64,000 nt of DNA. Origin: Macrostomum lignano. Its lineage: Eukaryota. The stretch is taken from NCBI GenBank assembly GCA_002269645.1, contig NIVC01001524.1, positions 210,047 to 274,046 on the forward strand, written 5' to 3'. The translations under genes and the position numbers were made by a program. The notes under the pieces were generated by a model. That model ran no database searches, was not told the DNA's origin, and saw only the letters and a list, made by a program, of their open reading frames with translations. Positions within the stretch are counted from its first letter, which is position 1. The number at the start of each line of letters is the position of its first letter. Positions 1 through 64,000 of this stretch are shown in pieces.

Positions 1-597
1 CATGAAATTCACAGAACTCATGGAATTCACAGAACTCAAGGAACTCACAGAACTCATGGAACTCACAGAACTCATGAAATTCACAGAACTCATGGAATTC
101 ACAGAACTCATGAAATTCACAGAACTCATGGAATTCACAGAACTCAAGGAACTCACAGAACTCATGGAACTCACAGAACTCATGAAATTCACAGAACTCA
201 TGGAATTTACAGAACTCACGGAGCTCAAGGAACTCACAGAACTCATGGAGCTCAAGGAACTCACAGAACTCATGGAATTCACAGAACTCATGGAATTTAC
301 AGAACTCACGGAGCTCAAGGAACTCACAGAACTCATGGAGCTCAAGGAACTCACAGAACTCATGGAATTCACAGAACTCATGGAATTCACAGAACTCATG
401 GAATTCACAGAACTCATGGAATTCACAGAGCTCATGGAATTCACAGAACTCATGGAATTCACAGAACTCATGGAATTCACAGAACTCATGGAATTCACAG
501 AACTCATGGAATTCACAGAACTCATGAAATTCAGAGAACTCATGGAATTTACAGAACTCACGGAGCTCAAGGAACTCGCAGAACTCATGGTACTCAT
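1..597. repeat. Minisatellite, 18-bp unit built from 9-bp subunits (ACAGAACTC/ATGGAATTC/AAGGAACTC)
   Basis: Direct tandem repetition. The 202-aa 'MEFTEL' ORF is a by-product of the 9-bp period. Confidence 0.95.
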
Positions 598-604
598 TTG
601 GAAC

Positions 605-1445
605 CCATGAACCCCTGGAACACATAAACCCTGGAACACATGAACCCTGGAACACATGAACCCTAGTTGGAACACATGAACCCTGGAACACATGAACCCT
701 GGAACACATGAACCCTGGAACACATGAACCCTGGAACACATGAACCCTGGAACACATGAACCCTGGAACACATGAACCCTGGTACACATGAACCCTGGAA
801 CACATGAACCCTGGTACACATGAACCCTGGAACACATGAACCCTGGAACACATGAACCCTAGTTGGAACACATGAACCCTGGAACACATGAACCCTGGAA
901 CACATGAACCCTGGTACACATGAACCCTGGAACACATGAACCCTGGAACACATGAACCCTGGAACACATGAACCCTGGTACACATGAACTCTGGTACACA
1001 TGAACCCTGGAGCACATGAATCCTGGAACACATGAACCCTGGAACACATGAACCCTAGCTGGAACACATGAACCCTGGTACACATGAATCCTGGAACACA
1101 TGAACCCTGGAACACATGAACCCTGGTACACATGAACCCTGGTACAAATTAACCCTGGAACACATGAACCCTGGAACACATGAACCCTGGAACACATGAA
1201 CCCTGGAACACATGAACCCTGGAACACATGAACCCTGGAACACATGAACCCTGGTACACATGAACCCTGGTACACATGAACCCTGGTACACATGAACCCT
1301 GGTACACATGAACCCTGGTACACATGAACCCTGGAACACATGAACCCTGGAACACATGAACCCTAGCTGGAACACATGAACCCTGGAACACATGAACCCT
1401 GGAACACATGAACCCTGAAACACATGAACCCTGGAACATATGAAA
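605..1445. repeat. Minisatellite, 16-bp unit CATGAACCCTGGAACA
   Basis: Direct tandem repetition with GGTACA variants. Lies in the intron 3' of DSTYK-like exon 4. Confidence 0.95.
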
Positions 1446-1517
1446 CCCTTAAAATCGTTACGTTCTGAGTTATACGCAATCAGTTAGTCCCAGGATAGTT
1501 AGTGCACAAGGACTCAC

Positions 1518-1956
1518 TGATATGACACTTGGCCTGAAACCGCTTCCACTCAGGATCCTGCACTGGCCGACTGAAAATCACTCCGGGATGACGGAGAATC
1601 GTTTGAATATTGAGCGACATCTGACGCATCACCGTCCTGAAGCCGAGGCTGTAAATATCGCTAGCCTGCAGGTCGCACTCGTCGGCTAGAGTAGCTTTGA
1701 GCACGGCCAAACTTGGCGTCTGCTCGATGTCTCTCTCGTATTCGAATACTCGAGCTTTTAAATCTTCCAATTCGGCGAAGCAGTCCTGCATTGCGCCCTT
1801 TTGCAGGAACTCTTGATAGGCCACGATAACCCTGTTGTTGATGAATCGGTGGATTTCGGTGACGCAGCGCTCTTCGATTTGATTGGAGGAGAGGTTTGCG
1901 TCGATGACGTTCTCTGAGTACTCCATCGACTTCACTTCCTCGAGCAGAATTGGTCC
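1518..1956 (-). CDS. DSTYK: DSTYK-like protein, exon 4 (helical region; gene continues left of the window)
   Basis: LLEEVKSMEY...CVTEIHRFINNRV...PEWKRFQAK resembles the DSTYK middle region (LLDDATNMEF...CCIRQIQELI...LEWKRKVA). Phase-0 acceptor AAG|GGA at 1956 is less certain; donor TCA|GTGAGT at 1517. Confidence 0.7.
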
Positions 1957-2042
1957 CTTCAATGTTTTTTTGCATGGATATACAGAAAAACGCATGTGTT
2001 GTTTCGTTTTCTGATTTTTTAGGAATCGTAGGTCTAAAATAT

Positions 2043-2310
2043 TGTAGCCTAGTGGTTAGAGCGCGTCGGACTAACGACTGAACAATTTGTGTTTTTGAGC
2101 AAGGTACTTAACTCTTCATTGCTTCAGTTCACTCAGCTGTAAAATGGGTGCCAGCATTAGCTGGGATAATTGAGGGTGTGTGGCAACCCCCCCCCCAGTC
2201 CTTGGACTGAACAGCCGTACGCAGCCTTCAGATGCGCCGCGCAATATCTGCAGCTGAGCTGTCGGTTGTACATCTGCCATTATGACAGGTGTAATAAATT
2301 ATTAATATTA
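2043..2310 (+). mobile_element. tRNA-derived SINE with CORE-like domain
   Basis: A-box-like TAGCCTAGTGG at 2045. The stretch TTGAGCAAGGTACTTAACTC...CAGTT...CAGCTGTAAAATGGG resembles the MIR/CORE consensus. AT-rich tail near 2300. Confidence 0.6.
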
Positions 2311-3136
2311 TTTGCGACTTGACATCAAGTGGGATACACATGAACAGGGTCTTCTTCGACAAAACTGTACTTTTAAATCTTGTAAAAACCTCACGTCGAT
2401 GGGTTTTTACAATCAAGAAATCATCGTTAATACGAATATAAGTTGCAATTTAAGTACATTTAAGGCAGTCACGTGCAATCCCAAAATTTCAGTGACAACA
2501 TGCGAGTAAAACGGGTAGCTTCTATAGTTTATTTATTTATTTATTTATTTAAAAATCCAAATACGCCTAAAATGACTATCTCCCAACTTACTAACACTTA
2601 GTCATTCAGGGTACACAGGCACACATTCGCACTACACAGTTGACATGATGTTTTCATCTGTAAGACAGCAAACACTGATTTTGGGTATTCCAGCGCGAGA
2701 GTCCGTCGCGTTTACCTGAGCCGCTCTGTCCCAATTTTGTGCACCGACATAGACCAAAGTCAACTCGCATTCTACAAGAATAGAAATGAACTCTTACGAC
2801 TTGTTACTAAAACTATCAGTTATAATATCTATTAGTTATTACACCGGGTAGGCGTTTTCAATTCTTTCATGCAATAGTTCGTGCTTGACTTATCTAATAT
2901 CTATGGCACAACTTTTTTCGTCTAGCACTTCGTTAGCACGGAGAGAACGTTTGAAACAGAATTTGAAAACGGATGAGAGATCAGGAAGCTGTTAGAGAAC
3001 ATCGTAAGTTTAGCATTTTTGGCTTTTAATACACAGCAATGAATTCAATTGCCAACTATAATTTCGTCAAAAATCGAAAACTAAGTATCACGTATAGCAA
3101 TCACAAGTATCACCAATAAATCAATGCCCTCCTCAC

Positions 3137-3751
3137 CTGACTCTTAATTAAACTTTCCGCCTCACGTTCAAAGCCTTCGCGATGTTTTTCAACAATTTTC
3201 TTGGACTGCTCGTGGTTCCGACACTCCATAGCTCGGATCATTTCGAGATTTTTGCGCCGCATCTGCGTGCAAGCTCGAATATCGTTGGCCTTGTTCATCA
3301 CCAAGTCCATAGTTTGGCAGTGCAAAACTCGCAAGCCTGAGCAAGCGCCAAGGATTAGGCTGCGAAACTGTTCGGCAGCGAAGTCGGCCAGTTTTTGTTG
3401 CATCTCGTTGAAGCGAAGCACCCACTTGCTGCGTTTCACGGCGGCTCCGGCCGCTTGATCTCCGCCGGATCTTTTGATTGCTATCGCCACGCGCCTCCTG
3501 TAGTTCTTCATCTCCCAGCTCGAGATGCAGAAGAATCTCGAACAACTTTCGGGCGTTTCTTCCGCGCCGAAGCATTGAAGCTTTTTGAGTCGACTGAAAA
3601 CACGTCGAGCACGATCCTGCTCGATGTCTTCGATTGTACGACCACTTTCTGGCGTTGGAATATCCTCTTTGGAAACGTCCATTTTTGTTACTAGATAGAA
3701 TAGTTCAAGTTCCGGAGCTGTGGCTCGAATGTTTTCAATGTCTTTCTCGGC
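3137..3751 (-). CDS. DSTYK: DSTYK-like protein, exon 3 (G4 motif FYLVTKMD and helical bundle)
   Basis: Acceptor CCCTAG|GCC at 3751 and donor CAG|GTGAGG at 3136. 615 nt, phase 0/0, open frame containing TKxD and RFFCISS. Confidence 0.85.
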
Positions 3752-3958
3752 CTAGGGAAGGAATGAAACTGTGGTAGAGTTTTGATGGTATTATAGAGAG
3801 CTTACTTGTTTTCATTTAGTGATGCGTTGGATTGTGACTAATTCTGACTAATTTCTTAGGCACTGGTTTGCGAGGGCCTATCGCGTTTAGTGGGGGTGGC
3901 GGTGCGTGCTGAGGTGGTTGTTGCGTTTGGGGTGCTTTGTCCTTGTCCCCCCCGCTGA

Positions 3959-4515
3959 GGGTTGGATGGTCTTGGGGTTGGATGGTCTTGGGGTTGGATG
4001 GTCTTGGGGTTGGATGGTCTTGGGGTTGGATGGTCTTGGGGTTGGATGGTCTTGGGGTTGGATGGTCTTGGGGTTGGATGGTCTTGGGGTTGGATGGTCT
4101 TGGGGTCGGATGGTCTTGAGGTTGGATGGTCTTGGGGTTGGATGGTCTTGGGGTTGGATGGTCTTGGGGTTGGATGGTCTTGGGGTTGGATGGTCTTGGG
4201 GTTGGATGGTCTTGGGGTTGGATGGTCTTGAGGTTGGATGGTCTTGGGGTTGGATGGTCTTGGAGTTGGATGGTCTTGGGGTTGGATGGTCTTGAGGTTG
4301 GATGGTCTTGGAGTTGGATGGTTCTGGGGATTGGATGGTCTTGAGGTTGGATGGTCTTGGGGTTGGATGGTCTTGGGGTTGGATGGTCTTGGGGTTGGAT
4401 GGTCTTGGGGTTGGATGGTCTTGGGGTTGGATGGTCTTGGAGTTGGATGGTCTTGAGGTTGGATGGTCTTGGTGTTGGATGGTCTTGGGGTTGGATGGTC
4501 GCGGGGTTGGATGGT
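3959..4515. repeat. G-rich minisatellite, 16-bp unit GGTTGGATGGTCTTGG
   Basis: Direct tandem repetition in DSTYK-like intron 2. Confidence 0.95.
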
Positions 4516-4646
4516 TTTAGAGCTACTGGTTTTTGTTCATATATTTTCCTATGGTCCATATGGTAAAATACAAACAATGGTTATTTTGATGCTCAAAGTA
4601 AATGATTCAGTTATTGTATGTAAAACAGTAGCTCGAAGAAAATTAC

Positions 4647-5023
4647 CGCCAAAGTGATTCCGTATCGACCGTCGATAACGTACAAAATGATTGGCAGAAA
4701 CGAGTCAATCGCCCGCATGGTCAGGGTGTCAAGAGCGTCGTTTTCGTTTAGTCCGGGCGAATCCACAATGTCCAGTCCGCACTTGCGCAGAAACTCGCTA
4801 GGCACACCGAGCTCAACTGATGCGCTCAATAAATTTGCATCTTCACGACTGTCGTCTTTTAGCCAGATGAAATTTTCGTCAATTTTGCCGTCCTCCGGTT
4901 GGACTGTCTGGCCCAATTGCTTGCCATGCTTGTCTAGGAGGCGAACTGTCACTCGGTCTGCGTAGGTTATTCGAGTCACTCTGGCTGTGCACGGCGTCGA
5001 TGATTGGTCAACAAACTTGCGAC
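4647..5023 (-). CDS. DSTYK: DSTYK-like protein, exon 2 (G2 region PCTAR, G3 motif DSPG)
   Basis: Acceptor TTCAAG|GT at 5023 is phase 1 and joins exon 1 to give ELLGRKFVDQSSTPCTARVTRI. Contains IVDSPGLNE. Donor GCG|GTAATT at 4646. Confidence 0.85.
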
Positions 5024-6105
5024 CTTGAAAAAGTTATAATTTTATTGAACTATACAGTTTAAATTGACTTTTTGTAGTCCTTACTTGTAGTGAATGTTAT
5101 CTAGAAAGCTTACTGTGGGTTGGCTTTATTCATTCGGTCGCAAAACCGAAACCCCAGAAGTATCGTGGCGTCATAAATTTAAAACGCAGTGTCTTTCATA
5201 AGTTCTAGACTTCATTCTGATTATAGTTCGATCTAGTGATGCATCTGATGTTATATTTCAGTTTTTATATATTTGGTCTTGTCATTTTTGTGTCCTGTAA
5301 TGCATCGGTGGTGCAATGTCTTTAACATGAGACCCCTGCCAGACAAAAATTACTTATGTAAACTTTTGGATGCAAGTTACTGTAACAAATTGCTATCGCT
5401 AGAAATTTTGTCGAAATGAGTCTGCTCCTAGCTTTGCTCTACCGGTATAATATAAATCACCTAATACAAAACGATTCTGGAAGACAGCCAATGGTACAGC
5501 CGCAGCACTCGGCGAGGCGAGGCATGACCCCTGCATCACTCATTTACCGTGGCTGCCTTGGGAATCGACGCAAGCAGCCTATTTAGCTGCGCGCTAACCG
5601 TGGCCAATTCTAATTAACTTGCATCACCTTGAAATACTTGTCCGACTGAACAGATGCATACCACTTGGTAGTCTATATAACTATTATACTTGTTTCTCCA
5701 TACCTACTGTAAAGCATAGTAACTTCTCGCTCCCCTCAGAATGCGCAGCAACTGCTTCACATCTCAGCCCATAGACAAAACCGCAGAAGGGCAACTCGTC
5801 TGCCGGTCCTTGTACTCTGGCCTTCTATCGAATCGAACAACTTTCTAGGCTACACGGCTCGTTAAGAGCGCCCTTAATTCTAGCTCTAATAAGCTAAAAC
5901 TAACGCTAAAAAGCATCGAAGATCTTGCGCAGGGTGCACAACGTGACGACGAGAATTATTCTCATAGTCGGAGAGTGACAGTGAGAGACGTAACTAATTA
6001 GGCCATTTGCGTTTTCGCCAAATACTATAGGAGCAGTCATAATCTAAAAACCCAAAGAGAGGCCGACGGAAATAAGACGACAAAGTAATTCAGCATCAAG
6101 ACGGC

Positions 6106-6967
6106 ATGTCCAGCTTCAGCCTCGCCGAGGCTTTGAAAAAGTCTCGGCCGCACCGCGCCGGCCAGTTCGTCTCGCCGCCACGCGTTCTGACGTTGCACAA
6201 CTCGCGCAGCGAGCCTTCGCACATGACAATTCGAAGGCGCAACGACGACATAATTCGCCTGCCGGCGCAGCCCTGGCATTCACCCACAGCCCGGGGGATC
6301 TGCGGCAGCAGCTCGCCGCCGCCGACGCCGCCGCAGCCGTTGCCGGTGTCTTTTAGCGTTGATTTTCCGCAACGAGGCAATGTTAATCTGCACCAATATC
6401 TGCCGCGCAATTTTGGTCAACAGAAATTCGTTCTGAATAATAACAGCTTTGCTGGAGGCAGCGGCGCGATGCTCAACCACACGGACACCAGCGGCGAGGA
6501 CGCCAAATCCAGCGGCACGCTGGCTGGCCTCTCCGACACGATTTCTATCGACGCCAGCATTTCCGATCATTTCCTGTGCGAGCGAAGCGACAGAGTCTGG
6601 CACAGCGGCGGCAACTGCAGTAATTCGACGCACCGCAATCGACGTCGTTCCAGACGACGCGGTGGCTCGAAGCGTCGTCGGAAACCGACGGACTATGACG
6701 AACAAGTCGACCAAGATGACAGCGACGATTCGCCGCGCGTGCCGGAAGTTCTGAACGCTTCGAACGATCGGAAGCATCAAAATTATCTGCGCATTAAAGC
6801 TCCAGCAAGGAAACACTATCAGCATCAGTCGCAGCAGAATCAGGTGATTCAGTGCCAGCAACAGAGCAGCAGCGGGCAATATCAGTACATCAGCAGCAGC
6901 GGTGGCAGTGAAGAATTTTGCGACATGCCCCAGCAATACATTCGCAGTACCAATATAGCGGGACTGT
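6106..6967 (+). CDS. Nested low-complexity (S/Q/R-rich) protein, exon 1
   Basis: ATG at 6106, long GC-rich open frame with basic cluster RNRRRSRRRGGSKRRRK. Donor T|GTGAGT at 6968, phase 1. Confidence 0.6.
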
Positions 6968-7188
6968 GTGAGTTAGCTGCGGCGAAACTTCTCTTATTTA
7001 TGAATCTAAACAGAAGCGTGAAGAGTGGTGTTAGAAAGTGTCACATGAGATCTAGGGCACGTTTAGGCTGCGATTGAAACACGCAGTTAATCCAAAACAC
7101 CCTCAAGGACGCTTTACTAAAAATGGACCTATAACGAATCTAAGATACATTTATGACAAATCCAGCGAAACCCTTCAACCCATCGCAG

Positions 7189-8825
7189 TTGCAAACGCCA
7201 GCTGCCTCGCCGACCAGCGCAGTCCAAGCCAACGCAGCGACCACAGCGAGCCGCAATTCGGCCGAGAGGACCTTAAAGTGCGCGGTCACTGGCAGGAGTC
7301 CTTAAGCAACGATGATCAAAGCACAACTGAGGCGTCCTGCACCGACGAAGAGAATAAAACTCAAATTGCTGGAGTTGACAGCGACTTGACGGCTCTGACG
7401 CTTAGCAGAATGGAGCTGAGCAGTTCTCAGGCTGCCGCTACGGAGCAGAAACTCCTGCAGCAGCTGCAACAGAAGCAGCACAGGTCGCGACGGTACGGCG
7501 GAGGAGGCGGAGGAAGTACCACGTCGCCAGGTTCCAACGAAATGAGTGAGGATGTCAGCAGTCGCAGCCATAACAAGCAGCTGCAGCAACAGCAGCAGCA
7601 ACTGCCTCGGCACCAAATCCAGCAACTGCATCAGCAGCAGTCGCAGCTGCAACAGCAGCATCAGCAGTATCATTTTGACAAGCAGCAGCAGGTGTTGATT
7701 CAACAACCGCAGCAATTTCAACAGCAACAGATGCAGCAGATGCCACAGCAACAGCAGATTCAACCAAGGCATCAACATGTAGTTATGCCGCCAGTGCTGG
7801 AGCCGCATCAGCTGATAGCTGCCCAGCAGATGATGGTTGGAATGAACTATGATCAGCCGGCCCAGCAAAATCAGCAGCAGACGCAGCAGCCGACGGTGCA
7901 ACAGCCGACGCCGCAGTTTGCTCAGCCACAGTATCTGGCGCAGCCATATCAACTGATTTGCCAGCCTTCGCCGTCGATGTATCCCGATCAATCAAACGGC
8001 CTGACCATCACCAACCCGATACCGTGGCAGCAGCAGCCTTCAAATATTCAGCAACAGCACCAGCAACAGCAACAGCATTTTGTTCCACAAGCACTGTTGG
8101 CTCAATTGCCAGAGCAGCAGAAGCAAAGTCTGCCAAGTCCGAAGCATCATCAACATCATCGTCAGCGAGCTCAACATGACAGACATCCGCATTTGAGCAG
8201 CTCCGGACGTCATCCGCTCGGTCAGAACAGCTCCAGTTCGAGCTTCTCTTTGAGCCAATCGCAGCGCAGTACTCGCGAGTCTAACTCCGCACGGGATGAA
8301 GAAATCATACCGGCGTCGGATGATCTGGTTCACCTGTCCGTCATCAGCTGCACGGAGGCTGGCGATCGCAGCGGCGGCAGCGGTCGCGTTGGGGGCGGCG
8401 GCGGCGTCGGCGGTGGCAACTCGGAGGGCGAAGCGACAACGGCTCCGGCAGTGGAGACAGAAGCCGAGGGAGAAGTTGGCACGACTCTGTGCGCGGAGAC
8501 GGATGATCATCGGGTGCCGTGCTCCGTGGTTTCGACCGAGCAACGACAGGAGCCACAGCAACCACTTCAGCAGCACTTAGACAAGCCGCAGAATCACAAC
8601 CAGCAACCGGTCCATGAGGAAAGTCATCACATCCACCGCAGCCGTGAGCAGCAAGCCAAGCAGGAGCAGATTTTGTCACCATCGGAGTCGCAGCAATCGT
8701 CTCGCTACGGCCGATTGAAGACGCCAGAAATTTGCAAGCGAGACTTTCTATCCATGCTTCGGCAGAACATCTCGCACGGTAGGCTGCACCGACGTGCCAA
8801 AATGAAGCTGAACAGGCGGTCCTAG
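7189..8825 (+). CDS. Nested Q-rich intrinsically disordered protein, exon 2 (joined product about 832 aa)
   Basis: Acceptor CGCAG|TT at 7189 is phase 1, matching exon 1. 1.6 kb stop-free frame with CAG/CAA codon mixing. No recognised domain. Confidence 0.6.
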
Positions 8826-9671
8826 CTGACCAAGTTTCAAGATCCCAACACAAATATTTGCCAGCAAAATCAATTCCTCGATTGTCAATTGTCGCGCCTC
8901 CATTGGGACTGCAGTCTTCTTATAAAAACTCAAACTTGTGCGCCAGCGTGAACTCTCCCTCCCACACACACCCAACCCCTTCAAAGTCTTCTCAGCAGAG
9001 TCGAATTTGTAATGCTGTCCGTATCCGTACCGCGCTCTCAACCAATTGAGTGTTTATTTGCGTAATTGTAACCAATTCAGCACCAGCTCGTGCGCAAAAC
9101 GCGAAGTTAACAACGCCAATACGCTGCATGCACATTCGGTTGTGTTTAAAAAGTGCTTTTAACACACACGCACAATTTTTCGTAACTTATAAATGTGGTA
9201 AATCCATTCTTTTTGTTTCCTACTCCATCCCCGATTGGCAGCTTAAACTGCAGTAACCGTCGAGTTTACAATGCCGCCTTTTTTAAACTGTTTCGCTTCT
9301 GGCCCTCCCGTACTCATGGTCTCCTCGCAGACTGTTTGGTAACCTGCTCTCCGAATTATTTCGCACGTCGTCTCAAAACTGTGACTGCGCATTTACCTCG
9401 AAACCTACTAAACCGACTGCAATGTTTTTTCATTCATTTTTTTAATATATAAGACAAATTTCAGGTGTCCAGAGAATATTTTTTCTTGTAACCTCAAGAC
9501 ACAAAGCGTATGGTTATGTAAAATGCTCGGTATATTCTGTTGCTTTTGTGTTTCCGTGCTGACGAAGGCAAGGGCAGGGGGATGTTAGACAAGTGAACAA
9601 GGATGTTAGAATAACAACACGGATGTTAGACTATAACAGCGAGGGTGTTAGAAAAATTAAAGAAAGAAAAT

Positions 9672-9905
9672 CAGACCAGAACAATGATGTTGCAAAAATT
9701 AAAAAGGATGTCAGACCAGAACAAGGATGTTGGACAAATTAAAAAGGATCTCAGACCAGAACAAGGATGTTGGACAAATGAAAGATGATGCCAGACCAGA
9801 ACAAGGATGTTGGACAAATGAAAGATGATGCCAGACCAGAACAAGGATGTTAGACAAATGAAAGACGATGTCAGGCCAGAACAAGGATTTATGACAAATG
9901 AACAA
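9672..9905. repeat. Tandem repeat, 40-bp unit (CAGACCAGAACAAGGATGTTGGACAAAT...), about 6 copies
   Basis: Adjacent imperfect copies with no unique spacers. Confidence 0.85.
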
Positions 9906-9990
9906 GGTTGTTAAAAGACGAGACTACATGTATGTTAGACCAATAAGCAGGGAAAGCTTAGCCGCGAGAAATGTTACACAAAGAACTCAC

Positions 9991-10315
9991 CTAACAGTTC
10001 GTTAATAAAGGTGCTCTTTCCTGAGTTGCTCTGACCAACAACTACTATGCAAGGCCGTTCGGGACTGTTCGCAGCAGACGAACTATTGAAGCCACCGCCG
10101 CTTTTGAACAGCTGGTTAACCCGTTCTCGGACACCCTGCAAAGCCAAATTCTCTCGAATCTCGGCCACTAATTCCGGTGACAAAACTTTTACAAAGTCTT
10201 TGTCTAGCAGAGACTCAGTTTGGTCTAATAGTTTGTTTAATCTGTCACGATCGGCGTAGAATCGAGAGATCTCGAAGCTCAATGGTGACTCGTTCGAATC
10301 TTTAGACATGCTCAT
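9991..10315 (-). CDS. DSTYK: DSTYK-like protein, exon 1 (P-loop GQSNSGKST)
   Basis: PCIVVVGQSNSGKSTFINELLG aligns with DSTYK [22 protein letters not shown] and with dynamin-family G1. Donor TAG|GTGAGT at 9990. Confidence 0.85.
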
Positions 10316-10946
10316 TTTTTTCCTTGTAAAAACTTTTTCACTTTTTTGTCTCAGCTTTTACAGGTAGATATTTAATATAGACCGAGCCCGCTTGAGCACA
10401 TGGTCTTTATCGAGTTTGTTATCTTATCAAATTGTCATTTTCGTCGTTTAACTTTTATAGACATTGCTCTAGAAAAACTTAGCAAAAAAGAAGTTCAGTG
10501 ATACGAGAAGTTGCTAAGACTAGCAATGACGCCCCCCACAGTAAAATTCCTGTTAATGTCATCGAAAGAACGGAAACTTAAAACTGCTTTTCCTAAAATT
10601 TAAAACCAAGCTAAAAAAAGCTGTAATTGATTATTGTAAAAACTTGATTGCCACAGTTAAAAAGCCTTATATTTAGCCATATGGTTTGCTAAAAAGGGTA
10701 ATATTATTTTACTTAGGTAGATAAATAAAGCATACATATAGTAGCAACACTAAATCTACAAGATACTGAAGTACAAAAAGAAAACAAATACTAAAACTAC
10801 AAAACAGCAGCATTTTATTAGCAATTGTCTGAGCTGTTACAAAACAACTAGTAATTTAGAAAACATTTAAGTAGACATGATTTTGAGCATACAGTGTTGT
10901 AAAGTACAGAATCTTGAAAGGTTATAAAGAGATTTTATCAATTGGC

Positions 10947-11220
10947 GATTGTATAGATCTGAGCAGCTTCCTATCCAGATTGTGTATAGATCTGAGCAGT
11001 CTCCTATCCAGATTGTGTATAGATCTGAGCAGCTTCCTATCCAGATTGTGTATAGATCTGAGCAGCTTCCTATCCAGATTGTGTATAGATCTGAGCAGCT
11101 TCCTATCCAGATTGTGTATAGATCTGAGCAGCTTCCTATCCAGATTGTGTATAGATCTGAGCAGCTTCCTATCCAGATTGTGTATAGATCTGAGCAGTTT
11201 ACTATCCAGATTGTGTATAG
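10947..11220. repeat. Tandem repeat, 33-bp unit (GATTGTGTATAGATCTGAGCAGCTTCCTATCCA), about 8 copies
   Basis: Direct repetition. Confidence 0.95.
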
Positions 11221-11684
11221 AATATACACAACTGGTAGCATTAAATCATAAAAAGTTTGAAAAAGGCACACAAAAGATAACGGTAAGCATAAGATAGCAG
11301 TGACTAGATTGCCTTGAAAAGAAAAAAATTAGACATGAAAATCTAAAATATTAAAAATGGTTATTAGCAGGTGTGAATAAAAATTTTAGCAATATAATTC
11401 TTCGCATAATACTGTTTTGAGCAGTGAAATTGAAGCATTCTCGCAAAAAACGACAATAAATAACTGAGCATGCCAATTAAATAATCAGATTTATAATTTT
11501 TCAAAAATGTTTAAAAAAGCTTTAAACAAAAAGACAATATAGAAGTTAGACAAATTTTCTTTGTTTAGCATGCTTTGAGTGTAAATTATATTTAACAATC
11601 ACATTTGAATCAACTATTGACTAGAAACAATAAATAGACAATTGTAAATATAGAATTAGAAGGCCCGCTACTGAATAAATTAGG

Positions 11685-13895
11685 AGTGACTTTCTTAAGT
11701 ATTTGAGTAACGTTTTGTAGGATTTGAGTGTGGATTTCTATAGGGTTTGAGAGTGACTTTCTGTAGGGTTTGAGAGTGAATTTCTGTAGGGTTAGAGAGT
11801 GACTTTCTGAAGGGTTTGAGAGTGACTTTCTGTAGGGTTTGAGAGTGACTTTCTGTAGGGTTAGAGAGTGACTTTCTGTAGGGTTTGAGAGTGACTTTCT
11901 GTAGGGTTTGAGAGTGACTTTCTGTAGGGTTTGAGAGTGACTTTCTGTAGGGTTTGAGAGCGACTTTCTGTAGGATTTGAGATTGACTTTCTGTAGGATT
12001 TGAGAGTGACTTTCTGTAGGGTTTGAGAGTGACTTTCTGTAGGGTTTGAGAGTGACTTTCTGTAGGGTTTGAGAGTGACTTTCTGTAGGGTTTGAGAGTG
12101 ACTTTCTGTAGGGTTTGAGAGTGACTTTCTGTAGGGTTTGAGAGTGACTTTCTGTAGGGTTTGAGAGTGACTTTCTGTAGGGTTTGAGAGTGACTTTCTG
12201 TAGGGTTTGAGAGCGACTTTCTGTAGGATTTGAGATTGACTTTCTGTAGGATTTGAGAGTGACTTTCTGTAGGGTTTGAGAGTGACTTTCTGTAGGGTTT
12301 GAGAGTGACTTTCTGTAGGGTTTGAGAGTGACTTTCTGTAGGGTTTGAGAGTGACTTTCTGTAGGGTTTGAGAGTGACTTTCTGAAGGACTCAAGAGTGA
12401 ATTTCAGTAGGGTTTGAGAGTGACTTTTTAGGGTTTGAAAGTGACTTTCTAGGGTTTGAAAGTGACTTTCTGTAGGGTTTGAGAGTGACTTTCTGTAGGG
12501 TTTGAGAGTGACTTTCTGTAGGGTTTGAGAGTGACTTTCTGTAGGGTTTGAGAGTGACTTTCTGTAGGGTTTGAGAGTGACTTTCTGTAGGGTTTGAGAG
12601 TGACTTTCTGTATGGTTTGAGAGTGACTTTCTGTAGGGTTTGAGAGTGACTTTCTCTATGGTTTGAGAGTTACTTTCTATAGGGTTTGAGTGACTTTCTG
12701 AAGGACTCGAGAGTGACTTTCTGTATGGTTTGAGAGTGACTTTCTGAAGGGTTTGAGAGTGACTTTCTGTAGGGTTTGAGAGTGACTTTCTGTAGGGTTA
12801 GAGAGTGACTTTCTGTAGGGTTTGAGAGTGACTTTCTGTAGGGTTTGAGAGTGACTTTCTGTAGGGTTTGAGAGTGACTTTCTGTAGGGTTTGAGAGCGA
12901 CTTTCTGTAGGATTTGAGATTGACTTTCTGTAGGATTTGAGAGTGACTTTCTGTAGGGTTTGAGAGTGACTTTCTGTAGGGTTTGAGAGTGACTTTCTGT
13001 AGGGTTTGAGAGTGATTTTCTGTAGGGTTTGAGAGTGACTTTCTGTAGGGTTTGAGAGTGACTTTCTGTAGGGTTTGAGAGTGACTTTCTGTAGGGTTTG
13101 AGAGCGACTTTCTGTAGGATTTGAGATTGACTTTCTGTAGGATTTGAGAGTGACTTTCTGTAGGGTTTGAGAGTGACTTTCTGTAGGGTTTGAGAGTGAC
13201 TTTCTGTAGGGTTTGAGAGTGACTTTCTGTAGGGTTTGAGAGTGACTTTCTGTAGGGTTTGAGAGTGACTTTCTGTAGGGTTTGAGAGTGACTTTCTGAA
13301 GGACTCAAGAGTGAATTTCAGTAGGGTTTGAGAGTGACTTTTTAGGGTTTGAAAGTGCCTTTCTATAGGGTTTGAGTGACTTTCTGAAAGACTCAAGAGT
13401 GAATTTCTGTAGGGTTTGAGAGTGACTTTTTAGGGTTTGAGAGTGACTTTCTATAGGGTTTGAGTGACTTTCTGAAAGACTCGAGAGTGACTTTCTGTAG
13501 GGTTTGAAAGTGACTTTCTGAAGGGTTTGAGAGCGACTTTCTGAAGGGTTTGAGAGTGACTTTCTGTATGGCTTGAGAGTGACTTTCTGTAGGGTTTGAG
13601 AGTGACTTTCTGTAGGGTTTGAGAGTGACTTTCTGTAGGGTTTGAGAGTGACTTTCTGTAGGGTTTGAGAGCGACTTTCTGTAGGGTTTGAGAGTGACTT
13701 TCTGTAGGGTTTGAGAGTGACTTTCTGTAGGGTTTGAGAGCGACTTTTTGAAGGGTTTGAGAGTGACTTTCTGAAGGGTTTGAGAGCGACTTTCTGAAGG
13801 GTTTGAGAGTGACTTTCTGTATGGCTTGAGAGTGACTTTCTGTAGGGTTTGAGAGTGACTTCCTGTAGGGTTTGAGAGCGACTTTCTGTAGAATT
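11685..13895. repeat. Minisatellite, 23-bp unit GTAGGGTTTGAGAGTGACTTTCT, with higher-order block duplication
   Basis: Direct repetition. Diagnostic variant blocks recur (e.g. GAAGGACTCAAGAGTGAATTTCAG at about 12385 and 13298). Confidence 0.95.
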
Positions 13896-14042
13896 TGAAG
13901 GGATTAGAGAACTGTTTGTTATAAAAAAGCAAGGCATTTTCGACCCAATTCAATTAATAAGGAAGTTATTGTTCGTTCCATTGATCGATTAGAGAAAATA
14001 AACAGAACACAAAACTCCTAGTGCACAAAAAGAACCCAGACA

Positions 14043-14411
14043 TCAGAGCAGTCGCAAATTTGTTACCAGCATCGAATTAAAATCGGTTAGACGTTGATAA
14101 TCTCCCGGCTCGCTAGCTTGTCCGAAATATTCGCTAAATGATTTTGCATCTCCGGCAGCTGCAGGTTCACATTCCGGTCTAGGCTCGCTCAGCCGATGAG
14201 AAGGTCGGTGCTGCTGTTTCTGCTGTTGCACAGTCGGGGGCGGCTGCAGCAGCAGCGGACAAGGAAGCAGTTCAGGTATAACTGACAGGTGACAGATTAG
14301 TGAGTGCAAATTCGGCCACTCTTTGGATAGGCCTTTGAGCTTGACGCCTCTGGCTGTGCACTGGATCAGGTAGTGAGACAGTGCCTGCTGCTTCTGATGA
14401 GGCACGCATAC
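14043..14411 (-). CDS. SH2D5: PTB-SH2 adaptor (SH2D5-like), last exon (C-terminal half of SH2)
   Basis: Acceptor CAG|GTA at 14411 is phase 0. LSHYLIQCTARGVKLKG...LICHLSVIPELLPCPL is a tensin-type SH2 C-half. Joins to give YALSVCVP. Confidence 0.75.
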   Translation of the reverse strand, partial: VCVPHQKQQALSHYLIQCTARGVKLKGLSKEWPNLHSLICHLSVIPELLPCPLLLQPPPTVQQQKQQHRPSHRLSEPRPECEPAAAGDAKSFSEYFGQASEPGDYQRLTDFNSMLVTNLRLL

Positions 14412-14504
14412 CTGGTGGTTGAAATGTTGCAGGGTGTTCCAGGTGAATTTCTTTCAAAGCAGTGGTTTGTTTGCATTTGCATTTCTTTGGGTACAATATG
14501 AGCA

Positions 14505-15725
14505 CAGGGGCGATTTTCTATTGAGTGACAAGGGCGATTTTCTGGGAGTGACTGGGGCGATTTTCTGGGAGTGACAGGGGCGATTTTCTGGGAGTGACAG
14601 GGGATTTTCTGTGAGTGACAGGGGCGATTTTCTGGGAGTGACAGGGGCGATTTTCTGGGAGTGACAGGGGCGATTTTCTGGGAGTGACAGGGGCGATTTT
14701 CTGTTTGTGTGACAGGGGCGATTTTCTGGGAGTGACAGGGGCGATTTTCTGTTTGTGTGACAGGGGCGATTTTCTGTTTGTGACAGGGGCGATTTTCTGT
14801 TTGTGTGACAGGGGCGATTTTCTGTTTGTGTGACAGGGGCGATTTTCTGTTTGTGTGACAGGGGCGATTTTCTGTTTGTGTGACAGGGGCGATTTTCTGT
14901 TTGTGTGACAGGGAGGATTTTCTGTTGAGTGACAGGGGCGATTTTCTGTTTGTGTGACAGGGGCGATTTTCTGTGAGTGATAGGGGCGATTTTCTGCTGA
15001 GTGACAGGGGCGATTTTCTGTTTGTGTGACAAGGGCGATTTTCTGTGAGTGACAGGGGCGATTTTCTGTTGAGTGACAGGGGCGATTTTCTGTTTGTGTG
15101 ACAGGGGCGATTTTCTGTGAGTGACAGGGGCGATTTTCTGTGAGTGACAGGGGCGATTTTTTGGGAGTGACAGGAGCGATTTTCTGGGAGTGACAGGGGC
15201 GATTTTCTGTCTGTGTGACAGGGAGGATTTTTTGTTTGTGGGACAGGGAGGATTTTCTGTTGAGTGACAGGGGCGATTTTCCGGGAGGACAGGGGCGATT
15301 TTCTGGGAGTGACAGGGGCGATTTTCTGGGAGTGACTGGGGCGATTTTCTAGGAGTGACTGGGGCGATTTTCTGTCTGTGTGACAGGGAGGATTTTTTGT
15401 TTGTGTGACAGGGAGGATTTTCTGTTGAGTGACAGGGGCGATTTTCCGGGAGGACAGGGGAGATTTTCTGTGAGTGACAGGGGCGATTTTCTGGGAGTGA
15501 CAGGGGCGATTTTCTGTGAGTGACAGGGGCGATTTTCTGGGAGTGACAGGGGCGATTTTCTGGGAGTGACTGGGGCGATTTTCTGTTTGTGTGACAGGAA
15601 GGATTTTCTGTTGAGTGACAGGGAGGATTTTCTGTTTGTGTGACAGGGGCGATTTTCCGGGAGTGACAGGGGCGATTTTCTGTGAGTGACAGGGCGATTT
15701 TCTAGGAATGGCAGGGGCGATTTTC
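14505..15725. repeat. Minisatellite, 23-25 bp unit GAGTGACAGGGGCGATTTTCTG(G/TTT)
   Basis: Direct repetition filling the intron that splits the SH2 domain. Confidence 0.95.
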
Positions 15726-15889
15726 TGCGAGTGAAATGCAAAATTCCCTAGTGATAGAGGGAGCGATTTTCAGTGCGCGATGAGGAATGAATCTCGTAGG
15801 GAGTAAAGTCAATCTAATAGAGTTGATCGAAGAGTGAATATCAAAGGTAAATTAAAACTAGCAAAGTACAAATAACTTGTAATACGAAC

Positions 15890-16230
15890 CGAAAGTGCGT
15901 AGCAGTTCGGGTGACTGGCACTGTTGCGCACTAAGAAGCTTCCCACTGGCCTGCCAGCCAACAGCTTATAAGCCGCCTCCCTTGGCAACTCGGGTTGATA
16001 CCACCACCAGCTCTGGCCGCTGCCGCTGTCTGACTCCATCTCATCGCTTAGGCTCTGAGGCTCGGCTTGTCGCTGATCTACCGTTTCAGCCTTCGGGATG
16101 GCATCTGGAGGCAGTGGCGGCGGCGGTGGCACCTCGAACTCGCAAGGTCGGCACTGAAGACTGTCGTAGCTGCATTGGTGAGACATCAGGGGGTGGGAGT
16201 TATGGTTCAGGTGCAGTTGACAGGCTGGGC
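15890..16230 (-). CDS. SH2D5: SH2D5-like, exon 3 (N-terminal half of SH2; acceptor position approximate)
   Basis: WWYQPELPREAAYKLLAGRPVGSFLVRNSASHPNCYALS is an SH2 N-half (FLVR motif). Donor TCG|GTTCGT at 15889. Confidence 0.7.
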
Positions 16231-17140
16231 CAGCAACTGATGGTCTGGGAGTCTGGCCCAGCAACTGAGGATCTGGGAGGCTGGGTCCAGCAACTGAGGA
16301 TCTGGGAGGCTGGGCCCAGCAGCTGAGGATTTGGGAGGCTGGCCCAGCAACTGAGGATCTGGGAGGCTGGCCCAGAAACTGATGGTCTGGGAGTCTTGCT
16401 CAGCAGCTGAGGATTTGGGAGGCTGGCCCAGCAACTGAGGATCTGGGAGTCTGGCCCAGCAAATGAGGATGAAGGAGGTTGGTGGCCCAGCAACTTGGGA
16501 TCCGGGAGGCTGGCCCAGAAACTGATGGTCTGGGAGTCTGGCCTAGAAACTGAGGATCCGGGAGAGTGGCCCAGTAACTGAGGATCTGGGAGTCTGGCTC
16601 AACAACTGAGGATCTGGGAGGGTGGCCCAGTAACTGAGGATATGGGAGTCTGGCTCAGCAACTGAGGATCTGGGAGGTTGGTGGCCCAGCAACTTGGGAT
16701 CCGGGAGGCTGGCCCAGAAACTGAGGATCCGGGAGAGTGGCCCAGTAACTGAGGATCTGGGAGTCTGGCTCAACAACTGAGGAAGTGAGAGTCTGGCTCA
16801 GCAGCTGAGGATCTGGGACGCTGGCTCAGCAACTGAGGATCTGGGAGGCTGGTGGCCCAGCAACTGGATGATCTGAGAGGCTGGTGGCCCAGCAACTGGA
16901 TGATCTGAGAGGCTGGTGGACCAGCAACTGAGGATCTGAGAGGCTGGTGGCCCAGCAACTGATGATCTGAGAGGCTGGTGGCCCAGCAACTGGATGATCT
17001 GAGAGGCTGGTGGACCAGCAACTGAGGATCTGAGAGGCTGGTGGCCCAGCAACTGATGATCTGGGAGGCTGGTGGACCAGCAACTGAGGATCTGGGAGGC
17101 TGGTGGCCCAGCAACTGGATGATCTGGGAGTCTGGCTCAG
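16225..17140. repeat. Minisatellite, about 28-bp unit GGAGGCTGGCCCAGCAACTGAGGATCTG
   Basis: Direct repetition with length variants; intronic. Confidence 0.9.
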
Positions 17141-17180
17141 CCTATAAAGCAAAGAAAAATCAACAGACAGCAGTTGCTAC

Positions 17181-17403
17181 CGAGTTGGCAGTGGCGGAGG
17201 CTGCTGCTGCTGAGCGCTGTGCACCGATCTGCCAGCTACAGGACTGGCAACATAGCTGTTGCTGCTGACCTGCCCGCCGCCGATAGACCTTGGCGCGGGA
17301 ATCGGCTTGGGCTTGACAACGTACTGCGAAGGCTGCTCAATGCTCTGCTGCTGTTGCTGCTTTTGCAAATGCTTCTGCTTTTGGCGATGCGGCTTTCTTG
17401 CAG
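17181..17403 (-). CDS. SH2D5: SH2D5-like, exon 2 (Q/P-rich linker; donor approximate)
   Basis: Acceptor TTTTCAG|CT at 17403 is phase 1, matching exon 1, and gives AARKPHRQKQKHLQKQQQQQS... Confidence 0.6.
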
Positions 17404-17514
17404 CTGAAAAATGAATGATGAAGTCCAGCAGAAGTCCGACAACCTGACAACCATAATTTCTTATTCTTCAGACACCAATCAGAAAATCAATAGGACATTA
17501 TGTACTTTTATCCT

Positions 17515-17860
17515 GGCACAGGGCCGTAGCTCAGCGGCCCAGGCTCGATTCCAAGTGCTGTCAGATTAATTTGTAGCTCAACTGGAATCTCGGCTTGGCT
17601 CTGCTCGTGCTTTAAAAAGCCACTGAAAGCCAACCCCCCCCCCCAAGGCACAGTGAAGTATACATGACTAACGATAAATAAAGCTAAGGCCGCTGTACAC
17701 TCCTGTGTGTGTGTGCCTGTGGGTATGACTGCGTACGCATCCGCGTGATTGTGTGCCTGCTCAGGGAAGTCGGCGGAATAGGCAGCAATGCCTCTCGCCG
17801 GTTGTGACAATATCGCTTAAAGTGCGCCAGGGTGCACACAGGTCCTTTACATCTAATAAA
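17515..17860 (+). mobile_element. tRNA-derived SINE, family B, copy 1
   Basis: Colinear with 47865-48198 (GGCTCGATTCCAAGTG...GGCCGCTGTACACTCCTGTGTG...GTGCGCCAGGGTGCACACA...CTAATAAA). Confidence 0.8.
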
Positions 17861-18278
17861 CATGTACTTTCATTTATTTAGACACTTGCACTTTTATTGA
17901 TGATACCCAATAAAAGCACCTTAATAAGACACAGTGTACTGGAAACGTATGCACTTTAACTGACACAATGTTTCAGAACCATGTACTCTTAGTTAAAAAC
18001 CGATCAGACTCTCTAATACTCATATACTTTAAGTCACCAAGCATCCCAGGCACTAGATAGAACACTGTGTACTTTATTCAGGCACCAATCTAATACACTT
18101 AATCGAACACTATGCACTTTTATTCGAGAAACAAAGGAAATACACCTAATATGAGAAGCATGTACAGTTATTAAGACGAAAATCGGATATCCGACCAAAC
18201 ACAATATGTACTTTAACTTATACAAAAATCTAGGACACAATGTACTTTTTAAGCATAACCCAACGCTTTTGAGTTTAC

Positions 18279-18759
18279 CTTCAGCCGCAGACTCAGACTT
18301 AAACTTCTCTTTTTCAGCCACCAGCAGAGCGTGTTCAAAGCAGGCCCCAATTAGACTACTCAGTTCACGAGCAGCTCGAGGCGACTCAGTGGCGAACACT
18401 CGACACAGGGCAGGCGTGGACCGGCCACCCCCGGCCGCCTCTCTGGCCGAGAAGGCAAACAAAGACCGATCCGGATCGCAGCTGGCCATCGAGATTCGTC
18501 TCAGTGGGTGCGTGGATAGCAACTGATCCGCACTGGTACTCTGATTTGATGTCGAATAAATATCGATTCCTAAATATGATATTCTTAACTGAACTGGTTG
18601 TCCATCAGAAGCGGCTGGTAGGCTGGTAGGCAGCTGAACTGAACTGCCTGTAGTAACAGGAAATGTTGCCACGTGTCTAACATAGCGAACAGAATCTGCA
18701 GTGCGAAGCTGTTGCTGTACACAGCTGTCAGGTATCAAACAGTCTCGATTGCGGCGCAT
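18279..18759 (-). CDS. SH2D5: SH2D5-like, first coding exon (PTB/PID domain)
   Basis: HVATFPV...LLSTHPLRRISMASCDPDRSLFAFSAR...LCRVF resembles the SH2D5 PTB domain (YVGSFPV...LLMAHALRRI...QFAFMAR...FCHLF). Donor AAG|GTAAAC at 18278. Confidence 0.8.
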
Positions 18760-20713
18760 TGTTTTTTAATAGTTTCAGGAATATTTTAGTTGAAAGTTGC
18801 ATTTTTATTGTCTGCAGATAACTAGGGACATAAGTGCAATGCTATCAAGTCATTAACTAGTGTTGTGTAGTGTCTAACAACAGAAAATTAGAAATTAGAA
18901 AGTTTACTATATTTCTATTATCATTAGAGCAAGATGCAATTAAAAGCAAGGTCTTGTCAAGCATTAGGGTTACAGAAATCATAGTTTATTACTAGGCATA
19001 TGGTTGTATTGGCTAGTAGCTGATAAAAAAAAAAAAAAACAGAATAACATTGGATGTTAATGTTAATGTCTGATATTAATTTAGGCAATCTAAATATCCC
19101 ATTCTATATGTCTATTCATTCTATAGTTCTTCACAAGAAGCCTATAATTACCCAACAATTTTCATATCTATAAAAAATTAAATATTGAAAACAGTAAACT
19201 AAGAACCTCTTAGAACACCTTTTACTTTATGTCTACTATACCAGAAATGGAAGACCATCTTGTACATAAATGTGCAATACCCAGCCAAGCTGTTCAATCT
19301 GGCTGGCTAGCAATAGGCCTAGACAAGGCAAGTCACAAAACTGCCTACTCCAAAATTATAGACATGCTACTAACTAGATGAAAGGACATTTAGCCCAAAT
19401 AATATAGTCATTGATACCATTGCAATTTACTTAAATTAGATTAATTTTTGCTTAGGGTTTAATACATAAGTTGAAGTGGTTAAAGAATTTGTAAAATCTA
19501 GAGTCAAAAAGAGATTTAAAGGCCATTTATTTCAAAAAGACAATAAAGTTTATTATCATAAGGTGATTTATAAAACTAAAGAAGTAAAGTACAAACTTTT
19601 AGTCATTTGCCTTTCTGTTTATGTTGCAAATTGCAAAGATTTTTTCATGTTCTGCTGTAAGGGGGTCCATATGCCATAGCTGTAGCTGTAAGCAAAACTA
19701 TGGCTTATTCCAATCCTCCATATTCCATAGCCATAGGGACACCAATATTACTATATAGTAATAGCCATAGCCATAGTTTTAACAAAAAGTCTAGGAAACT
19801 AAATATTTTGAATCAAGAATATAACCTAGTGCTTAAACAACTGCCAAGGTATCTGCACTCTGGAAAAAAACTAGAAAACCCTGGAATATGCCCAAAAAAC
19901 CTATAGAATTAAGACTGAACACCACCATGTTTTAATTTATTAATATTTTTGTTTCTTTTCAATCTTTCAATCTTTTCAGTTTATAGTACTATCAATATTT
20001 AAAATGAAAAGCTGGCTAGAACTAAATTTATTTTGTTTTGGCTTAGTTATATAATATTATTTTTAGCTACAACTAGGGCAGTAGACAAACTATACTAACT
20101 AGGTATACTGCAGGTAGTTTACTTTTTAGGGAAGTTAGTATTTTTCTATTGCAAATGCAATCTTTACAAAATGCATCATAACTTTTTTATAGTTAGCTAA
20201 ATAGCTAATAAGTTAAAAACAAGTATATAGAACAAATTTTTATAAATAAATTATTACTGTGTACTATTATGCCTAGTGGCTCACATTTATTGGATGTCTA
20301 GCTCAATGCCAAGCTGCATCCTACTTATGCTCAATTTCTCTAGAAGGTGAAAGGAAACACATTTGCTACATATTGTGGCTTGTCCAAGGTTCTCCCCCTT
20401 TTTATGTTTACATTTAACTTCATTTTCTCTCACTTTATTTATCCATTTATTCAGTTCCTGCAACCCATTTAATTTAGCCTCAATGTACTGCAGTCTTGCC
20501 ATTTTATCTGTCACAAGTCATTTACATAATACTTATTGACCTACTTATTATATTAATCAATAAATGACATTAACTACAACTTTCATTTATTTGATTAACT
20601 AGCCCATAGCCTATCTTAAGTCATTTGCCAGTGGGGCAAAAACAACTTACAGTTCTCATCTCAAAGAAAGCTCTAAGATGTATTATTCTATAATACATAA
20701 ATTATGGTGGTGA

Positions 20714-22610
20714 CAGTGCTCTGGGTTTTTTGTGCAAATGGGTGCAAATAGCATCCTGGTCTTTAAAATTGCACCCTGAAATTTGACTCAGGGTGCAAAA
20801 AGCACACCAGAATTTTTTGCAAAGATGTGATACGGATTTAACAATTTAGTGTTATGGACATCTTAAGTCTGTAACTTCGTATTCTAAGAATTAGGCAGTA
20901 ATTTTTTCAATCCTTAATTAATGTAATTTAAGGAATTGTCAACTGTCGATTAAATTTTGGTAAGCAGAACCTGATAAATTGAATACTGAATAGTATTCAA
21001 TTCTAAGTTAGGCAACAAGCTCAGCATGGAGTTTAAGTTGTTTAATTATTCAAATAAAACAACTAATTATAAGCTTAATTCTAAATTAAATGATTTAATA
21101 ACATTGCTGCATTGGCATGATTTGATGATTGGCTTATAATATATGCTTAATATAGGGCTATAAGCTATAGTATAATTATATATAGACTACTCCCCATTGT
21201 AATAAACTTATAACTAATGAAATCTTTTATGTTTATTTAACATTTAACAATTAAAGACAATACAATTACATTAACAATCATCAACATTAACTGTGACAAT
21301 ATAGTTTGTTGCTGTTGTTTTGTTAACAATAATTTAGTTGGTTATTTCAATTTTGTCTGCCAACCTTATGCTTATTTAATGATAATTTATAGATGTTGTC
21401 ATAATCACATGTCAATGTCATAGACTATAGTCTATAGATATAATGTAATTGTTATTGTTGTAATTGTCACTCACTTGACAAAATGACATATATACTTGTA
21501 CTTATATATTTGTATATATATGTCATTTTACTCATTCACTAGTCTCATTCACAAAATATAGAACATTAAGGTTAAGGTTAATAAATTACATAAATTACCT
21601 TAATTATGGTAAAACCTGCTCTTGCTTCAGCTTAACAGACAATAGCTCAAGCTCCAAGCTTCAATAGGCTCAATCTGCTGTTTCAATGTCTTTCAAATCA
21701 AAAGTTTAAATTTTACTCTTTCCCTATTCCAGCCATAGGCCCATAGCCATAACTGATAGCCAACTAGATACTAGATTGATTACTGAATACTGAAACAGTT
21801 ATACTGATTACTGGGTACTGGCCAAGGCCCCAATCGAAATGACAACCCAACCATATCAAGCATCTGGTCCTAAAACTGCTCCTACTCCTCTTGCTCCTAG
21901 CGGCCCAGCAGCTTTAGCTGCAGATGGTGGAGGTGGAGGACAACAACAAGGTCCACCATTAAAGCAAGCTAAGCTAATGGGTTGGCTTGTCGTTGCCAAA
22001 GCTCCTTCATCTTCACTAGTTGCAGTTAAAGGTCCTGCACTTGCTGCTACTGTAGCTGCAGCTTTTAAGTCTGATTCTAACATAGACACACCAACACCAG
22101 CCACAGTCAAGGTCATCCAGCCTAACCCCAAGGACTTTAAGTCCACAAAAAAAAGATTGACTCTTTTCTAAACCCTGGTGGTTAAAGGAGTTTTGCTGGC
22201 TCCATTATACAAAATCTAGTGACACTGCGATGTGCAAAGACTGCGGCATCACATTTAAACCAGGCACTACAGGCTGGTAGCACTGCATCTTTGTAAAACA
22301 CTCTAGTTCTAAGACACACTAGGCAGTTTTACAGAAGCTGCAGCTGCAGAAGGACTGGAGTCAGGCTGTCGAGACTACAGTTAAGTGGGCATGACCTGAT
22401 GTAAAGTGTAAGTTTAGTTTGTCAGTCACTATTATTTTATGTTTTACTATACTTTCCAAAGTAAAGGAAACTTTGAAATATACTACGCTTGTATTAGTTT
22501 TAGACCAGTTTTTGTCTGCAGCAGTGCAGCGCATACTGGTCTTGAAAATTGCACCCTGAAATCTAGCGATTTCGCACCCAAGTTATGGACAAAAAAAACC
22601 CAGACAGTGC
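20714..22610 (+). mobile_element. Non-autonomous DNA transposon (hAT-like) with TIRs and a TTF zinc-finger relic
   Basis: Ends CAGTGCTCTGGGTTTTTT / AAAAAAAACCCAG. Subterminal AAATTGCACCCTGAAAT near both ends. Internal RLFSKPWWLKEFCWLHY...DTAMCKDC...KH..S..H relic at 22158-22310. Confidence 0.55.
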
Positions 22611-25600
22611 TACTTTACTAATAGTAATAATCTGAGAATTTTGACATACATTCATTTCAGTGTCTAAAGACCCAATTTGAACAATGCTACGACAATGACT
22701 ACCCTCCGCTGGAATTGAGAAGCCTAGCAGCCAAGGCAAAACAAGAGAAATTTTGTTGAGATTCATTGGTATAATTTTCCAGATTTATATGTGCAAACTC
22801 AATGCTTCAAGTAAATTTCAAAAAATTGCCCAACTGCAAGAAAAATTTAGTTTTTTTTTAATTTATTTTTCTCTGCTCCCACCTCAAGTAACAATACTTA
22901 ATTAATACACTACTGAAACAAAAGTACTATTGCTGAAATTTTTCATATTTAAAAAAGTTAAATAATGTTTGCTAGTAAGAGTTAAGAGTTTGCTAGTGTT
23001 TATTGTACTTTATTAGGTATAACCTATTTTTGCTTGGATTTACATTTTGACTAAGCCATTGTATTCTAAGAATGTTTCATCATTATAAGTTTTTAAGTTT
23101 ATAATACAGTTCACCAAATTATCTTTGTTTTACTTTATCTGTTTTTAATATTTTTTAAATAATAACTATGGCTATGGAAATCTAAAGAGTATGACAACAA
23201 CTATTATATTTCTGTAATTGTAGCCATAAGAGCAGCTATCTATTGTAGGCATATCTGTAGTTGCTATACAGACCTATTTTACCATATTTGCCTTAAGATC
23301 CCATAGCTGTAGCCGTAGCTATGGACTGGTAGAACACAAATTTTTCTATGCTTAATAAAGGCACATCATAAAAGCTTATGTAATGTTATAGTTTGTAGTG
23401 CCATCACAACAAGAAGTTGCCTTTTTATAGGGATCCAAAATAGGATACAATCAATGTAATGGTTTGTTCCAAGCATTTGGGCAACTTTTTAATGTTAAAT
23501 CTGTAGCACTTAAATTACCTTAGTGTTTTAGAAATTAGATAATCTTATTGAAGAGCTTGTTTAGGCATTGGTATTAGCAATCTTAGATCTTTCTGAGAAG
23601 TTGATAGATGCTAGATGAAGTAATTCTACAAAGTTCTGCCATTTCTTTGGATATCTATTGTGAATTGATCTCTAGAAAACCATAGATAAACTCAATGTCA
23701 CTCTTGGTCTATAGTTCTTGGGGTCTCCTAGATCTTGGCTCCTTTAATGTCAAAGTGCAACTATTCTTAAAGCAATTGTAGGGCCTACTACTTGTATATA
23801 GGCCTAGTCTACTCATATACTAGCAAAATGCATATTTGCTATACACATTTATATGCTACTAGTAGACTTGTGCAGCTAGTGTTTCTAAATTCTTATAGCC
23901 ATTCAGTTTAAATATAATACCACTTACTGTTGCTTGTTTGGTGGGTCATTTCATAATATTACTAAAATGTTTGCCAAAGAGAGAAACCAGTGGTAATAAA
24001 TATTGTGGTGAAAAAAAGAAATATATAACTAGCTCTATTGTGCACAAATAATTGCTACTAGCTATAGGGTAGCTATGGTAATAGCTTTAGCCATTAGAGT
24101 GATATCTATGATAGATAAAAAGCAATTTATTGCAAGAAGCTTTTGGGATACCCTTTGTTTTATAGATATGCAACCTTAAGAATCACCTAGGCCCTAGCTG
24201 TTTATATTGGCAATTATTATAGTCAGGCCTAATGTTTATATATTGTATTCATGAAAATATGAATATATATTTTCTTGTCTAAGTATCTAGAACTACACTT
24301 GGCACAATATATCTGTCAAGGAAACCTAATCTTCAATTAAATACTGAATAGACCTATGATTTGATTCCATTAATTTAATTTGTCTACTCTTTAGCCTTTA
24401 CTGCTTCAGGTTCATTGACCAGTATTGTTGCTGCAACCTATATATAGGCCTAACTCTTATTCTAATAACCTTAGCAAACATGACACAAACAGCACTAATA
24501 TTGGTATAGTGATATAGGTGTAGTAGTATGAAAGCTTCAATCTAAACAAAAATCACAAAAATGATTGTTTTAAATTAGTTGTAACGACCATGATTTCTTT
24601 TCTATTTCATATTTTCTATACTCACAATTCGAATCATTTTCTGAAATTCAGAAAGCTGACATGTTACAGCCACCTCACAAAATTTTGCTTGCAGTCAGAA
24701 AAAAAAACATTATGCTTGATTCCTGCATTCAGGCGTGCATTTAATGCACTCAGAAACAAAGCATTCTTCTAAAGAGAAGATGCAAACAAAATGACTACAC
24801 TAAATATATCTAAAAATTAAAGTAAACCTGATACAATTTACAAGCAATTAGCAAAGCATAATAGTTATCTAGGCATATACTAAAATAGTAAAGGCTGAAG
24901 GCGTACACATTTGAAGTGTATTTTTCATTCAGTAGGACTTGCATGCATGCGTTAATTTACAGTATAAACAATAGTAAACAGTGAACACCTTAATAAGTCA
25001 TCAAAGCATCAGGTCACCATTTTTGTTATCATTTAGTAAAGTTAATGAGACATCTAAAGTCTAGAGATAGCCAAAAGGTATTCTTGGGGTTAGTCCCCAG
25101 ACCTAATTTGAAATGGCTAGGGGCCTATTGACATGGTTAGATAGATTCATTCAATTTTTATGCAGATTGACATTAGGCCCTATGGCCTAGCCTAGACCTT
25201 AGTCTAAGAAAGTAGACATAATCAGTGCATTGGTGTCAATTTAAATGTCATTGTAGGCTAAATAATTTTTTCTTTGTCTATTTGGAGTTTCCTGAACCAT
25301 TACTAGGCTGCCTGGCCCTACCCTAGCCCTAACTAAAATATTCCCAATTTTGCTATCATTCTAAAACATTAAGTCTTTTAGGCCCTATGCGGCTATAGGC
25401 TATATAGTCCATACAGTAAGAAATTTCATTAAATTAAATCATCACTAATGGAGTCTCAATATAATATAGGAAAGGTATATAAGCAAGAAAATAAATTATA
25501 GATATCATTTTAGTTAACTATTGTTTAATAGACTGTAGGCCTAATTAATAACTGTTACCTATGAAAATAGTGACTTCATTATTTTAATCCTAAATAATGT

Positions 25601-25844
25601 ATTGGCCTGATATATAAATCTAAGCCTAGGTTTTTTTACACAAGTCAAAGAGTGAAATTATATGCCTTATGTCTAATTCTCTAATTTTATGGTTTAGAGT
25701 ATAATGTCTATTATTTTTATACAAACATTTTTTCATTTTTATTAAACATTACAAAAACATTTTTAATAACAAAGTAAAAATGTGAAACAATTATGTTCAT
25801 ACTTAATCATGTATATTGATTATCTATAACCACAACTACAACTG

Positions 25845-26172
25845 CATTCTGGGTTTTCTGTACACAGAGTGTGCATATGCATAAAAGTAGGTGTGGTTTA
25901 AGGGCAGTTTTATAACCATTTTTTAAATTAAATTAAAATTTAACCATGTTTAAGCTCATTTGCACTGCCTTAAAATATGAAATGAAATAACTCATATGAC
26001 TTATTAAGTCATATAGCCTATATGCCTATAGCCTTATATAAGACATGTCTATATATATTCCCAGTTTTCTGAAACAAGAGAAATTACACTCTGAGCCTTA
26101 AAATCGCACCTTGAAATTTGGCACAAGGTGCGATTTTGCACCTTGTCTCGGGCGAAAAAAACCCAGACCACA
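25845..26172. mobile_element. Short TIR element of the same family as 20714-22610
   Basis: TCTGGGTTTT ... AAAATCGCACCTTGAAATTTG ... AAAAAAACCCAGACCAC. Confidence 0.5.
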
Positions 26173-26631
26173 TTTATCAATTGATGACAATAATAACATA
26201 TAATAAAAGCTGTTATTAGTAGCAATTAATAAAACAACTAGGCTTATAACAACTGTATTAGACAATTAAGTAAACATAAACTTCCTCTATTAAATTTGGT
26301 AGTAGTAAGCTATCTGTTTTACTAGAGCCTAAAAAAAGGATTGTTTTAAAATTAAGCTAGGTTATAAGAACTTCTCAATAAGCCCAGCAGTTTTTATATT
26401 TCTGAAGTTTTGCTATAGGATTTAATATACAATACATAGATGGTTTAATATTTTTAAGAGCTTTAAGTCATAGTACCAATATAGGGCTTTCAAACTAAGA
26501 CTAGGCCTAACTAAAAGGGATTACTTGTTAGAAAGATTGTGATGCATATATAGTAATAACAACAATAATATATAGTGTCACAGGGTGCATTTCAAAGCCA
26601 AGTTGCAAATGAATGACACATTGCTAGCCAA

Positions 26632-26814
26632 TAGTGGTGGATCCAAGATTTTTAAACTAGGGGGGTGGTCCTGGGCAGATTGGCCTAGCTGTTTGGGGTG
26701 GCCCAAAATAAGCTCTAAAATAAGCCCAAAATTGCAATACGCCCCCTTATATGCAAGTTCAACCATGGCAAAAGAGAGGGGCAGCCACCCTCCCCCTCTC
26801 TGGATCTGCCACTG
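26632..26814. mobile_element. hAT-type MITE with 8-bp TSD CTAGCCAA
   Basis: TSD at 26624-26631 and 26815-26822. TIRs TAGTGGTGGATCCA / TGGATCTGCCACTG. Confidence 0.85.
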
Positions 26815-26824
26815 CTAGCCAAAT

Positions 26825-27145
26825 CTAGCTCTAGGCGGTAGAACTGGGTATGGATGATGTGGCCTAGTAGCGGAGTCACTGATGGCACAATAGGTTGCTT
26901 GGATAGACCAGGCTAGTGTAGCAATACAAAGCTGCTTTGGTCACTTGCTTATAGCCAGTCTTGAAGGCAGCACTCAGCAGGCCAGCATGCGCCATGTCAA
27001 CTTATTGTTTGAGCAACTCTATTAGTATTCAGGTCTTGGCATTGTATAGCAGGATGGTCTCAATCACCACATGGAACAATGCCATTCTGGTGGTCAAGTA
27101 GTGTATCAAACTGCAGGACTGCCCTTACAGAATGAAGGGCAGTCC
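26825..27145 (-). pseudogene. RTE-clade LINE RT relic, 3' part
   Basis: Reverse strand reads HSVRAVLQ...ALFHVVIETILLYNAKT*IL..LLKQ*VDMAHAGLLSAAF, an RTE thumb/C-terminal motif with stops. Confidence 0.7.
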
Positions 27146-30100
27146 TGTCTAATGACTCTCTTAGAAGGGTCAGCCTGATGATGGTGCGTTAAACTGAGAG
27201 GTAAACCTGAGCGTGGCGTGGGCAGACCAGCCTGCTGTTACTTGGTGGACAAGCAGGTAAGGCCACTGCCACCTCAGGATAGTGAAACTATGCTATGTTG
27301 AGGCAGAAGCTTGGCCGAAGCCTGGTTGACTGTTCAGTAATGGCGGCTAGATGCCGGGGGGCTCCAGTTCGAAAAATGGCTCCACTACTGGGGAAACCTG
27401 GTAGAGGGTGAACATTACTGATCAGGATTCCGGGCTAAAGCTTTGCTTCTAGTGCGGATGATTGTGAGGATTGTTCTGCCTTCGGATTGGGTGGCCCCCC
27501 GCACCCGGTTCAGTCTGGTGGTTCGATTCTCACCAAAGGGATCCTTGCTCCGTAGGTATGTCCTTGGAGTAGGGGGGACTTTGTTCGGATTGAAACACAG
27601 ATCAGGATCGGGCCTGTACACGCTATGGTCGGGTGCAGCTCGAACTTTAACACACTTTTTATCTAGTTGGCCTCCGCTTAGGCGGGTCCGTGTTTCGATG
27701 CGGATGTTGATGATCGCAGGGTAAAGGCACGATGGCAGAACTGGCTCGTCTTGGTGACGCCGGAGTGCTAATCCCTGTCTGACAGTGCTAGATGCCTCCA
27801 CGAGGCAAGAGTCGGGCAACGGAGTGCCGGGTATGTGTCTTTCCTCTGTTCTGGATCACCGCTTCGTCTTTTGCTCTCATCTTCAATCTGGCTTCATCTT
27901 CCTTTCACTCTCACTCTCACTCCCCTCTTCATATCATCTTCTTTTTCTTTCTACCTCTGCTCTTCTTCTTCTTCTCCTTCAAACGTACCTAGGTGCTGCG
28001 GCTGAATTCCACTGTTTAATTCGGGGGGCCTGGGTTAGCAGCCCGGGTCTTCTGTGACATCCTATTGCTACGACTAAAAATAACAATTCAGACCCGTCGG
28101 CCTCCGCTGATGGGCAAAATAGGTGTCACTCCAGGGTGATAGGTCAGGCCGGTGATGGGTACACCTGCAGCGAGTGTGACGGAAAATTTAGTACCAAAGC
28201 AGGGCTTAGCAATCATCAAAGACAGACTCATCCTGACTACTACCATAATACAAAATGCTCGGCCTTACCGGGCGCCAAAAAAAGGTGGTCAGATGAAGAA
28301 TTATATATATTAGCTAGTTTTGAAGCCAAATTTGATATTAACTTTGTTCCAGTCAACGACGCGGTGATGAAAGCAAAAATACTTCCAGGTAGAACTCTAG
28401 ATAGCATTAAGGGGGCCAGAAGAACCAAAACTTACAAATTACTTGTGGAGAAACTTAGGAACGAAGCATGTAATATAGAAAGCGATAATGATGAGATTCC
28501 AGAAGAAATTCAGTTAGCAGTTGCCACTGGCGTTAGAGGTAGTGTTGATGAGCTGAGAAAGGTTAGAAGAAAGCAATTTGACAAAAGACTAGAAAAGACA
28601 AAGAAAAACCTATCAGAGAAGTACAATGAGACTAGTAAGACGGAAACGAATCATGAAAACCAAATAAAAACAATTATAACTTCGAAAACTAACAAAAAAG
28701 ATGATTTATTACAGAGGCTAGAGGTGAGACCTTAGACAGTGGCTGGGCTTCGGGTCCTGAGGGTCCGGGTGCCTTGCCCACTATCTTCGAGTCAGGGGAG
28801 GTCGTTGGCCACTCAATTAAATATAATGTAACTGAAAATTCTGAAAACTACAAAAAAGTCAAATTAAATATGAAGACAGCTCGACGTCTGGCCTGGATTC
28901 GGGTCCGGCATCCGTTGGCCACTTGCCGAAGCTTAGCCTGGTTGGTCATGAAGGTGGCCAGACTCAAGCAGTCAGTTCATATAGTAAGATCGGCAATAAT
29001 AAAAATACTAAACAGGATATTCCAATGGAAGTGAAAAATAAAATCTGGGGCTCAGACTCAGAAGATAGCCTTGAGAATGATGACATAGATCAGCAGACTA
29101 CTATTCCTGAGAACAGTTGTCAATCTAAAACCATAGGTAGACATAGTAATGAACATCTTATTACCTGGCTCAGAGAGAATAAGTGTGAAGGACTAGGGGA
29201 CTATTGCAACAATATCTGCAAGCTCTTAGAAGAAGGAGAAAATGAAGCTACATGTAATTTAATAGAAAGTCTACTACCAACGGTTCCTGGGATCAAAAAA
29301 CCTATAATGAAAAAAAAGAAAAATTAAAAAAAGCTAAAAACAAGAAGGAAAAAAGACGTAGAGCCTTTGCAGAAATGCAAAGGATTTATGAAAAAAATAG
29401 AAAGAGAGCAGTAGAAGCAGTCTTCTCAGGGTCTTGGAAAAATTGGGATGAAGATGACGAATCTAACATTAGTGTAGAAGAGCATACTAAATTTTGGGGC
29501 AATCTCATCTCAAATCCTTCAGGTACAGATGGGAGGCTGATTAAGCCTATTTGCGAGCCTATTACCAGTTTAGCCAACCCGATTAAATTAGAGGAGGTAC
29601 ATTGGGCTGTCAAAGACTTTGGAAAGACAGCAGCGGATCCAGACGGTCTTGGGGTAGAAACTATTAAGCTAGTAGATAGGAAGGTTTTAACATATTTATT
29701 TAATGGCATTATGGCTTGTGGTACAACACCAGCCTCTTTCAAACACTCGAGAACAATACTTATTCCAAAAGTAGACAAACCAGCGTCACCAGCAGAATTT
29801 AGACCGCTTTCCATAGGCAACCTTATTTGTAGATCTTTCCATAAGATCTTAGCTAGACGGCTTGCTGCAGAGGTCAGTATTAGTAGTGTCCAGAGAGGCT
29901 TTAAACTAGGTTTAGACGGGGTTGGCACAAATCATTTCCTAATTGAAAACCTTCTAGCCGAGGCCAGAGCTGGTAACTCACCTCTGTTCTTGGCCTTCCT
30001 AGACCTAAAAAAAGCCTTTGATTCAGTCAACCACCCTACTTTAATTAGAGCAGCTAGAAGAGTTGGTATACCAGAATTATTAATTAAATATCTAGATAAT

Positions 30101-32445
30101 CTATATACTAATACCACTGATATTTTTGGTGCTACTACCAAGTTAGGAAGGGGAGTCAAACAAGGCGACCCTTTGTCACCTATTCTATTTAACTTTGTTA
30201 TTGATGAAGTACTTGGCACACTCGACCCGCACATAGCCTTTCCAATTGCTCAAGAAAGAGTTAACTCTGCAGCATTTGCTGATGATATGGCTATCTGCGC
30301 GTCGACTGAAGCCGGATTGAATAATCATCTTAAAACTTTTGAAGAGGCCCTTGCTCCAACCAGGCTCAATGTCAACATCAAGAAAAGTGCTACTATCTCG
30401 ATCGTGTGGGACGGAAAAAATAAAAGATGGCTCAATAATCAAGATAAAATTTTTAAAATCTATAATCAGGAACTTCCTAGAATCGGCCTTCAAAACAGTT
30501 ACAAATATTTGGGTATCGAACTCAATGCCAAGGGGCAAGTTAAATCGGGACTTAATGTATTGAAAGACATGCTAGCCAAACTCAAACTCGTTGCCCTCTT
30601 AGGCCTCAGCAACGTATGTATTTCCTCTCTACCAATATTATTCCTAAGGTTAACTACATTCTTACTAACGGCAGAATACATAAAAAAACTCTGCTAGAAG
30701 CTGATATCTTAGTTAGGAAGTGGGTTATCAATGTGCTCAGACTGCCTAAAGATACTCCGTCACCTATGATTCATGCCAGAGTTCGTGACGGAGATCTGGG
30801 TATCAACTCCTTCACTACATGTATTCCGTATTTTAAAAATATAAAATTTAGTAGTCTTATTAACTGTAGCGACTCTCTTATTAGCCAAATAGCGAACCAA
30901 CCTAAGTTTGCCAACAAATTTAAACTAGATAAGTCTTTATGTGTTTTTAATGGAATGAACAAAATTCATCTTTATTGGAAAGAGAAACTTAACAACACTA
31001 TCGATGGCAGAGGCCTTGCTGACGCCGCCAAAGTCCCTTTCGTACACGATTGGGTTTCCGAGGGCTCCAGCATCGTCTCCTATGAAATGTACGTTAAATG
31101 CCTCAAAATTAGATTGAACCTCTGGCCTACCAGGGCCCGTGCGTCCAGGGGAAGAGGCCGAGCGCCCAATTGTGATGCCGGATGCCGCAGGATTGAGGGC
31201 TTGGGGCACATTTTGCAAAGCTGCAACCGTACTTTTGACAAGAGAAACTTTAGGCACCACAAAATTGTGGACTATATTTTTGATAAACTTGAATCTAGAG
31301 CGTACCAACCTATAAAAGAGCAGTTAATTTCTACTAATGAAGGGGGCCGCAGACCAGACCTGATTTGGAGAAGGGGCAATACCACCTGGATAGGGGATGT
31401 CTCAATAGTTTCTGATGCGGGTCTGGGAATTGGGATCATGGACAAGGCAGCTAACAACAAAAGCAATTATTATAATAAGCCTTGCATCAAAAAGTGGGCG
31501 CAGGATCACTATTGTATCGAATCACCTGATCAGTCTGGATTCAAAAGCGTAGGCCTAATTTGGAATTGGAGGGGATGTATGGAGAAAAAAACTGCACAAA
31601 TTTTGTCTAGCCCAGGATTCACGAAAGCAGAAATGAAACTTATGTCTATAATGGTACTCAAAGGTGGTGTCTATGCAGTGGAGGTATTTCATAGGAGGAC
31701 TGTAAATTACGGCATTCTTTCCAAAGGTTAAATGTTGCTTGGGGTCCATAATATTACTTCTTAGGTACTAACTTCTCCAACTTTCGAACTATTTGTTTTA
31801 ACTTTGTTTAATAGTCCTATGTAATCATTAGCTATTATGTCTAACTTATTTAATTTGTCACACTCTCCACTGTTTGGCGTGGCTTTGCACTTGCTCATAT
31901 GACGGGGGGCTCCGCGCCTCCCCAACATGGCCCGTCTCCTTTGGAGTTTTGTATGGGTTTGCCGGTTTCAGGCCAGAAAACTGGACAGACTGTGGCTATG
32001 CTTTCGGGTGGTGTGTGCTGGTCCCCCAGGTGGTAGCCAGGGGTGAGGTGTGGCGCGTGTCTGTCGTCTGGTCTTCCTTTCCTTCTCCTTTGCTGTCTTC
32101 TTCTTCACTTTTTCAATTTATTGTGTTGCTTCTGCCTACCCTGTCTGCGACAGGCTCTGGGCCATTTTAATGTACTACTTTTTGCTTTTTCTTTTATCTT
32201 TGTCTATCCTTTTGTTTGGTTGCTGCTCTTCCTCTTTTGCTTTTGTTGTCGTTTTTTGCTGGTTGTCTTTCCTTTTTTCCATCTTCCCTTTCGGCATTGT
32301 GCGCCATCTACCTGCTGTTTTCTTCATGTTCCCTGTATCCTGTGCGCTTATTGCCTCTTTGGCATGAATGCATAATACACAGACGAAGTTTATATACTGT
32401 TGAGGTCAACTCTTAGACCACTCCGTTTGTCACGGTTACAAGACA
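27146..32445. mobile_element. 5.3 kb composite insertion splitting the RTE (TGTCT...AGACA ends), containing the R2-like element
   Basis: RTE homology stops at 27145 and resumes at 32446 with a diverged ~6-bp duplication (GCAGTC/ATAGCC). Perfect 5-bp terminal inverted repeat. Confidence 0.55.
28058..31731 (+). mobile_element. R2-clade non-LTR retrotransposon coding region (ZF-Myb-RT-CCHC-RLE), disrupted by several frameshifts/stops
   Basis: C2H2 CSECDGKFSTKAGLSNHQRQTH; Myb KRWSDEE...PGRTLDSIKGAR; RT motifs PGPDG-like ADPDG, FLDLKKAFDSV, GVKQGDPLSP, AFADD, YKYLG; CDAGC..EGLGHILQSC; RHHKI; RRPDL..GDVSI. Flanks are not rDNA. Confidence 0.9.
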
Positions 32446-33140
32446 ATAGCCAAAGCAAGCCTGCAGCAATGCTATATATCCTTATAGATGCTGGGAACCA
32501 GACCACCAAGGTAAACTAACTGCTGACAATGTGGAAGCTCTGTTACCTATCTATTAGAACCTTGGCACAAAATTACAGCCTTGATGTTGTCTTGCATGCA
32601 GAGCAAGCAAGGATAGCAAGGATAGGATAGCAAGGTGGGGTTGTCAATATAGCTAAGCATGCTGAGCTACCTTTCTGGTTGATGTCAACCCACCCATTGC
32701 TGCAATAGAAAGTCATTGTTATTGGTAGGAAAAACAATCTGTAGCACCCTATCAAGCACCAGAACAAGCAGGAATGGAGGAAGTGTATCTCCTGGAGGAA
32801 GTCTCAAAGAGGTCCAATAGGCTGTCTAGTGTTAAAATAGCTTTTGTATCATGGTACATCACTGTGATAGTGGATATAAGCTATTTTGGCATATTGTACA
32901 CATAGAGCACCTTTGGGAGCATATACCTGATGACTAGGTCAAATGGCTTCTTGAAATCTATGAAGATAACAATCAAGAATGACTGCTGTATCTGTGCTTC
33001 ATATATAATAGAACCAATATTACTTGCTAGGAAACATATTTTCAATAGTCTATATAGTTTTCTTTTCTACCAATGTTATACATTGTATACTATATAATAT
33101 TCCATGTATATATAAGATTTAAATGGAAAATTATGGGGTA
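32446..33140 (-). pseudogene. RTE-clade LINE RT relic, 5' part
   Basis: Reverse strand reads IVIFIDFKKPFD, LSYIDN (for YADD) and QLVYLGGLVP; many stops. Confidence 0.7.
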
Positions 33141-34718
33141 CTTCATGTTACTTCATTATTTGTTTTAGGCCTACTAAATTTTATCAAATAGTCAATGGTA
33201 TTCCTTGGAATAAACATGGATTCCCCTAGGCTAGAATCTGCACTTTGCATTCTTATAGGCAACCTAGCAGTATTTCAGATGACCTAATACTCATATAGGC
33301 AAATACATACAAAGACATACAATGACAATAACTGACTTATTTATATATTTTGTGTGGGTTACATTCAGGAGCCCAACTTAAAAAATATATAGAAATTTTT
33401 TTCAATATTTTTCTACAGTGGCCTATAATACCAAGGTTAATAAGAAAGGGATGTATAAATACTTCCAATTTTGGTGTAAAAAAGTTTTTATTTTCAGTCA
33501 TTTTTATAGAATTTATAGAATCAGTAAAATGTGTTTTATTTCTAATATTTTGTATCTATATATCTTTTAATCCCATCTATACATAGACAATCCTTTATTT
33601 TATTGAGTTAACTATTGTTCCACAAAATCTTACACTTTCTTATTTATAGATACAACTTGAAAATAGTCTATTCTTTTTTAAATTAGTCACCATGGCTACT
33701 GTTGGGAGTGCTAATCAGCCTGGGGACAAACTAGTAGTCAGGTGAAGGGCCAGGAGCAGGAGGCTAGAGGAGTGGCAAGTGCCCAAAGTGGTTATTTGTT
33801 ATATTTAGATAAAATGTGTCCTATCATATGAATTATTTACTATAACTAGCTTATATTTATTTATATATTTTAGGCCAGTAAAAAGCTTTATCTTGTTTAT
33901 TGTCACTTTTTCTGAGTATTTGTTGTTTTCACCTGCTAAGGGATTAATGTTACTTTTTTCAGTTTTAGTACATACAAAAAAATTATCCAGATTACTGTTT
34001 AAGTAATAAAATATTAATGAACACATTTTTCCCTCACCTTTCCAGTTCATACTAATTGAGAGGGCATAATGCTAAGCTCTAGTTGGACTGGATATGTTTC
34101 AGTTACACACAAAGCATTGAGAAAAGCATCAAAGGTAACATTCTTTTTTATATAATCATTTAAAGAATTTATTGAATTCATTATTTCATTGCATTAAGTA
34201 ATTGAGTTATTTTTTCATGTTGCTCTTGTAATAGTACACAAATGCCCAAAGTGTAAGTACATGTTTGCACTATCATGACTTATATTGTAAGAACTGATAA
34301 GTGTGTGTGGCATTCTGAAATCTGTACTATCTCTGCAGTTGAGATTAACAGTAGGAACCAAGCCATTTTGTACCAAGCCATTTTTCCACCCATCGAACTA
34401 CCAAGAGGGGGGAGGGGGAATTCCTATTCTTGGAATCTGGCAGAATTCCCCTCCCCCCTATGACATTTTTTGCTGCACCAGAATGGAGCAACACAGGCAC
34501 ACAAAATTCAAGAACATGGGCCAACGTTTTGTTGCACACCTTCTCAAACAAGAATCAAGTTGCCAGCCCTCCAGACTGTTGAGATATTTGATGATTCTGC
34601 CAGAAGGTTGGATTTTTCTCATAAGCGCTAGTGTATTCAGTATACCCCTGTGTGCCAATCAGCACTGTGCCTCAGCACAGCCTTGCAATGCCTTTAAATT
34701 TCATCAGAACATTGACTA

Positions 34719-35415
34719 CACGTGTCTGCATCAGCTCTGACTTTGTTGGTCATTAACCTTCACCCAGATGGAGCTTCTGGACCTTCAACAGGTGGCACCA
34801 AATGACTATGGACACCCTGATACAAATTTCACAAGTTTTGCTAATCAAGCCTTGACAGTGGGCAAGCCTCAACTGCGGGACAGCCTTAGCTAGTCTCTCA
34901 AGCATTTAGTCATCACTCGGACGCTGTTGGCACCTTCAACAGGTGGCATCAGATGACTATGGACATCTCTTCTGTCTTAAAAGTTACTAATTTTTTTAAA
35001 AATTAAATAAAATCATACATCTAGGTGTTCATAGTCATGATTCCCTTCCTTGAAAGTGCCAATGATGGCTGAATGATGACAGAATGCTTGAGAACCTAGT
35101 TGACAATGCCTAGCAGTTGAGGTTTGCCCATTATTGAAACTTGATAAGAAAAAAAAGACAAAGTTGCAAAAGGATGTTCATAGTCATCTGTTGCCACCTG
35201 TTGAAGGTGCCAACGGCGTTGGGGTGATAACAGAATGCCCGAGAGATTAGCTGAGGGTGTCCAGAAGTTGAGGCTTGCCTATTGTCAAGGCTTGATCAGT
35301 GAAACTTTGCATCAGGGTGTCCATGGTCACTTGGTGTCATCTGTTGAAGGCCCAGAAGCTCCGTCTGGGTGAAGGTTAGTGACCAACAAAGTCAGAGCTG
35401 ATGCAGACACAAGTG
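34719..35415. mobile_element. Foldback/MITE-like element with ~250-bp imperfect inverted arms
   Basis: GTGTCTGCATCAGCTCTGACTTTGTTGGTC... at the left end is mirrored by ...GACCAACAAAGTCAGAGCTGATGCAGACAC at the right end. A further subunit copy lies at about 35020-35125. Confidence 0.8.
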
Positions 35416-38400
35416 CCTTAATGGTTAGTATAAAAACTAATAAACCTTTATGATTGAAACATGAAAAAAGCAACTACACTTTTGTGTATGATCTTTGCCA
35501 CTATAATTACACCTAGGGGGCACAGGTAAAGCATCATCAAAACAAACAAAACAAAATTTTTCATCAGTTGTACTTGCTTGCTTAAGGAATGTTATATAAA
35601 TGCAAGATACTAGAATCTTTTAAAAACAAGTTTATCTTTCAGAGAAAAAATAATTGGTTTGATGTTTGGTTTAGCCATTTATTTTAGTGCACATTTTTAC
35701 GTTATAATCTAAGCAGTGATTTTGTATATTCATCAAGCTAATAAAAAATATTGTATTCAAATTTAACTTTAAAAGTTAATATACTTCTTAAAAATTAAAC
35801 CAATTACAAAGTTTAAAAATATCTAAAAAAGATTTTGATTTTTTATAATACATTTCAACTTTCTTTACATATCTCTAGTTGCAAACAACTTTAAATTTTT
35901 TTTAAACTTTGTTGATTATAAAATTCTATTCTAGTGAGGTAAAAAATAATTTTTACACTTCTACTTCAAGTATTATAAGCATACATGTGCAACATCTAAA
36001 ATTATGCTCATTGTATGACTTGGTTTTGACTAAAAATGCAACTTAGTTTGTTCTTTTTGTGACTTAATAATTTGTACAACTTACCTAAACATTTATGCAA
36101 ATTACCTAATCATTTTTGCAATTTGGTTTTATTGCAACTTGTTTTAATTTGCTTTATGATTTTCATTTGACATTTACCTATAGGCCTACCACTCTTCTAC
36201 TCTATACTAAATCTTTAAATATTAAACATACTAAAATGATATTAAATAACATCAATAAATGTAATTGTTATCTTTATTAAATAAAACATACTCCAGCAAT
36301 AATAATAAATTTAACCTATAAGACCTGACTGCATTATCTATATTGTTATCAAAAACAAAAATATTAATTAAATACAGATATCTGAAGAATAGGCCTAAAT
36401 TTATTTTTTGCAAAATAAAACTTACTTGTTAATGTTTATATTCTATAATTATAGTACTAATTAACTTAATAATATTTAATCTTGAAAATTCAAATACTTG
36501 GATTAGAACTAAGGCAGACTTTTTTTCTTTATGGCTATAATAATAAGGTTCTATATAAAGCACTTCATTTTTTTATTTAGACCAAGGTCTATATAAATAA
36601 AAAATGCCTAACTTTAGTTTTTTATAAAGCTTTATAAAGCTGGACAGCATGAAAAAGGAGCTATGCATGTCAATAAAAGTGATTTAAACAAGCAGTACTT
36701 TTAAATAAAGGTCCTAGCTAACTGCCTTGGAAATTGCTTGATTGACTAATTGCTTTTCAGCCTGCTCTATCTTCTGGGGAACATTTGCCTTTTGCTTCTT
36801 TAGTTCTTTATGCTTATTACCCAGCACTTTAATCTTATAGGCCTATTGATATTGCTTTAGCAGCTTTTTAGCCACCTTGCACTTCTCATTGTTTTTCACT
36901 CTGGCTTTTATAATAGGCCTATCTTTTTTCTCAAATAATGTTTAGTCAGTTTAGTGTCACTTTAATTGATCCACTTCAAGTTCAATTTGCTCAGCAAGTT
37001 AGCATTTGCAAGTGACCTCATTGGCCAGGTCTTGTTAGGTTTTCTGCTTTTTTAGTTGCTGGATTACCATTGCCCATATATAGGCATACACTATGCAGAG
37101 AGAACAAGAGCATTTGAGATTTCAAAGTCCATATACATAAAACCAGTTTGCTTTAGAAAGAAGCCAAGAACAAGAAGCAAGCAAGAATTAATTTAAACCT
37201 CTTCCAAACCATTACATTTCTTTGTCAGCAAGTCAAAGAGCAAATTTAAGACTTTTTCCATTGCCACATGGCATTTTTAGAGCATTGCCATTGGCAATAA
37301 GCTTTGCTATTAATGGGTATTGCTCAATGCTATAAATGTGGCATTAGAACTTAGTGGTAGCCTAGTGGGATCTAGACAATTTATATAGTATATTAGTATA
37401 TTAGGCTAGGCCTAGTATATTTGATATGGCTAAAAATTTATGCAGGTTTTGCTAAAAATAGAATATATTCCATAATTTCCACATCATAGGCAAAATTTCT
37501 AGTCAGATGAAGGATTTCCATAGCAAGTGGTAGTAGCACTAGGCCTATCTGCCTGGAAGTTGGGATTGCCCTTTTTCCTACTTTTAAAATCCTAGATTGA
37601 CCAAGCTGTTTCAAACCTTTTTATATATAAATAATTCTATAAATATGTGAGTCTATGACCATGGTCACTACATTGTCATTAGTTGCTAGATGAGGAAACC
37701 AAGTTAAGCCTACTAAAGTCAAGGGGCCTACTAATGCCTAATGACAATGGCAGTCTAGCAGATAGGCCCTAGGTCTAAAACAATATACCTTGTTATAAGA
37801 CTAGCGGCTAGGCCTTAAGAATAAGAAGGGCAGGGGGAACAGACCAACTATAGCATAGGACTAAACTTACATTTAGACATAGGCTTTCTCTAGCTAAAGT
37901 CATAGCCTCATACACATAGGCCTAAAGACTAGGTAGTAGTAGTAGGACCTAATAGTAAATAGGTAACTTGAGATCACTTTAGATTTCAGAAGAATTGATA
38001 GGCCTAGGTAGGCCTAGAAGCTAAGCTATAGGCCTAGCCCTAATTGTAGGCCTAGGTCCTATTCTATAGAATTGTAGGGGCCTATGGCTATATATGAAGA
38101 TGAGAATTTTCAGCAAAGCCTAGACCTTAGGCTTAGTTAGCTGCACAGCTAAGCAAAGCTGCAGAGTAAATAACTTCCACAAGGAGAATGTAGGCCTATT
38201 CTGCCAAGATTTTGCATAGCATAGGCCTAGGCCTATGCCTATGGCTATGGAAAAAATAATTTATGGAGGAATATGGAATACAAAAAAATTTATAAATTTA
38301 TACAGTATCGCTTCAAAAAAAGGAGGATCCGCAGCAGTTTCAGTCCAAGTTATTGTGGTAGTTGGGTACCACCGATTGATTATTTGCTCTCATTTGATTT

Positions 38401-39074
38401 TAATAACATTACAGTTTCTGGACGATAAAATTATGCGTACCCTATTCTGGTCCCCGTTAGTCCACTCCCTGGCGCAAGTCATGACGTATTTTTGCCCCCT
38501 TTCTGTCCCCCTTGCCCCATTTCCTGGCGCTATATGACCAAATTGTGTTTTCTTTTGTTTTACTATGTATTTCTGCGGTAATTTTGTTGAATCCTTTTTT
38601 GGCCTTTTGAGTTTTCGCCCCTCCCCAGTTTCTGGGCCTCGCCAGCCTTTTTGTGTCCTGTCTCCGGGTATTTATTCCCGCCCCTTGCGCCTGTCCCCTC
38701 CTCATTTCGTTGCGTTGCGTTTCGTTTCGTTTCGTTCGTTCGTCTTTTCCTTTCCGTTGCCTTTGCCTCCCCGTCTCCTTCTGTGACGTCCCGGCCTCTA
38801 TAACTTCCTTCAGGGATTTCCTTTTTTACTAGTTTAATAACTTTAAGATAACTCAACTAACTACTGCCTGACCGAAAACTAATTTAGTTTAACTTTTTTT
38901 TAAGCGAAGGTCCGCACTAGCTGCGGCACCCCTGATCATCTATCGTCGGTTGTCTCTTAATTTACGCGCGTGAGACATAGTATAATATTTTAGCTGTCTT
39001 TTGTAATAACTCGTTAAGCAATAAACTCGCATTAATTTACTACAATCCGTTCTTCGATTAAAAGCCATAGCTTA

Positions 39075-39509
39075 ACTTAAGTCATTTACCCGCGTGGGGC
39101 GTAAAATAACCCAGTCTCTCCTCGAAGCAAGCTCTGAGACTTTTCAACGTTCCGTAATACGCAAATTACGGTGGTGGCAGCGCTACTCTACTGTTAGTAA
39201 CACAACAAGAATACGAGACACATTAAATTTACGGTGTCTGAGGACCCGCCATCTGAATGCTCGCGCCAAACGAAGACCGCTCGACTACGACCAAAAACTA
39301 CCCTCCCCCCGGGATTGAGGACCCCGGCAGACGGAGTATCTACGAGTTGTTTCTATCGGGATTCGCCCACGCAAATTTTCCGGATTTAATTCGTGCGAAA
39401 TAACGATGGCGCCCATTCGGAGGCCTGAGCCGCTCAAATTCGACATTAGATCAAGTGAACACCGGACAATCCCGACCACAACCAAGTCTAAATCGCCCCC
39501 ACCTCATTA
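39075..39509. other. Conserved non-coding module, copy 1 (candidate structured RNA)
   Basis: Ordered conserved blocks shared with 40393-40800, separated by variable linkers. Confidence 0.75.
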
Positions 39510-40392
39510 TGTTACATGCCACAAATGCCACAAATCGTTTATTTCATTCTAAACAGTTAGTAGGCCCCTAAATTTATAAGCAGAACTCTCTGCTTTTACA
39601 CATTTTGAGTTAAGCTTGAAATTAGAAATCACTTTGTTTTTATCCTCGTTTTATTCCTATGTTCTTAACTAGAAGACTACTTTTGTCTCTGCATGCACGA
39701 AATGCACGCCTGCATGCAGGAATCAAGCATAATGTTTATTTTTTTTTGTTCTGACTGAAAGCAAAATATCGTGCGGCGGGTGCTTAACATGGCTTAAAAT
39801 AAGGCCTATAACTTGTTTCAGTCGCGGGTTGCCACTGTTGAAAACAATAAAATTTTGCATGCAATTTCCAACCTTTCCACCATAAGTCAACTTTCCCCGC
39901 TGTTGGCCCATTTTTGTTTGCACGCGTTGGCGCTTCTTTTTCCTTTTCTAGCCTTTTTGGGCCCTTTTGCTGGTTTGTTATTATTTTTGCATTGCCAATC
40001 CGGTGTTTTTGGTGTGGCCCATCCCATGAATATTTTTGCCCACGCTTGCCCCATTGCAAGAACATGATTTTTGCCATTTAAATATTTCTCATTTTCTCGA
40101 TCCCACTCTGAACCCGCCTTGGAAAACCCGGAATACCCCCCCCCCTGAATTTGGCATTATTAGTTTTACTTGAACTCTTATCGTCTGCTTGGTGAGCATT
40201 TTTATTCACTTTTAGCCCCTCTCCTCACCCCACCCCGAATCCATCTAGGTAACCGGACTCAAGCTGTGCTTGTTTCAATTAGCCAACTTACATTAGAAAA
40301 TTTATCCAACATTTAAGCACATTAATTTTTCTTTGACCAATATAAAACCCCATTCTTTAAGTTCTTTGCCTTTCTAAGTTCTTTATAAGTTT

Positions 40393-40800
40393 ACTTAAGT
40401 CTTTTACTCAAGTTCTTTGAGTAAAACAACCCGAATTCTCAACTCTAAGCAAGCTCTGAGAAATAAACGTTCCATAATATGTAAACGGTGGTGGTAGCTC
40501 ACTACGCGCTACTCATAATAAGCTTCTAAATCGATCCGTATATTAAAACTCGGTGTTTGAGCTGAGGAGAGGACCCAATATGAACGCGACCGTGCCTGTC
40601 AACGACTGCTCGACTTCGACTTCAACTACCCTCCCCCGGAATTGAGGACCCCGGCAGACGGAGTAACCAGAAGAAATTTGCCGAGTTTCGACTGCGCGAT
40701 TTTCTGGCAATTAATTCGAGAGCGAACTGATCAACTCAGGCGGCAATTTAATTTGCCCAACCACCAACTACAAAATATTTCTCCACCCCCACCTCACTTA
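40393..40800. other. Conserved non-coding module, copy 2 (candidate structured RNA)
   Basis: Same block order as copy 1, including AAGCAAGCTCTGAGA, ACGGTGGTGG, the 42-43 nt core and CCCCCACCTCA. Confidence 0.75.
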
Positions 40801-40899
40801 AAATGAATTAATAATTTTAAGCGCTATTTTAATGTACTCAGTAAAACAAAAATAAATTACAAGATTTTATTTAAGAAATCGATAAGTGTCGTCAGCATG

Positions 40900-43140
40900 A
40901 CCAACCAGTTAATACCCAGAAAATCAACTGCGTGGTACCAGGTGAAGGCGACTCCAGCAGGGCTTCTCGGGCAGCTTCCAAAGATGTACAGCAGCCTTTT
41001 GGTGGGTTGTTGTGGTGTCCCGCACACAACTGGGGCAACCGCGGCACAAGTGCTCGATGTCATCGTCAATGTTCGGCCAATAGGACGGCCAGCTGCTTCA
41101 TCCTCTGCATTCTGAAGTGGCCAAGATGAAGGATTCTTAGCACATCCTTTCTGAGTCCCTTTCGGCACCACCAGACAGCGTTCGTGGAGAAGACACCTGT
41201 TGCTGCAGGAGGGCGTGTCCTGGAGCTTCCTCAGGCGGAGTCCTCGGAGTCTTCGGAGTCTTCGGAGTCCTCAACTCGTCTCTCGTGTGACGTGGCCACC
41301 ATTCTCAGCAGTATCGAATGACGCAGGAGATCACCGGGTCCTTTTGACGACTCCTTTGCCACGGCGGCTATGTCTGCAGGGCGCAGTTGAAGGCAGGACC
41401 TTGATCGCGCAGACCATGTCAAAGTCAGCTGCGCTTTTCTCCCCGTCAAAGTCTAGCTGGGTCGTCCTCGACTGGCAGGTGGCTTAGAGCATCGGCGTTC
41501 TCCGTGGTCCTTGGTTTGCCGGTACTCGACTTCGTAAAGTGAAGTCGTGCAGCAGGTTGCCCAGCGAGGCAGTCGGTTCGCCGACATCACCGGCGTCTCC
41601 TTAGCGGGCTCGAATAACGAACGCAGGGGCTATTGGTCCGTAATCAGAATGAACTTACGGTTGTAAAGGTACTAATAGAACTTCTTCAGGCTCCCAGGGA
41701 CTCCTTCTGGATTAGGGGGTAGCGTCGCTTGAGCGTCCGTCAGGGACTTTGAAGCGTTGGCAATTGGCTTAGCTTGCTCCAATTTGGGTAGCGGTGAAGC
41801 AGCACTGCGCCGATCTCAACGTCGGATGCATCACAGCAGAGCCCGAGGGGAAGACTGGCATCGTAGTGAACCATTCACGTTCTCCGATAAGAGTTCTTCC
41901 TTGGTCCTATCGAAACCTCTGTTCCAGCCATTGTCCTTCCTCGTTAGGCGGTACAGCGGCTCCGCAATTGTTGACATGCTTGTAGTAACGATCTCAGTAG
42001 GAACTTCGAGTAGAGCTGCACCGAGCCTAGGAATGATCGGAGGCTGGATACATTCTCTCTTTGGCGTGGGCATCTCCCGGACAGCGTCAACCTTTGAGCC
42101 TTTGGCAATGCCATCCCTCGACAGAATGTATAGCCGAGGGACTCAACACAGGGCAGCGCTATCTTGCACTTGTTTTTTTCGATAACGGGGTCCTTTGTCG
42201 CTGACCCGTTGGAAAAGTCGACGAAGGTTTGCAATGTGCCAAAAGTTGATGAAGGTTTGTTAGTCGTCCAGGAAGAAGGCGACTCCCGGAAAGTCACCAG
42301 CCATCATCATTTCTATGATCGACTGGAACTCACCTACTGCAGACTTCCGTGCCGAAGGCAAGTTTTTTAAGTAGCACAACGCGATGAGTGCTCAGGGCTA
42401 GTTGCCTTTGACTGACGGACTCAAGCTTGACCTGGTTGTAGGTATCTGCCAGGTCGATTTTCGAGAAGCAGTGACTGCCGCCCTGCTTCTTTAGAAGTTT
42501 CTCTGGTAGTGGCAGTGGATGACGATTGTCGTCCACGCTGCGGGTTGACTTGACCGGCTGGCCGAAACTCGCGGCGCCCATCAGTTTACCGACCGAGATC
42601 CACAACTGCTTTGTTGCAGTCCGGCCCAACAGGTTTAGGTCGGGCACCTGGATGCCGTGCTGAGCTGACGACCCAGCAGAGTTTTTTCGCCGACGAAGGT
42701 TACTAAGGACCGGCATGTCGTGTTGGCTGGTGGACTCGTAGCGCCACTTAGTTTATTCTTTCAGCGTAGAATAACTAGCTTCCTCCAGAAAACCTTTGTA
42801 ATGAATTAGTTGCCGTTCGTCGCAGTGTCGATTTCTACGACGTGATCTTCATTTTGGATGCGGATCAGCAATTCAATTTTCGGCATCTCGGGGTCAGTGC
42901 CTGAGACTGCATTACGACGACGTGATTGCAGATGTGCAATCATGTGCAACCATGTAGAGTTTTTGAAACGGCACTCGTTGTCTCGATGGCTTGTCGAGCC
43001 GCAACGGTAGCAACGGTCTCTTTGAATTTTGCGATGCAGACGCCGGCTTTACGGGTGTAGCATCGGGTTTCTGGCCTCCTGCCTGACCTTGCTAACCGGG
43101 CAAGGCTTGTTCCCGTGGGCAGTTTCATTCGCAACACGAG
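40900..43140 (-). pseudogene. Degenerate Ty3/Gypsy gag-pol relic
   Basis: Fragments FSKIDLADTYNQVKL...LALSTH, KC..ALPCVESLGY, LRSFLGSVQLYSKF, IAEPLYRLTRKD, all in broken frames. Confidence 0.7.
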
Positions 43141-43719
43141 CGGGCCGGATAATTATATCATTATAAATATTATACCATTATTATTAGAGAGCAAGTCGGT
43201 GTCACCTGCAGAAGGAATCAAGTCTCTGTATTGAGTGATTTCGGAGCCATTCAATGTTAAAGTTTCCGCCGGTTCTAGTTTATTTAGATGGGAAAAGTCC
43301 GAGAAATTTAACTTGAATTTGCCCAGCTGTGTCAGCACACTCAGATATAAGATAATTAAATTATTAGAACGTGCTAGTGTTGTGACATAGCCTCATCTAG
43401 AATTTCGCAGGCTCCCTTCAGCGGGCGAGCCTGGGATCGCTTCAGTCCGCTGGCCGGACTGACTTCAATAACTACTAAGCGTGTGAGATCGCGTCAAGAC
43501 ACTGAGCCGGTCCGTCCCTAGATCCCACACCTCGTACATCCCCGAAGACAGTATTCCCACGCAAATAAAGCGGGTAAAACTCACTGTTTTTTTTCTGCAA
43601 GGAGCCAGTAGCTGCGAATCACTGTGAGAGTGAGGCAGAGCGGCCGAGAGGTGTCTAATACAAATGCGTTGCTCGTTTTAAAATAGATTGAGTCTAGAAT
43701 AGATACTAGCTGGTTAGAA

Positions 43720-44027
43720 GATCGCAAGCCTAGAGAAGTTCAAGCAAATGCTGTGAAGACCTGCAATTCCTGGAGACCCTGCAGCACCCTGGAGTACAGC
43801 GCGAAAATTTCCAGCACCGATTGGCCCTCAAAAAGCTCGATTGGTCCGTTTATCGACAGCGCAATTTATTTTGCAAGGAAGCGGGCCAAGTCACGTTTAG
43901 CCGACACTATGGCTTTTTGAACTTCGTCTCAGATGTTGGCGGAATAATGGGAATTTATCTGGGCATGTCGCTGTTGACTCTGTATGAACTGCTTGAGCTA
44001 GTCTACGATTTGGTGATGTCGCTTTGA
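43720..44027 (+). pseudogene. DEG/ENaC 3' relic (psi-1)
   Basis: C..WRPCSTLEYSAKISSTDWPS in one frame and FSRHYGFLNFVSDVGGIMGIYLGMSLLTL in another; internal deletion. Confidence 0.8.
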
Positions 44028-44249
44028 GAAGATTCACAACAGTCAGCCGTTTTCGCCTTGAAACAGTACAAAGACAATGGCGCTTCTGACAGAAACAGGC
44101 AGTATGGACACCATGAGGACCTAAGAAGTACCTTGATTATTAAACGTGCATGTATAGGAACTTAGCTCTAGATTGTCAAATTAAGACGTTAGTATTTAAA
44201 ACGTTTATTAGTTCTTGACTTGAAACATAAGATGCATTGTAAACTGCTA

Positions 44250-44645
44250 TTGGGGCCGTAGCCTAATGCTCTAGCACGGCGCTCTGATGCGCCAGCGGCC
44301 CAGGCTCGGTTCCAAGTGCAGTCACATTAAAGTGGGGCTAAATTGAAATCTTGAATTGGGTCCAAAGCACAGTGAAGTGTACATGCCCAACGATAAATAT
44401 ACTCAGCAACATTGAAAAGTCGCCACCCTTTGCCCCAGTGAGCCGTGTGTTTTGACCAGCAATCCATTCAATCTTCGCCTTTCGCTCTTCCCAATCCCTC
44501 CTCACCCAGTTGCGTCACTTAAAAGTCAATCTGAGCTAGAATTTACTGTGTACTCTCAAATGTGGCGACTTCCTAATGTTGTTGAGTACAATTTCGCTTA
44601 GAGTGCCGTCAAGGTGCACAGAGCCCCTGACTCTTATAAAAATAC
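44250..44645 (+). mobile_element. tRNA-derived SINE, family B, copy 2 (interrupted by a MITE)
   Basis: GGGGCCGTAGCC...GGCTCGGTTCCAAGTGCAGTCACATTAA head and GGTGCACAGA...ATAAAAA tail match the other copies. Confidence 0.7.
44400..44588. mobile_element. MITE with ~27-bp TIRs and TA ends (Tc1/mariner-like)
   Basis: TACTCAGCAACATTGAAAAGTCGCCAC / GTGGCGACTTCCTAATGTTGTTGAGTA. Confidence 0.75.
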
Positions 44646-45706
44646 ATGTAGAGTAAAATAGGAAAACAATGTATATTCGCTTACATAATCGTTAAATAAC
44701 CAGCTTTGAAAAAAAGCATAGCTACAAGCAGAAAATAAAAAAAATTGTAATCTATGGTTCATTTATCACTCAGTTTTATTTTTCTGATGACACGCCGAGA
44801 AGCATAGTGGATAAATTTAAAGATTAAACAGCTACATGCCAATCGATATAAATTTAGTGAGACAAAACCTGAAGAAATGTTCATTAGCATGGATGACCTG
44901 CAGCACCTACAACATCCCCGTCTATAGCATCAGGTCATGATTTCAATGCCGGTTTATACTGGTTCTGTAATGAATTCTAGTCCAGAGCCTTTGCCTCTGC
45001 CCGTTTGCTGGGTGGGGTGTAGTTGTGCTTCGTGGATGTAAGGGGACGGGGTTGGTTTAGCGGGGTCGCTCTTGCCCGCTGCGTAGGCACTTGACTTGAA
45101 TTCTTGGGTTGCTTGCTTTCTTTTGCTTGCTTTCCTCGTTTCTTTTACGCTCGTACACACCTTGACTTGACATAATGAAATTCGCTTAAACTATACACGC
45201 TTCTCGCCGTCACACATGTGCCTTTGCTTTGTTCCTTTCGGCTCAGTTGGCTAATTGTATTGAATCATATTCATTCATGCAATTAAAATTTCACATAAGC
45301 ACTCCGATAGCGGCTTTTAATTTCTCGGTCATGGCATGAAAATGCCAATGATGAATGCAGAATGGAAGATTGTCTAAAATACAAAGGACACTAATTGGAA
45401 CGGTCGACGTGAAAAGTCCCTAACTAAACACTTCCGCAGTTTGTGAATTTCTCACTGCTACGTTAATTCTTTAACCCATTTAGTATAGAGCATTGCAAAC
45501 AATAATTTTTCTTGGCTTTGCGGTGTTTATACAGGTGGTGCGCTCTCTGGAGTGGAGCAGCTCTCCGTAACTAAGCAAGCCAGCTAAGAGTAGCAAACTC
45601 AGCTGCAGTGAACCCACAAAACTAAGAATAAGTAACTGGGCTGTGCAGACCAGCGCAGGTTGCAGACAGACACGAAATCGTTTCCTGATAACTTTGCTAG
45701 GTAACA

Positions 45707-47317
45707 ATGCAGTCACTAAAGTCAGCTTTAGAGAACACTTCGGCGCACGCGCTCCCGAGAACAGTGTCAGCCAAGCCAATTTACATCCGAATCGTCTGGT
45801 TGCTCATCTTTTTCACAATGCTGGCGCTTTTCCTCACAGGATTCAGCGAGTTTGTGGTTAAACTGCAGCATAACGAGCCAACCAGTACACAGGAAGTGGG
45901 AGTTGAGAGCTTCGTCTTCCCGGACGTGTACATGTGCTTCGAGAGTCCAATCTCTGGAAGCTACTCCGCGAGGGTCGATGCGGCCACAGCTGATGCAATC
46001 AATGCAGGACTGAATGCGACAAGCAGAGCCATACAGGACTATATCGCAATGCTGGGTATAACAGGTGAAGAAGCTCGGCAAACTGAAGCAGAGTTCAGCT
46101 TCATGTATCCGCAGTCCCTGCCTTACAGCTTGCTGATTGACGCTCTGGCGCACAGAGCAGAACAGTCGGTTATCACCAGCCAAATCACCTACCTCAGCAA
46201 CTATGGAACGGCTTTGTATCGGGACCTTCGACCTGAAAGCTTCTATCATCCGAAGTGGCTTCGCTGCCTGAAATGGGCCTTCAACAGTTCGATGCAAGCA
46301 AAAATTTTGCAGGCGGGAAAGACGTCAGGCATAATTGCTCGAATTCTTATCGATCAAAACTTCTCCGATATTTATAGCGCCTCTAACAGAATTCAACAGA
46401 AGGTGTTCGATCAGAGCACCCCGATCCCGACCTCGGACCGGACTCTTGGCGACCCGGTGGGTCCAGACAGGAGCTCGGGTGTCCGCGTGTTCCTCGCACC
46501 TCCGGGTCAGTACCCGTCCGACTTCACGACGTCGTTCTCGCTCAGTCCCGGGAAGCACCACACCGTGGAGATCGGCATGACCAAATATCAGTACAAATCT
46601 GGCCAGTTCGATTGCTTGGAGAATGAGCCCCCAGTTCAGTTCTTGAACCCTTACAATCGGACTCCCTATGAGTACAGTTACAGCTACTCGTACTGCTTCT
46701 ACTACCAGTATAACAAGCAGTGTCAGACTTGCTTGCAACTGTCCGGAGAGATTAGCCCAATGCCGTGGCCATTAAGAGGCTACAAATACGTGACCAACCT
46801 CACTGGTTTGCCAAACTTTTTCTCAGTATTGGCCATGAATGGTTCGCTTGGAGAATATTGCGATGCTGCGATCAACCAGACTCGTGTGAATGCCGTGAAG
46901 GCGTGTCAATCAAAACGGCTGTGCAGTGACCAGGACTACAGCGTTCGGATCTCCAGCACTGACTGGCCTTCGCTCAGCTCGCTCGATCCGTTTATCAGAA
47001 GCTTCATCTTCCAGTCTTGGAACAGGGCCAAAGCCCAGAATCTCAGTGTGCCGGCGCTGGACTTTCTGCTTAGCGGCAGCGCCGACAGGGTCGTCAGTTA
47101 CTCGAACAGAAACTTGCTTAAAGTGCACTTTCTACCGAGTAAAGTTCAGTGCGACAAGATCACCTTCTCGAGGGATTACGGAGCATCGAGTTTCATCTCT
47201 GATGTTGGTGGCATCATGGGAATTTACCTGGGAATGTCCTTGTTGACGCTGTGTGAAGTTCTTGAACTGATCTACGATATATCAGTAAATTATCTGCTGA
47301 AAAGAAGAGGTGAATAG
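45707..47317 (+). CDS. DEG/ENaC family channel subunit A (536 aa, intronless)
   Basis: Pre-TM1 SAHALPR (HG motif variant), TM1, FPDVYMC, Cys-containing loop, DWPS, TM2 ISDVGGIMGIYLGMS with GxS filter. Confidence 0.92.
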   Translation: MQSLKSALENTSAHALPRTVSAKPIYIRIVWLLIFFTMLALFLTGFSEFVVKLQHNEPTSTQEVGVESFVFPDVYMCFESPISGSYSARVDAATADAINAGLNATSRAIQDYIAMLGITGEEARQTEAEFSFMYPQSLPYSLLIDALAHRAEQSVITSQITYLSNYGTALYRDLRPESFYHPKWLRCLKWAFNSSMQAKILQAGKTSGIIARILIDQNFSDIYSASNRIQQKVFDQSTPIPTSDRTLGDPVGPDRSSGVRVFLAPPGQYPSDFTTSFSLSPGKHHTVEIGMTKYQYKSGQFDCLENEPPVQFLNPYNRTPYEYSYSYSYCFYYQYNKQCQTCLQLSGEISPMPWPLRGYKYVTNLTGLPNFFSVLAMNGSLGEYCDAAINQTRVNAVKACQSKRLCSDQDYSVRISSTDWPSLSSLDPFIRSFIFQSWNRAKAQNLSVPALDFLLSGSADRVVSYSNRNLLKVHFLPSKVQCDKITFSRDYGASSFISDVGGIMGIYLGMSLLTLCEVLELIYDISVNYLLKRRGE

Positions 47318-47864
47318 GTCAACGCAGGAACTATAGCAGATGGCGAAAAATGATGTGAATTAAAGTTTTATACCAATGATTAAAACTGCACTGAAAACAA
47401 CTACGGAGAATAATGTGAAAACTATCCATCATTAATATTTACGTTATTTACACTAAAAATAATTTTTTTCTGGAATTTAGAGCGGAATCTCTTTTGTTGC
47501 TATGTAGCTTTATCTAATAATTCTTTCACTCAAGATAGCTGTTGGAAGTCAATCCTTAAGCCGTACATTAATGTCACTGGTCCCCGATTTAATTTAGCTA
47601 TGATTTATTTCTAGCAAAGTGGGCATACACAGGACATTGAATACAGGAATGAAAGAGCTGGAAAATTGTCAGACAATCTGGTTAAACAATCGGTGCACAG
47701 TCCTGCTGTTTATTTAGTCAATTATTTACCTGGCTTTAGAGTTTTAGTTTTCCGATTAGCAATTGATAGTAGCTATTTTACAATCAGGATTTTACAAAAG
47801 TTTTTTTTGTCTCGTCCCCGACTGCTTGGAGCAGCAATACAAGCGTACCTACAGGCTATCGCCA

Positions 47865-48198
47865 GGGGGCCGTAGCCCAGCGGTCTAGCGCAGGCTCTGG
47901 TGTGCCAGCAACCCAGGCTCGATTCCAAGTGCAGTCACATTAATTTGGGGCTGAATTGGAATCTCGGCTTGGCTCTGCTCGTGCAATTAACGGCCTTGAG
48001 AGCCAACCCCCAAGGCACAGTGAAGGCCGCTGTACACTCCTGTGTGAGTGTGTGCCTGCGTACGTATCCGTGCGCTTGTATGCCTGCTCAGGGGAGTCGG
48101 CGGAATGGGCAGTAATGCCTCTCGCCGGTTGTGTGCCTATGTCGCTTAAAGTGCGCCAGGGTGCACACAACCCCCCTGCCTCTAATAAAAAAAATAAA
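47865..48198 (+). mobile_element. tRNA-derived SINE, family B, copy 3, full length with 14-bp TSD
   Basis: TSD ACAGGCTATCGCCA at 47851-47864 and 48199-48212. A-box TAGCCCAGCGG, B-box-like GGCTCGATTCC, A-rich tail. Confidence 0.9.
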
Positions 48199-48211
48199 AC
48201 AGGCTATCGCC

Positions 48212-48285
48212 ATGCATCCAATGATAGCGGCGTTGGAATTGACAACGGCACACGGACTACACAGAAGCGTCTCTGGAAAAATCAC
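48212..48285 (+). pseudogene. DEG/ENaC 5' stub (psi-2)
   Basis: MHPMIAALELTTAHGLHRSVSGK is near-identical to the start of subunit B. Upstream GACTGCTTGGAGCAGCAATAC also matches. Confidence 0.75.
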
Positions 48286-49970
48286 GTTGAAAAATTATGC
48301 ATAAAATACGGTTCGCACTACTAAAGAGGGTAAATACACGATTAAAATTTATTAAAATTGCTAAAAAAGGTAAGTTGCCTATCAAGTCTGTAAAATATTA
48401 GCAAAACGGAGATAAGGTGTGTACAAAAGGCGAAATGTACGTGCTTACAAAAAATAAATAGCTCATCAAATAGTCAATTCATGCCCCGTAGATTATAAAT
48501 TCACTGTAACAATTAGTGGTCCCATCGAACCGTAAGCTTGCTTCCATAACCTGACGTCTGAAATAAAGGTACTGCATTACAGATCGAGTGATGTGCTGGG
48601 AGGCGTGAAGAGTAAAACAAGCACTGTTGAATCTTTTTTCGTTGATTTTGCTCGTTTTCTCAACATCTTTACTTCAATAGCAGCAGCACGGCCGAGATTT
48701 TATCATGAGTATGGAAACTGTCCTTGATTCTCCTTGCTCAGACCACCGTATGCTTGAAATCCATAGATAGCTAGACAGACCAAGGACTACTTAAGTCGAA
48801 GGACGGAAAACCTCGTATCGTGGAAAAACACACTACGGAGATAGGAAGTTTTATTGTTCAGCACGAAAATTGTTCAGCCCATGTTGTGCTTTTCTTATAG
48901 CTCTATTGATATTCATACATAGAGCTTTTTGTTTGGGAAAAAAGGATTCTATGTTTATTATTTTTTCTTGTTTATGTTCAATCTTGTTTGTTTATTTTCA
49001 AATTGTACGAATAGATTTTCTGTGCCCAAAAACCGTTAAAATCACACTGCTTTTTCATTCTCCAACATTCTCTCGAAAATTCTCTCCTCACTCCTCAAAA
49101 AGGTAACTTATCGAGCTAATTATCAAGAATTTAAAGCGATAAAGGTTGATAGATGCAGAGCAGTGGTTTTTTGTGCCCTCTACAAAACAGAATTATTGGT
49201 AGAATTTTGGCGAAAAAAGATGCTTAAGTGAATAGCAATCAGATAGAAGCAGATTTTTTGAAAAATCTCGTAGCCATACATTGGTGTAGCCAAAGTGAAA
49301 AGATCTTAATGCAGACACTTCCGCACAGCTAATTGCAGCAAATGTGAGAGTGTCCACTAATTCCCTAATCCATTAGGGTATATAGACAATTTCAAACTGT
49401 GCATTACGTTTCCATGGAAAATTTGAAAAACGATTAGTAGTATAAACCCATTAGCTAGAGCTCTTTGATTTGTATCTTGTATCCTAGTATTAAAGATATC
49501 TTGGTTTTGTGATGTTTACACAGGTGGTGCGCTTTGCCATGGAGCACCTCTCCGACACAGAGCTAGCCACAGCTAAAAGCAGTACACTTGTAGCTGCAGA
49601 GAGTCAACAAAACCCAGAGAAATCGACCAGATTGCAGCAGGTTAAAGACGGGAAGAAATTGTCTGCTGAGAATTTCGCTGGGGTAATTATGGCTTAGTTT
49701 AATTAGTATGTTGCTGAGATTAATGATGCCCGAACCTGCAAGTATTCCTGGTCAGTGTTCTAAAGCTAGAGTGCGCTGTATTTACTCAGCAGAATTTTAA
49801 AGTTTCCACCTAGTTGGTCAACTTTTTTTTCAGATCTCAGTCCGAAATGACACAATTTACGCCGCGGTGCTCGGCTCTACCGCGGATGATGCAACTTGCG
49901 TCACAAGGCCCACCAAGCTGAGGCTGGCTGAGATTTGCGGAAAGTCGACCACTAGATTCGAGGTGAAACT

Positions 49971-50430
49971 ATGAGTAAGCGTAGCATGTTGCAGTCACTG
50001 AAGTCAGCTTTGAGAACATTTCGGCGCACGCACTCCCGAGAACGGTGTCGACTAAACCAATTTACATCCGAATCGTCTGGCTGCTCAACTTTTTCACAAT
50101 GCTGGCTGCTTTTAGTCAGAGGATTCAGCAAATTTGTGGTTAAACTGCAGCAGAACGAGCCAACCAGCACGCAGAAAGGGAGAGTCGAGAGCCTCGTCTT
50201 CCCAGACGTGTACATGTGCTCCAAGAGTCCCATCTCTGGCAGCTACTCCACAAGAATTAATTCGGCCACAGCGGACGCAATCAATGTTGAACTGAATTCG
50301 ACAAGCTAACAGACAAGCATCCCAGCAAACTGAAGTTGAGGACATATTGCTGATCAACGCTCTCGCAATCAAGACAGATATACTCGAACCAAAACTCCAT
50401 CAAGTGCACTTTTAACTGGCCGAGTATACT
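49971..50430 (+). pseudogene. DEG/ENaC 5' relic (psi-3), frameshifted copy of subunit A
   Basis: LQSLKSAL...KLQQNEPTSTQ...VFPDVYMCSKSPISGSYS, with frameshifts and truncation. Confidence 0.85.
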
Positions 50431-51188
50431 TACAGAGCAACAAGTGCATAGTCTTAGGTGACTTTTCGAGTTATTTAGGAGCATCGCTGGAAAATGATGA
50501 AAAATGCTAATAATGATAAAAAACCAAGTTAGAAAATATCGATTATTCGTATTTTAAAATGACTTTTTCGAATATTATCTAGCAGCATCTCGCATCTCGG
50601 AACAAATTAGTTACTTTTTATCGAACTTACACTAAGGTCTGTAGTAGCTAAGTTTCTTAATCGTTCTCTACTGAGTTTACTAAAGTACGAGTATTTATGT
50701 TTTAATTTAGCTCGTAGCTTTATCTAGAAATATCTACTACAAAAAGAGCATACGTATATCAGGAACCACTCAAATTTTATCTGCGCATAGCTTATGCTTA
50801 CTTTTTCCAGTATATTGACGGAGGGGTTGTCCTGTATTGTAAGCCTGAATTGTCGATTACGTAGCTACATGCAAACAAAAACTATTTATGCAAATCAGAG
50901 CCTGTGAAAGAGGTAGAAAGCCATTTGATTTTTATGTGCACACGGCACCCAATGTTTAATCAGTTGATTTCTTTCCATGGCCATAACCGGTTTTTTATTT
51001 GTTTTACTTTTCCAATAGCCTTCAATTGATTACTTTCTCCAAAATAACCAATGCTGGAAAGGTTTGAGCAGAACAGTAAAAACCGGCTCACCACCGCACG
51101 AAGCAGGTTTTAAAAACGTTTTCTTGTCAAGTCCCTGACTGCTTGGAGCAGCAATACGAGCGTGACAGAGCGTACCCGCAGGCTCGCC

Positions 51189-52823
51189 ATGAATCCGCTG
51201 AAAGCAGCGTTGGAATCGACAACGGCTCACGGACTTCCCAGAACCGTCTCTGGAAAGCCGATTTATGTACGCGTCGGTTGGCTACTGCTTTACCTCGCTA
51301 TGCTGGGCCTCTTTCTAAAAGGATTCTCCGACTTTATTATCAAACTGCAGGCTCAGCAGGTCACATCGACTTTGGAGGCTAACCAGGTAGAATTTCAATT
51401 TCCAGATCTTTACGTCTGCCTCGAGAACCCAATATCGTCAAGTTACTCCAGCCAGATTGACAATAAAATGGTCAACTCAGCGCTTTCAGCAGGACTCTAT
51501 CATCTTTATGCAGATTACATGGCTATGGGAAAGGACGATCTCACAGCAAGAAGCTATATAAAAAATCTCTCAGGGCTGCTGCCGCAGTCTGCTCCGTATA
51601 CTTTCCTGGCAGACAAGCTTGGTCACAGAGCCGAGCAAACAGTCATTGAAAGCTACGCAATCTACAAACATGATTCTGGTTTACCTGGATATGAAGCCCT
51701 GCAGCCACAAGCCTACTACGACCCAAACTTTCTTCGCTGCCAAAAGTGGAAACTGAGCAGTGAGTTGCAGAAAAAAATCTCACGAGGTGGCTCCAGCTCA
51801 GGACTGATCCTCAGTCTGTTTGTTGACACGGGTTTCCCAGCAGTCAGAATCGAGTCTGGCGTGTTCATCTTTGGTGTCCCAATTCCCCTGTCCGACTGGC
51901 CATTGTCGGAGCTCAGTTTGATCAGCACGGACAGGCGGTCCGGTGCTCGAGTGTTCCTCACCCAGCCAGGAGAAATTCCCTCAGACTTTGTGAAGTCATT
52001 CTCTCTGGATGCAGCCAAGTATCACACCGTTTTAATTGGGATGACGCAGCACGTGTACAAAGAAGGCCAGTTTGACGACTGTCTGAGCGAATCTGCAGAT
52101 GTTCAGTTTGTGAATTTTTACGATCAAACGCCCAGCAATTATTCGTACAGCTATTCGTATTGCTACTACTATGAGTACCATAGGCAGTACCAGTCGATAA
52201 TAAACTCGTCTGGTTTGCAGTCACCTCTGCCATGGCCGTTGAGAGGAAAGCCCTTTGCTTATAACTTTTCGGTTGTGTCAATTGCTGACCTGATGAGACT
52301 TGAATCAAATGCTTCGATAGTACAGCGGGTTAATAGGATTGAGGTGGAAGCACAAAAATTTTGCAAGACAAAGCGTCCATGCAGCCTGATGGACTACAGC
52401 ATCAGCATCTCCAGTGCCGATTGGCCTACACAAAGCTCGGCTGAATCGTTTCTTCAAACTTCGGTGAAGCTGGCTCAGCTAAATGCTCAAGCTAAAAATC
52501 AGAGCGTCCCGGCTCTCGACTACCTATTGAACAACTATTCAACAAGCGACTTTGCCTCCTACGTTGGCAGTAATCTGTTGAAAGTGCACTTTAAACCGGA
52601 GCGCGTATTCTGCGACAGAGTGACATTCTCCAAAGATTACAGGCTTTCCGACTTCATCTCGGACGTTGGCGGCATAATGGGCGTGTATCTGGGCATGTCC
52701 CTGCTGACCCTGTGCGAGCTGCTGGAACTTGTGCACGATGTCGCTTTCGGACGGAAAAGTCGGGTGACCAGTCTGCAAAACAATGACGATCTGTCAGAGG
52801 AAGTTAAAGCGACGGGTACTTGA
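51189..52823 (+). CDS. DEG/ENaC family channel subunit B (about 544 aa from ATG 51189, intronless)
   Basis: STTAHGLPR (HG motif), TM1, FPDLYVC, DWPT, TM2 ISDVGGIMGVYLGMS. Confidence 0.92.
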   Translation: MNPLKAALESTTAHGLPRTVSGKPIYVRVGWLLLYLAMLGLFLKGFSDFIIKLQAQQVTSTLEANQVEFQFPDLYVCLENPISSSYSSQIDNKMVNSALSAGLYHLYADYMAMGKDDLTARSYIKNLSGLLPQSAPYTFLADKLGHRAEQTVIESYAIYKHDSGLPGYEALQPQAYYDPNFLRCQKWKLSSELQKKISRGGSSSGLILSLFVDTGFPAVRIESGVFIFGVPIPLSDWPLSELSLISTDRRSGARVFLTQPGEIPSDFVKSFSLDAAKYHTVLIGMTQHVYKEGQFDDCLSESADVQFVNFYDQTPSNYSYSYSYCYYYEYHRQYQSIINSSGLQSPLPWPLRGKPFAYNFSVVSIADLMRLESNASIVQRVNRIEVEAQKFCKTKRPCSLMDYSISISSADWPTQSSAESFLQTSVKLAQLNAQAKNQSVPALDYLLNNYSTSDFASYVGSNLLKVHFKPERVFCDRVTFSKDYRLSDFISDVGGIMGVYLGMSLLTLCELLELVHDVAFGRKSRVTSLQNNDDLSEEVKATGT

Positions 52824-54597
52824 TACTGGAAACTGAATCACCAATCAAAAACTGTTGGTCTTTTATTTTCTAAGCCTTATTTTATCTGAGTTACTTTGTA
52901 ATACGCTCACGTCTATGGCCAACACCTTTGATCAGTCAGTGTAGCAAGCTTTTTTAACAGGCCACACACAGCACGGTCATCTTCATTGACAGTGATTGAT
53001 TGGTTATCAAATATTATTTTTAATGTTTTCCATAGCAGTACTTAAGAAGAAGAAATCTGATGTTTTCTTTTGTTGTTGCAGAAAATTTGGATGGTATTTT
53101 TTCATTTTAATTCTCTTTGTCGAAACAGCTATTTGATTTTATTGTCATGTCTCTGCAATTTTTCTGTAAGGAAGCAAAAATCTGCTGGACTCGATCTTTT
53201 TAACACCTAATTTTCACAGTATCTCGATTAATATTAACCTTTTATCATTTCAAGTTGTATCGACCCATGGCAATTTCTTTTGAAATATACTCCTTTTTTC
53301 TGCCGATAACGAAGAGCTAAACATTCCGTCTTCAGATAATCTAACGTTATATCGATTGCTCAAGATTGCGTAAGGCCCCCAAGCCTAGTCTCAGACAGCT
53401 GTTCCTTTATTTAGCTTCTATTTATCTGTAGATTTCATAGAGGCGTAACGTCTTTGTCAAAAGACGTTACCAAAGAAACGTCGATTCAATGCAAATTCCA
53501 TCGCAGACAGTACCTAGACGGCCTTTAAAATGCTCAGTCTTCAGAGTGTATTTCTAGCCTTACGACTTCTTTAAAGATTCCGGTGTTTAAAATCTAGTGG
53601 AATCTGATGGATACTATTGAAAATAGACTACTTAACTTGAATTTTTTAAACAGTCCTTGTTCGATGGCCTCATAACAAAAACATTTACCAGTACCCGCAA
53701 ATTAGATTCAAAAATGTTTTCTTTGTTTAGTTAAGTGTTCTAGGTTTCTGTTAAGAATTTTAGGAACAGAACAGAACAGAACTTTAGGTTTCTGTTAAAC
53801 TCATGCCATCTACATGTAGCAGGAGAAGCAGTTAATATCATACATAAGACAATAAAAAACGTCGCGAATTTTACCAACCAAAAAGAGAGAACACGACGCA
53901 ATTCGAGCTCACTGCAAACGACGGTTCAACCCAAGTCAGCATATGCAGGGGAGATTCAGAAGTTAGCGGTGGCTTCGTTTGCTTGCATCGGAGGCTCATT
54001 CTGCAATGCATTCAGCTTGTCTCGGCGTTACGGGCAGCGGCATCGTTTAATTCGTGCAGCCTAGTGGAGATAACTGGCCACGAATCGGGTATTGAGACCG
54101 ATAGGTGAAAAAAGTGCGGGGTTTAGTGTAATTGAATCAAAGGAGTAACTAGTTTCTAATGATCCATGTCGGATAATTGAAGATTCTAGGTACGTTTAGG
54201 AACTAGATTGAGTACAATGGCTGAGTGAAGTTAATGGGTTATGGGATTTCGGCCATTGGGTGGCTGACCTTTGTATGTGAATTATGAAAACGACCTGGGT
54301 AGAAAAATTCCCGGATGAATTCATAAAGCAAATATCGTAAATTGGCGTTGCAGGTAGTTATGTTGATTAATGGACTATATTGCAATACATAGCCGTTTCG
54401 TGTTTACAGTTCTCTAGTCTCTCCATTAATTATCCGAAAATTAGAGATGAGCACTTTGATGACAGCCAAATTAGATAGTGTATGCTCTGGGCCATTGCTT
54501 GCCATGACAACAAAGCAGATAAAAAAGAATCCGTTGAAAGAAAATGCTCCCTGCAAATCCAATGCAACTGGTCCTTGCGAAAACAAATACAGACGTC

Positions 54598-55593
54598 ATG
54601 CAGCAGCTTATCGACCACTACGCACGTTATGCCAAGAGTCGTTAGCGACAAGCCAGTCTATGTCCGAATCATGTGGCTATTGATCTACCTGAGTACGTTG
54701 GCCCTTTTCATGAAAGGCTTGGCGACAGGGTGTTTGAGTCTATCTGACGCCACCCGGTAAGTATCCAACTCATTTTGTGACGTCATTCTCGCTTTACACT
54801 GGCCAGCACCACGCCGTTGAGATTCGAATGCGCGGCAAAGTTACCAACCAGGCTAGTTTGACTGTCTGAGTGAACTCCCAGAAGTGCAGTTTTTGAACCC
54901 GTATGATCATACTCCATACAATTATACGTAGAGCTATTCATATTGTTACTACTACGAGTATCACTGTGAGTTTCTGAAGCTATTCAACTTCTCGGGACAA
55001 CTGAGTCCATTTCCGTGGCCGCTGAGAGGCAAGAACTTTATATTGAATACTTCCATCATAGATTGGATTGGATATTTGATAGTAAAAGTACAATGTGAAA
55101 AATGTCTTCAATATATAAAACACTAACTGATCACTGCAATTCGAAGTGACCTTGTAAAACCCTCGACTACACAGCGTGTGTTTCCAGCGTTGATTGGCCC
55201 ACCGAGAGCTCGATGACTTCCTTCATCAATGACGTCATTCCAGCTGTTAAAGTGCAAGCTCGGACAAAGGGTCAAGTGGCGCCTGTAATAGATTTTTTGT
55301 TTGCTGAAAATAAATCAACTGTAACCTCCTATGTGAGCAAAAACCTGCTGAAAGTTCACCTGAAACCAGCTTGTACGCTTTGTTTTGGTGCGTCGTTCTC
55401 GAGGGACTACGGACTATCATATTTTCTGTCGGATATTGGCGGCATCATGGGAATCTAGTTGGGCATGTCGTTGATGACAGTGTGCGAACTGTTCGAACTG
55501 ATATTTGATCTGCTCCATTTCAATAAGCGGAAGATTTCTGCGACACCTTCTGTGTCTGATTTTTCATCTGTGCAGACTTCTTCTGCAGGCTGA
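54598..55593 (+). pseudogene. DEG/ENaC pseudogene (psi-4) with deletion, stops and frameshifts
   Basis: STTTHVMPR..KPVYVRIMW; G*FDCLSELPEVQFLNPY...SYSYCYYY; PWPLRG; LSDIGGIMGI*LGMS. Confidence 0.85.
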
Positions 55594-55939
55594 CACTTTT
55601 AAAGTTCTTATTAAAGATTTTTTAATGAAAATTCTTCGTTACACTGCATAATACTATACTAATCAAAGTAATAGGGATCCAAAGAAGATAACTATTTACC
55701 TGCTTAAAGCTATTAACATCATACAAATCTTTCTGCTTTGAAGTTAAACAAACTGTCCAGATAATAAAAAAAACACATTTGTTTTGGATGGTAAGTTAGT
55801 AGGATCAATCAAGTAATATTGGGACAATGCGAAAAGTCACTCTTTTATGCTACTGAATTCTAAAGCTAGTAAGCGCCTTCATAGATGACGATTTATTGAA
55901 CAAATAAGATCGTTTTTAATGTTTCATTGTCGTTTGGAA

Positions 55940-56157
55940 AGGGGATGTCAACTTAAGCACCAGAATGGAGCCCGAAGTTCAGCTCCGGACCAAACCGACT
56001 GCAATCGATAACTTGTCGGCCCGGACGACCAGGTCAGGGCCTGGGATGGGATGTCTCGGCGATTCTAGTCGTCTGGGCCGACAAGTTATCGATTGCAGTC
56101 TGTTTGGTCCGGAGCTGAACTTCAGGTTCCATTCTGGTGCTTAAGTTGACACCCCTT
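55940..56157. mobile_element. Palindromic MITE with ~90-bp near-perfect inverted arms
   Basis: GGGGATGTCAACTTAAGCACCAGAATGG...GACGAC / GTCGTC...CCATTCTGGTGCTTAAGTTGACACCCC. Confidence 0.85.
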
Positions 56158-57744
56158 TATTTTTTGTTCTGTTGTAAAAAATATCTCACAGAGAAAATAC
56201 ATCGGGTGATATATACCCCTCAGGAACACTGGAGACATACTTTAATAAGCCAGTCCTAAAAATCGGGTACAATTTCGAAAAAAAACAACTTGGCAAGATA
56301 AACAAAAACCTAGACAGAATTTTTCATGATTTCGGAATCACATAATCGATTTTGACAATTTTGGTCTTGTTATAAAGCAGAATAAATTATTGTACTAAAG
56401 ACTAGCTGGGCACGTTTGATAAAGAGTTTTCCTGACAAAGAGTTGTCTGATCGTGTACCTTTCACTCTAACCCCCTAATTAACTCTTGGCGCCTTTTATA
56501 AATGTTTTTGCACTTATTGATTCCGCGGTATAGCACTGCTAATCTTAATCTTAACATTGGCACATTTTCTTGACACCTACATCTGACAACATATGGGAAG
56601 TGTGTTAATCCCAGCACGCGTTCGGGGTTCCACTCGGTAATAAAACATTTTCCCACAGAAACCTTACAGAGCTGATCTTTTCTATAAATAGAACTCCAGC
56701 ACAATCAATGTGCGTGCTTGCCGTAGTGCTGACGTTAATGCGGGGAACAAACTGTTTAGCTTAGCGTCACAATAACATGAAAGATTTTTTATTTATTGCT
56801 GACTAAGGACATTTCAGCAGACCAACTAACGTACTATATTAAAGCAAATTTAATACAAGGTTTGTCTAGTAAATAGCTCAAAAGTAAATATATTTTTCCA
56901 TGTTTCCGATAGATATTTTAGGTTTTTTTTGAATAACTAAATGCTAGTTAGCTTCTAAGTTTACTACACCACCATTACTAGCGCCCAGACAATATATTGA
57001 GTTGTCTTAGCTGCAAGTAACACTATTGCCAATGAATTTGCATGCAGCTAGCAGTCTGGTTTCAGAAATGCCTGGCACAACGCTGACCACTGTGCTCGGA
57101 TATGAAAGGTGCGGGGAAGCCTTTTGAATTTAAGTCAATAATAACTCAGTAGTGAGTGCAAGTTGCTGGGGGGAATGATTTTGAGACTGAAATATTCTCT
57201 CACCGCCAACAGCAGACTTTTACGGCCCCTGCCCAGCCAGGGAAAGGAGGCGAGTTGCCAAGGGGCGCTGAGTGTGCGCAGAGTTCAACCCCCCAAGCCT
57301 CTTCCCCTAATCTGGCCAGTTGACCGAACCTTCCGATTAAGAGCCGATGCGATTTCGGTTTATTCTCAGTTTGGCAGTCCTTCAACGCCTCCCCCCCCCC
57401 GCGGCCAGGGACAACTCTTAGCACAGAGTGCACTCCCAGGACCCCGTCGCTCTCTGCCGATTTGCTTCCCTGTTCTCTTAGGATTTGCTAGCAAAAACGA
57501 TTCTACCCACCCTCCACCACTGCATTGTGAGCGCTCGAAACCAGAGCGTATCCAGTTGTTAAGTAAAAAATCGGAGAAAGCGAGTGCAGAAAAAGAATTT
57601 TGTTGGCTGCTTCAATAAAAACTGCACAGCGATTTCACCCAGAAAGGACGGGATTCCGTAAGCATAGTTTGACCGCGTTTCATAGCTTGCTGCAAAGGGT
57701 TGAGATTAAAAACCGCCAGTGGAGCCCATTTGGACGGCCCAGAA

Positions 57745-58563
57745 ATGGGTGTAATTATGAAGCAGCTGTGGATTAGCAGCGACAGCAGAAAGCTCGTGTC
57801 CCACAAGCTGCAGAGACGCCTAGTGATCATCTCTGTAATCCTTGGCGTCTCAGTTTTCATCTTGTTCCTCGGCGGCTTGATGTGGGCTCTGATTGCCGCG
57901 AATCGTGATCCGTCTGTAAATATTTCCTCTCTGAAGTACATCTCGTATGCGTTCTTCGGCATCAGCGGCGTCGGCATAATCGCATTCTGCTTCATGTGGC
58001 TCGTGTTTGTTCGCGACGCAAAATTTGAGATACACCAGCAAGAGTTGCGACATGCGCCGAATTTGTTTCGCTTCCCGCCTCCGGACGTAGAGGAAGAGAC
58101 GCGTTCGGATTTCGCTGTGACGGGTCAGGAGGAGAGCACCCAGATGACTGACCTGCATGGCAGTAGACCGGACGTGGTTGTGGCAGTCGCTGTGGAAGTG
58201 GACGCAGCTCGCGAGCGACCAGGCGTGGTGTCTTCCGATGGAACGCGTCATCCGAGCGAGTCGTCCTTGACAACAGGCGTATACGACCCAGCCAGTCCGT
58301 CTGGCGGCCTGTCCTCGACGTCATCGGAGCGACCCTTGACGGCGGTGCTACCTAGTCGGTACAATCGAGCCGGCCGACTGCCCAGCGATATGCCTCGGCC
58401 CAGAGCGGTAAGCAATTCGGATTCAATCAATGGAGCGGCGCTGTCTGCAAGTTCTGGCTCCGCGCTATCGCCAGCGGCGGTTATTCTGGAGCCGTCAGCA
58501 CTGAGGTACTCGCGGCCCAGCTCTGTCACGACAAGCAGTAGCAAAGAACGGTTCATTGTCTGA
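57745..58563 (+). CDS. Two-transmembrane protein with disordered S/P-rich C-terminus (about 272 aa), unknown family
   Basis: ATG at 57745. Hydrophobic segments LVIISVILGVSVFILFLGGLMWALI and YISYAFFGISGVGIIAFCFMWLVFV. GC-rich coding-like composition. Confidence 0.7.
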   Translation: MGVIMKQLWISSDSRKLVSHKLQRRLVIISVILGVSVFILFLGGLMWALIAANRDPSVNISSLKYISYAFFGISGVGIIAFCFMWLVFVRDAKFEIHQQELRHAPNLFRFPPPDVEEETRSDFAVTGQEESTQMTDLHGSRPDVVVAVAVEVDAARERPGVVSSDGTRHPSESSLTTGVYDPASPSGGLSSTSSERPLTAVLPSRYNRAGRLPSDMPRPRAVSNSDSINGAALSASSGSALSPAAVILEPSALRYSRPSSVTTSSSKERFIV

Positions 58564-60859
58564 TGACTGTTTTAGGATAAATACTTCCAATTGAAATTCA
58601 TTTACTATGTCGATGCATAGAAGAAAAGATCCCTATTATTTTCTGAACGTCTGGCCAAAGGTTAAACTTCAATATAGCCTCTTGGACTTACGTCAAGTCA
58701 GGGATCTCTTTATAGCTGGAACGAAAAAAGTCTTAAGTTCTTACCATCGTGCAAAAGTCCATCAGATACAGAGCAAGTATAGCAATCTTGCTGGTTGCTG
58801 AATTTTAAAAAAAATATGAACTGCTGGGTTGGGTTTGATTGGTCGTTGATACAGAATTGTAATGTCATATTGTACTTGACTATGATGATTATCTGGACAT
58901 AAGTCTGCAGACTATTTTTCTACCGTGTGCACACTGCCAATCTTCTTTGTTGAACTCATTTTATGTTTGTTGACTTTTCGTGTCACATCTTTTCATGTTT
59001 TATTCACCTCCTGCGCCTTAAAAACCGAAACTCTTTCATTGTCCGAAGTGATTCAAGCATTCGTTTTCGCCCTGACTAACTTACTGGTAGCTAGCTACGT
59101 ATAATTTTATAATTTATACCCTCGAAAAAACAACTAAACCCATTTTAGACAGTTCTTTCGACAATGCTTAACACTGAAAGGACAAAAGGACGATGTTTTG
59201 AAAAAATTTACTCGTCTAACAATTCTACAAAAAATGTGTCCAAAGTTAGTAAAAGTTAAATTTAAATTAATTTTCTGTTTAAAATAGCAGTAGAGTTTAT
59301 CAAGATTGTCGAAAAAAAGACAAAATGTTATAAATTCAATAACGCGACAATTGTAGTTAACTCTGCGATTCATCCTTATGTAGAGTCAAATTTGAAAAAT
59401 CCGTTGTGAGAAATATTCAAATCAGAGCTGCAATTTATGTTTTATTTGTAATTGTACTACGAGTAAAGTTTTCGGCATCGCTTTTGTTTAAAAAATCGAC
59501 TATATAAGTTAATTTCAAACGATTTACGATTGGTGTTGAGCTCTAGTTCGTAAATACGCTCGTAGTTAGATGCGTTAAATAACTGGCACATCCGATAGCT
59601 ACTGCACTTCTTAAGGAAACTCATAACAATTGCTTCCATCCATTGTTTCTTAAGGTATCGCGACTTTTAGACCATTGGAATATATGTTCTATTGCTGCAA
59701 TAACTCTTTTTATATCCAGTGCATCTAGCGTACATATACAATTGTACAAATTGCTCACAGCTTTCTGTAGGGAGTCAAAAGTCGTAGAAAGCATTGCGTT
59801 TAAATGAAACATATTTCTTAATTAAAATTCTCGCAATATGTTTAGTGAATAATGTAAAAGAAAGTTATACTAGAGGTGACTTATTCATCTGAATAGTATA
59901 TAAATTTGTTTGTGAGCTCAGTTTTTTCGGTTCTGTTGGAGTACAAATACTGAAAACAAGCTATATATTGCCAGACAGTTAGCATGGGAGTTACCCTGGA
60001 CGGCTTAGTTATTAGGGCTTAAAGAGCCTCTGAGGAAATGCAATAGCGCCAAGTGCTGCATATAGTCCGGGTGAGCTATAGTTTAAACTGACTTTGAGAC
60101 AGTACTCCAGGGTTTAGGATTTGCTAAACAAACATTACTGTGTGGCTGGACATTTTTCTCATATGAGGGAAGAGGAACTATATATAGCTAGCTATAGTGA
60201 AATCAATGGCATTACCATATAGAAGCCATTGCAATAATTTCGTTAATGGGAAATTACTAATCAAGCCTATAAAAAAATCGATCATTATTTGATTGACTGA
60301 CGTTCGATTTGTGAGAATAGTTAAGTAAGCTGGTGGATTTTCTGTCTTACATGTACATGCAGTTGCAACGGTTAGTGGATAATATAAGTACATTCTTTAT
60401 TCGAATATGCCAACGTTTATCCGTAAGGGCGTGTCCTAGAGGTAGAACTACAAGTACAAAATTGTTGTACAGCTTGAATAGAAAAGCACACACACAGTTT
60501 GGACCCTGGAACGGCTACAGAGAGAAAGCATTGTTCTATATAGTATTGATACGAACTGGCACACTTAGTATTGACTCAGCCAGAGCTTCTGCGTTAGATA
60601 TAGCGCAATGGGAAAATAGACAGCTGGTCAATACAGTCACCTTTTTAGCTACTGTAGACAGTAAGGAAATTCCCCTCAGCCAGAAAGCATGAGTTATGAG
60701 TTTTTAGAATGCATAAGACTGACAAACAGAGCTACTGAAAGTGGCGAAGAAAGGAAACAATGAACTTCATTCGATCTGAGTATTGCTCAAGCTTAAGTTG
60801 TTTAGTGTCAACACATGAGTTGAGGGAATGAGTTGAGTTGAGGGAATCATTTGAGGGAA

Positions 60860-61655
60860 TGATGGGAAGAATCAAGATGGAGTGGGAAGAATCAGGATGG
60901 AGTGTGAAGAATCAGGATGGGATGGGAAGAATCAAGATCGGATGGGAAGAATCAGGATGGGATGGGAAGAATCAGGATGGGGTGGGAAGAATCAGGATGG
61001 GATGGAAAGAATCAGGATGGGTGGGAAGAATCAGGATGGGATGGGAAGAATCAGAATTGGATGGGAAGAATCAGGATGGGATGGGAAGAATCAGGATGGG
61101 ATGGGAAGAATCAGGATGGGGTGGGAAGAATCAGGATGGGATGGAAAGAATCAGGATGGGTGGGAAGAATCAGGATGGGATGGGAAGAATCAGAATTGGA
61201 TGGGAAGAATCAGGATGGGATGGGAAGAATCAGGATGGGATGGGAAGAATCAGGATGGAGTGGAAGAATCAGGATGGAGTGGAAGAATCAAGATGGAGTG
61301 GAAGAATCAGGATGGAATGGGAAGAATCAGGATGGAATGGGAAGAATCAGAATTGGATGGGAAGAATCAGGATGGGATGGGAAGAATCAGGATGGGATGG
61401 GAAGAATCAGGATGGAGTGGGAAGAATCAGGATGGAGTGGAAGAATCAGGATGGAGTGGAAGAATCAGGATGGAGTGGAAGAATCAGGATGGAATGGGAA
61501 GAATCAGGATGGAATGGGAAGAATCAGGATGGGATGGGAAGAATCAGGATGGAGTGGAAGAATCAGGATGGAGTGGAAGAATCAGGATGGAGTGGAAGAA
61601 TCAGGATGGAGTGGAAGAATCAGGATGGAGTGGAAGAATCAGGATGGGGTAGGAT
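60860..61655. repeat. Purine-rich minisatellite, 19-20 bp unit (GGGAAGAATCAGGATGGGAT / GGAAGAATCAGGATGGAGT)
   Basis: Direct repetition; the overlapping ORFs are artefacts. Confidence 0.95.
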
Positions 61656-62034
61656 GGGGTAAATCCAATATTCCAACGTACGTGTCCATATTCCAAGGTA
61701 CTCAATCCACCAATACCTGCCACAATAGCGATAGGACTAAATTTTAAATGTTTAAGTAGGTTTATTCAATGTATTCATGCTTTCTGTACATTCAATATAT
61801 TATGCTTTGTGGCCATGAGTACTTATGAACGCTTAATTTTCAAGTGCCAACAGATCTAGAAATGCATATCTATGGTACTCAAACGAAATCAACCAATAAC
61901 GTTGAAGTATGAAAGCAACTAAAAGAAGGACCACTGGTAAATTGCATTGCTTTTTTGTAAAACATGTTGCACGCACACGATCATATTGGGCATCAAAGTT
62001 ACGTTGGTAGACTTTCTGAGTAAATCGTTCATTA

Positions 62035-63322
62035 ATTACCATTTTATCACGCTGGCGCGCGTTAGATGCACGATTTACTGTGCGTCTAATGTAGGTGTCT
62101 ATGGCAATTTTCTATCTGAGTAAAGGCAACAAGCGTGCGTCTAACGCGTGCGTGTAATGCACGGAAAGTGAGTAGCACCTCTGGAGATTTCCGATCGAAG
62201 TAGTCAGACAGCCTCTTCAGATCAACAGGCTCGATCGATTGGAAGTGTCGGCGCGTCCGCCTCGGGCAATGAAGATTCTGCCATTGACTTCAGTGTCGTA
62301 TTGGAAGCATAGAATGCGTCGTCAGTTAGAATATTGATTCGCCTTGTCGACATGAAATGCCGGTAGAGCGCAGCTCGGATACAAATCAACGTGGCTGGAG
62401 CAAAGTATTCGCCATTCCTCTTGCGAAGTGAGCCATAGAAGTATCGCAATAGTCGATCTCGCGCGGTGTAGAAGTCGCCAAATCACGCTGAACTGACGGA
62501 TGGTTCTCCATGAAGCTCTGCAACTTACCGACATAATATTCGGTAGCCTTTGTCACACTTTTACTAGCAGCGGTGTCCTCGATTTCGGAAACGAGCTGTT
62601 CCAATTCAAGTAGTTCAGCTTCTTCGTCAGGTATCTTCTTGAAAAGTGCCTCCAGAAGATCCTCCTCTTCTCGATCAATTGCCGACTCCGGTAGATTATC
62701 AGGCTCGTTCAGAATGTCGTCAATCTCATTGGTGGACAAGCCGGAAATCATTTCGTTTGGAAATTTGCTCAGATTCAGAAGTCTGACTTTAGTTGGTGGC
62801 TCAGCCATATTCTCTCACAAGTGATTTTAATTTAACAGCTTCTTATTCCCTTCTTCGCAACACTCAATCAACTTGCGTGCCTTTCACGCATTTTTGTCTA
62901 TGGTTAAGACAAATTAACTGAGCGTGCATCTAACGCGCCATCTAAAGTATTAAGCCAACGTAATACAATGCAACTCATACCACAAGAATTGTACATCAAA
63001 AATCGATGTATGAATCCTACATTTTATGCACAGAAAATCCGGGATTTTTTTACACAGAGTTCAATTTTTGAGAGATAACTGCGCGCGCATGTGCCAGCTG
63101 AGTGCCAGCTGAAACAGAAAAAAAAAACCTGTCAAATCTTGTAGCTGATTGAAGCAGAAACGCGGTAGTTTAGGGACTGTACAGAAGCAATACCATAATT
63201 CATAATTTAGAACGATTCATTAGTCTGGTTTGCGTGTGACATGTAAGCACAATATGCTATTATCAGACTTTAGTCCGACTGGGACCGGATAGTAACCAAC
63301 TCGAAGTGATAAAATGGATAAT
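62035..63322 (-). mobile_element. Crypton-type (tyrosine recombinase transposon) relic, truncated
   Basis: Frameshifted ORF ...SVTKATEYYVGKLQSF...EID / RYFYGSLRKRNGEYFAPATLICIRAALYRH...INILTDDAFYASN resembles the Crypton/DUF3504-associated N-terminal domain. Inverted CCATTTTATCAC ends. Confidence 0.6.
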
Positions 63323-63620
63323 CGTCAAGGTTAAGCGTGTACAGTGGAACATAAATCAATAGTTTTTCATTATTGCGATAACTTCCTGTAACGATGCAAT
63401 CCAACAAAGACATTCCGTATAGTTTGAAGCTATCATAATTTCATTGCAAGAAAATAAACTGTTTGCTTTCCGCTACAGGCTGCTTTTTTACTGCTCTCTT
63501 GCTGAAGACACTTCTTTCAGAGTGGGCAGGCTTGCGTCCATGGAGACTCGTCTGCAAATTGAAAAGCAATGTTTTTATTTTAGCATTTTAGCGATTTCAG
63601 TTGAAGCTCAAACGTCTCAC

Positions 63621-63867
63621 CTTTGGGAAGGCACATTACTGTTTCCGGAGCTGACAGCGAGCGCGCGTCTTGTCCCAGTCTTTGCCGCTGCCAAACGGAT
63701 GTTTGAAGCTGCGTTCGCAGGATGCTCTTCACCAAAATGAGCGTCTCCAGCTTTGGAATGCGCCTGATGCAGGAGTCCACGTCAGCTTGGGTGACCTCGA
63801 CTAGGCTGCAGTTCTCTTCCTCGTCTGGTAGCGGAAAACTGCCGAAGTTGGTTACCCACACGTGCTC
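63621..63867 (-). CDS. Possible internal exon of an unidentified gene
   Basis: Open GC-rich frame bounded by CCCACAG|GAG and AAG|GTGAGA. No recognisable domain or partner exon. Confidence 0.3.
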
Positions 63868-64000
63868 CTGTGGGTGTTGCGTCATAGTTTGTTTTATGTA
63901 GATTTTATGTAGATGTTACCTGCTCCTGATCCTCATAGGTTTGGGTTGTGTTCCTGTTATCTCCATGGTTTGGTCAGTGTGTGTTTCCTGTTATCTCATG

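What the first reader, a model, noticed from the sequence alone, without database searches (positions are those of the whole stretch)
18800..38250. Sharply bounded ~19 kb C-to-T hypermutated domain with a RIP-like (CpG plus CpA) signature in an animal genome
Seen in sequence: CpG almost vanishes (1 in 37681-38250; also rare across 19-26 kb) and CTA/TAG/TAGGCCTA words are abundant. The switch back to CpG-rich DNA at about 38.3 kb occurs within roughly 100 bp. Dead elements in the domain show C:G>T:A changes where the ancestral state can be inferred, including outside CpG: CAG/CAA>TAG/TAA stops, RT YADD>YIDN, and TIR CAGT>TAGT. Established: 5mC deamination depletes CpG, while CpA>TpA hypermutation of repeats is the hallmark of fungal RIP and is not an established animal mechanism. 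Inference: this is a silenced TE domain subject to dense non-CpG methylation or a targeted deaminase.
Basis: partly seen in the sequence, partly recalled or inferred. Interest (0 to 1): 0.85.

Follow-up and report, generated by a model that had tools for sequence, protein, structure and literature searches.

The report
CpG-free old DNA island, not RIP
A sharply bounded 19.5-kb stretch between genes in an animal genome has lost almost every CpG. This looks like the ordinary scar of long-term local DNA methylation rather than a fungal-style RIP process, though it also carries an unexplained excess of the 8-letter palindrome TAGGCCTA.

Summary
Between 18,756 and 38,309 CpG collapses, with CpG-free gaps of 2.0-2.1 kb against about 47 CpGs expected. 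Both edges are sharp, at most about 60 bp on the right.

The block is layered, not uniform:
- About 9.9 kb is old, non-coding DNA: 30% GC, CpG o/e 0.05.
- About 3.5 kb is younger inserts: CpG o/e 0.18, TpG/CpA o/e 1.37.
- A 5.1-kb nearly intact non-LTR retrotransposon sits in the middle: CpG o/e 0.60.

Everything outside, including dead TEs, keeps CpG o/e 0.85-1.09.

The RIP-like reading fails every direct test. (CpA+TpG)/(ApC+GpT) is 1.29, not below 1.03. Repeat copies inside versus outside differ directionally only at CpG; non-CpG transitions are 8 versus 10. Duplicated arms inside the block show 30 transitions to 24 transversions with no CpA bias.

Best explanation: region-targeted germline CpG methylation and 5mC deamination of an old intergenic island in an otherwise unmethylated, flatworm-like genome.

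The odd residue is TAGGCCTA: 21 copies, all inside the block, against 0.7 expected. C>T mutation cannot produce it. The same word is about 35-fold enriched in many eukaryote-like metagenome contigs with normal CpG, so it is a separate, unexplained phenomenon.

The parts
18756..38308 (.). CpG-depleted block as a whole, bounded by the last and first normally spaced CpGs
   Evidence: CpG positions and gap statistics; composition.
18900..27290 (.). Left sub-block: mostly old AT-rich non-coding DNA, with younger, GC-richer patches at 21750-22750 and 26500-27290
   Evidence: The old layer as a whole (five segments, 9.9 kb, partly in this sub-block) has GC 0.30 and CpG o/e 0.05. The younger in-block set as a whole has GC 0.43 and CpG o/e 0.18. 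No Pfam domains in any frame.
27290..32434 (+). Later insertion: nearly intact non-LTR retrotransposon. It has a C2H2 zinc-finger region (28058-28732), an RT ORF (29258-30694) and a C-terminal ORF (30556-31728). The element ends are approximate.
   Evidence: RVT_1 E=6e-31; zf-C2H2. Best relatives are 36-43% identical, including M. lignano C2H2/RT proteins. It retains 65 of 78 conserved columns. CpG o/e is 0.60. A related element in contig L001 also has CpG o/e 0.5-0.7 in a CpG-normal background.
32435..38250 (.). Right sub-block: old AT-rich CpG-free DNA plus the RT fragment and the foldback
   Evidence: No CpG in 32,434-34,393 and only one in 35,701-38,308.
32500..33000 (-). Dead RT fragment (FIDFKKPFD ... 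LPPGDTLPPFL ... SYIDN), frameshifted, with no CpG
   Evidence: tblastn hit to P0050, E=5e-7 for this 3-kb subject (1.1e-5 against the whole window). Read by eye. Too short for Pfam.
34717..35415 (.). Foldback (inverted-repeat) element inside the block, partly CpG-decayed
   Evidence: Inverted repeats I1-I3. Arms differ by 30 transitions and 24 transversions. The 250-bp bins here have CpG o/e 0.09-0.31.
20551..20798 (+). In-block copy of a short repeat family. Other in-block pieces are at 22530-22631 and 26055-26194. An outside copy lies at 39012-39184.
   Evidence: blastn and purine/pyrimidine-space alignments. The inside copy has lost all the CpGs of the outside copy.
24660..24794 (+). In-block copy of a second repeat whose outside copy lies inverted at 39646-39791
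   Evidence: (I4).
37407..38235 (.). Densest cluster of the palindrome TAGGCCTA (11 of the 21 copies), ending at the right boundary. It includes the iterated form TAGGCCTAGGCCTA at 38222.
18037..18759 (-). Left flank: ORF with a PTB/PID domain. Its ATG lies about 3 bp from the last CpG before the block.
   Evidence: Pfam PID E=7.7e-7. No homologues found. CpG o/e 0.7-0.9.
39012..39791 (.). Right flank: CpG-rich region (o/e 1.2-1.5) holding the CpG-intact copies of the two repeats, 0.8-1.5 kb outside the boundary
42330..42716 (-). Control: dead LTR-type RT remnant outside the block that keeps normal CpG
   Evidence: RVT_1 E=8e-4. Motif read. CpG o/e about 1.0 at 42-43 kb.

Best explanation
The block is an old intergenic island. 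It holds about 14 kb of degraded, non-coding, AT-rich DNA into which TEs have inserted at different times. In the germline it has long been kept CpG-methylated, while the surrounding genome is essentially unmethylated.

Spontaneous deamination of 5-methylcytosine converts CpG to TpG/CpA on both strands much faster than other changes. As a result:
- the oldest DNA has reached about zero CpG;
- younger inserts are part-way there and show the expected TpG/CpA surplus;
- copies of the same repeats just outside the block keep their CpGs.

The low GC of the oldest layer is best read as ordinary AT-biased neutral decay of old, unconstrained DNA added to the CpG loss. The sharp edges coincide with CpG-rich, probably unmethylated sequence: a gene start on the left and a CpG-dense kilobase on the right.

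Shown here: the CpG loss, its locality, its direction, its strand symmetry and its grading with insert age. Inferred: that methylation is the cause, and that it is targeted to this island.
For: - CpG o/e is 0.05 (old layer), 0.18 (younger inserts) and 0.60 (LINE), against 0.85-1.09 in five outside sets, which include genes and intergenic DNA; the 42-43 kb kilobase holding the dead LTR-type RT remnant has CpG o/e 1.00.
- The younger inserts keep GC 0.43 but have TpG/CpA o/e 1.37, the classical reciprocal product.
- In two inside/outside repeat pairs the outside copies carry 31 C/G positions in CpG and the inside copies 2. Twelve of the 31 are C>T or G>A in the inside copy. Non-CpG transitions are symmetric, 8 versus 10.
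- GC and AT skews are near zero across the block, so both strands are hit equally.
- By trinucleotide context, C-retention odds (inside versus outside) are 0.05-0.12 for NCG and at least 0.46 for all other contexts.
- Boundaries: the last CpG is at 18,755, next to the ATG of the PID ORF. The first CpG on the right is at 38,309, followed by o/e 0.9-1.5.
- The closest proteins are from the flatworm Macrostomum lignano. That species is reported to retain DNMT1 and DNMT3 and to have low-level 5mC of unknown pattern (PMC11292947, PMC9246332).
Against: - No methylation data exist for this locus, and the organism is not identified. The best protein match is only 52% identical.
- In most invertebrates methylation marks gene bodies, not intergenic DNA. 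No gene could be found in the block.
- A CpG o/e near 0.0 over 2 kb is more extreme than the vertebrate equilibrium of about 0.2.
- In the oldest layer TpG/CpA o/e is only 1.12, and TAG o/e is 1.5. A slower secondary loss of CpA/TpG, especially CAG>TAG (odds 0.30), cannot be excluded there.
- An edge of 60 bp or less, coinciding exactly with the end of the TAGGCCTA-rich wording, looks more like a structural junction than the edge of a chromatin domain.
- The intermediate CpG of the LINE may be intrinsic to its family, so it is weak evidence for decay in place.
Confidence: 0.55

Rival explanations
1. RIP-like or dedicated-deaminase hypermutation: an enzyme converted C to T in CpG and CpA contexts across a targeted, repeat-rich domain in one or a few bursts.
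For: - TpA/ApT is 1.09 in the old layer, above the 0.89 threshold.
- TAG and CTAG o/e rise stepwise: outside 0.7, LINE 1.05, younger inserts 1.13, old layer 1.50.
- After CpG, the contexts with the lowest C retention are CAG (odds 0.30) and CTG (0.54).
- Composition bookkeeping fits complete CpG loss plus about 29% CpA/TpG>TpA, if the ancestor resembled the flanks (my arithmetic).
- The boundaries are very sharp.
Against: - (CpA+TpG)/(ApC+GpT) is 1.29-1.46, so the composite RIP index is negative.
- CpA/TpG is not depleted (o/e 1.12-1.37).
- Non-CpG transitions are symmetric between inside and outside copies.
- Duplicated arms inside the block differ by 30 transitions and 24 transversions. Mismatch rates are CpG 0.25, CpC 0.13, CpA 0.10 and CpT 0.08.
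- Polarised changes show only a mild AT bias and no CpA preference.
- All C/G-containing dinucleotides fall and ApT rises 52%, so the GC loss is general, not CpA-specific.
- The 'ancestor resembled the flanks' assumption is untestable here, and the flanks are partly coding, where TAG is avoided.
Confidence: 0.08
2. A block with a separate history: the old layer is ancient DNA whose CpG-free, AT-rich, TAGGCCTA-rich composition was set earlier or elsewhere. The sharp edges are rearrangement or insertion junctions with younger DNA, and nothing special acts on the locus today.
For: - The right-hand edge is 60 bp or less and coincides with an abrupt change of wording.
- TAGGCCTA is absent from the roughly 45 kb of the window outside the block.
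- Much of the rest of the window is evidently young or constrained: minisatellite arrays, tandem ASC genes and TEs.
- There is no detectable homology between the old layer and the rest of the window, even in purine/pyrimidine space.
Against: - Sequences that entered the block later (the foldback, short repeats, the RT fragment and GC-rich patches) are also CpG-depleted (o/e 0-0.3).
- Sister copies of two of these repeats, 0.8-1.5 kb beyond the edge, keep all their CpGs. The CpG-removing condition therefore persisted at this locus after those insertions.
Confidence: 0.2
3. Technical artefact: a chimeric join with foreign DNA, or systematic base-calling errors at modified bases in a long-read assembly.
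For: An abrupt composition change at both ends; the genome is not in the protein collections searched; raw reads are not available.
Against: - The block shares two repeat families with its right flank.
- It hosts a retrotransposon whose named relatives include M. lignano proteins, the source of the flanking ASC gene's only hit.
- Base-calling errors would not lower GC to 30% or remove all CpGs.
- There are no rRNA, tRNA or mitochondrial/bacterial protein signals.
Confidence: 0.05

Closest known systems
Mosaic DNA methylation of invertebrate genomes and the resulting CpG-depleted (low CpG o/e) domains
   Same: An otherwise CpG-replete genome with a sharply delimited compartment of very low CpG o/e. 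The loss is directional (CpG>TpG/CpA) and strand-symmetric, and inserts acquire the signature with residence time.
   Different: The known compartments are mainly bodies of broadly expressed genes. TE methylation is reported only in some species (PMC11292947). This block is intergenic, has no detectable gene, and is depleted far below the usual values.
Vertebrate-type TE/heterochromatin CpG methylation and CpG decay of old repeats
   Same: Non-genic and TE-derived DNA loses CpG in proportion to age. Edges lie at CpG-rich, presumably unmethylated sequence near a gene start.
   Different: In vertebrates the whole genome is affected and unmethylated islands are the exception. Here the methylated-looking island is the exception.
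Fungal repeat-induced point mutation (RIP)
   Same: A sharply bounded, AT-enriched, TpA-rich block that includes repeats; many stop-generating words (TAG/TAA).
   Different: The CpA/TpG substrate is not depleted, and the composite index is negative. Transitions do not dominate between duplicated copies. The directional change is confined to CpG. No RIP is known in animals.
Tc1/mariner excision footprints (the TA target duplication flanking 2-4 nt of transposon end; PMC7913693)
   Same: TAGGCCTA has the form TA + 4 nt + TA. It has no flanking consensus. Iterated forms such as TAGGCCTAGGCCTA would follow from re-insertion into a scar.
   Different: No element with TA|GGCC...GGCC|TA ends was found in the window or in 103 motif-rich contigs. 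A density of 1-2 per kb is very high for scars. This is a resemblance only.

Membership tests
RIP (repeat-induced point mutation) | Depletion of the CpA/TpG substrate: (CpA+TpG)/(ApC+GpT) below about 1.03 (threshold recalled from the Neurospora literature) | tested here: not met
   1.29 in the old layer, 1.46 in the younger inserts, 1.15-1.29 outside; 1.1-1.6 in every 1-kb bin of the block.
RIP (repeat-induced point mutation) | Product excess: TpA/ApT above about 0.89 | tested here: met
   1.09 in the old layer. However, intergenic DNA outside (0.90-0.95) also passes, so the index does not discriminate here.
RIP (repeat-induced point mutation) | Differences between duplicated copies are almost all C:G>T:A transitions | tested here: not met
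   Foldback arms: 30 transitions, 24 transversions. Inside/outside pairs: 30 transitions, 31 transversions. Polarised singletons: 10 C>T, 7 T>C, 7 transversions.
RIP (repeat-induced point mutation) | A RID/DNMT-like enzyme acting premeiotically on duplicated DNA | not testable with these tools
   The genome is not available, and no such gene lies in the window.
5mC-deamination CpG decay of a methylated domain | CpG o/e far below that of flanking DNA of the same genome | tested here: met
   0.05-0.18 inside versus 0.85-1.09 outside; gap statistics P about 1e-20.
5mC-deamination CpG decay of a methylated domain | Reciprocal excess of TpG/CpA | tested here: inconclusive
   Clear in the younger inserts (1.37, against 1.02-1.17 outside) but only 1.12 in the oldest layer.
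5mC-deamination CpG decay of a methylated domain | Directional CpG>TpG/CpA changes in resident copies relative to copies elsewhere, with no such bias at other contexts | tested here: met
   12 of 31 CpG positions changed in the inside copies. Non-CpG changes are 8 of 91 versus 10 of 99 in reverse. The sample is small: two pairs, about 320 aligned bp.
5mC-deamination CpG decay of a methylated domain | Strand symmetry | tested here: met
   GC skew -0.07 to +0.01 and AT skew at most 0.14 in absolute value in the CpG-free parts.
5mC-deamination CpG decay of a methylated domain | 5mC actually present on the domain in the germline, and DNMT1/DNMT3 encoded by the genome | not testable with these tools
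   Only indirect support: the nearest identifiable relative, M. lignano, is reported to keep DNMT1 and DNMT3 and to have low 5mC (PMC11292947, PMC9246332).
APOBEC/AID-type cytidine deaminase editing | TpC (or WRC) context preference and strand-coordinated clusters | tested here: not met
   C-retention odds are TCA 0.53, ACA 0.47 and CCA 0.46, so there is no TpC preference. No strand skew.
Organelle or foreign DNA insert (NUMT, bacterial or viral DNA) | Recognisable rRNA, tRNA or protein-coding remnants of the donor | tested here: not met
   No Rfam hit above threshold, no tRNA, and no Pfam domain in six frames of the CpG-free parts. For two minus-strand frames only stop-free segments of at least 28 aa were scanned.
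Tc1/mariner excision scars (as an explanation of TAGGCCTA only) | TA on both sides of 2-4 nt derived from the transposon ends | tested here: met
   19 of 27 isolated GGCC runs in the old layer are flanked by TA on both sides, against about 5% for other G/C runs.
Tc1/mariner excision scars (as an explanation of TAGGCCTA only) | Existence of donor elements with matching termini (TA|GGCC...GGCC|TA with terminal inverted repeats) | tested here: not met
   None found in the window or in 103 motif-rich contigs totalling 393 kb. A whole genome was not searched.

The most novel reading that the evidence does not exclude
Two things remain possible. (1) This is a flatworm-like animal that aims dense DNA methylation at a non-genic island rather than at gene bodies, with a slower secondary CAG/CTG>TAG/CTA decay in the oldest DNA. 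That would be a footprint of non-CpG (CWG-type) methylation. (2) The palindrome TAGGCCTA is produced or maintained by an undescribed process. Candidates are scars of a TA-targeting transposon with GGCC ends, or a binding or targeting word. The process would operate in several invertebrate-like genomes and here would mark only the oldest DNA.
Probability: 0.2. Interest if true: 0.6.

Novelty: new member of a known kind. Interest (0 to 1): 0.4.

Why it matters
The genome-wide pattern of DNA methylation has been described as unknown in free-living flatworms (PMC9246332, a 2022 review). If this window comes from one, a CpG-erased non-genic island in a CpG-replete genome would be a cheap sequence-only pointer to where methylation goes, and it suggests targets other than gene bodies. 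It also removes a tempting but wrong claim of RIP in an animal. Separately, the roughly 35-fold excess of TAGGCCTA, shared with many uncharacterised eukaryote-like contigs, is a concrete and easily counted anomaly with no explanation yet.

Tried and rejected
- **Gene-body methylation of a gene spanning the block.** No Pfam domains in six-frame translations of the CpG-free parts. The adjacent PID exon itself is CpG-normal.
- **NUMT, bacterial or viral insert.** No rRNA, tRNA or proteins. The only sub-threshold Rfam hit (MIR7533, 35 versus 230 bits) is simply the foldback hairpin.
- **Hidden transition-degraded copies of flank sequences.** A purine/pyrimidine-alphabet self-search found only the two known pairs and three short in-block repeats.
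- **TAGGCCTA as C>T debris.** Its density is 5-6 times that of all its possible transition precursors outside, and for the 8-mer there are no precursors at all. Other TAG-containing words reach only 0.2-0.8 times.
- **TAGGCCTA as part of a longer repeat.** No flanking consensus and no tandem period.
- **TAGGCCTA as MITE ends.** No matching terminal inverted repeats.
- **Decay of the LINE in place, tested at conserved arginine codons.** Only two informative columns. A related element elsewhere also has low CpG, so the LINE is not usable as a clock.
- **Identifying the organism or the genome.** The exact-protein look-up failed. The PID ORF has no homologues. The window shares no DNA with the motif-rich contigs.
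- **Literature.** Wasik et al. 2015 (the M. lignano methylation data) is not held. Searching for TAGGCCTA returned only primer sequences.


Full report
**1. Observation**

A 1-kb and 250-bp scan of the window shows CpG o/e of 0.8-1.2 almost everywhere. The exceptions are simple-sequence arrays and one block.
- In the block the last normally spaced CpG on the left is at 18,755 and the first on the right is at 38,309.
- The largest CpG-free gaps in the window all lie inside it: 2,105 bp (35,700-37,805), 2,078 bp (18,755-20,833) and 1,961 bp (32,433-34,394).
- For CpG-poor test stretches of 1.75-2.25 kb lying in or across those gaps, base composition predicts 45-48 CpGs; 0 or 1 were observed (P about 1e-20 each).
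- GC falls from 44.6% outside to 30-33% in the CpG-free parts.
- The CTA/TAG/TAGGCCTA wording is also real.

**2. Anatomy: three layers, not one domain**

| Layer | Coordinates | Size | GC | CpG o/e | TpG/CpA o/e | TAG o/e | CTAG o/e |
|---|---|---|---|---|---|---|---|
| Old | 18,900-20,700; 20,850-21,700; 22,750-26,000; 33,000-34,250; 35,500-38,250 | 9.9 kb | 30.1% | 0.05 (11 CpGs) | 1.12 | 1.50 | 2.63 |
| Younger inserts | 21,750-22,750; 26,500-27,250; 32,500-33,000; 34,250-35,500 | 3.5 kb | 43% | 0.18 | 1.37 | 1.13 | 1.89 |
| Retrotransposon | about 27,290-32,434 | 5.1 kb | 42.6% | 0.60 | 1.01 | 1.05 | 1.23 |

- The old layer also has TpA o/e 1.02 and GpC o/e 1.68.
- The younger set includes a dead RT fragment and a foldback element.
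- The retrotransposon is a nearly intact non-LTR element with a C2H2 zinc-finger region and an RT domain (E=6e-31).
- Six-frame translations of the CpG-free parts match no Pfam family. There are no tRNA or rRNA genes. The only coding relic is about 500 bp of an RT.

**3. Context**

- The window is animal DNA. It carries a tandem family of intronless DEG/ENaC (ASC) genes.
- Their only database match is a Macrostomum lignano protein at 52% identity. M. lignano C2H2/RT proteins are among the relatives of the retrotransposon.
- The genome itself is not in the collections. 'Flatworm-like' is therefore an inference.
- The left edge abuts the ATG of an ORF with a PTB/PID domain (18,037-18,759, minus strand).
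- The right edge is followed by a kilobase with CpG o/e 0.9-1.5.
- A dead LTR-type RT remnant at 42,330-42,716 keeps normal CpG. CpG loss is therefore a property of the block, not of TEs in general.

**4. Tests of the RIP-like claim**

(a) Indices.
- (CpA+TpG)/(ApC+GpT) is 1.29 (old layer) and 1.46 (younger inserts). RIP lowers this index below about 1.03.
- TpA/ApT is 1.09, but ordinary intergenic DNA here already reaches 0.90-0.95.

(b) Direction. Two short repeats have one copy inside and one outside the block: 20,551-20,720 versus 39,012-39,184, and 24,660-24,794 versus 39,646-39,791.
- In the aligned parts the outside copies hold 31 C/G positions in CpG and the inside copies hold 2.
- Twelve of the 31 are C>T or G>A in the inside copy.
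- At non-CpG positions the inside copy has T/A for outside C/G at 8 of 91 positions. The reverse occurs at 10 of 99.

(c) Duplicates inside the block.
- The foldback arms differ by 30 transitions and 24 transversions. Mismatch rates are CpG 0.25, CpC 0.13, CpA 0.10 and CpT 0.08.
- Majority-rule polarisation of four sub-copies gives 10 C>T/G>A, 7 T>C/A>G and 7 transversions. The C>T changes fall in CpC (5), CpA (3) and CpT (2).

(d) Dead RT fragment.
- Around the YADD motif (read here as YIDNPT), two changes, the second D>N and the A>T two residues after the motif, are G>A changes that would be CpG-type for a GAC-GAC-ATH-GCN ancestor. That ancestor is my inference from the RTE consensus as I recall it.
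- Several other departures from the usual RT motifs are transversions.

None of this is RIP-like. The samples are small, and I say so.

**5.

- Relative to the flanks, the contexts that lose most C after CpG are CAG (odds 0.30) and CTG (0.54).
- TAG and CTAG o/e rise stepwise with CpG loss.
- My arithmetic shows the old layer's composition could be reached from flank-like DNA by complete CpG loss plus conversion of about 29% of CpA/TpG to TpA.
- However, every C/G-containing dinucleotide is reduced (GpC -31%, GpA/TpC -31%, CpC -21%) and ApT rises 52%. The GC loss is general.
- The flank baseline is partly coding, where TAG is avoided and CAG is favoured.
- A slow secondary CWG-type decay in the oldest DNA is therefore not excluded, but it is not demonstrated.

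**6. TAGGCCTA is a separate matter**

- There are 21 exact copies, all between 19,314 and 38,235, against 0.70 expected.
- In the old layer 19 of 27 isolated GGCC runs are flanked by TA on both sides. The figure is about 5% for other G/C runs.
- There is no consensus beyond the 8-mer.
- Iterated forms (TAGGCCTAGGCCTA) and a second enriched word (TAGCCATA, (CCATAG)n) occur.
- Its density is 5-6 times the summed density of all its transition precursors in the flanks, and for the 8-mer no precursors exist there. It is not C>T debris.
By my estimate about one is expected by chance.
- Most of these contigs are eukaryote-like: GC 0.41-0.46, low ORF coverage, CpG o/e about 1.
- In 103 of them, away from the ascertained clusters, the word occurs 174 times in 363 kb against 5 expected. 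Local CpG is not lowered (0.88 versus 0.93).
- The window shares no DNA with these contigs.
- The word's excess is thus a property of certain genomes and is not linked to CpG loss. In this window it marks only the oldest DNA.
- The TA + 4 nt + TA form recalls Tc1/mariner excision scars (2-4 bp footprints, PMC7913693). No donor element was found.

**7. Mechanism and rivals**

I commit to region-targeted germline CpG methylation with 5mC deamination, acting for a long time on an old intergenic island, plus ordinary AT-biased decay (confidence 0.55).
- *Separate history* (0.2). This rival explains the knife-edge boundary and the coincidence with the TAGGCCTA wording. It is weakened because later inserts inside are CpG-poor while sister copies 0.8-1.5 kb outside are not.
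- *RIP-like hypermutation* (0.08). It fails the tests above.
- *Artefact or chimera* (0.05). It is unlikely because the block shares repeats with its flank and hosts a retrotransposon with relatives in the species that gives the flanking ASC gene's only database hit.

**8. Comparison and verdict**

- The block behaves like the low-CpG compartment of mosaic invertebrate methylomes, or like old vertebrate repeats.
- It differs in being intergenic, gene-free and unusually complete.
- It is not a member of the RIP family: two defining features were tested and not met.
- It is a new instance of a known kind, of moderate interest. It carries one truly unexplained side observation, the TAGGCCTA word.

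Noticed in passing
window 19314-38235; loci L002-L121: The palindrome TAGGCCTA is about 30-fold over-represented in the window and confined to the CpG-free block. It is about 35-fold over-represented in at least 100 eukaryote-like metagenome contigs with normal CpG (several JGI sample series). No explanation was found.
   Followed up: partly
window 1-17141 and 60863-61647: Seven kinds of minisatellite array (periods 16, 18, 20, 23, 28, 33 and 40 bp; up to 97 copies) fill about 8 kb of the window (7 kb of it in the first 17 kb). Several units lack CpG and mimic CpG depletion in coarse scans.
   Followed up: no
window 45707-47317, 51162-52823; fragments near 43896-44009 and 55396-55509: A tandem family of intronless DEG/ENaC (amiloride-sensitive channel) genes: two long ORFs and at least two further partial copies. 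The best database match is only 52% identical (M. lignano).
   Followed up: partly
window 27290-32434; L001 10001-14000: The retrotransposon has an N-terminal C2H2 finger, and no AP-endonuclease domain was seen in the ORFs scanned (28136-28735, 29375-31731; 28.7-29.3 kb was not scanned). This suggests an R2-like, possibly site-specific lineage. A 38%-identical relative in an unrelated contig also has CpG o/e 0.5-0.7 within CpG-normal DNA, so low CpG may be intrinsic to the family.
   Followed up: partly
window 6106-8825: Two long ORFs (323 and 583 aa) in a GC-rich (53-56%), CpG-rich stretch have no Pfam match. Their nature is unknown.
   Followed up: no
window 18037-18759 (-): An ORF with a weak PTB/PID domain match (E=7.7e-7) but no detectable homologues in the 5.8-billion-protein collection. 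Its start codon sits exactly at the left edge of the CpG-free block.
   Followed up: partly
window 39306-39338 and 40633-40665: A 33-nt GC-rich direct repeat (97% identical) 1,327 bp apart in the CpG-rich right flank. It may mark the ends of an element.
   Followed up: no

What the first reader, a model, noticed from the sequence alone, without database searches (positions are those of the whole stretch)
39075..40800. Two diverged tandem copies of a ~420-bp non-coding module with block-wise conservation (candidate new structured RNA or element terminus)
Copies at 39075-39509 and 40393-40800 share ordered blocks: ACTTAAGTC, AAGCAAGCTCTGAGA, AACGTTCC, ACGGTGGTGG, CGGTGTYTGAG, GACYGCTCGACT, a 43-nt core, TAATTCG and CCCCCACCTCA. 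The linkers differ in sequence and by indels not divisible by 3, so protein coding does not explain the conservation. A TTTAC...GTAAA hairpin is kept in both copies with a completely different interior (a 9-bp perfect stem in copy 2). On the - strand each copy is followed by a purine-rich, K/R-coding-like tract, as if two retroelement 5' leaders were in tandem. The pair sits just outside the hypermutated domain and keeps its CpGs.
Basis: partly seen in the sequence, partly recalled or inferred. Interest (0 to 1): 0.78.

Follow-up and report, generated by a model that had tools for sequence, protein, structure and literature searches.

The report
Old copies of an unclassified repeat
The two look-alike non-coding stretches are real, but they are two of at least three old, diverged copies of a roughly 0.55-0.6 kb interspersed repeat, most likely a transposable-element relic, in an invertebrate genome, and nothing tested supports a new structured RNA.

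Summary
The similarity is real. Copy 1 and copy 2 share ordered blocks (blastn 70% over 287 nt, E 7e-20; nhmmer E 1e-29 to 1e-31).

The finding's description needs three corrections:
- The homologous unit is longer than stated, about 580-590 bp: 38951-39533 and 40271-40860. Both start TGT, and copy 2 ends ACA.
- The 737 bp between the copies and their outer flanks are not homologous. These are two separate direct copies, not a tandem duplication.
- A third co-oriented copy lies at 20509-22940. It is split by a 1.9 kb TIR transposon with an 8-bp target duplication and has lost its CpGs.

The three copies are about equally distant from each other (59-68% identity). They have stops in every frame and no Rfam, tRNA or Pfam signal. 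Folding energies are ordinary (z from +0.05 to -2.2) and covariation is negligible. Only a small 5' hairpin recurs in all three.

Each copy is preceded on the + strand by a pyrimidine-rich tract.

Best reading: relics of an unclassified non-coding transposable-element family, either solo-LTR-like or a minus-strand retroposon with a purine-rich tail. No eukaryotic genome or TE library was available, so the family could not be named. Interest is low.

The parts
38951..39533 (.). Copy 1 of the repeat, about 583 bp. It starts TGTCTC. The 3' end is uncertain: 39521 (GTTACA) or 39533 (CCACA). It is co-oriented with the other copies on +. The functional strand is unknown.
   Evidence: CpG o/e 1.38. 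A local 9-nt duplication ATGCCACAA lies at 39516-39535.
40271..40860 (.). Copy 2 of the repeat, 590 bp, from TGTTTC to TTACA. Its right end abuts a truncated Ty3/gypsy-like pol.
   Evidence: CpG o/e 1.23. Micro-duplications lie at 40353-40418.
20509..20720 (.). Copy 3, left part. It starts TGTCAC and ends at the target site ACAGTGCT.
   Evidence: blastn 20553-20720 vs 39014-39184: 72.7% over 176 nt, E 1.8e-14. nhmmer E 2e-10. Sequence; junctions.
22612..22940 (.). Copy 3, right part. It resumes after the second ACAGTGCT. It contains the decayed core and the CCCACCTCA block.
   Evidence: nhmmer 22687-22901 vs copy 2, E 1.4e-06. Alignments. CpG o/e 0.17.
20721..22603 (.). A 1883-bp TIR element inserted into copy 3. 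Its termini are CTGGGTTTTTTGT..., flanked by an 8-bp target duplication ACAGTGCT. The TSD length suggests hAT. Copies 1 and 2 show the uninterrupted site.
   Evidence: No Pfam domain in its ORFs.
39297..39338 (.). Best-conserved core in copy 1 (ACTACCCT...GGCAGACGGAGTA). The copy-2 counterpart is 40625-40665. In copy 3 the 25-nt perfect run within this core has 8 mismatches.
   Evidence: (D1).
39085..39105 (.). 5' hairpin just after the palindrome ACTTAAGT, in copy 1. Counterparts are 40402-40426 in copy 2 (10-bp stem) and 20624-20640 in copy 3 (6-bp stem, TTTGCC/GGCAAA).
   Evidence: The copy-2 interior derives from a local tandem duplication.
38450..38850 (.). Pyrimidine-rich tract on + (purine-rich on -) upstream of copy 1. 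It includes a (TTTCG)n microsatellite at 38705-38740.
39850..40270 (.). Pyrimidine-rich tract on + upstream of copy 2.
   Evidence: Not alignable with the copy-1 tract.
20350..20508 (.). Pyrimidine-rich tract on + upstream of copy 3.
40866..43050 (-). Context: a degraded, frameshifted Ty3/gypsy-like pol fragment. It runs CCHC knuckle, protease-like, RT, RNase H, then the integrase zinc finger and the first part of the integrase core. It is cut off next to copy 2. No LTR of its own is visible.
   Evidence: RVT_1; RT_RNaseH, RT_RNaseH_2, Integrase_H2C2.

Best explanation
The two modules are two of at least three old, independently placed copies of a non-coding interspersed repeat of about 0.55-0.6 kb. 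They are relics of a transposable-element family and sit in a TE-rich stretch of an invertebrate genome.

What is shown:
- The unit is discrete. Its left edge is the same in all three copies (TGT...), and the flanks are unrelated.
- It is non-coding and present in several copies.
- One copy is dead: it is interrupted by another transposon and has lost its CpGs.

What is inferred: the block-wise conservation between copies 1 and 2 reflects constraint on the active source copies of two subfamilies (ends, promoter, recognition sites), or else a short gene-conversion tract. It does not reflect function at this locus.

The subtype is unresolved. There are two options:
- (a) Solo LTRs. The supporting features are TGT...ACA ends, a CAAT/TATA-like motif about 70 nt in, and a length typical of LTRs.
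- (b) A SINE-like retroposon read on the - strand, whose fast-evolving purine-rich or microsatellite tail is the tract that follows every copy.
For: - Third copy 18 kb away.
- Homology begins at the same TGT in all three copies, with unrelated sequence upstream.
- Spacer and flanks are not homologous, so this is not a segmental duplication.
- Distances are star-like: 68/59/59% identity, or 71/64/67% without CpG columns. Copies 1 and 2 are therefore not a recent local duplicate.
- Copy 3 carries a nested TIR element with an 8-bp target duplication. The intact target site is seen in copies 1 and 2.
- Copy 3 decays evenly across blocks and linkers, p=0.37.
- There is no conserved reading frame.
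- There is no RNA-family, tRNA or stability signal.
- All three copies share an adjoining strand-asymmetric low-complexity tract, as retroposon tails do.
- The neighbourhood is full of TEs: a gypsy-like pol, a non-LTR RT element, the TIR element, and another repeat at 39646-39791 / 24660-24794.
Against: - No target-site duplications could be found for any copy.
- No terminal inverted repeats were found.
- No Pol III head was found.
- There is no PBS or PPT next to any copy, by inspection.
- No autonomous partner shares sequence with the module.
- Only three copies were seen. All are co-oriented and lie within 20 kb, with none in the other 44 kb.
- The core's near-perfect identity between copies 1 and 2 (p=0.0006) would also fit selection at this locus.
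- No eukaryotic genome or TE library was available, so copy number and family identity are untested. Two motif scans each of the metagenome and prokaryote-genome collections gave only one 36-nt, probably chance, match.
Confidence: 0.65

Rival explanations
1. A duplicated cis-regulatory module. Copies 1 and 2 descend from an ancient local duplication upstream of a minus-strand gene. That gene's body would be the CpG-less domain, with a putative first exon or TSS near 38410-38480. The blocks would be transcription-factor sites kept by selection while the neutral flanks decayed beyond recognition.
For: - Both copies sit in CpG-rich DNA (o/e about 1.2-1.4) immediately outside the CpG-less domain, whose border is at 38308/38309.
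- Conservation is block-wise, with sharp edges.
- The copies are co-oriented, and a CAAT/TATA-like motif is kept in all three.
- A CRE-like TGACGT and a GTAATG donor-like site lie near 38410-38490 (by inspection).
Against: - Copy 3 lies inside the domain, 18 kb away. It is as distant from copies 1 and 2 as they are from each other. That fits dispersal better than a local duplication.
- Each copy has its own adjoining pyrimidine-rich tract.
- The gene model is inferred only.
Confidence: 0.12
2. A family of non-coding RNA genes. Each unit would be an upstream promoter (CAAT/TATA) plus a transcript of about 450 nt, starting near ACTTAAGTC with a 5' hairpin and a conserved 43-nt core. Copy 3 would be a pseudogene.
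For: - The hairpin is kept at the same position in all three copies with different sequence: A-U to G-C at one pair in copy 3, and a new interior in copy 2.
- A second hairpin, CCGTAAT...ATTACGG, is kept in copies 1 and 3.
- The conserved core is present, and an upstream CAAT/TATA-like motif is shared.
Against: - There is no Rfam match.
- Folding z-scores are ordinary.
- Covariation contributes -0.86 of -26.3 kcal/mol.
- The core hairpin is no better than shuffled sequence.
- Most 'compensatory' changes in copy 3 are CpG transitions in stems where one CpG faces another. Such changes keep pairing in three of four outcomes without any selection (inference).
- The copy-2 hairpin interior arose by local tandem duplication.
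- The core is not specially kept in copy 3.
Confidence: 0.08
3. Copies 1 and 2 are the two LTRs of a single small non-autonomous LTR element (TRIM/LARD-like), with 39534-40270 as its internal region.
For: - Two direct repeats of about 585 bp with TGT...(A)CA-type ends flank about 737 bp.
- There is no coding capacity between them.
Against: - The LTRs of one element are identical at insertion, but these are only 68% identical. That is no closer than either is to copy 3.
- There is no PBS-like TGG... next to either inner edge, no polypurine tract at the other, and no matching target duplication (GTCGGT vs AGATTT), by inspection.
- Copy 1 has its own pyrimidine tract outside the supposed element.
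Confidence: 0.05

Closest known systems
Solo LTRs of LTR retrotransposons (Ty3/gypsy, BEL/Pao)
   Same: - A discrete non-coding unit of about 0.58 kb, starting TGT and, in copy 2, ending ACA.
- A CAAT/TATA-like motif near one end.
- Dispersed, diverged copies, conserved in blocks as LTR subfamilies are.
- One copy lies directly beside a gypsy-like pol.
   Different: - There are no 4-6 bp target duplications, no PBS or PPT, and no element with the module at both ends.
- The adjacent pol is cut inside the integrase core with no PPT, so copy 2 is not in a normal 3'-LTR context.
- The TATA-like motif would give an unusually short U3.
SINEs / non-autonomous retroposons with a conserved central domain (CORE-, V-, Deu-SINE type)
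   Same: - Length under 600 bp and non-coding.
- A highly conserved central core between variable linkers.
- Every copy is followed on the - strand by a fast-evolving purine-rich or microsatellite tail.
- There are subfamily-like differences between copies.
   Different: - No tRNA-, 5S- or 7SL-like head was detected.
- No target duplications were found.
- There is no sequence shared with the only non-LTR RT element in the window.
- A tail of 150-400 nt is long for a SINE.
- Similarity of the core to named SINE domains could not be tested because no library was available.
Terminal-repeat retrotransposons in miniature (TRIM) / LARD
   Same: Two direct repeats flank a short non-coding spacer.
   Different: The repeats are 32% diverged. 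There is no PBS, PPT or target duplication, and a solitary third copy exists.
Hammerhead-bearing retroelements (Penelope-like pLTRs, retrozymes, flatworm Sm-alpha SINE)
   Same: - Non-coding direct repeats in an invertebrate, possibly flatworm-related, genome.
- CUGAGGA strings are present in copies 1 and 2.
   Different: There is no GAAA/helix arrangement and no Rfam hammerhead hit even at E<10. The spacing is not a regular tandem array.

Membership tests
LTR (solo LTR) of an LTR retrotransposon | 5'-TG...CA-3' termini with a short inverted repeat | tested here: inconclusive
   All three copies start TGT (38951, 40271, 20509). Copy 2 ends TTACA at 40860. Copy 1 may end GTTACA or CCACA. Copy 3's end is eroded. 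The inverted repeat is limited to TGT/ACA.
LTR (solo LTR) of an LTR retrotransposon | 4-6 bp target-site duplication | tested here: not met
   No matching flanks for any copy. At about 30-40% divergence, erosion could hide them.
LTR (solo LTR) of an LTR retrotransposon | Same sequence found at both ends of an internal region, with PBS and PPT | tested here: not met
   There is no PBS or PPT beside any copy. The gypsy-like fragment has no module on its other side and no PPT at the junction. This needs the whole genome to settle.
SINE | Pol III head derived from tRNA, 5S or 7SL RNA | tested here: not met
   ARAGORN found 0 tRNAs. There are no Rfam tRNA, 5S or 7SL hits even at E<10. Only weak B-box-like strings are seen on the - strand, by eye.
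SINE | A-rich or simple-repeat 3' tail, and flanking target duplications | tested here: inconclusive
   A purine-rich tract follows all three copies on the - strand, with (CGAAA)n in copy 1. No target duplications were found.
SINE | 3' end shared with a partner LINE | tested here: not met
   No similarity to the RT element at 28136-31731 or to anything else in the window. Partners elsewhere in the genome were not testable.
MITE / TIR DNA transposon | Terminal inverted repeats plus a fixed-length target duplication | tested here: not met
   Only short AT-rich subterminal matches of 17 nt at 82%. They are not at the homology boundary, and there are no target duplications.
Helitron | 5'-TC ... 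hairpin ... CTRR-3' between host A and T | tested here: not met
   Homology runs more than 100 nt past the hairpin on the - strand. There is no consistent CTRR (inspection).
Known structured RNA families (Rfam 15), including hammerhead ribozymes, snRNA and SL RNA | Covariance-model match | tested here: not met
   There are 0 hits at gathering score over the whole window. Only SNORD102 (E 1.3) and 6A (E 4.6) appear at E<10, and both lie outside the module.
Novel structured RNA | Stability beyond shuffled sequence, and covarying pairs | tested here: not met
   z = 0.05, -0.85, -1.68 and -2.19. The covariation term is -0.86 kcal/mol. Power is low with three sequences.
Tandem (segmental) duplication | Homology continuous across the whole repeat period, and the two copies closest to each other | tested here: not met
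   Spacer and flanks are unrelated. Copy 1 to copy 2 identity (68%) is little above either copy's identity to copy 3 (59%; 71 vs 64-67% without CpG columns).

The most novel reading that the evidence does not exclude
The module is a lineage-specific functional non-coding unit: a Pol II-transcribed RNA of about 450 nt, or an enhancer-like cassette. It would have a conserved 5' hairpin and a 43-nt core, kept by selection in unmethylated DNA just upstream of a CpG-depleted gene body. Copy 3 would be its decayed pseudogene.
Probability: 0.1. Interest if true: 0.55.

Novelty: new member of a known kind. Interest (0 to 1): 0.2.

Why it matters
The module itself matters little. It is most likely one more unclassified repeat family in a poorly sampled invertebrate lineage. 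The nearest database protein is 52% identical, from the flatworm Macrostomum lignano.

It has two practical uses:
- It should be masked as a repeat and not annotated as an RNA gene.
- It is a built-in control for the neighbouring CpG-less domain, because the same sequence lies both inside and outside that domain. The inside copy lost every CpG shared by copies 1 and 2. 33 of its 89 private substitutions are C>T or G>A, and 20 of those 33 are at CpG sites. This measures directly the mutational process that shaped the domain.

Tried and rejected
- **1.3-kb tandem duplication.** Rejected: spacer and flanks are not homologous.
- **Protein coding.** Rejected: stops in all frames and no frame preference. 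There are no Pfam hits in the minus-strand frames of 38300-40290.
- **tRNA/SINE head, hammerhead, SL RNA, snRNA.** No ARAGORN or Rfam signal.
- **LTR of the adjacent gypsy-like element.** The fragment has no module on its other side and no PPT at the junction. No integrase remainder lies to the left of copy 2.
- **TIRs or target duplications.** None convincing. The AGTAAAACAAAA end motif is only about 2-fold enriched in the window.
- **PBS-like TGGCGCCC in copy 1.** It is an 8-mer only, its counterpart region in copies 2 and 3 lacks the motif, and it does not match a tRNA-like 3' end (by inspection).
- **Finding relatives elsewhere:**
  - Exact-protein look-ups of window ORFs and of the M. lignano hit found no contigs.
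  - The 23-nt core has no match in the metagenome or prokaryote-genome collections.
  - A two-block pattern hit one 1.3-kb metagenome contig (L001). It shares only 36 nt, which is compatible with chance.
  - No paper contains the core string.
- **Further copies in the window.** A profile search found no copies beyond the three.
- **Are c1=c2 blocks also slow-evolving in copy 3?** They are not (p=0.37).

Full report
**Observation**

The two stretches are homologous. blastn aligns 39072-39338 with 40390-40665 at 70.4% over 287 nt, E 6.6e-20. nhmmer with each extended unit finds the other at E 2.3e-29 and 1.4e-31. The 23-nt core ATTGAGGACCCCGGCAGACGGAG occurs exactly twice in the window, against 0 in 100 shuffles.

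Identity is uneven along the alignment. The longest perfect run is 25 nt, p=0.0006 by column shuffling. The number of runs of 8 nt or more is only marginal, p=0.03.

**Three corrections to the description**

First, homology extends past the stated coordinates. On the left it starts about 125 nt upstream of ACTTAAGTC, at a TGT present in every copy: 38951 TGTCTC, 40271 TGTTTC, 20509 TGTCAC. Sequence upstream of these points is unrelated. On the right it runs about 30-65 nt past CCCACCTCA, depending on the copy. Copy 2 ends TTACA at 40860. The unit is therefore about 580-590 bp.

Second, the copies are not a tandem duplication. The 737 bp between them and the sequences outside them give only weak, non-colinear, low-complexity matches, best E 0.016.

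Third, there is a third copy in the same orientation, 18 kb to the left, at 20509-20720 plus 22612-~22940. It is split by a 1883-bp element. That element has CTGGGTTTTTTGT... terminal inverted repeats and a perfect 8-bp target duplication, ACAGTGCT. Copies 1 and 2 show the uninterrupted site. A profile built from the three copies finds no more in the window.

**Relationships among the copies**

Pairwise identities are 68% (c1-c2), 59% (c1-c3) and 59% (c2-c3). Without CpG columns they are 71, 64 and 67%. The tree is close to a star, with a longer branch to copy 3. Copies 1 and 2 are therefore not a recent local duplicate.

Copy 3 lies in a domain that has almost no CpG. Its private changes are dominated by C>T (17) and G>A (16), and 20 of those 33 are at CpG sites. 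Every CpG shared by copies 1 and 2 is gone in copy 3. CpG o/e is 1.38, 1.23 and 0.17 for copies 1, 2 and 3.

Copy 3's mismatches are no rarer inside the long c1=c2 blocks than outside them: 79% vs 72% match at non-CpG sites, p=0.37. The 25-nt perfect core has 8 mismatches in copy 3. Copy 3 has therefore decayed neutrally. The block pattern is a property of copies 1 and 2 only.

**Coding and RNA tests**

All six frames of all copies are full of stops. Protein-level similarity is about equal in several frames on both strands. Pfam finds nothing in the minus-strand frames of 38300-40290.

Rfam gives no hit at gathering score in the whole window. At E<10 it gives only two irrelevant hits outside the module. 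ARAGORN finds no tRNA-like sequence.

Minimum free energies are ordinary. Copy 1 has z=0.05 (+) and -0.85 (-). Copy 2 has z=-1.68 (+) and -2.19 (-). RNAalifold on the three copies gives -26.3 kcal/mol over 356 columns, with a covariation term of -0.86.

One feature does recur. This is a hairpin right after the palindrome ACTTAAGT:
- Copy 1: TTTACCC/GG.GTAAA, -5.4 kcal/mol, z=+0.72.
- Copy 2: a 10-bp perfect stem, -8.7 kcal/mol, z=-3.2.
- Copy 3: TTTGCC/GGCAAA, -8.4 kcal/mol, z=-1.7.

This is weak evidence for selection, for two reasons. The new interior in copy 2 belongs to a local run of AAGTTCTTT-type 9-13 nt tandem duplications. The paired changes in copy 3 are largely CpG transitions in stems where one CpG faces another, and such changes preserve pairing in three of four outcomes without any selection (inference).

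**Surroundings**

The window is from a metazoan. It holds an array of amiloride-sensitive sodium-channel (ASC/ENaC) genes and a PID-domain ORF. The only strong database relative of the channel is a Macrostomum lignano protein at 52% identity. A reverse transcriptase in the window finds nothing above about 43%. The source genome is therefore not in the searchable collections, and exact-protein look-ups failed.

Copy 2 abuts a degraded Ty3/gypsy-like pol on the minus strand. The pol runs CCHC knuckle, RT, RNase H, integrase zinc finger and the start of the integrase core, and it stops at about 40866. No PPT lies at the junction. No integrase remainder lies to the left. No module lies on the fragment's other side, where an ASC gene fragment begins at 43911. 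The junction is a rearrangement, not a normal 3' LTR.

All three copies are preceded on the + strand (followed on the - strand) by a strongly strand-asymmetric tract. Pyrimidine fractions are 0.68-0.79, 0.61-0.72 and 0.64-0.70, against a window mean of 0.49 and a 95th percentile of 0.62. The copy-1 tract contains a (TTTCG)n microsatellite. The tracts are not alignable with each other.

**Interpretation**

The features fit relics of a transposable-element family best (confidence about 0.65):
- a discrete unit with a common edge and unrelated flanks;
- several diverged copies, all non-coding;
- one copy hit by another transposon and neutrally decayed;
- a shared low-complexity appendage.

The block-wise identity of copies 1 and 2 is then inherited from constrained source copies of two subfamilies, or comes from a short conversion tract. 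This step is inferred.

The class is unresolved. TGT...ACA ends, the length and a CAAT/TATA-like motif suggest solo LTRs. The purine-rich tail on the minus strand suggests a SINE-like retroposon. Neither passes its membership test. There are no target duplications, no PBS or PPT, no Pol III head, no partner LINE tail and no TIRs.

The rivals are:
- a duplicated regulatory module upstream of a minus-strand gene whose body is the CpG-less domain (0.12);
- a non-coding RNA gene family (0.08);
- the LTR pair of one small element (0.05, contradicted by 32% divergence).

**Limits**

No eukaryotic genome, Dfam/Repbase library or transcript data could be searched. Copy number, family name, true termini and expression are therefore untested. 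Motif scans of the metagenome and prokaryote collections gave no match for the core. A two-block pattern gave one 1.3-kb contig sharing only a 36-nt stretch, which is compatible with chance. A literature string search found nothing.

**Verdict**

This is a real repeat, mis-described as tandem. It is most likely an ordinary but unclassified TE relic. The structured-RNA reading is not supported, and interest is low. Its main use is as an internal control showing CpG-targeted decay inside the adjacent domain.

Noticed in passing
window 18756-38308: A sharply bounded domain with almost no CpG. There is none between 18755 and beyond 20500, and only one (37805) between 36000 and 38308. CpG o/e is 0-0.26 and GC is about 30-36%. 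A partial exception lies at 27-32 kb, where a reverse-transcriptase element sits. The palindrome TAGGCCTA occurs 21 times, all inside the domain. Copy 3 of the repeat shows that the decay targets CpG (to TG, CA and, in 4 of 10 cases, TA). The domain may be a methylated gene body of a minus-strand gene. The PID-domain ORF at 18034-18759 ends exactly at the left border. A possible first exon with a GTAATG donor lies near 38410-38480.
   Followed up: partly
window 20721-22603: A 1883-bp non-autonomous TIR transposon with CTGGGTTTTTTGT... ends, subterminal GGGTGCAA motifs and an 8-bp target duplication ACAGTGCT (hAT-like by TSD length). It is nested in repeat copy 3. A CxxC...H...H zinc-finger-like remnant is visible by eye, but there is no Pfam hit.
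   Followed up: partly
window 28136-31731 (+): A non-LTR-type retroelement. It has an N-terminal C2H2 zinc finger and a weak Myb/SANT-like hit, then RVT_1 (E 6e-31), then a 371-aa ORF with no Pfam match. The layout is R2/RLE-LINE-like. Its CpG content is intermediate, so it is probably younger than the surrounding CpG-less domain. The best database relatives are only 36-43% identical.
   Followed up: partly
window 40866-43050 (-): A frameshifted Ty3/gypsy-like pol fragment with a CCHC knuckle, RT, RNase H and integrase H2C2. It is truncated at both ends and has no LTRs. It sits between repeat copy 2 and an ASC gene fragment.
   Followed up: partly
window 43911-55502 and 17532-17860: An array of ASC/ENaC channel genes. 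There are intact single-ORF copies at 45707-47317 and 51162-52823, and fragments or paralogous pieces at 43911-44362, 49990-50306 and 54774-55502. A copy of the genes' downstream sequence lies at 17532-17860, on the far side of the CpG-less domain.
   Followed up: no
window 39646-39791 and 24660-24794: A second, unrelated repeat: 76-80% identity, inverted orientation, containing TGCATGCA palindromes. One copy lies in the spacer between module copies 1 and 2, and the other inside the CpG-less domain.
   Followed up: no
window 1-1447, 3955-4522, 9580-9944, 10950-11221, 11671-13898, 14500-15734, 16218-17141, 60861-61654: Several tandem-repeat (satellite or minisatellite) arrays, some with strong strand skew. 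GC skew reaches 0.54 at 12-14 kb.
   Followed up: no
window 34722-35410 and 55938-56158: Large inverted repeats or palindromes. 34722-34967 vs 35410-35173 is 85% identical. 55938-56158 is self-complementary at 85%.
   Followed up: no
L001 313-348 (metagenome contig Ga0056108_1188164): A 36-nt stretch, GACTCAAAGCAAGCTCTGAGACAAGTTTAACGTTCC, matches two adjacent conserved blocks of the module, but nothing else in the 1.3-kb contig does. By rough estimate, about 0.1-0.3 chance matches were expected for this pattern.
   Followed up: yes
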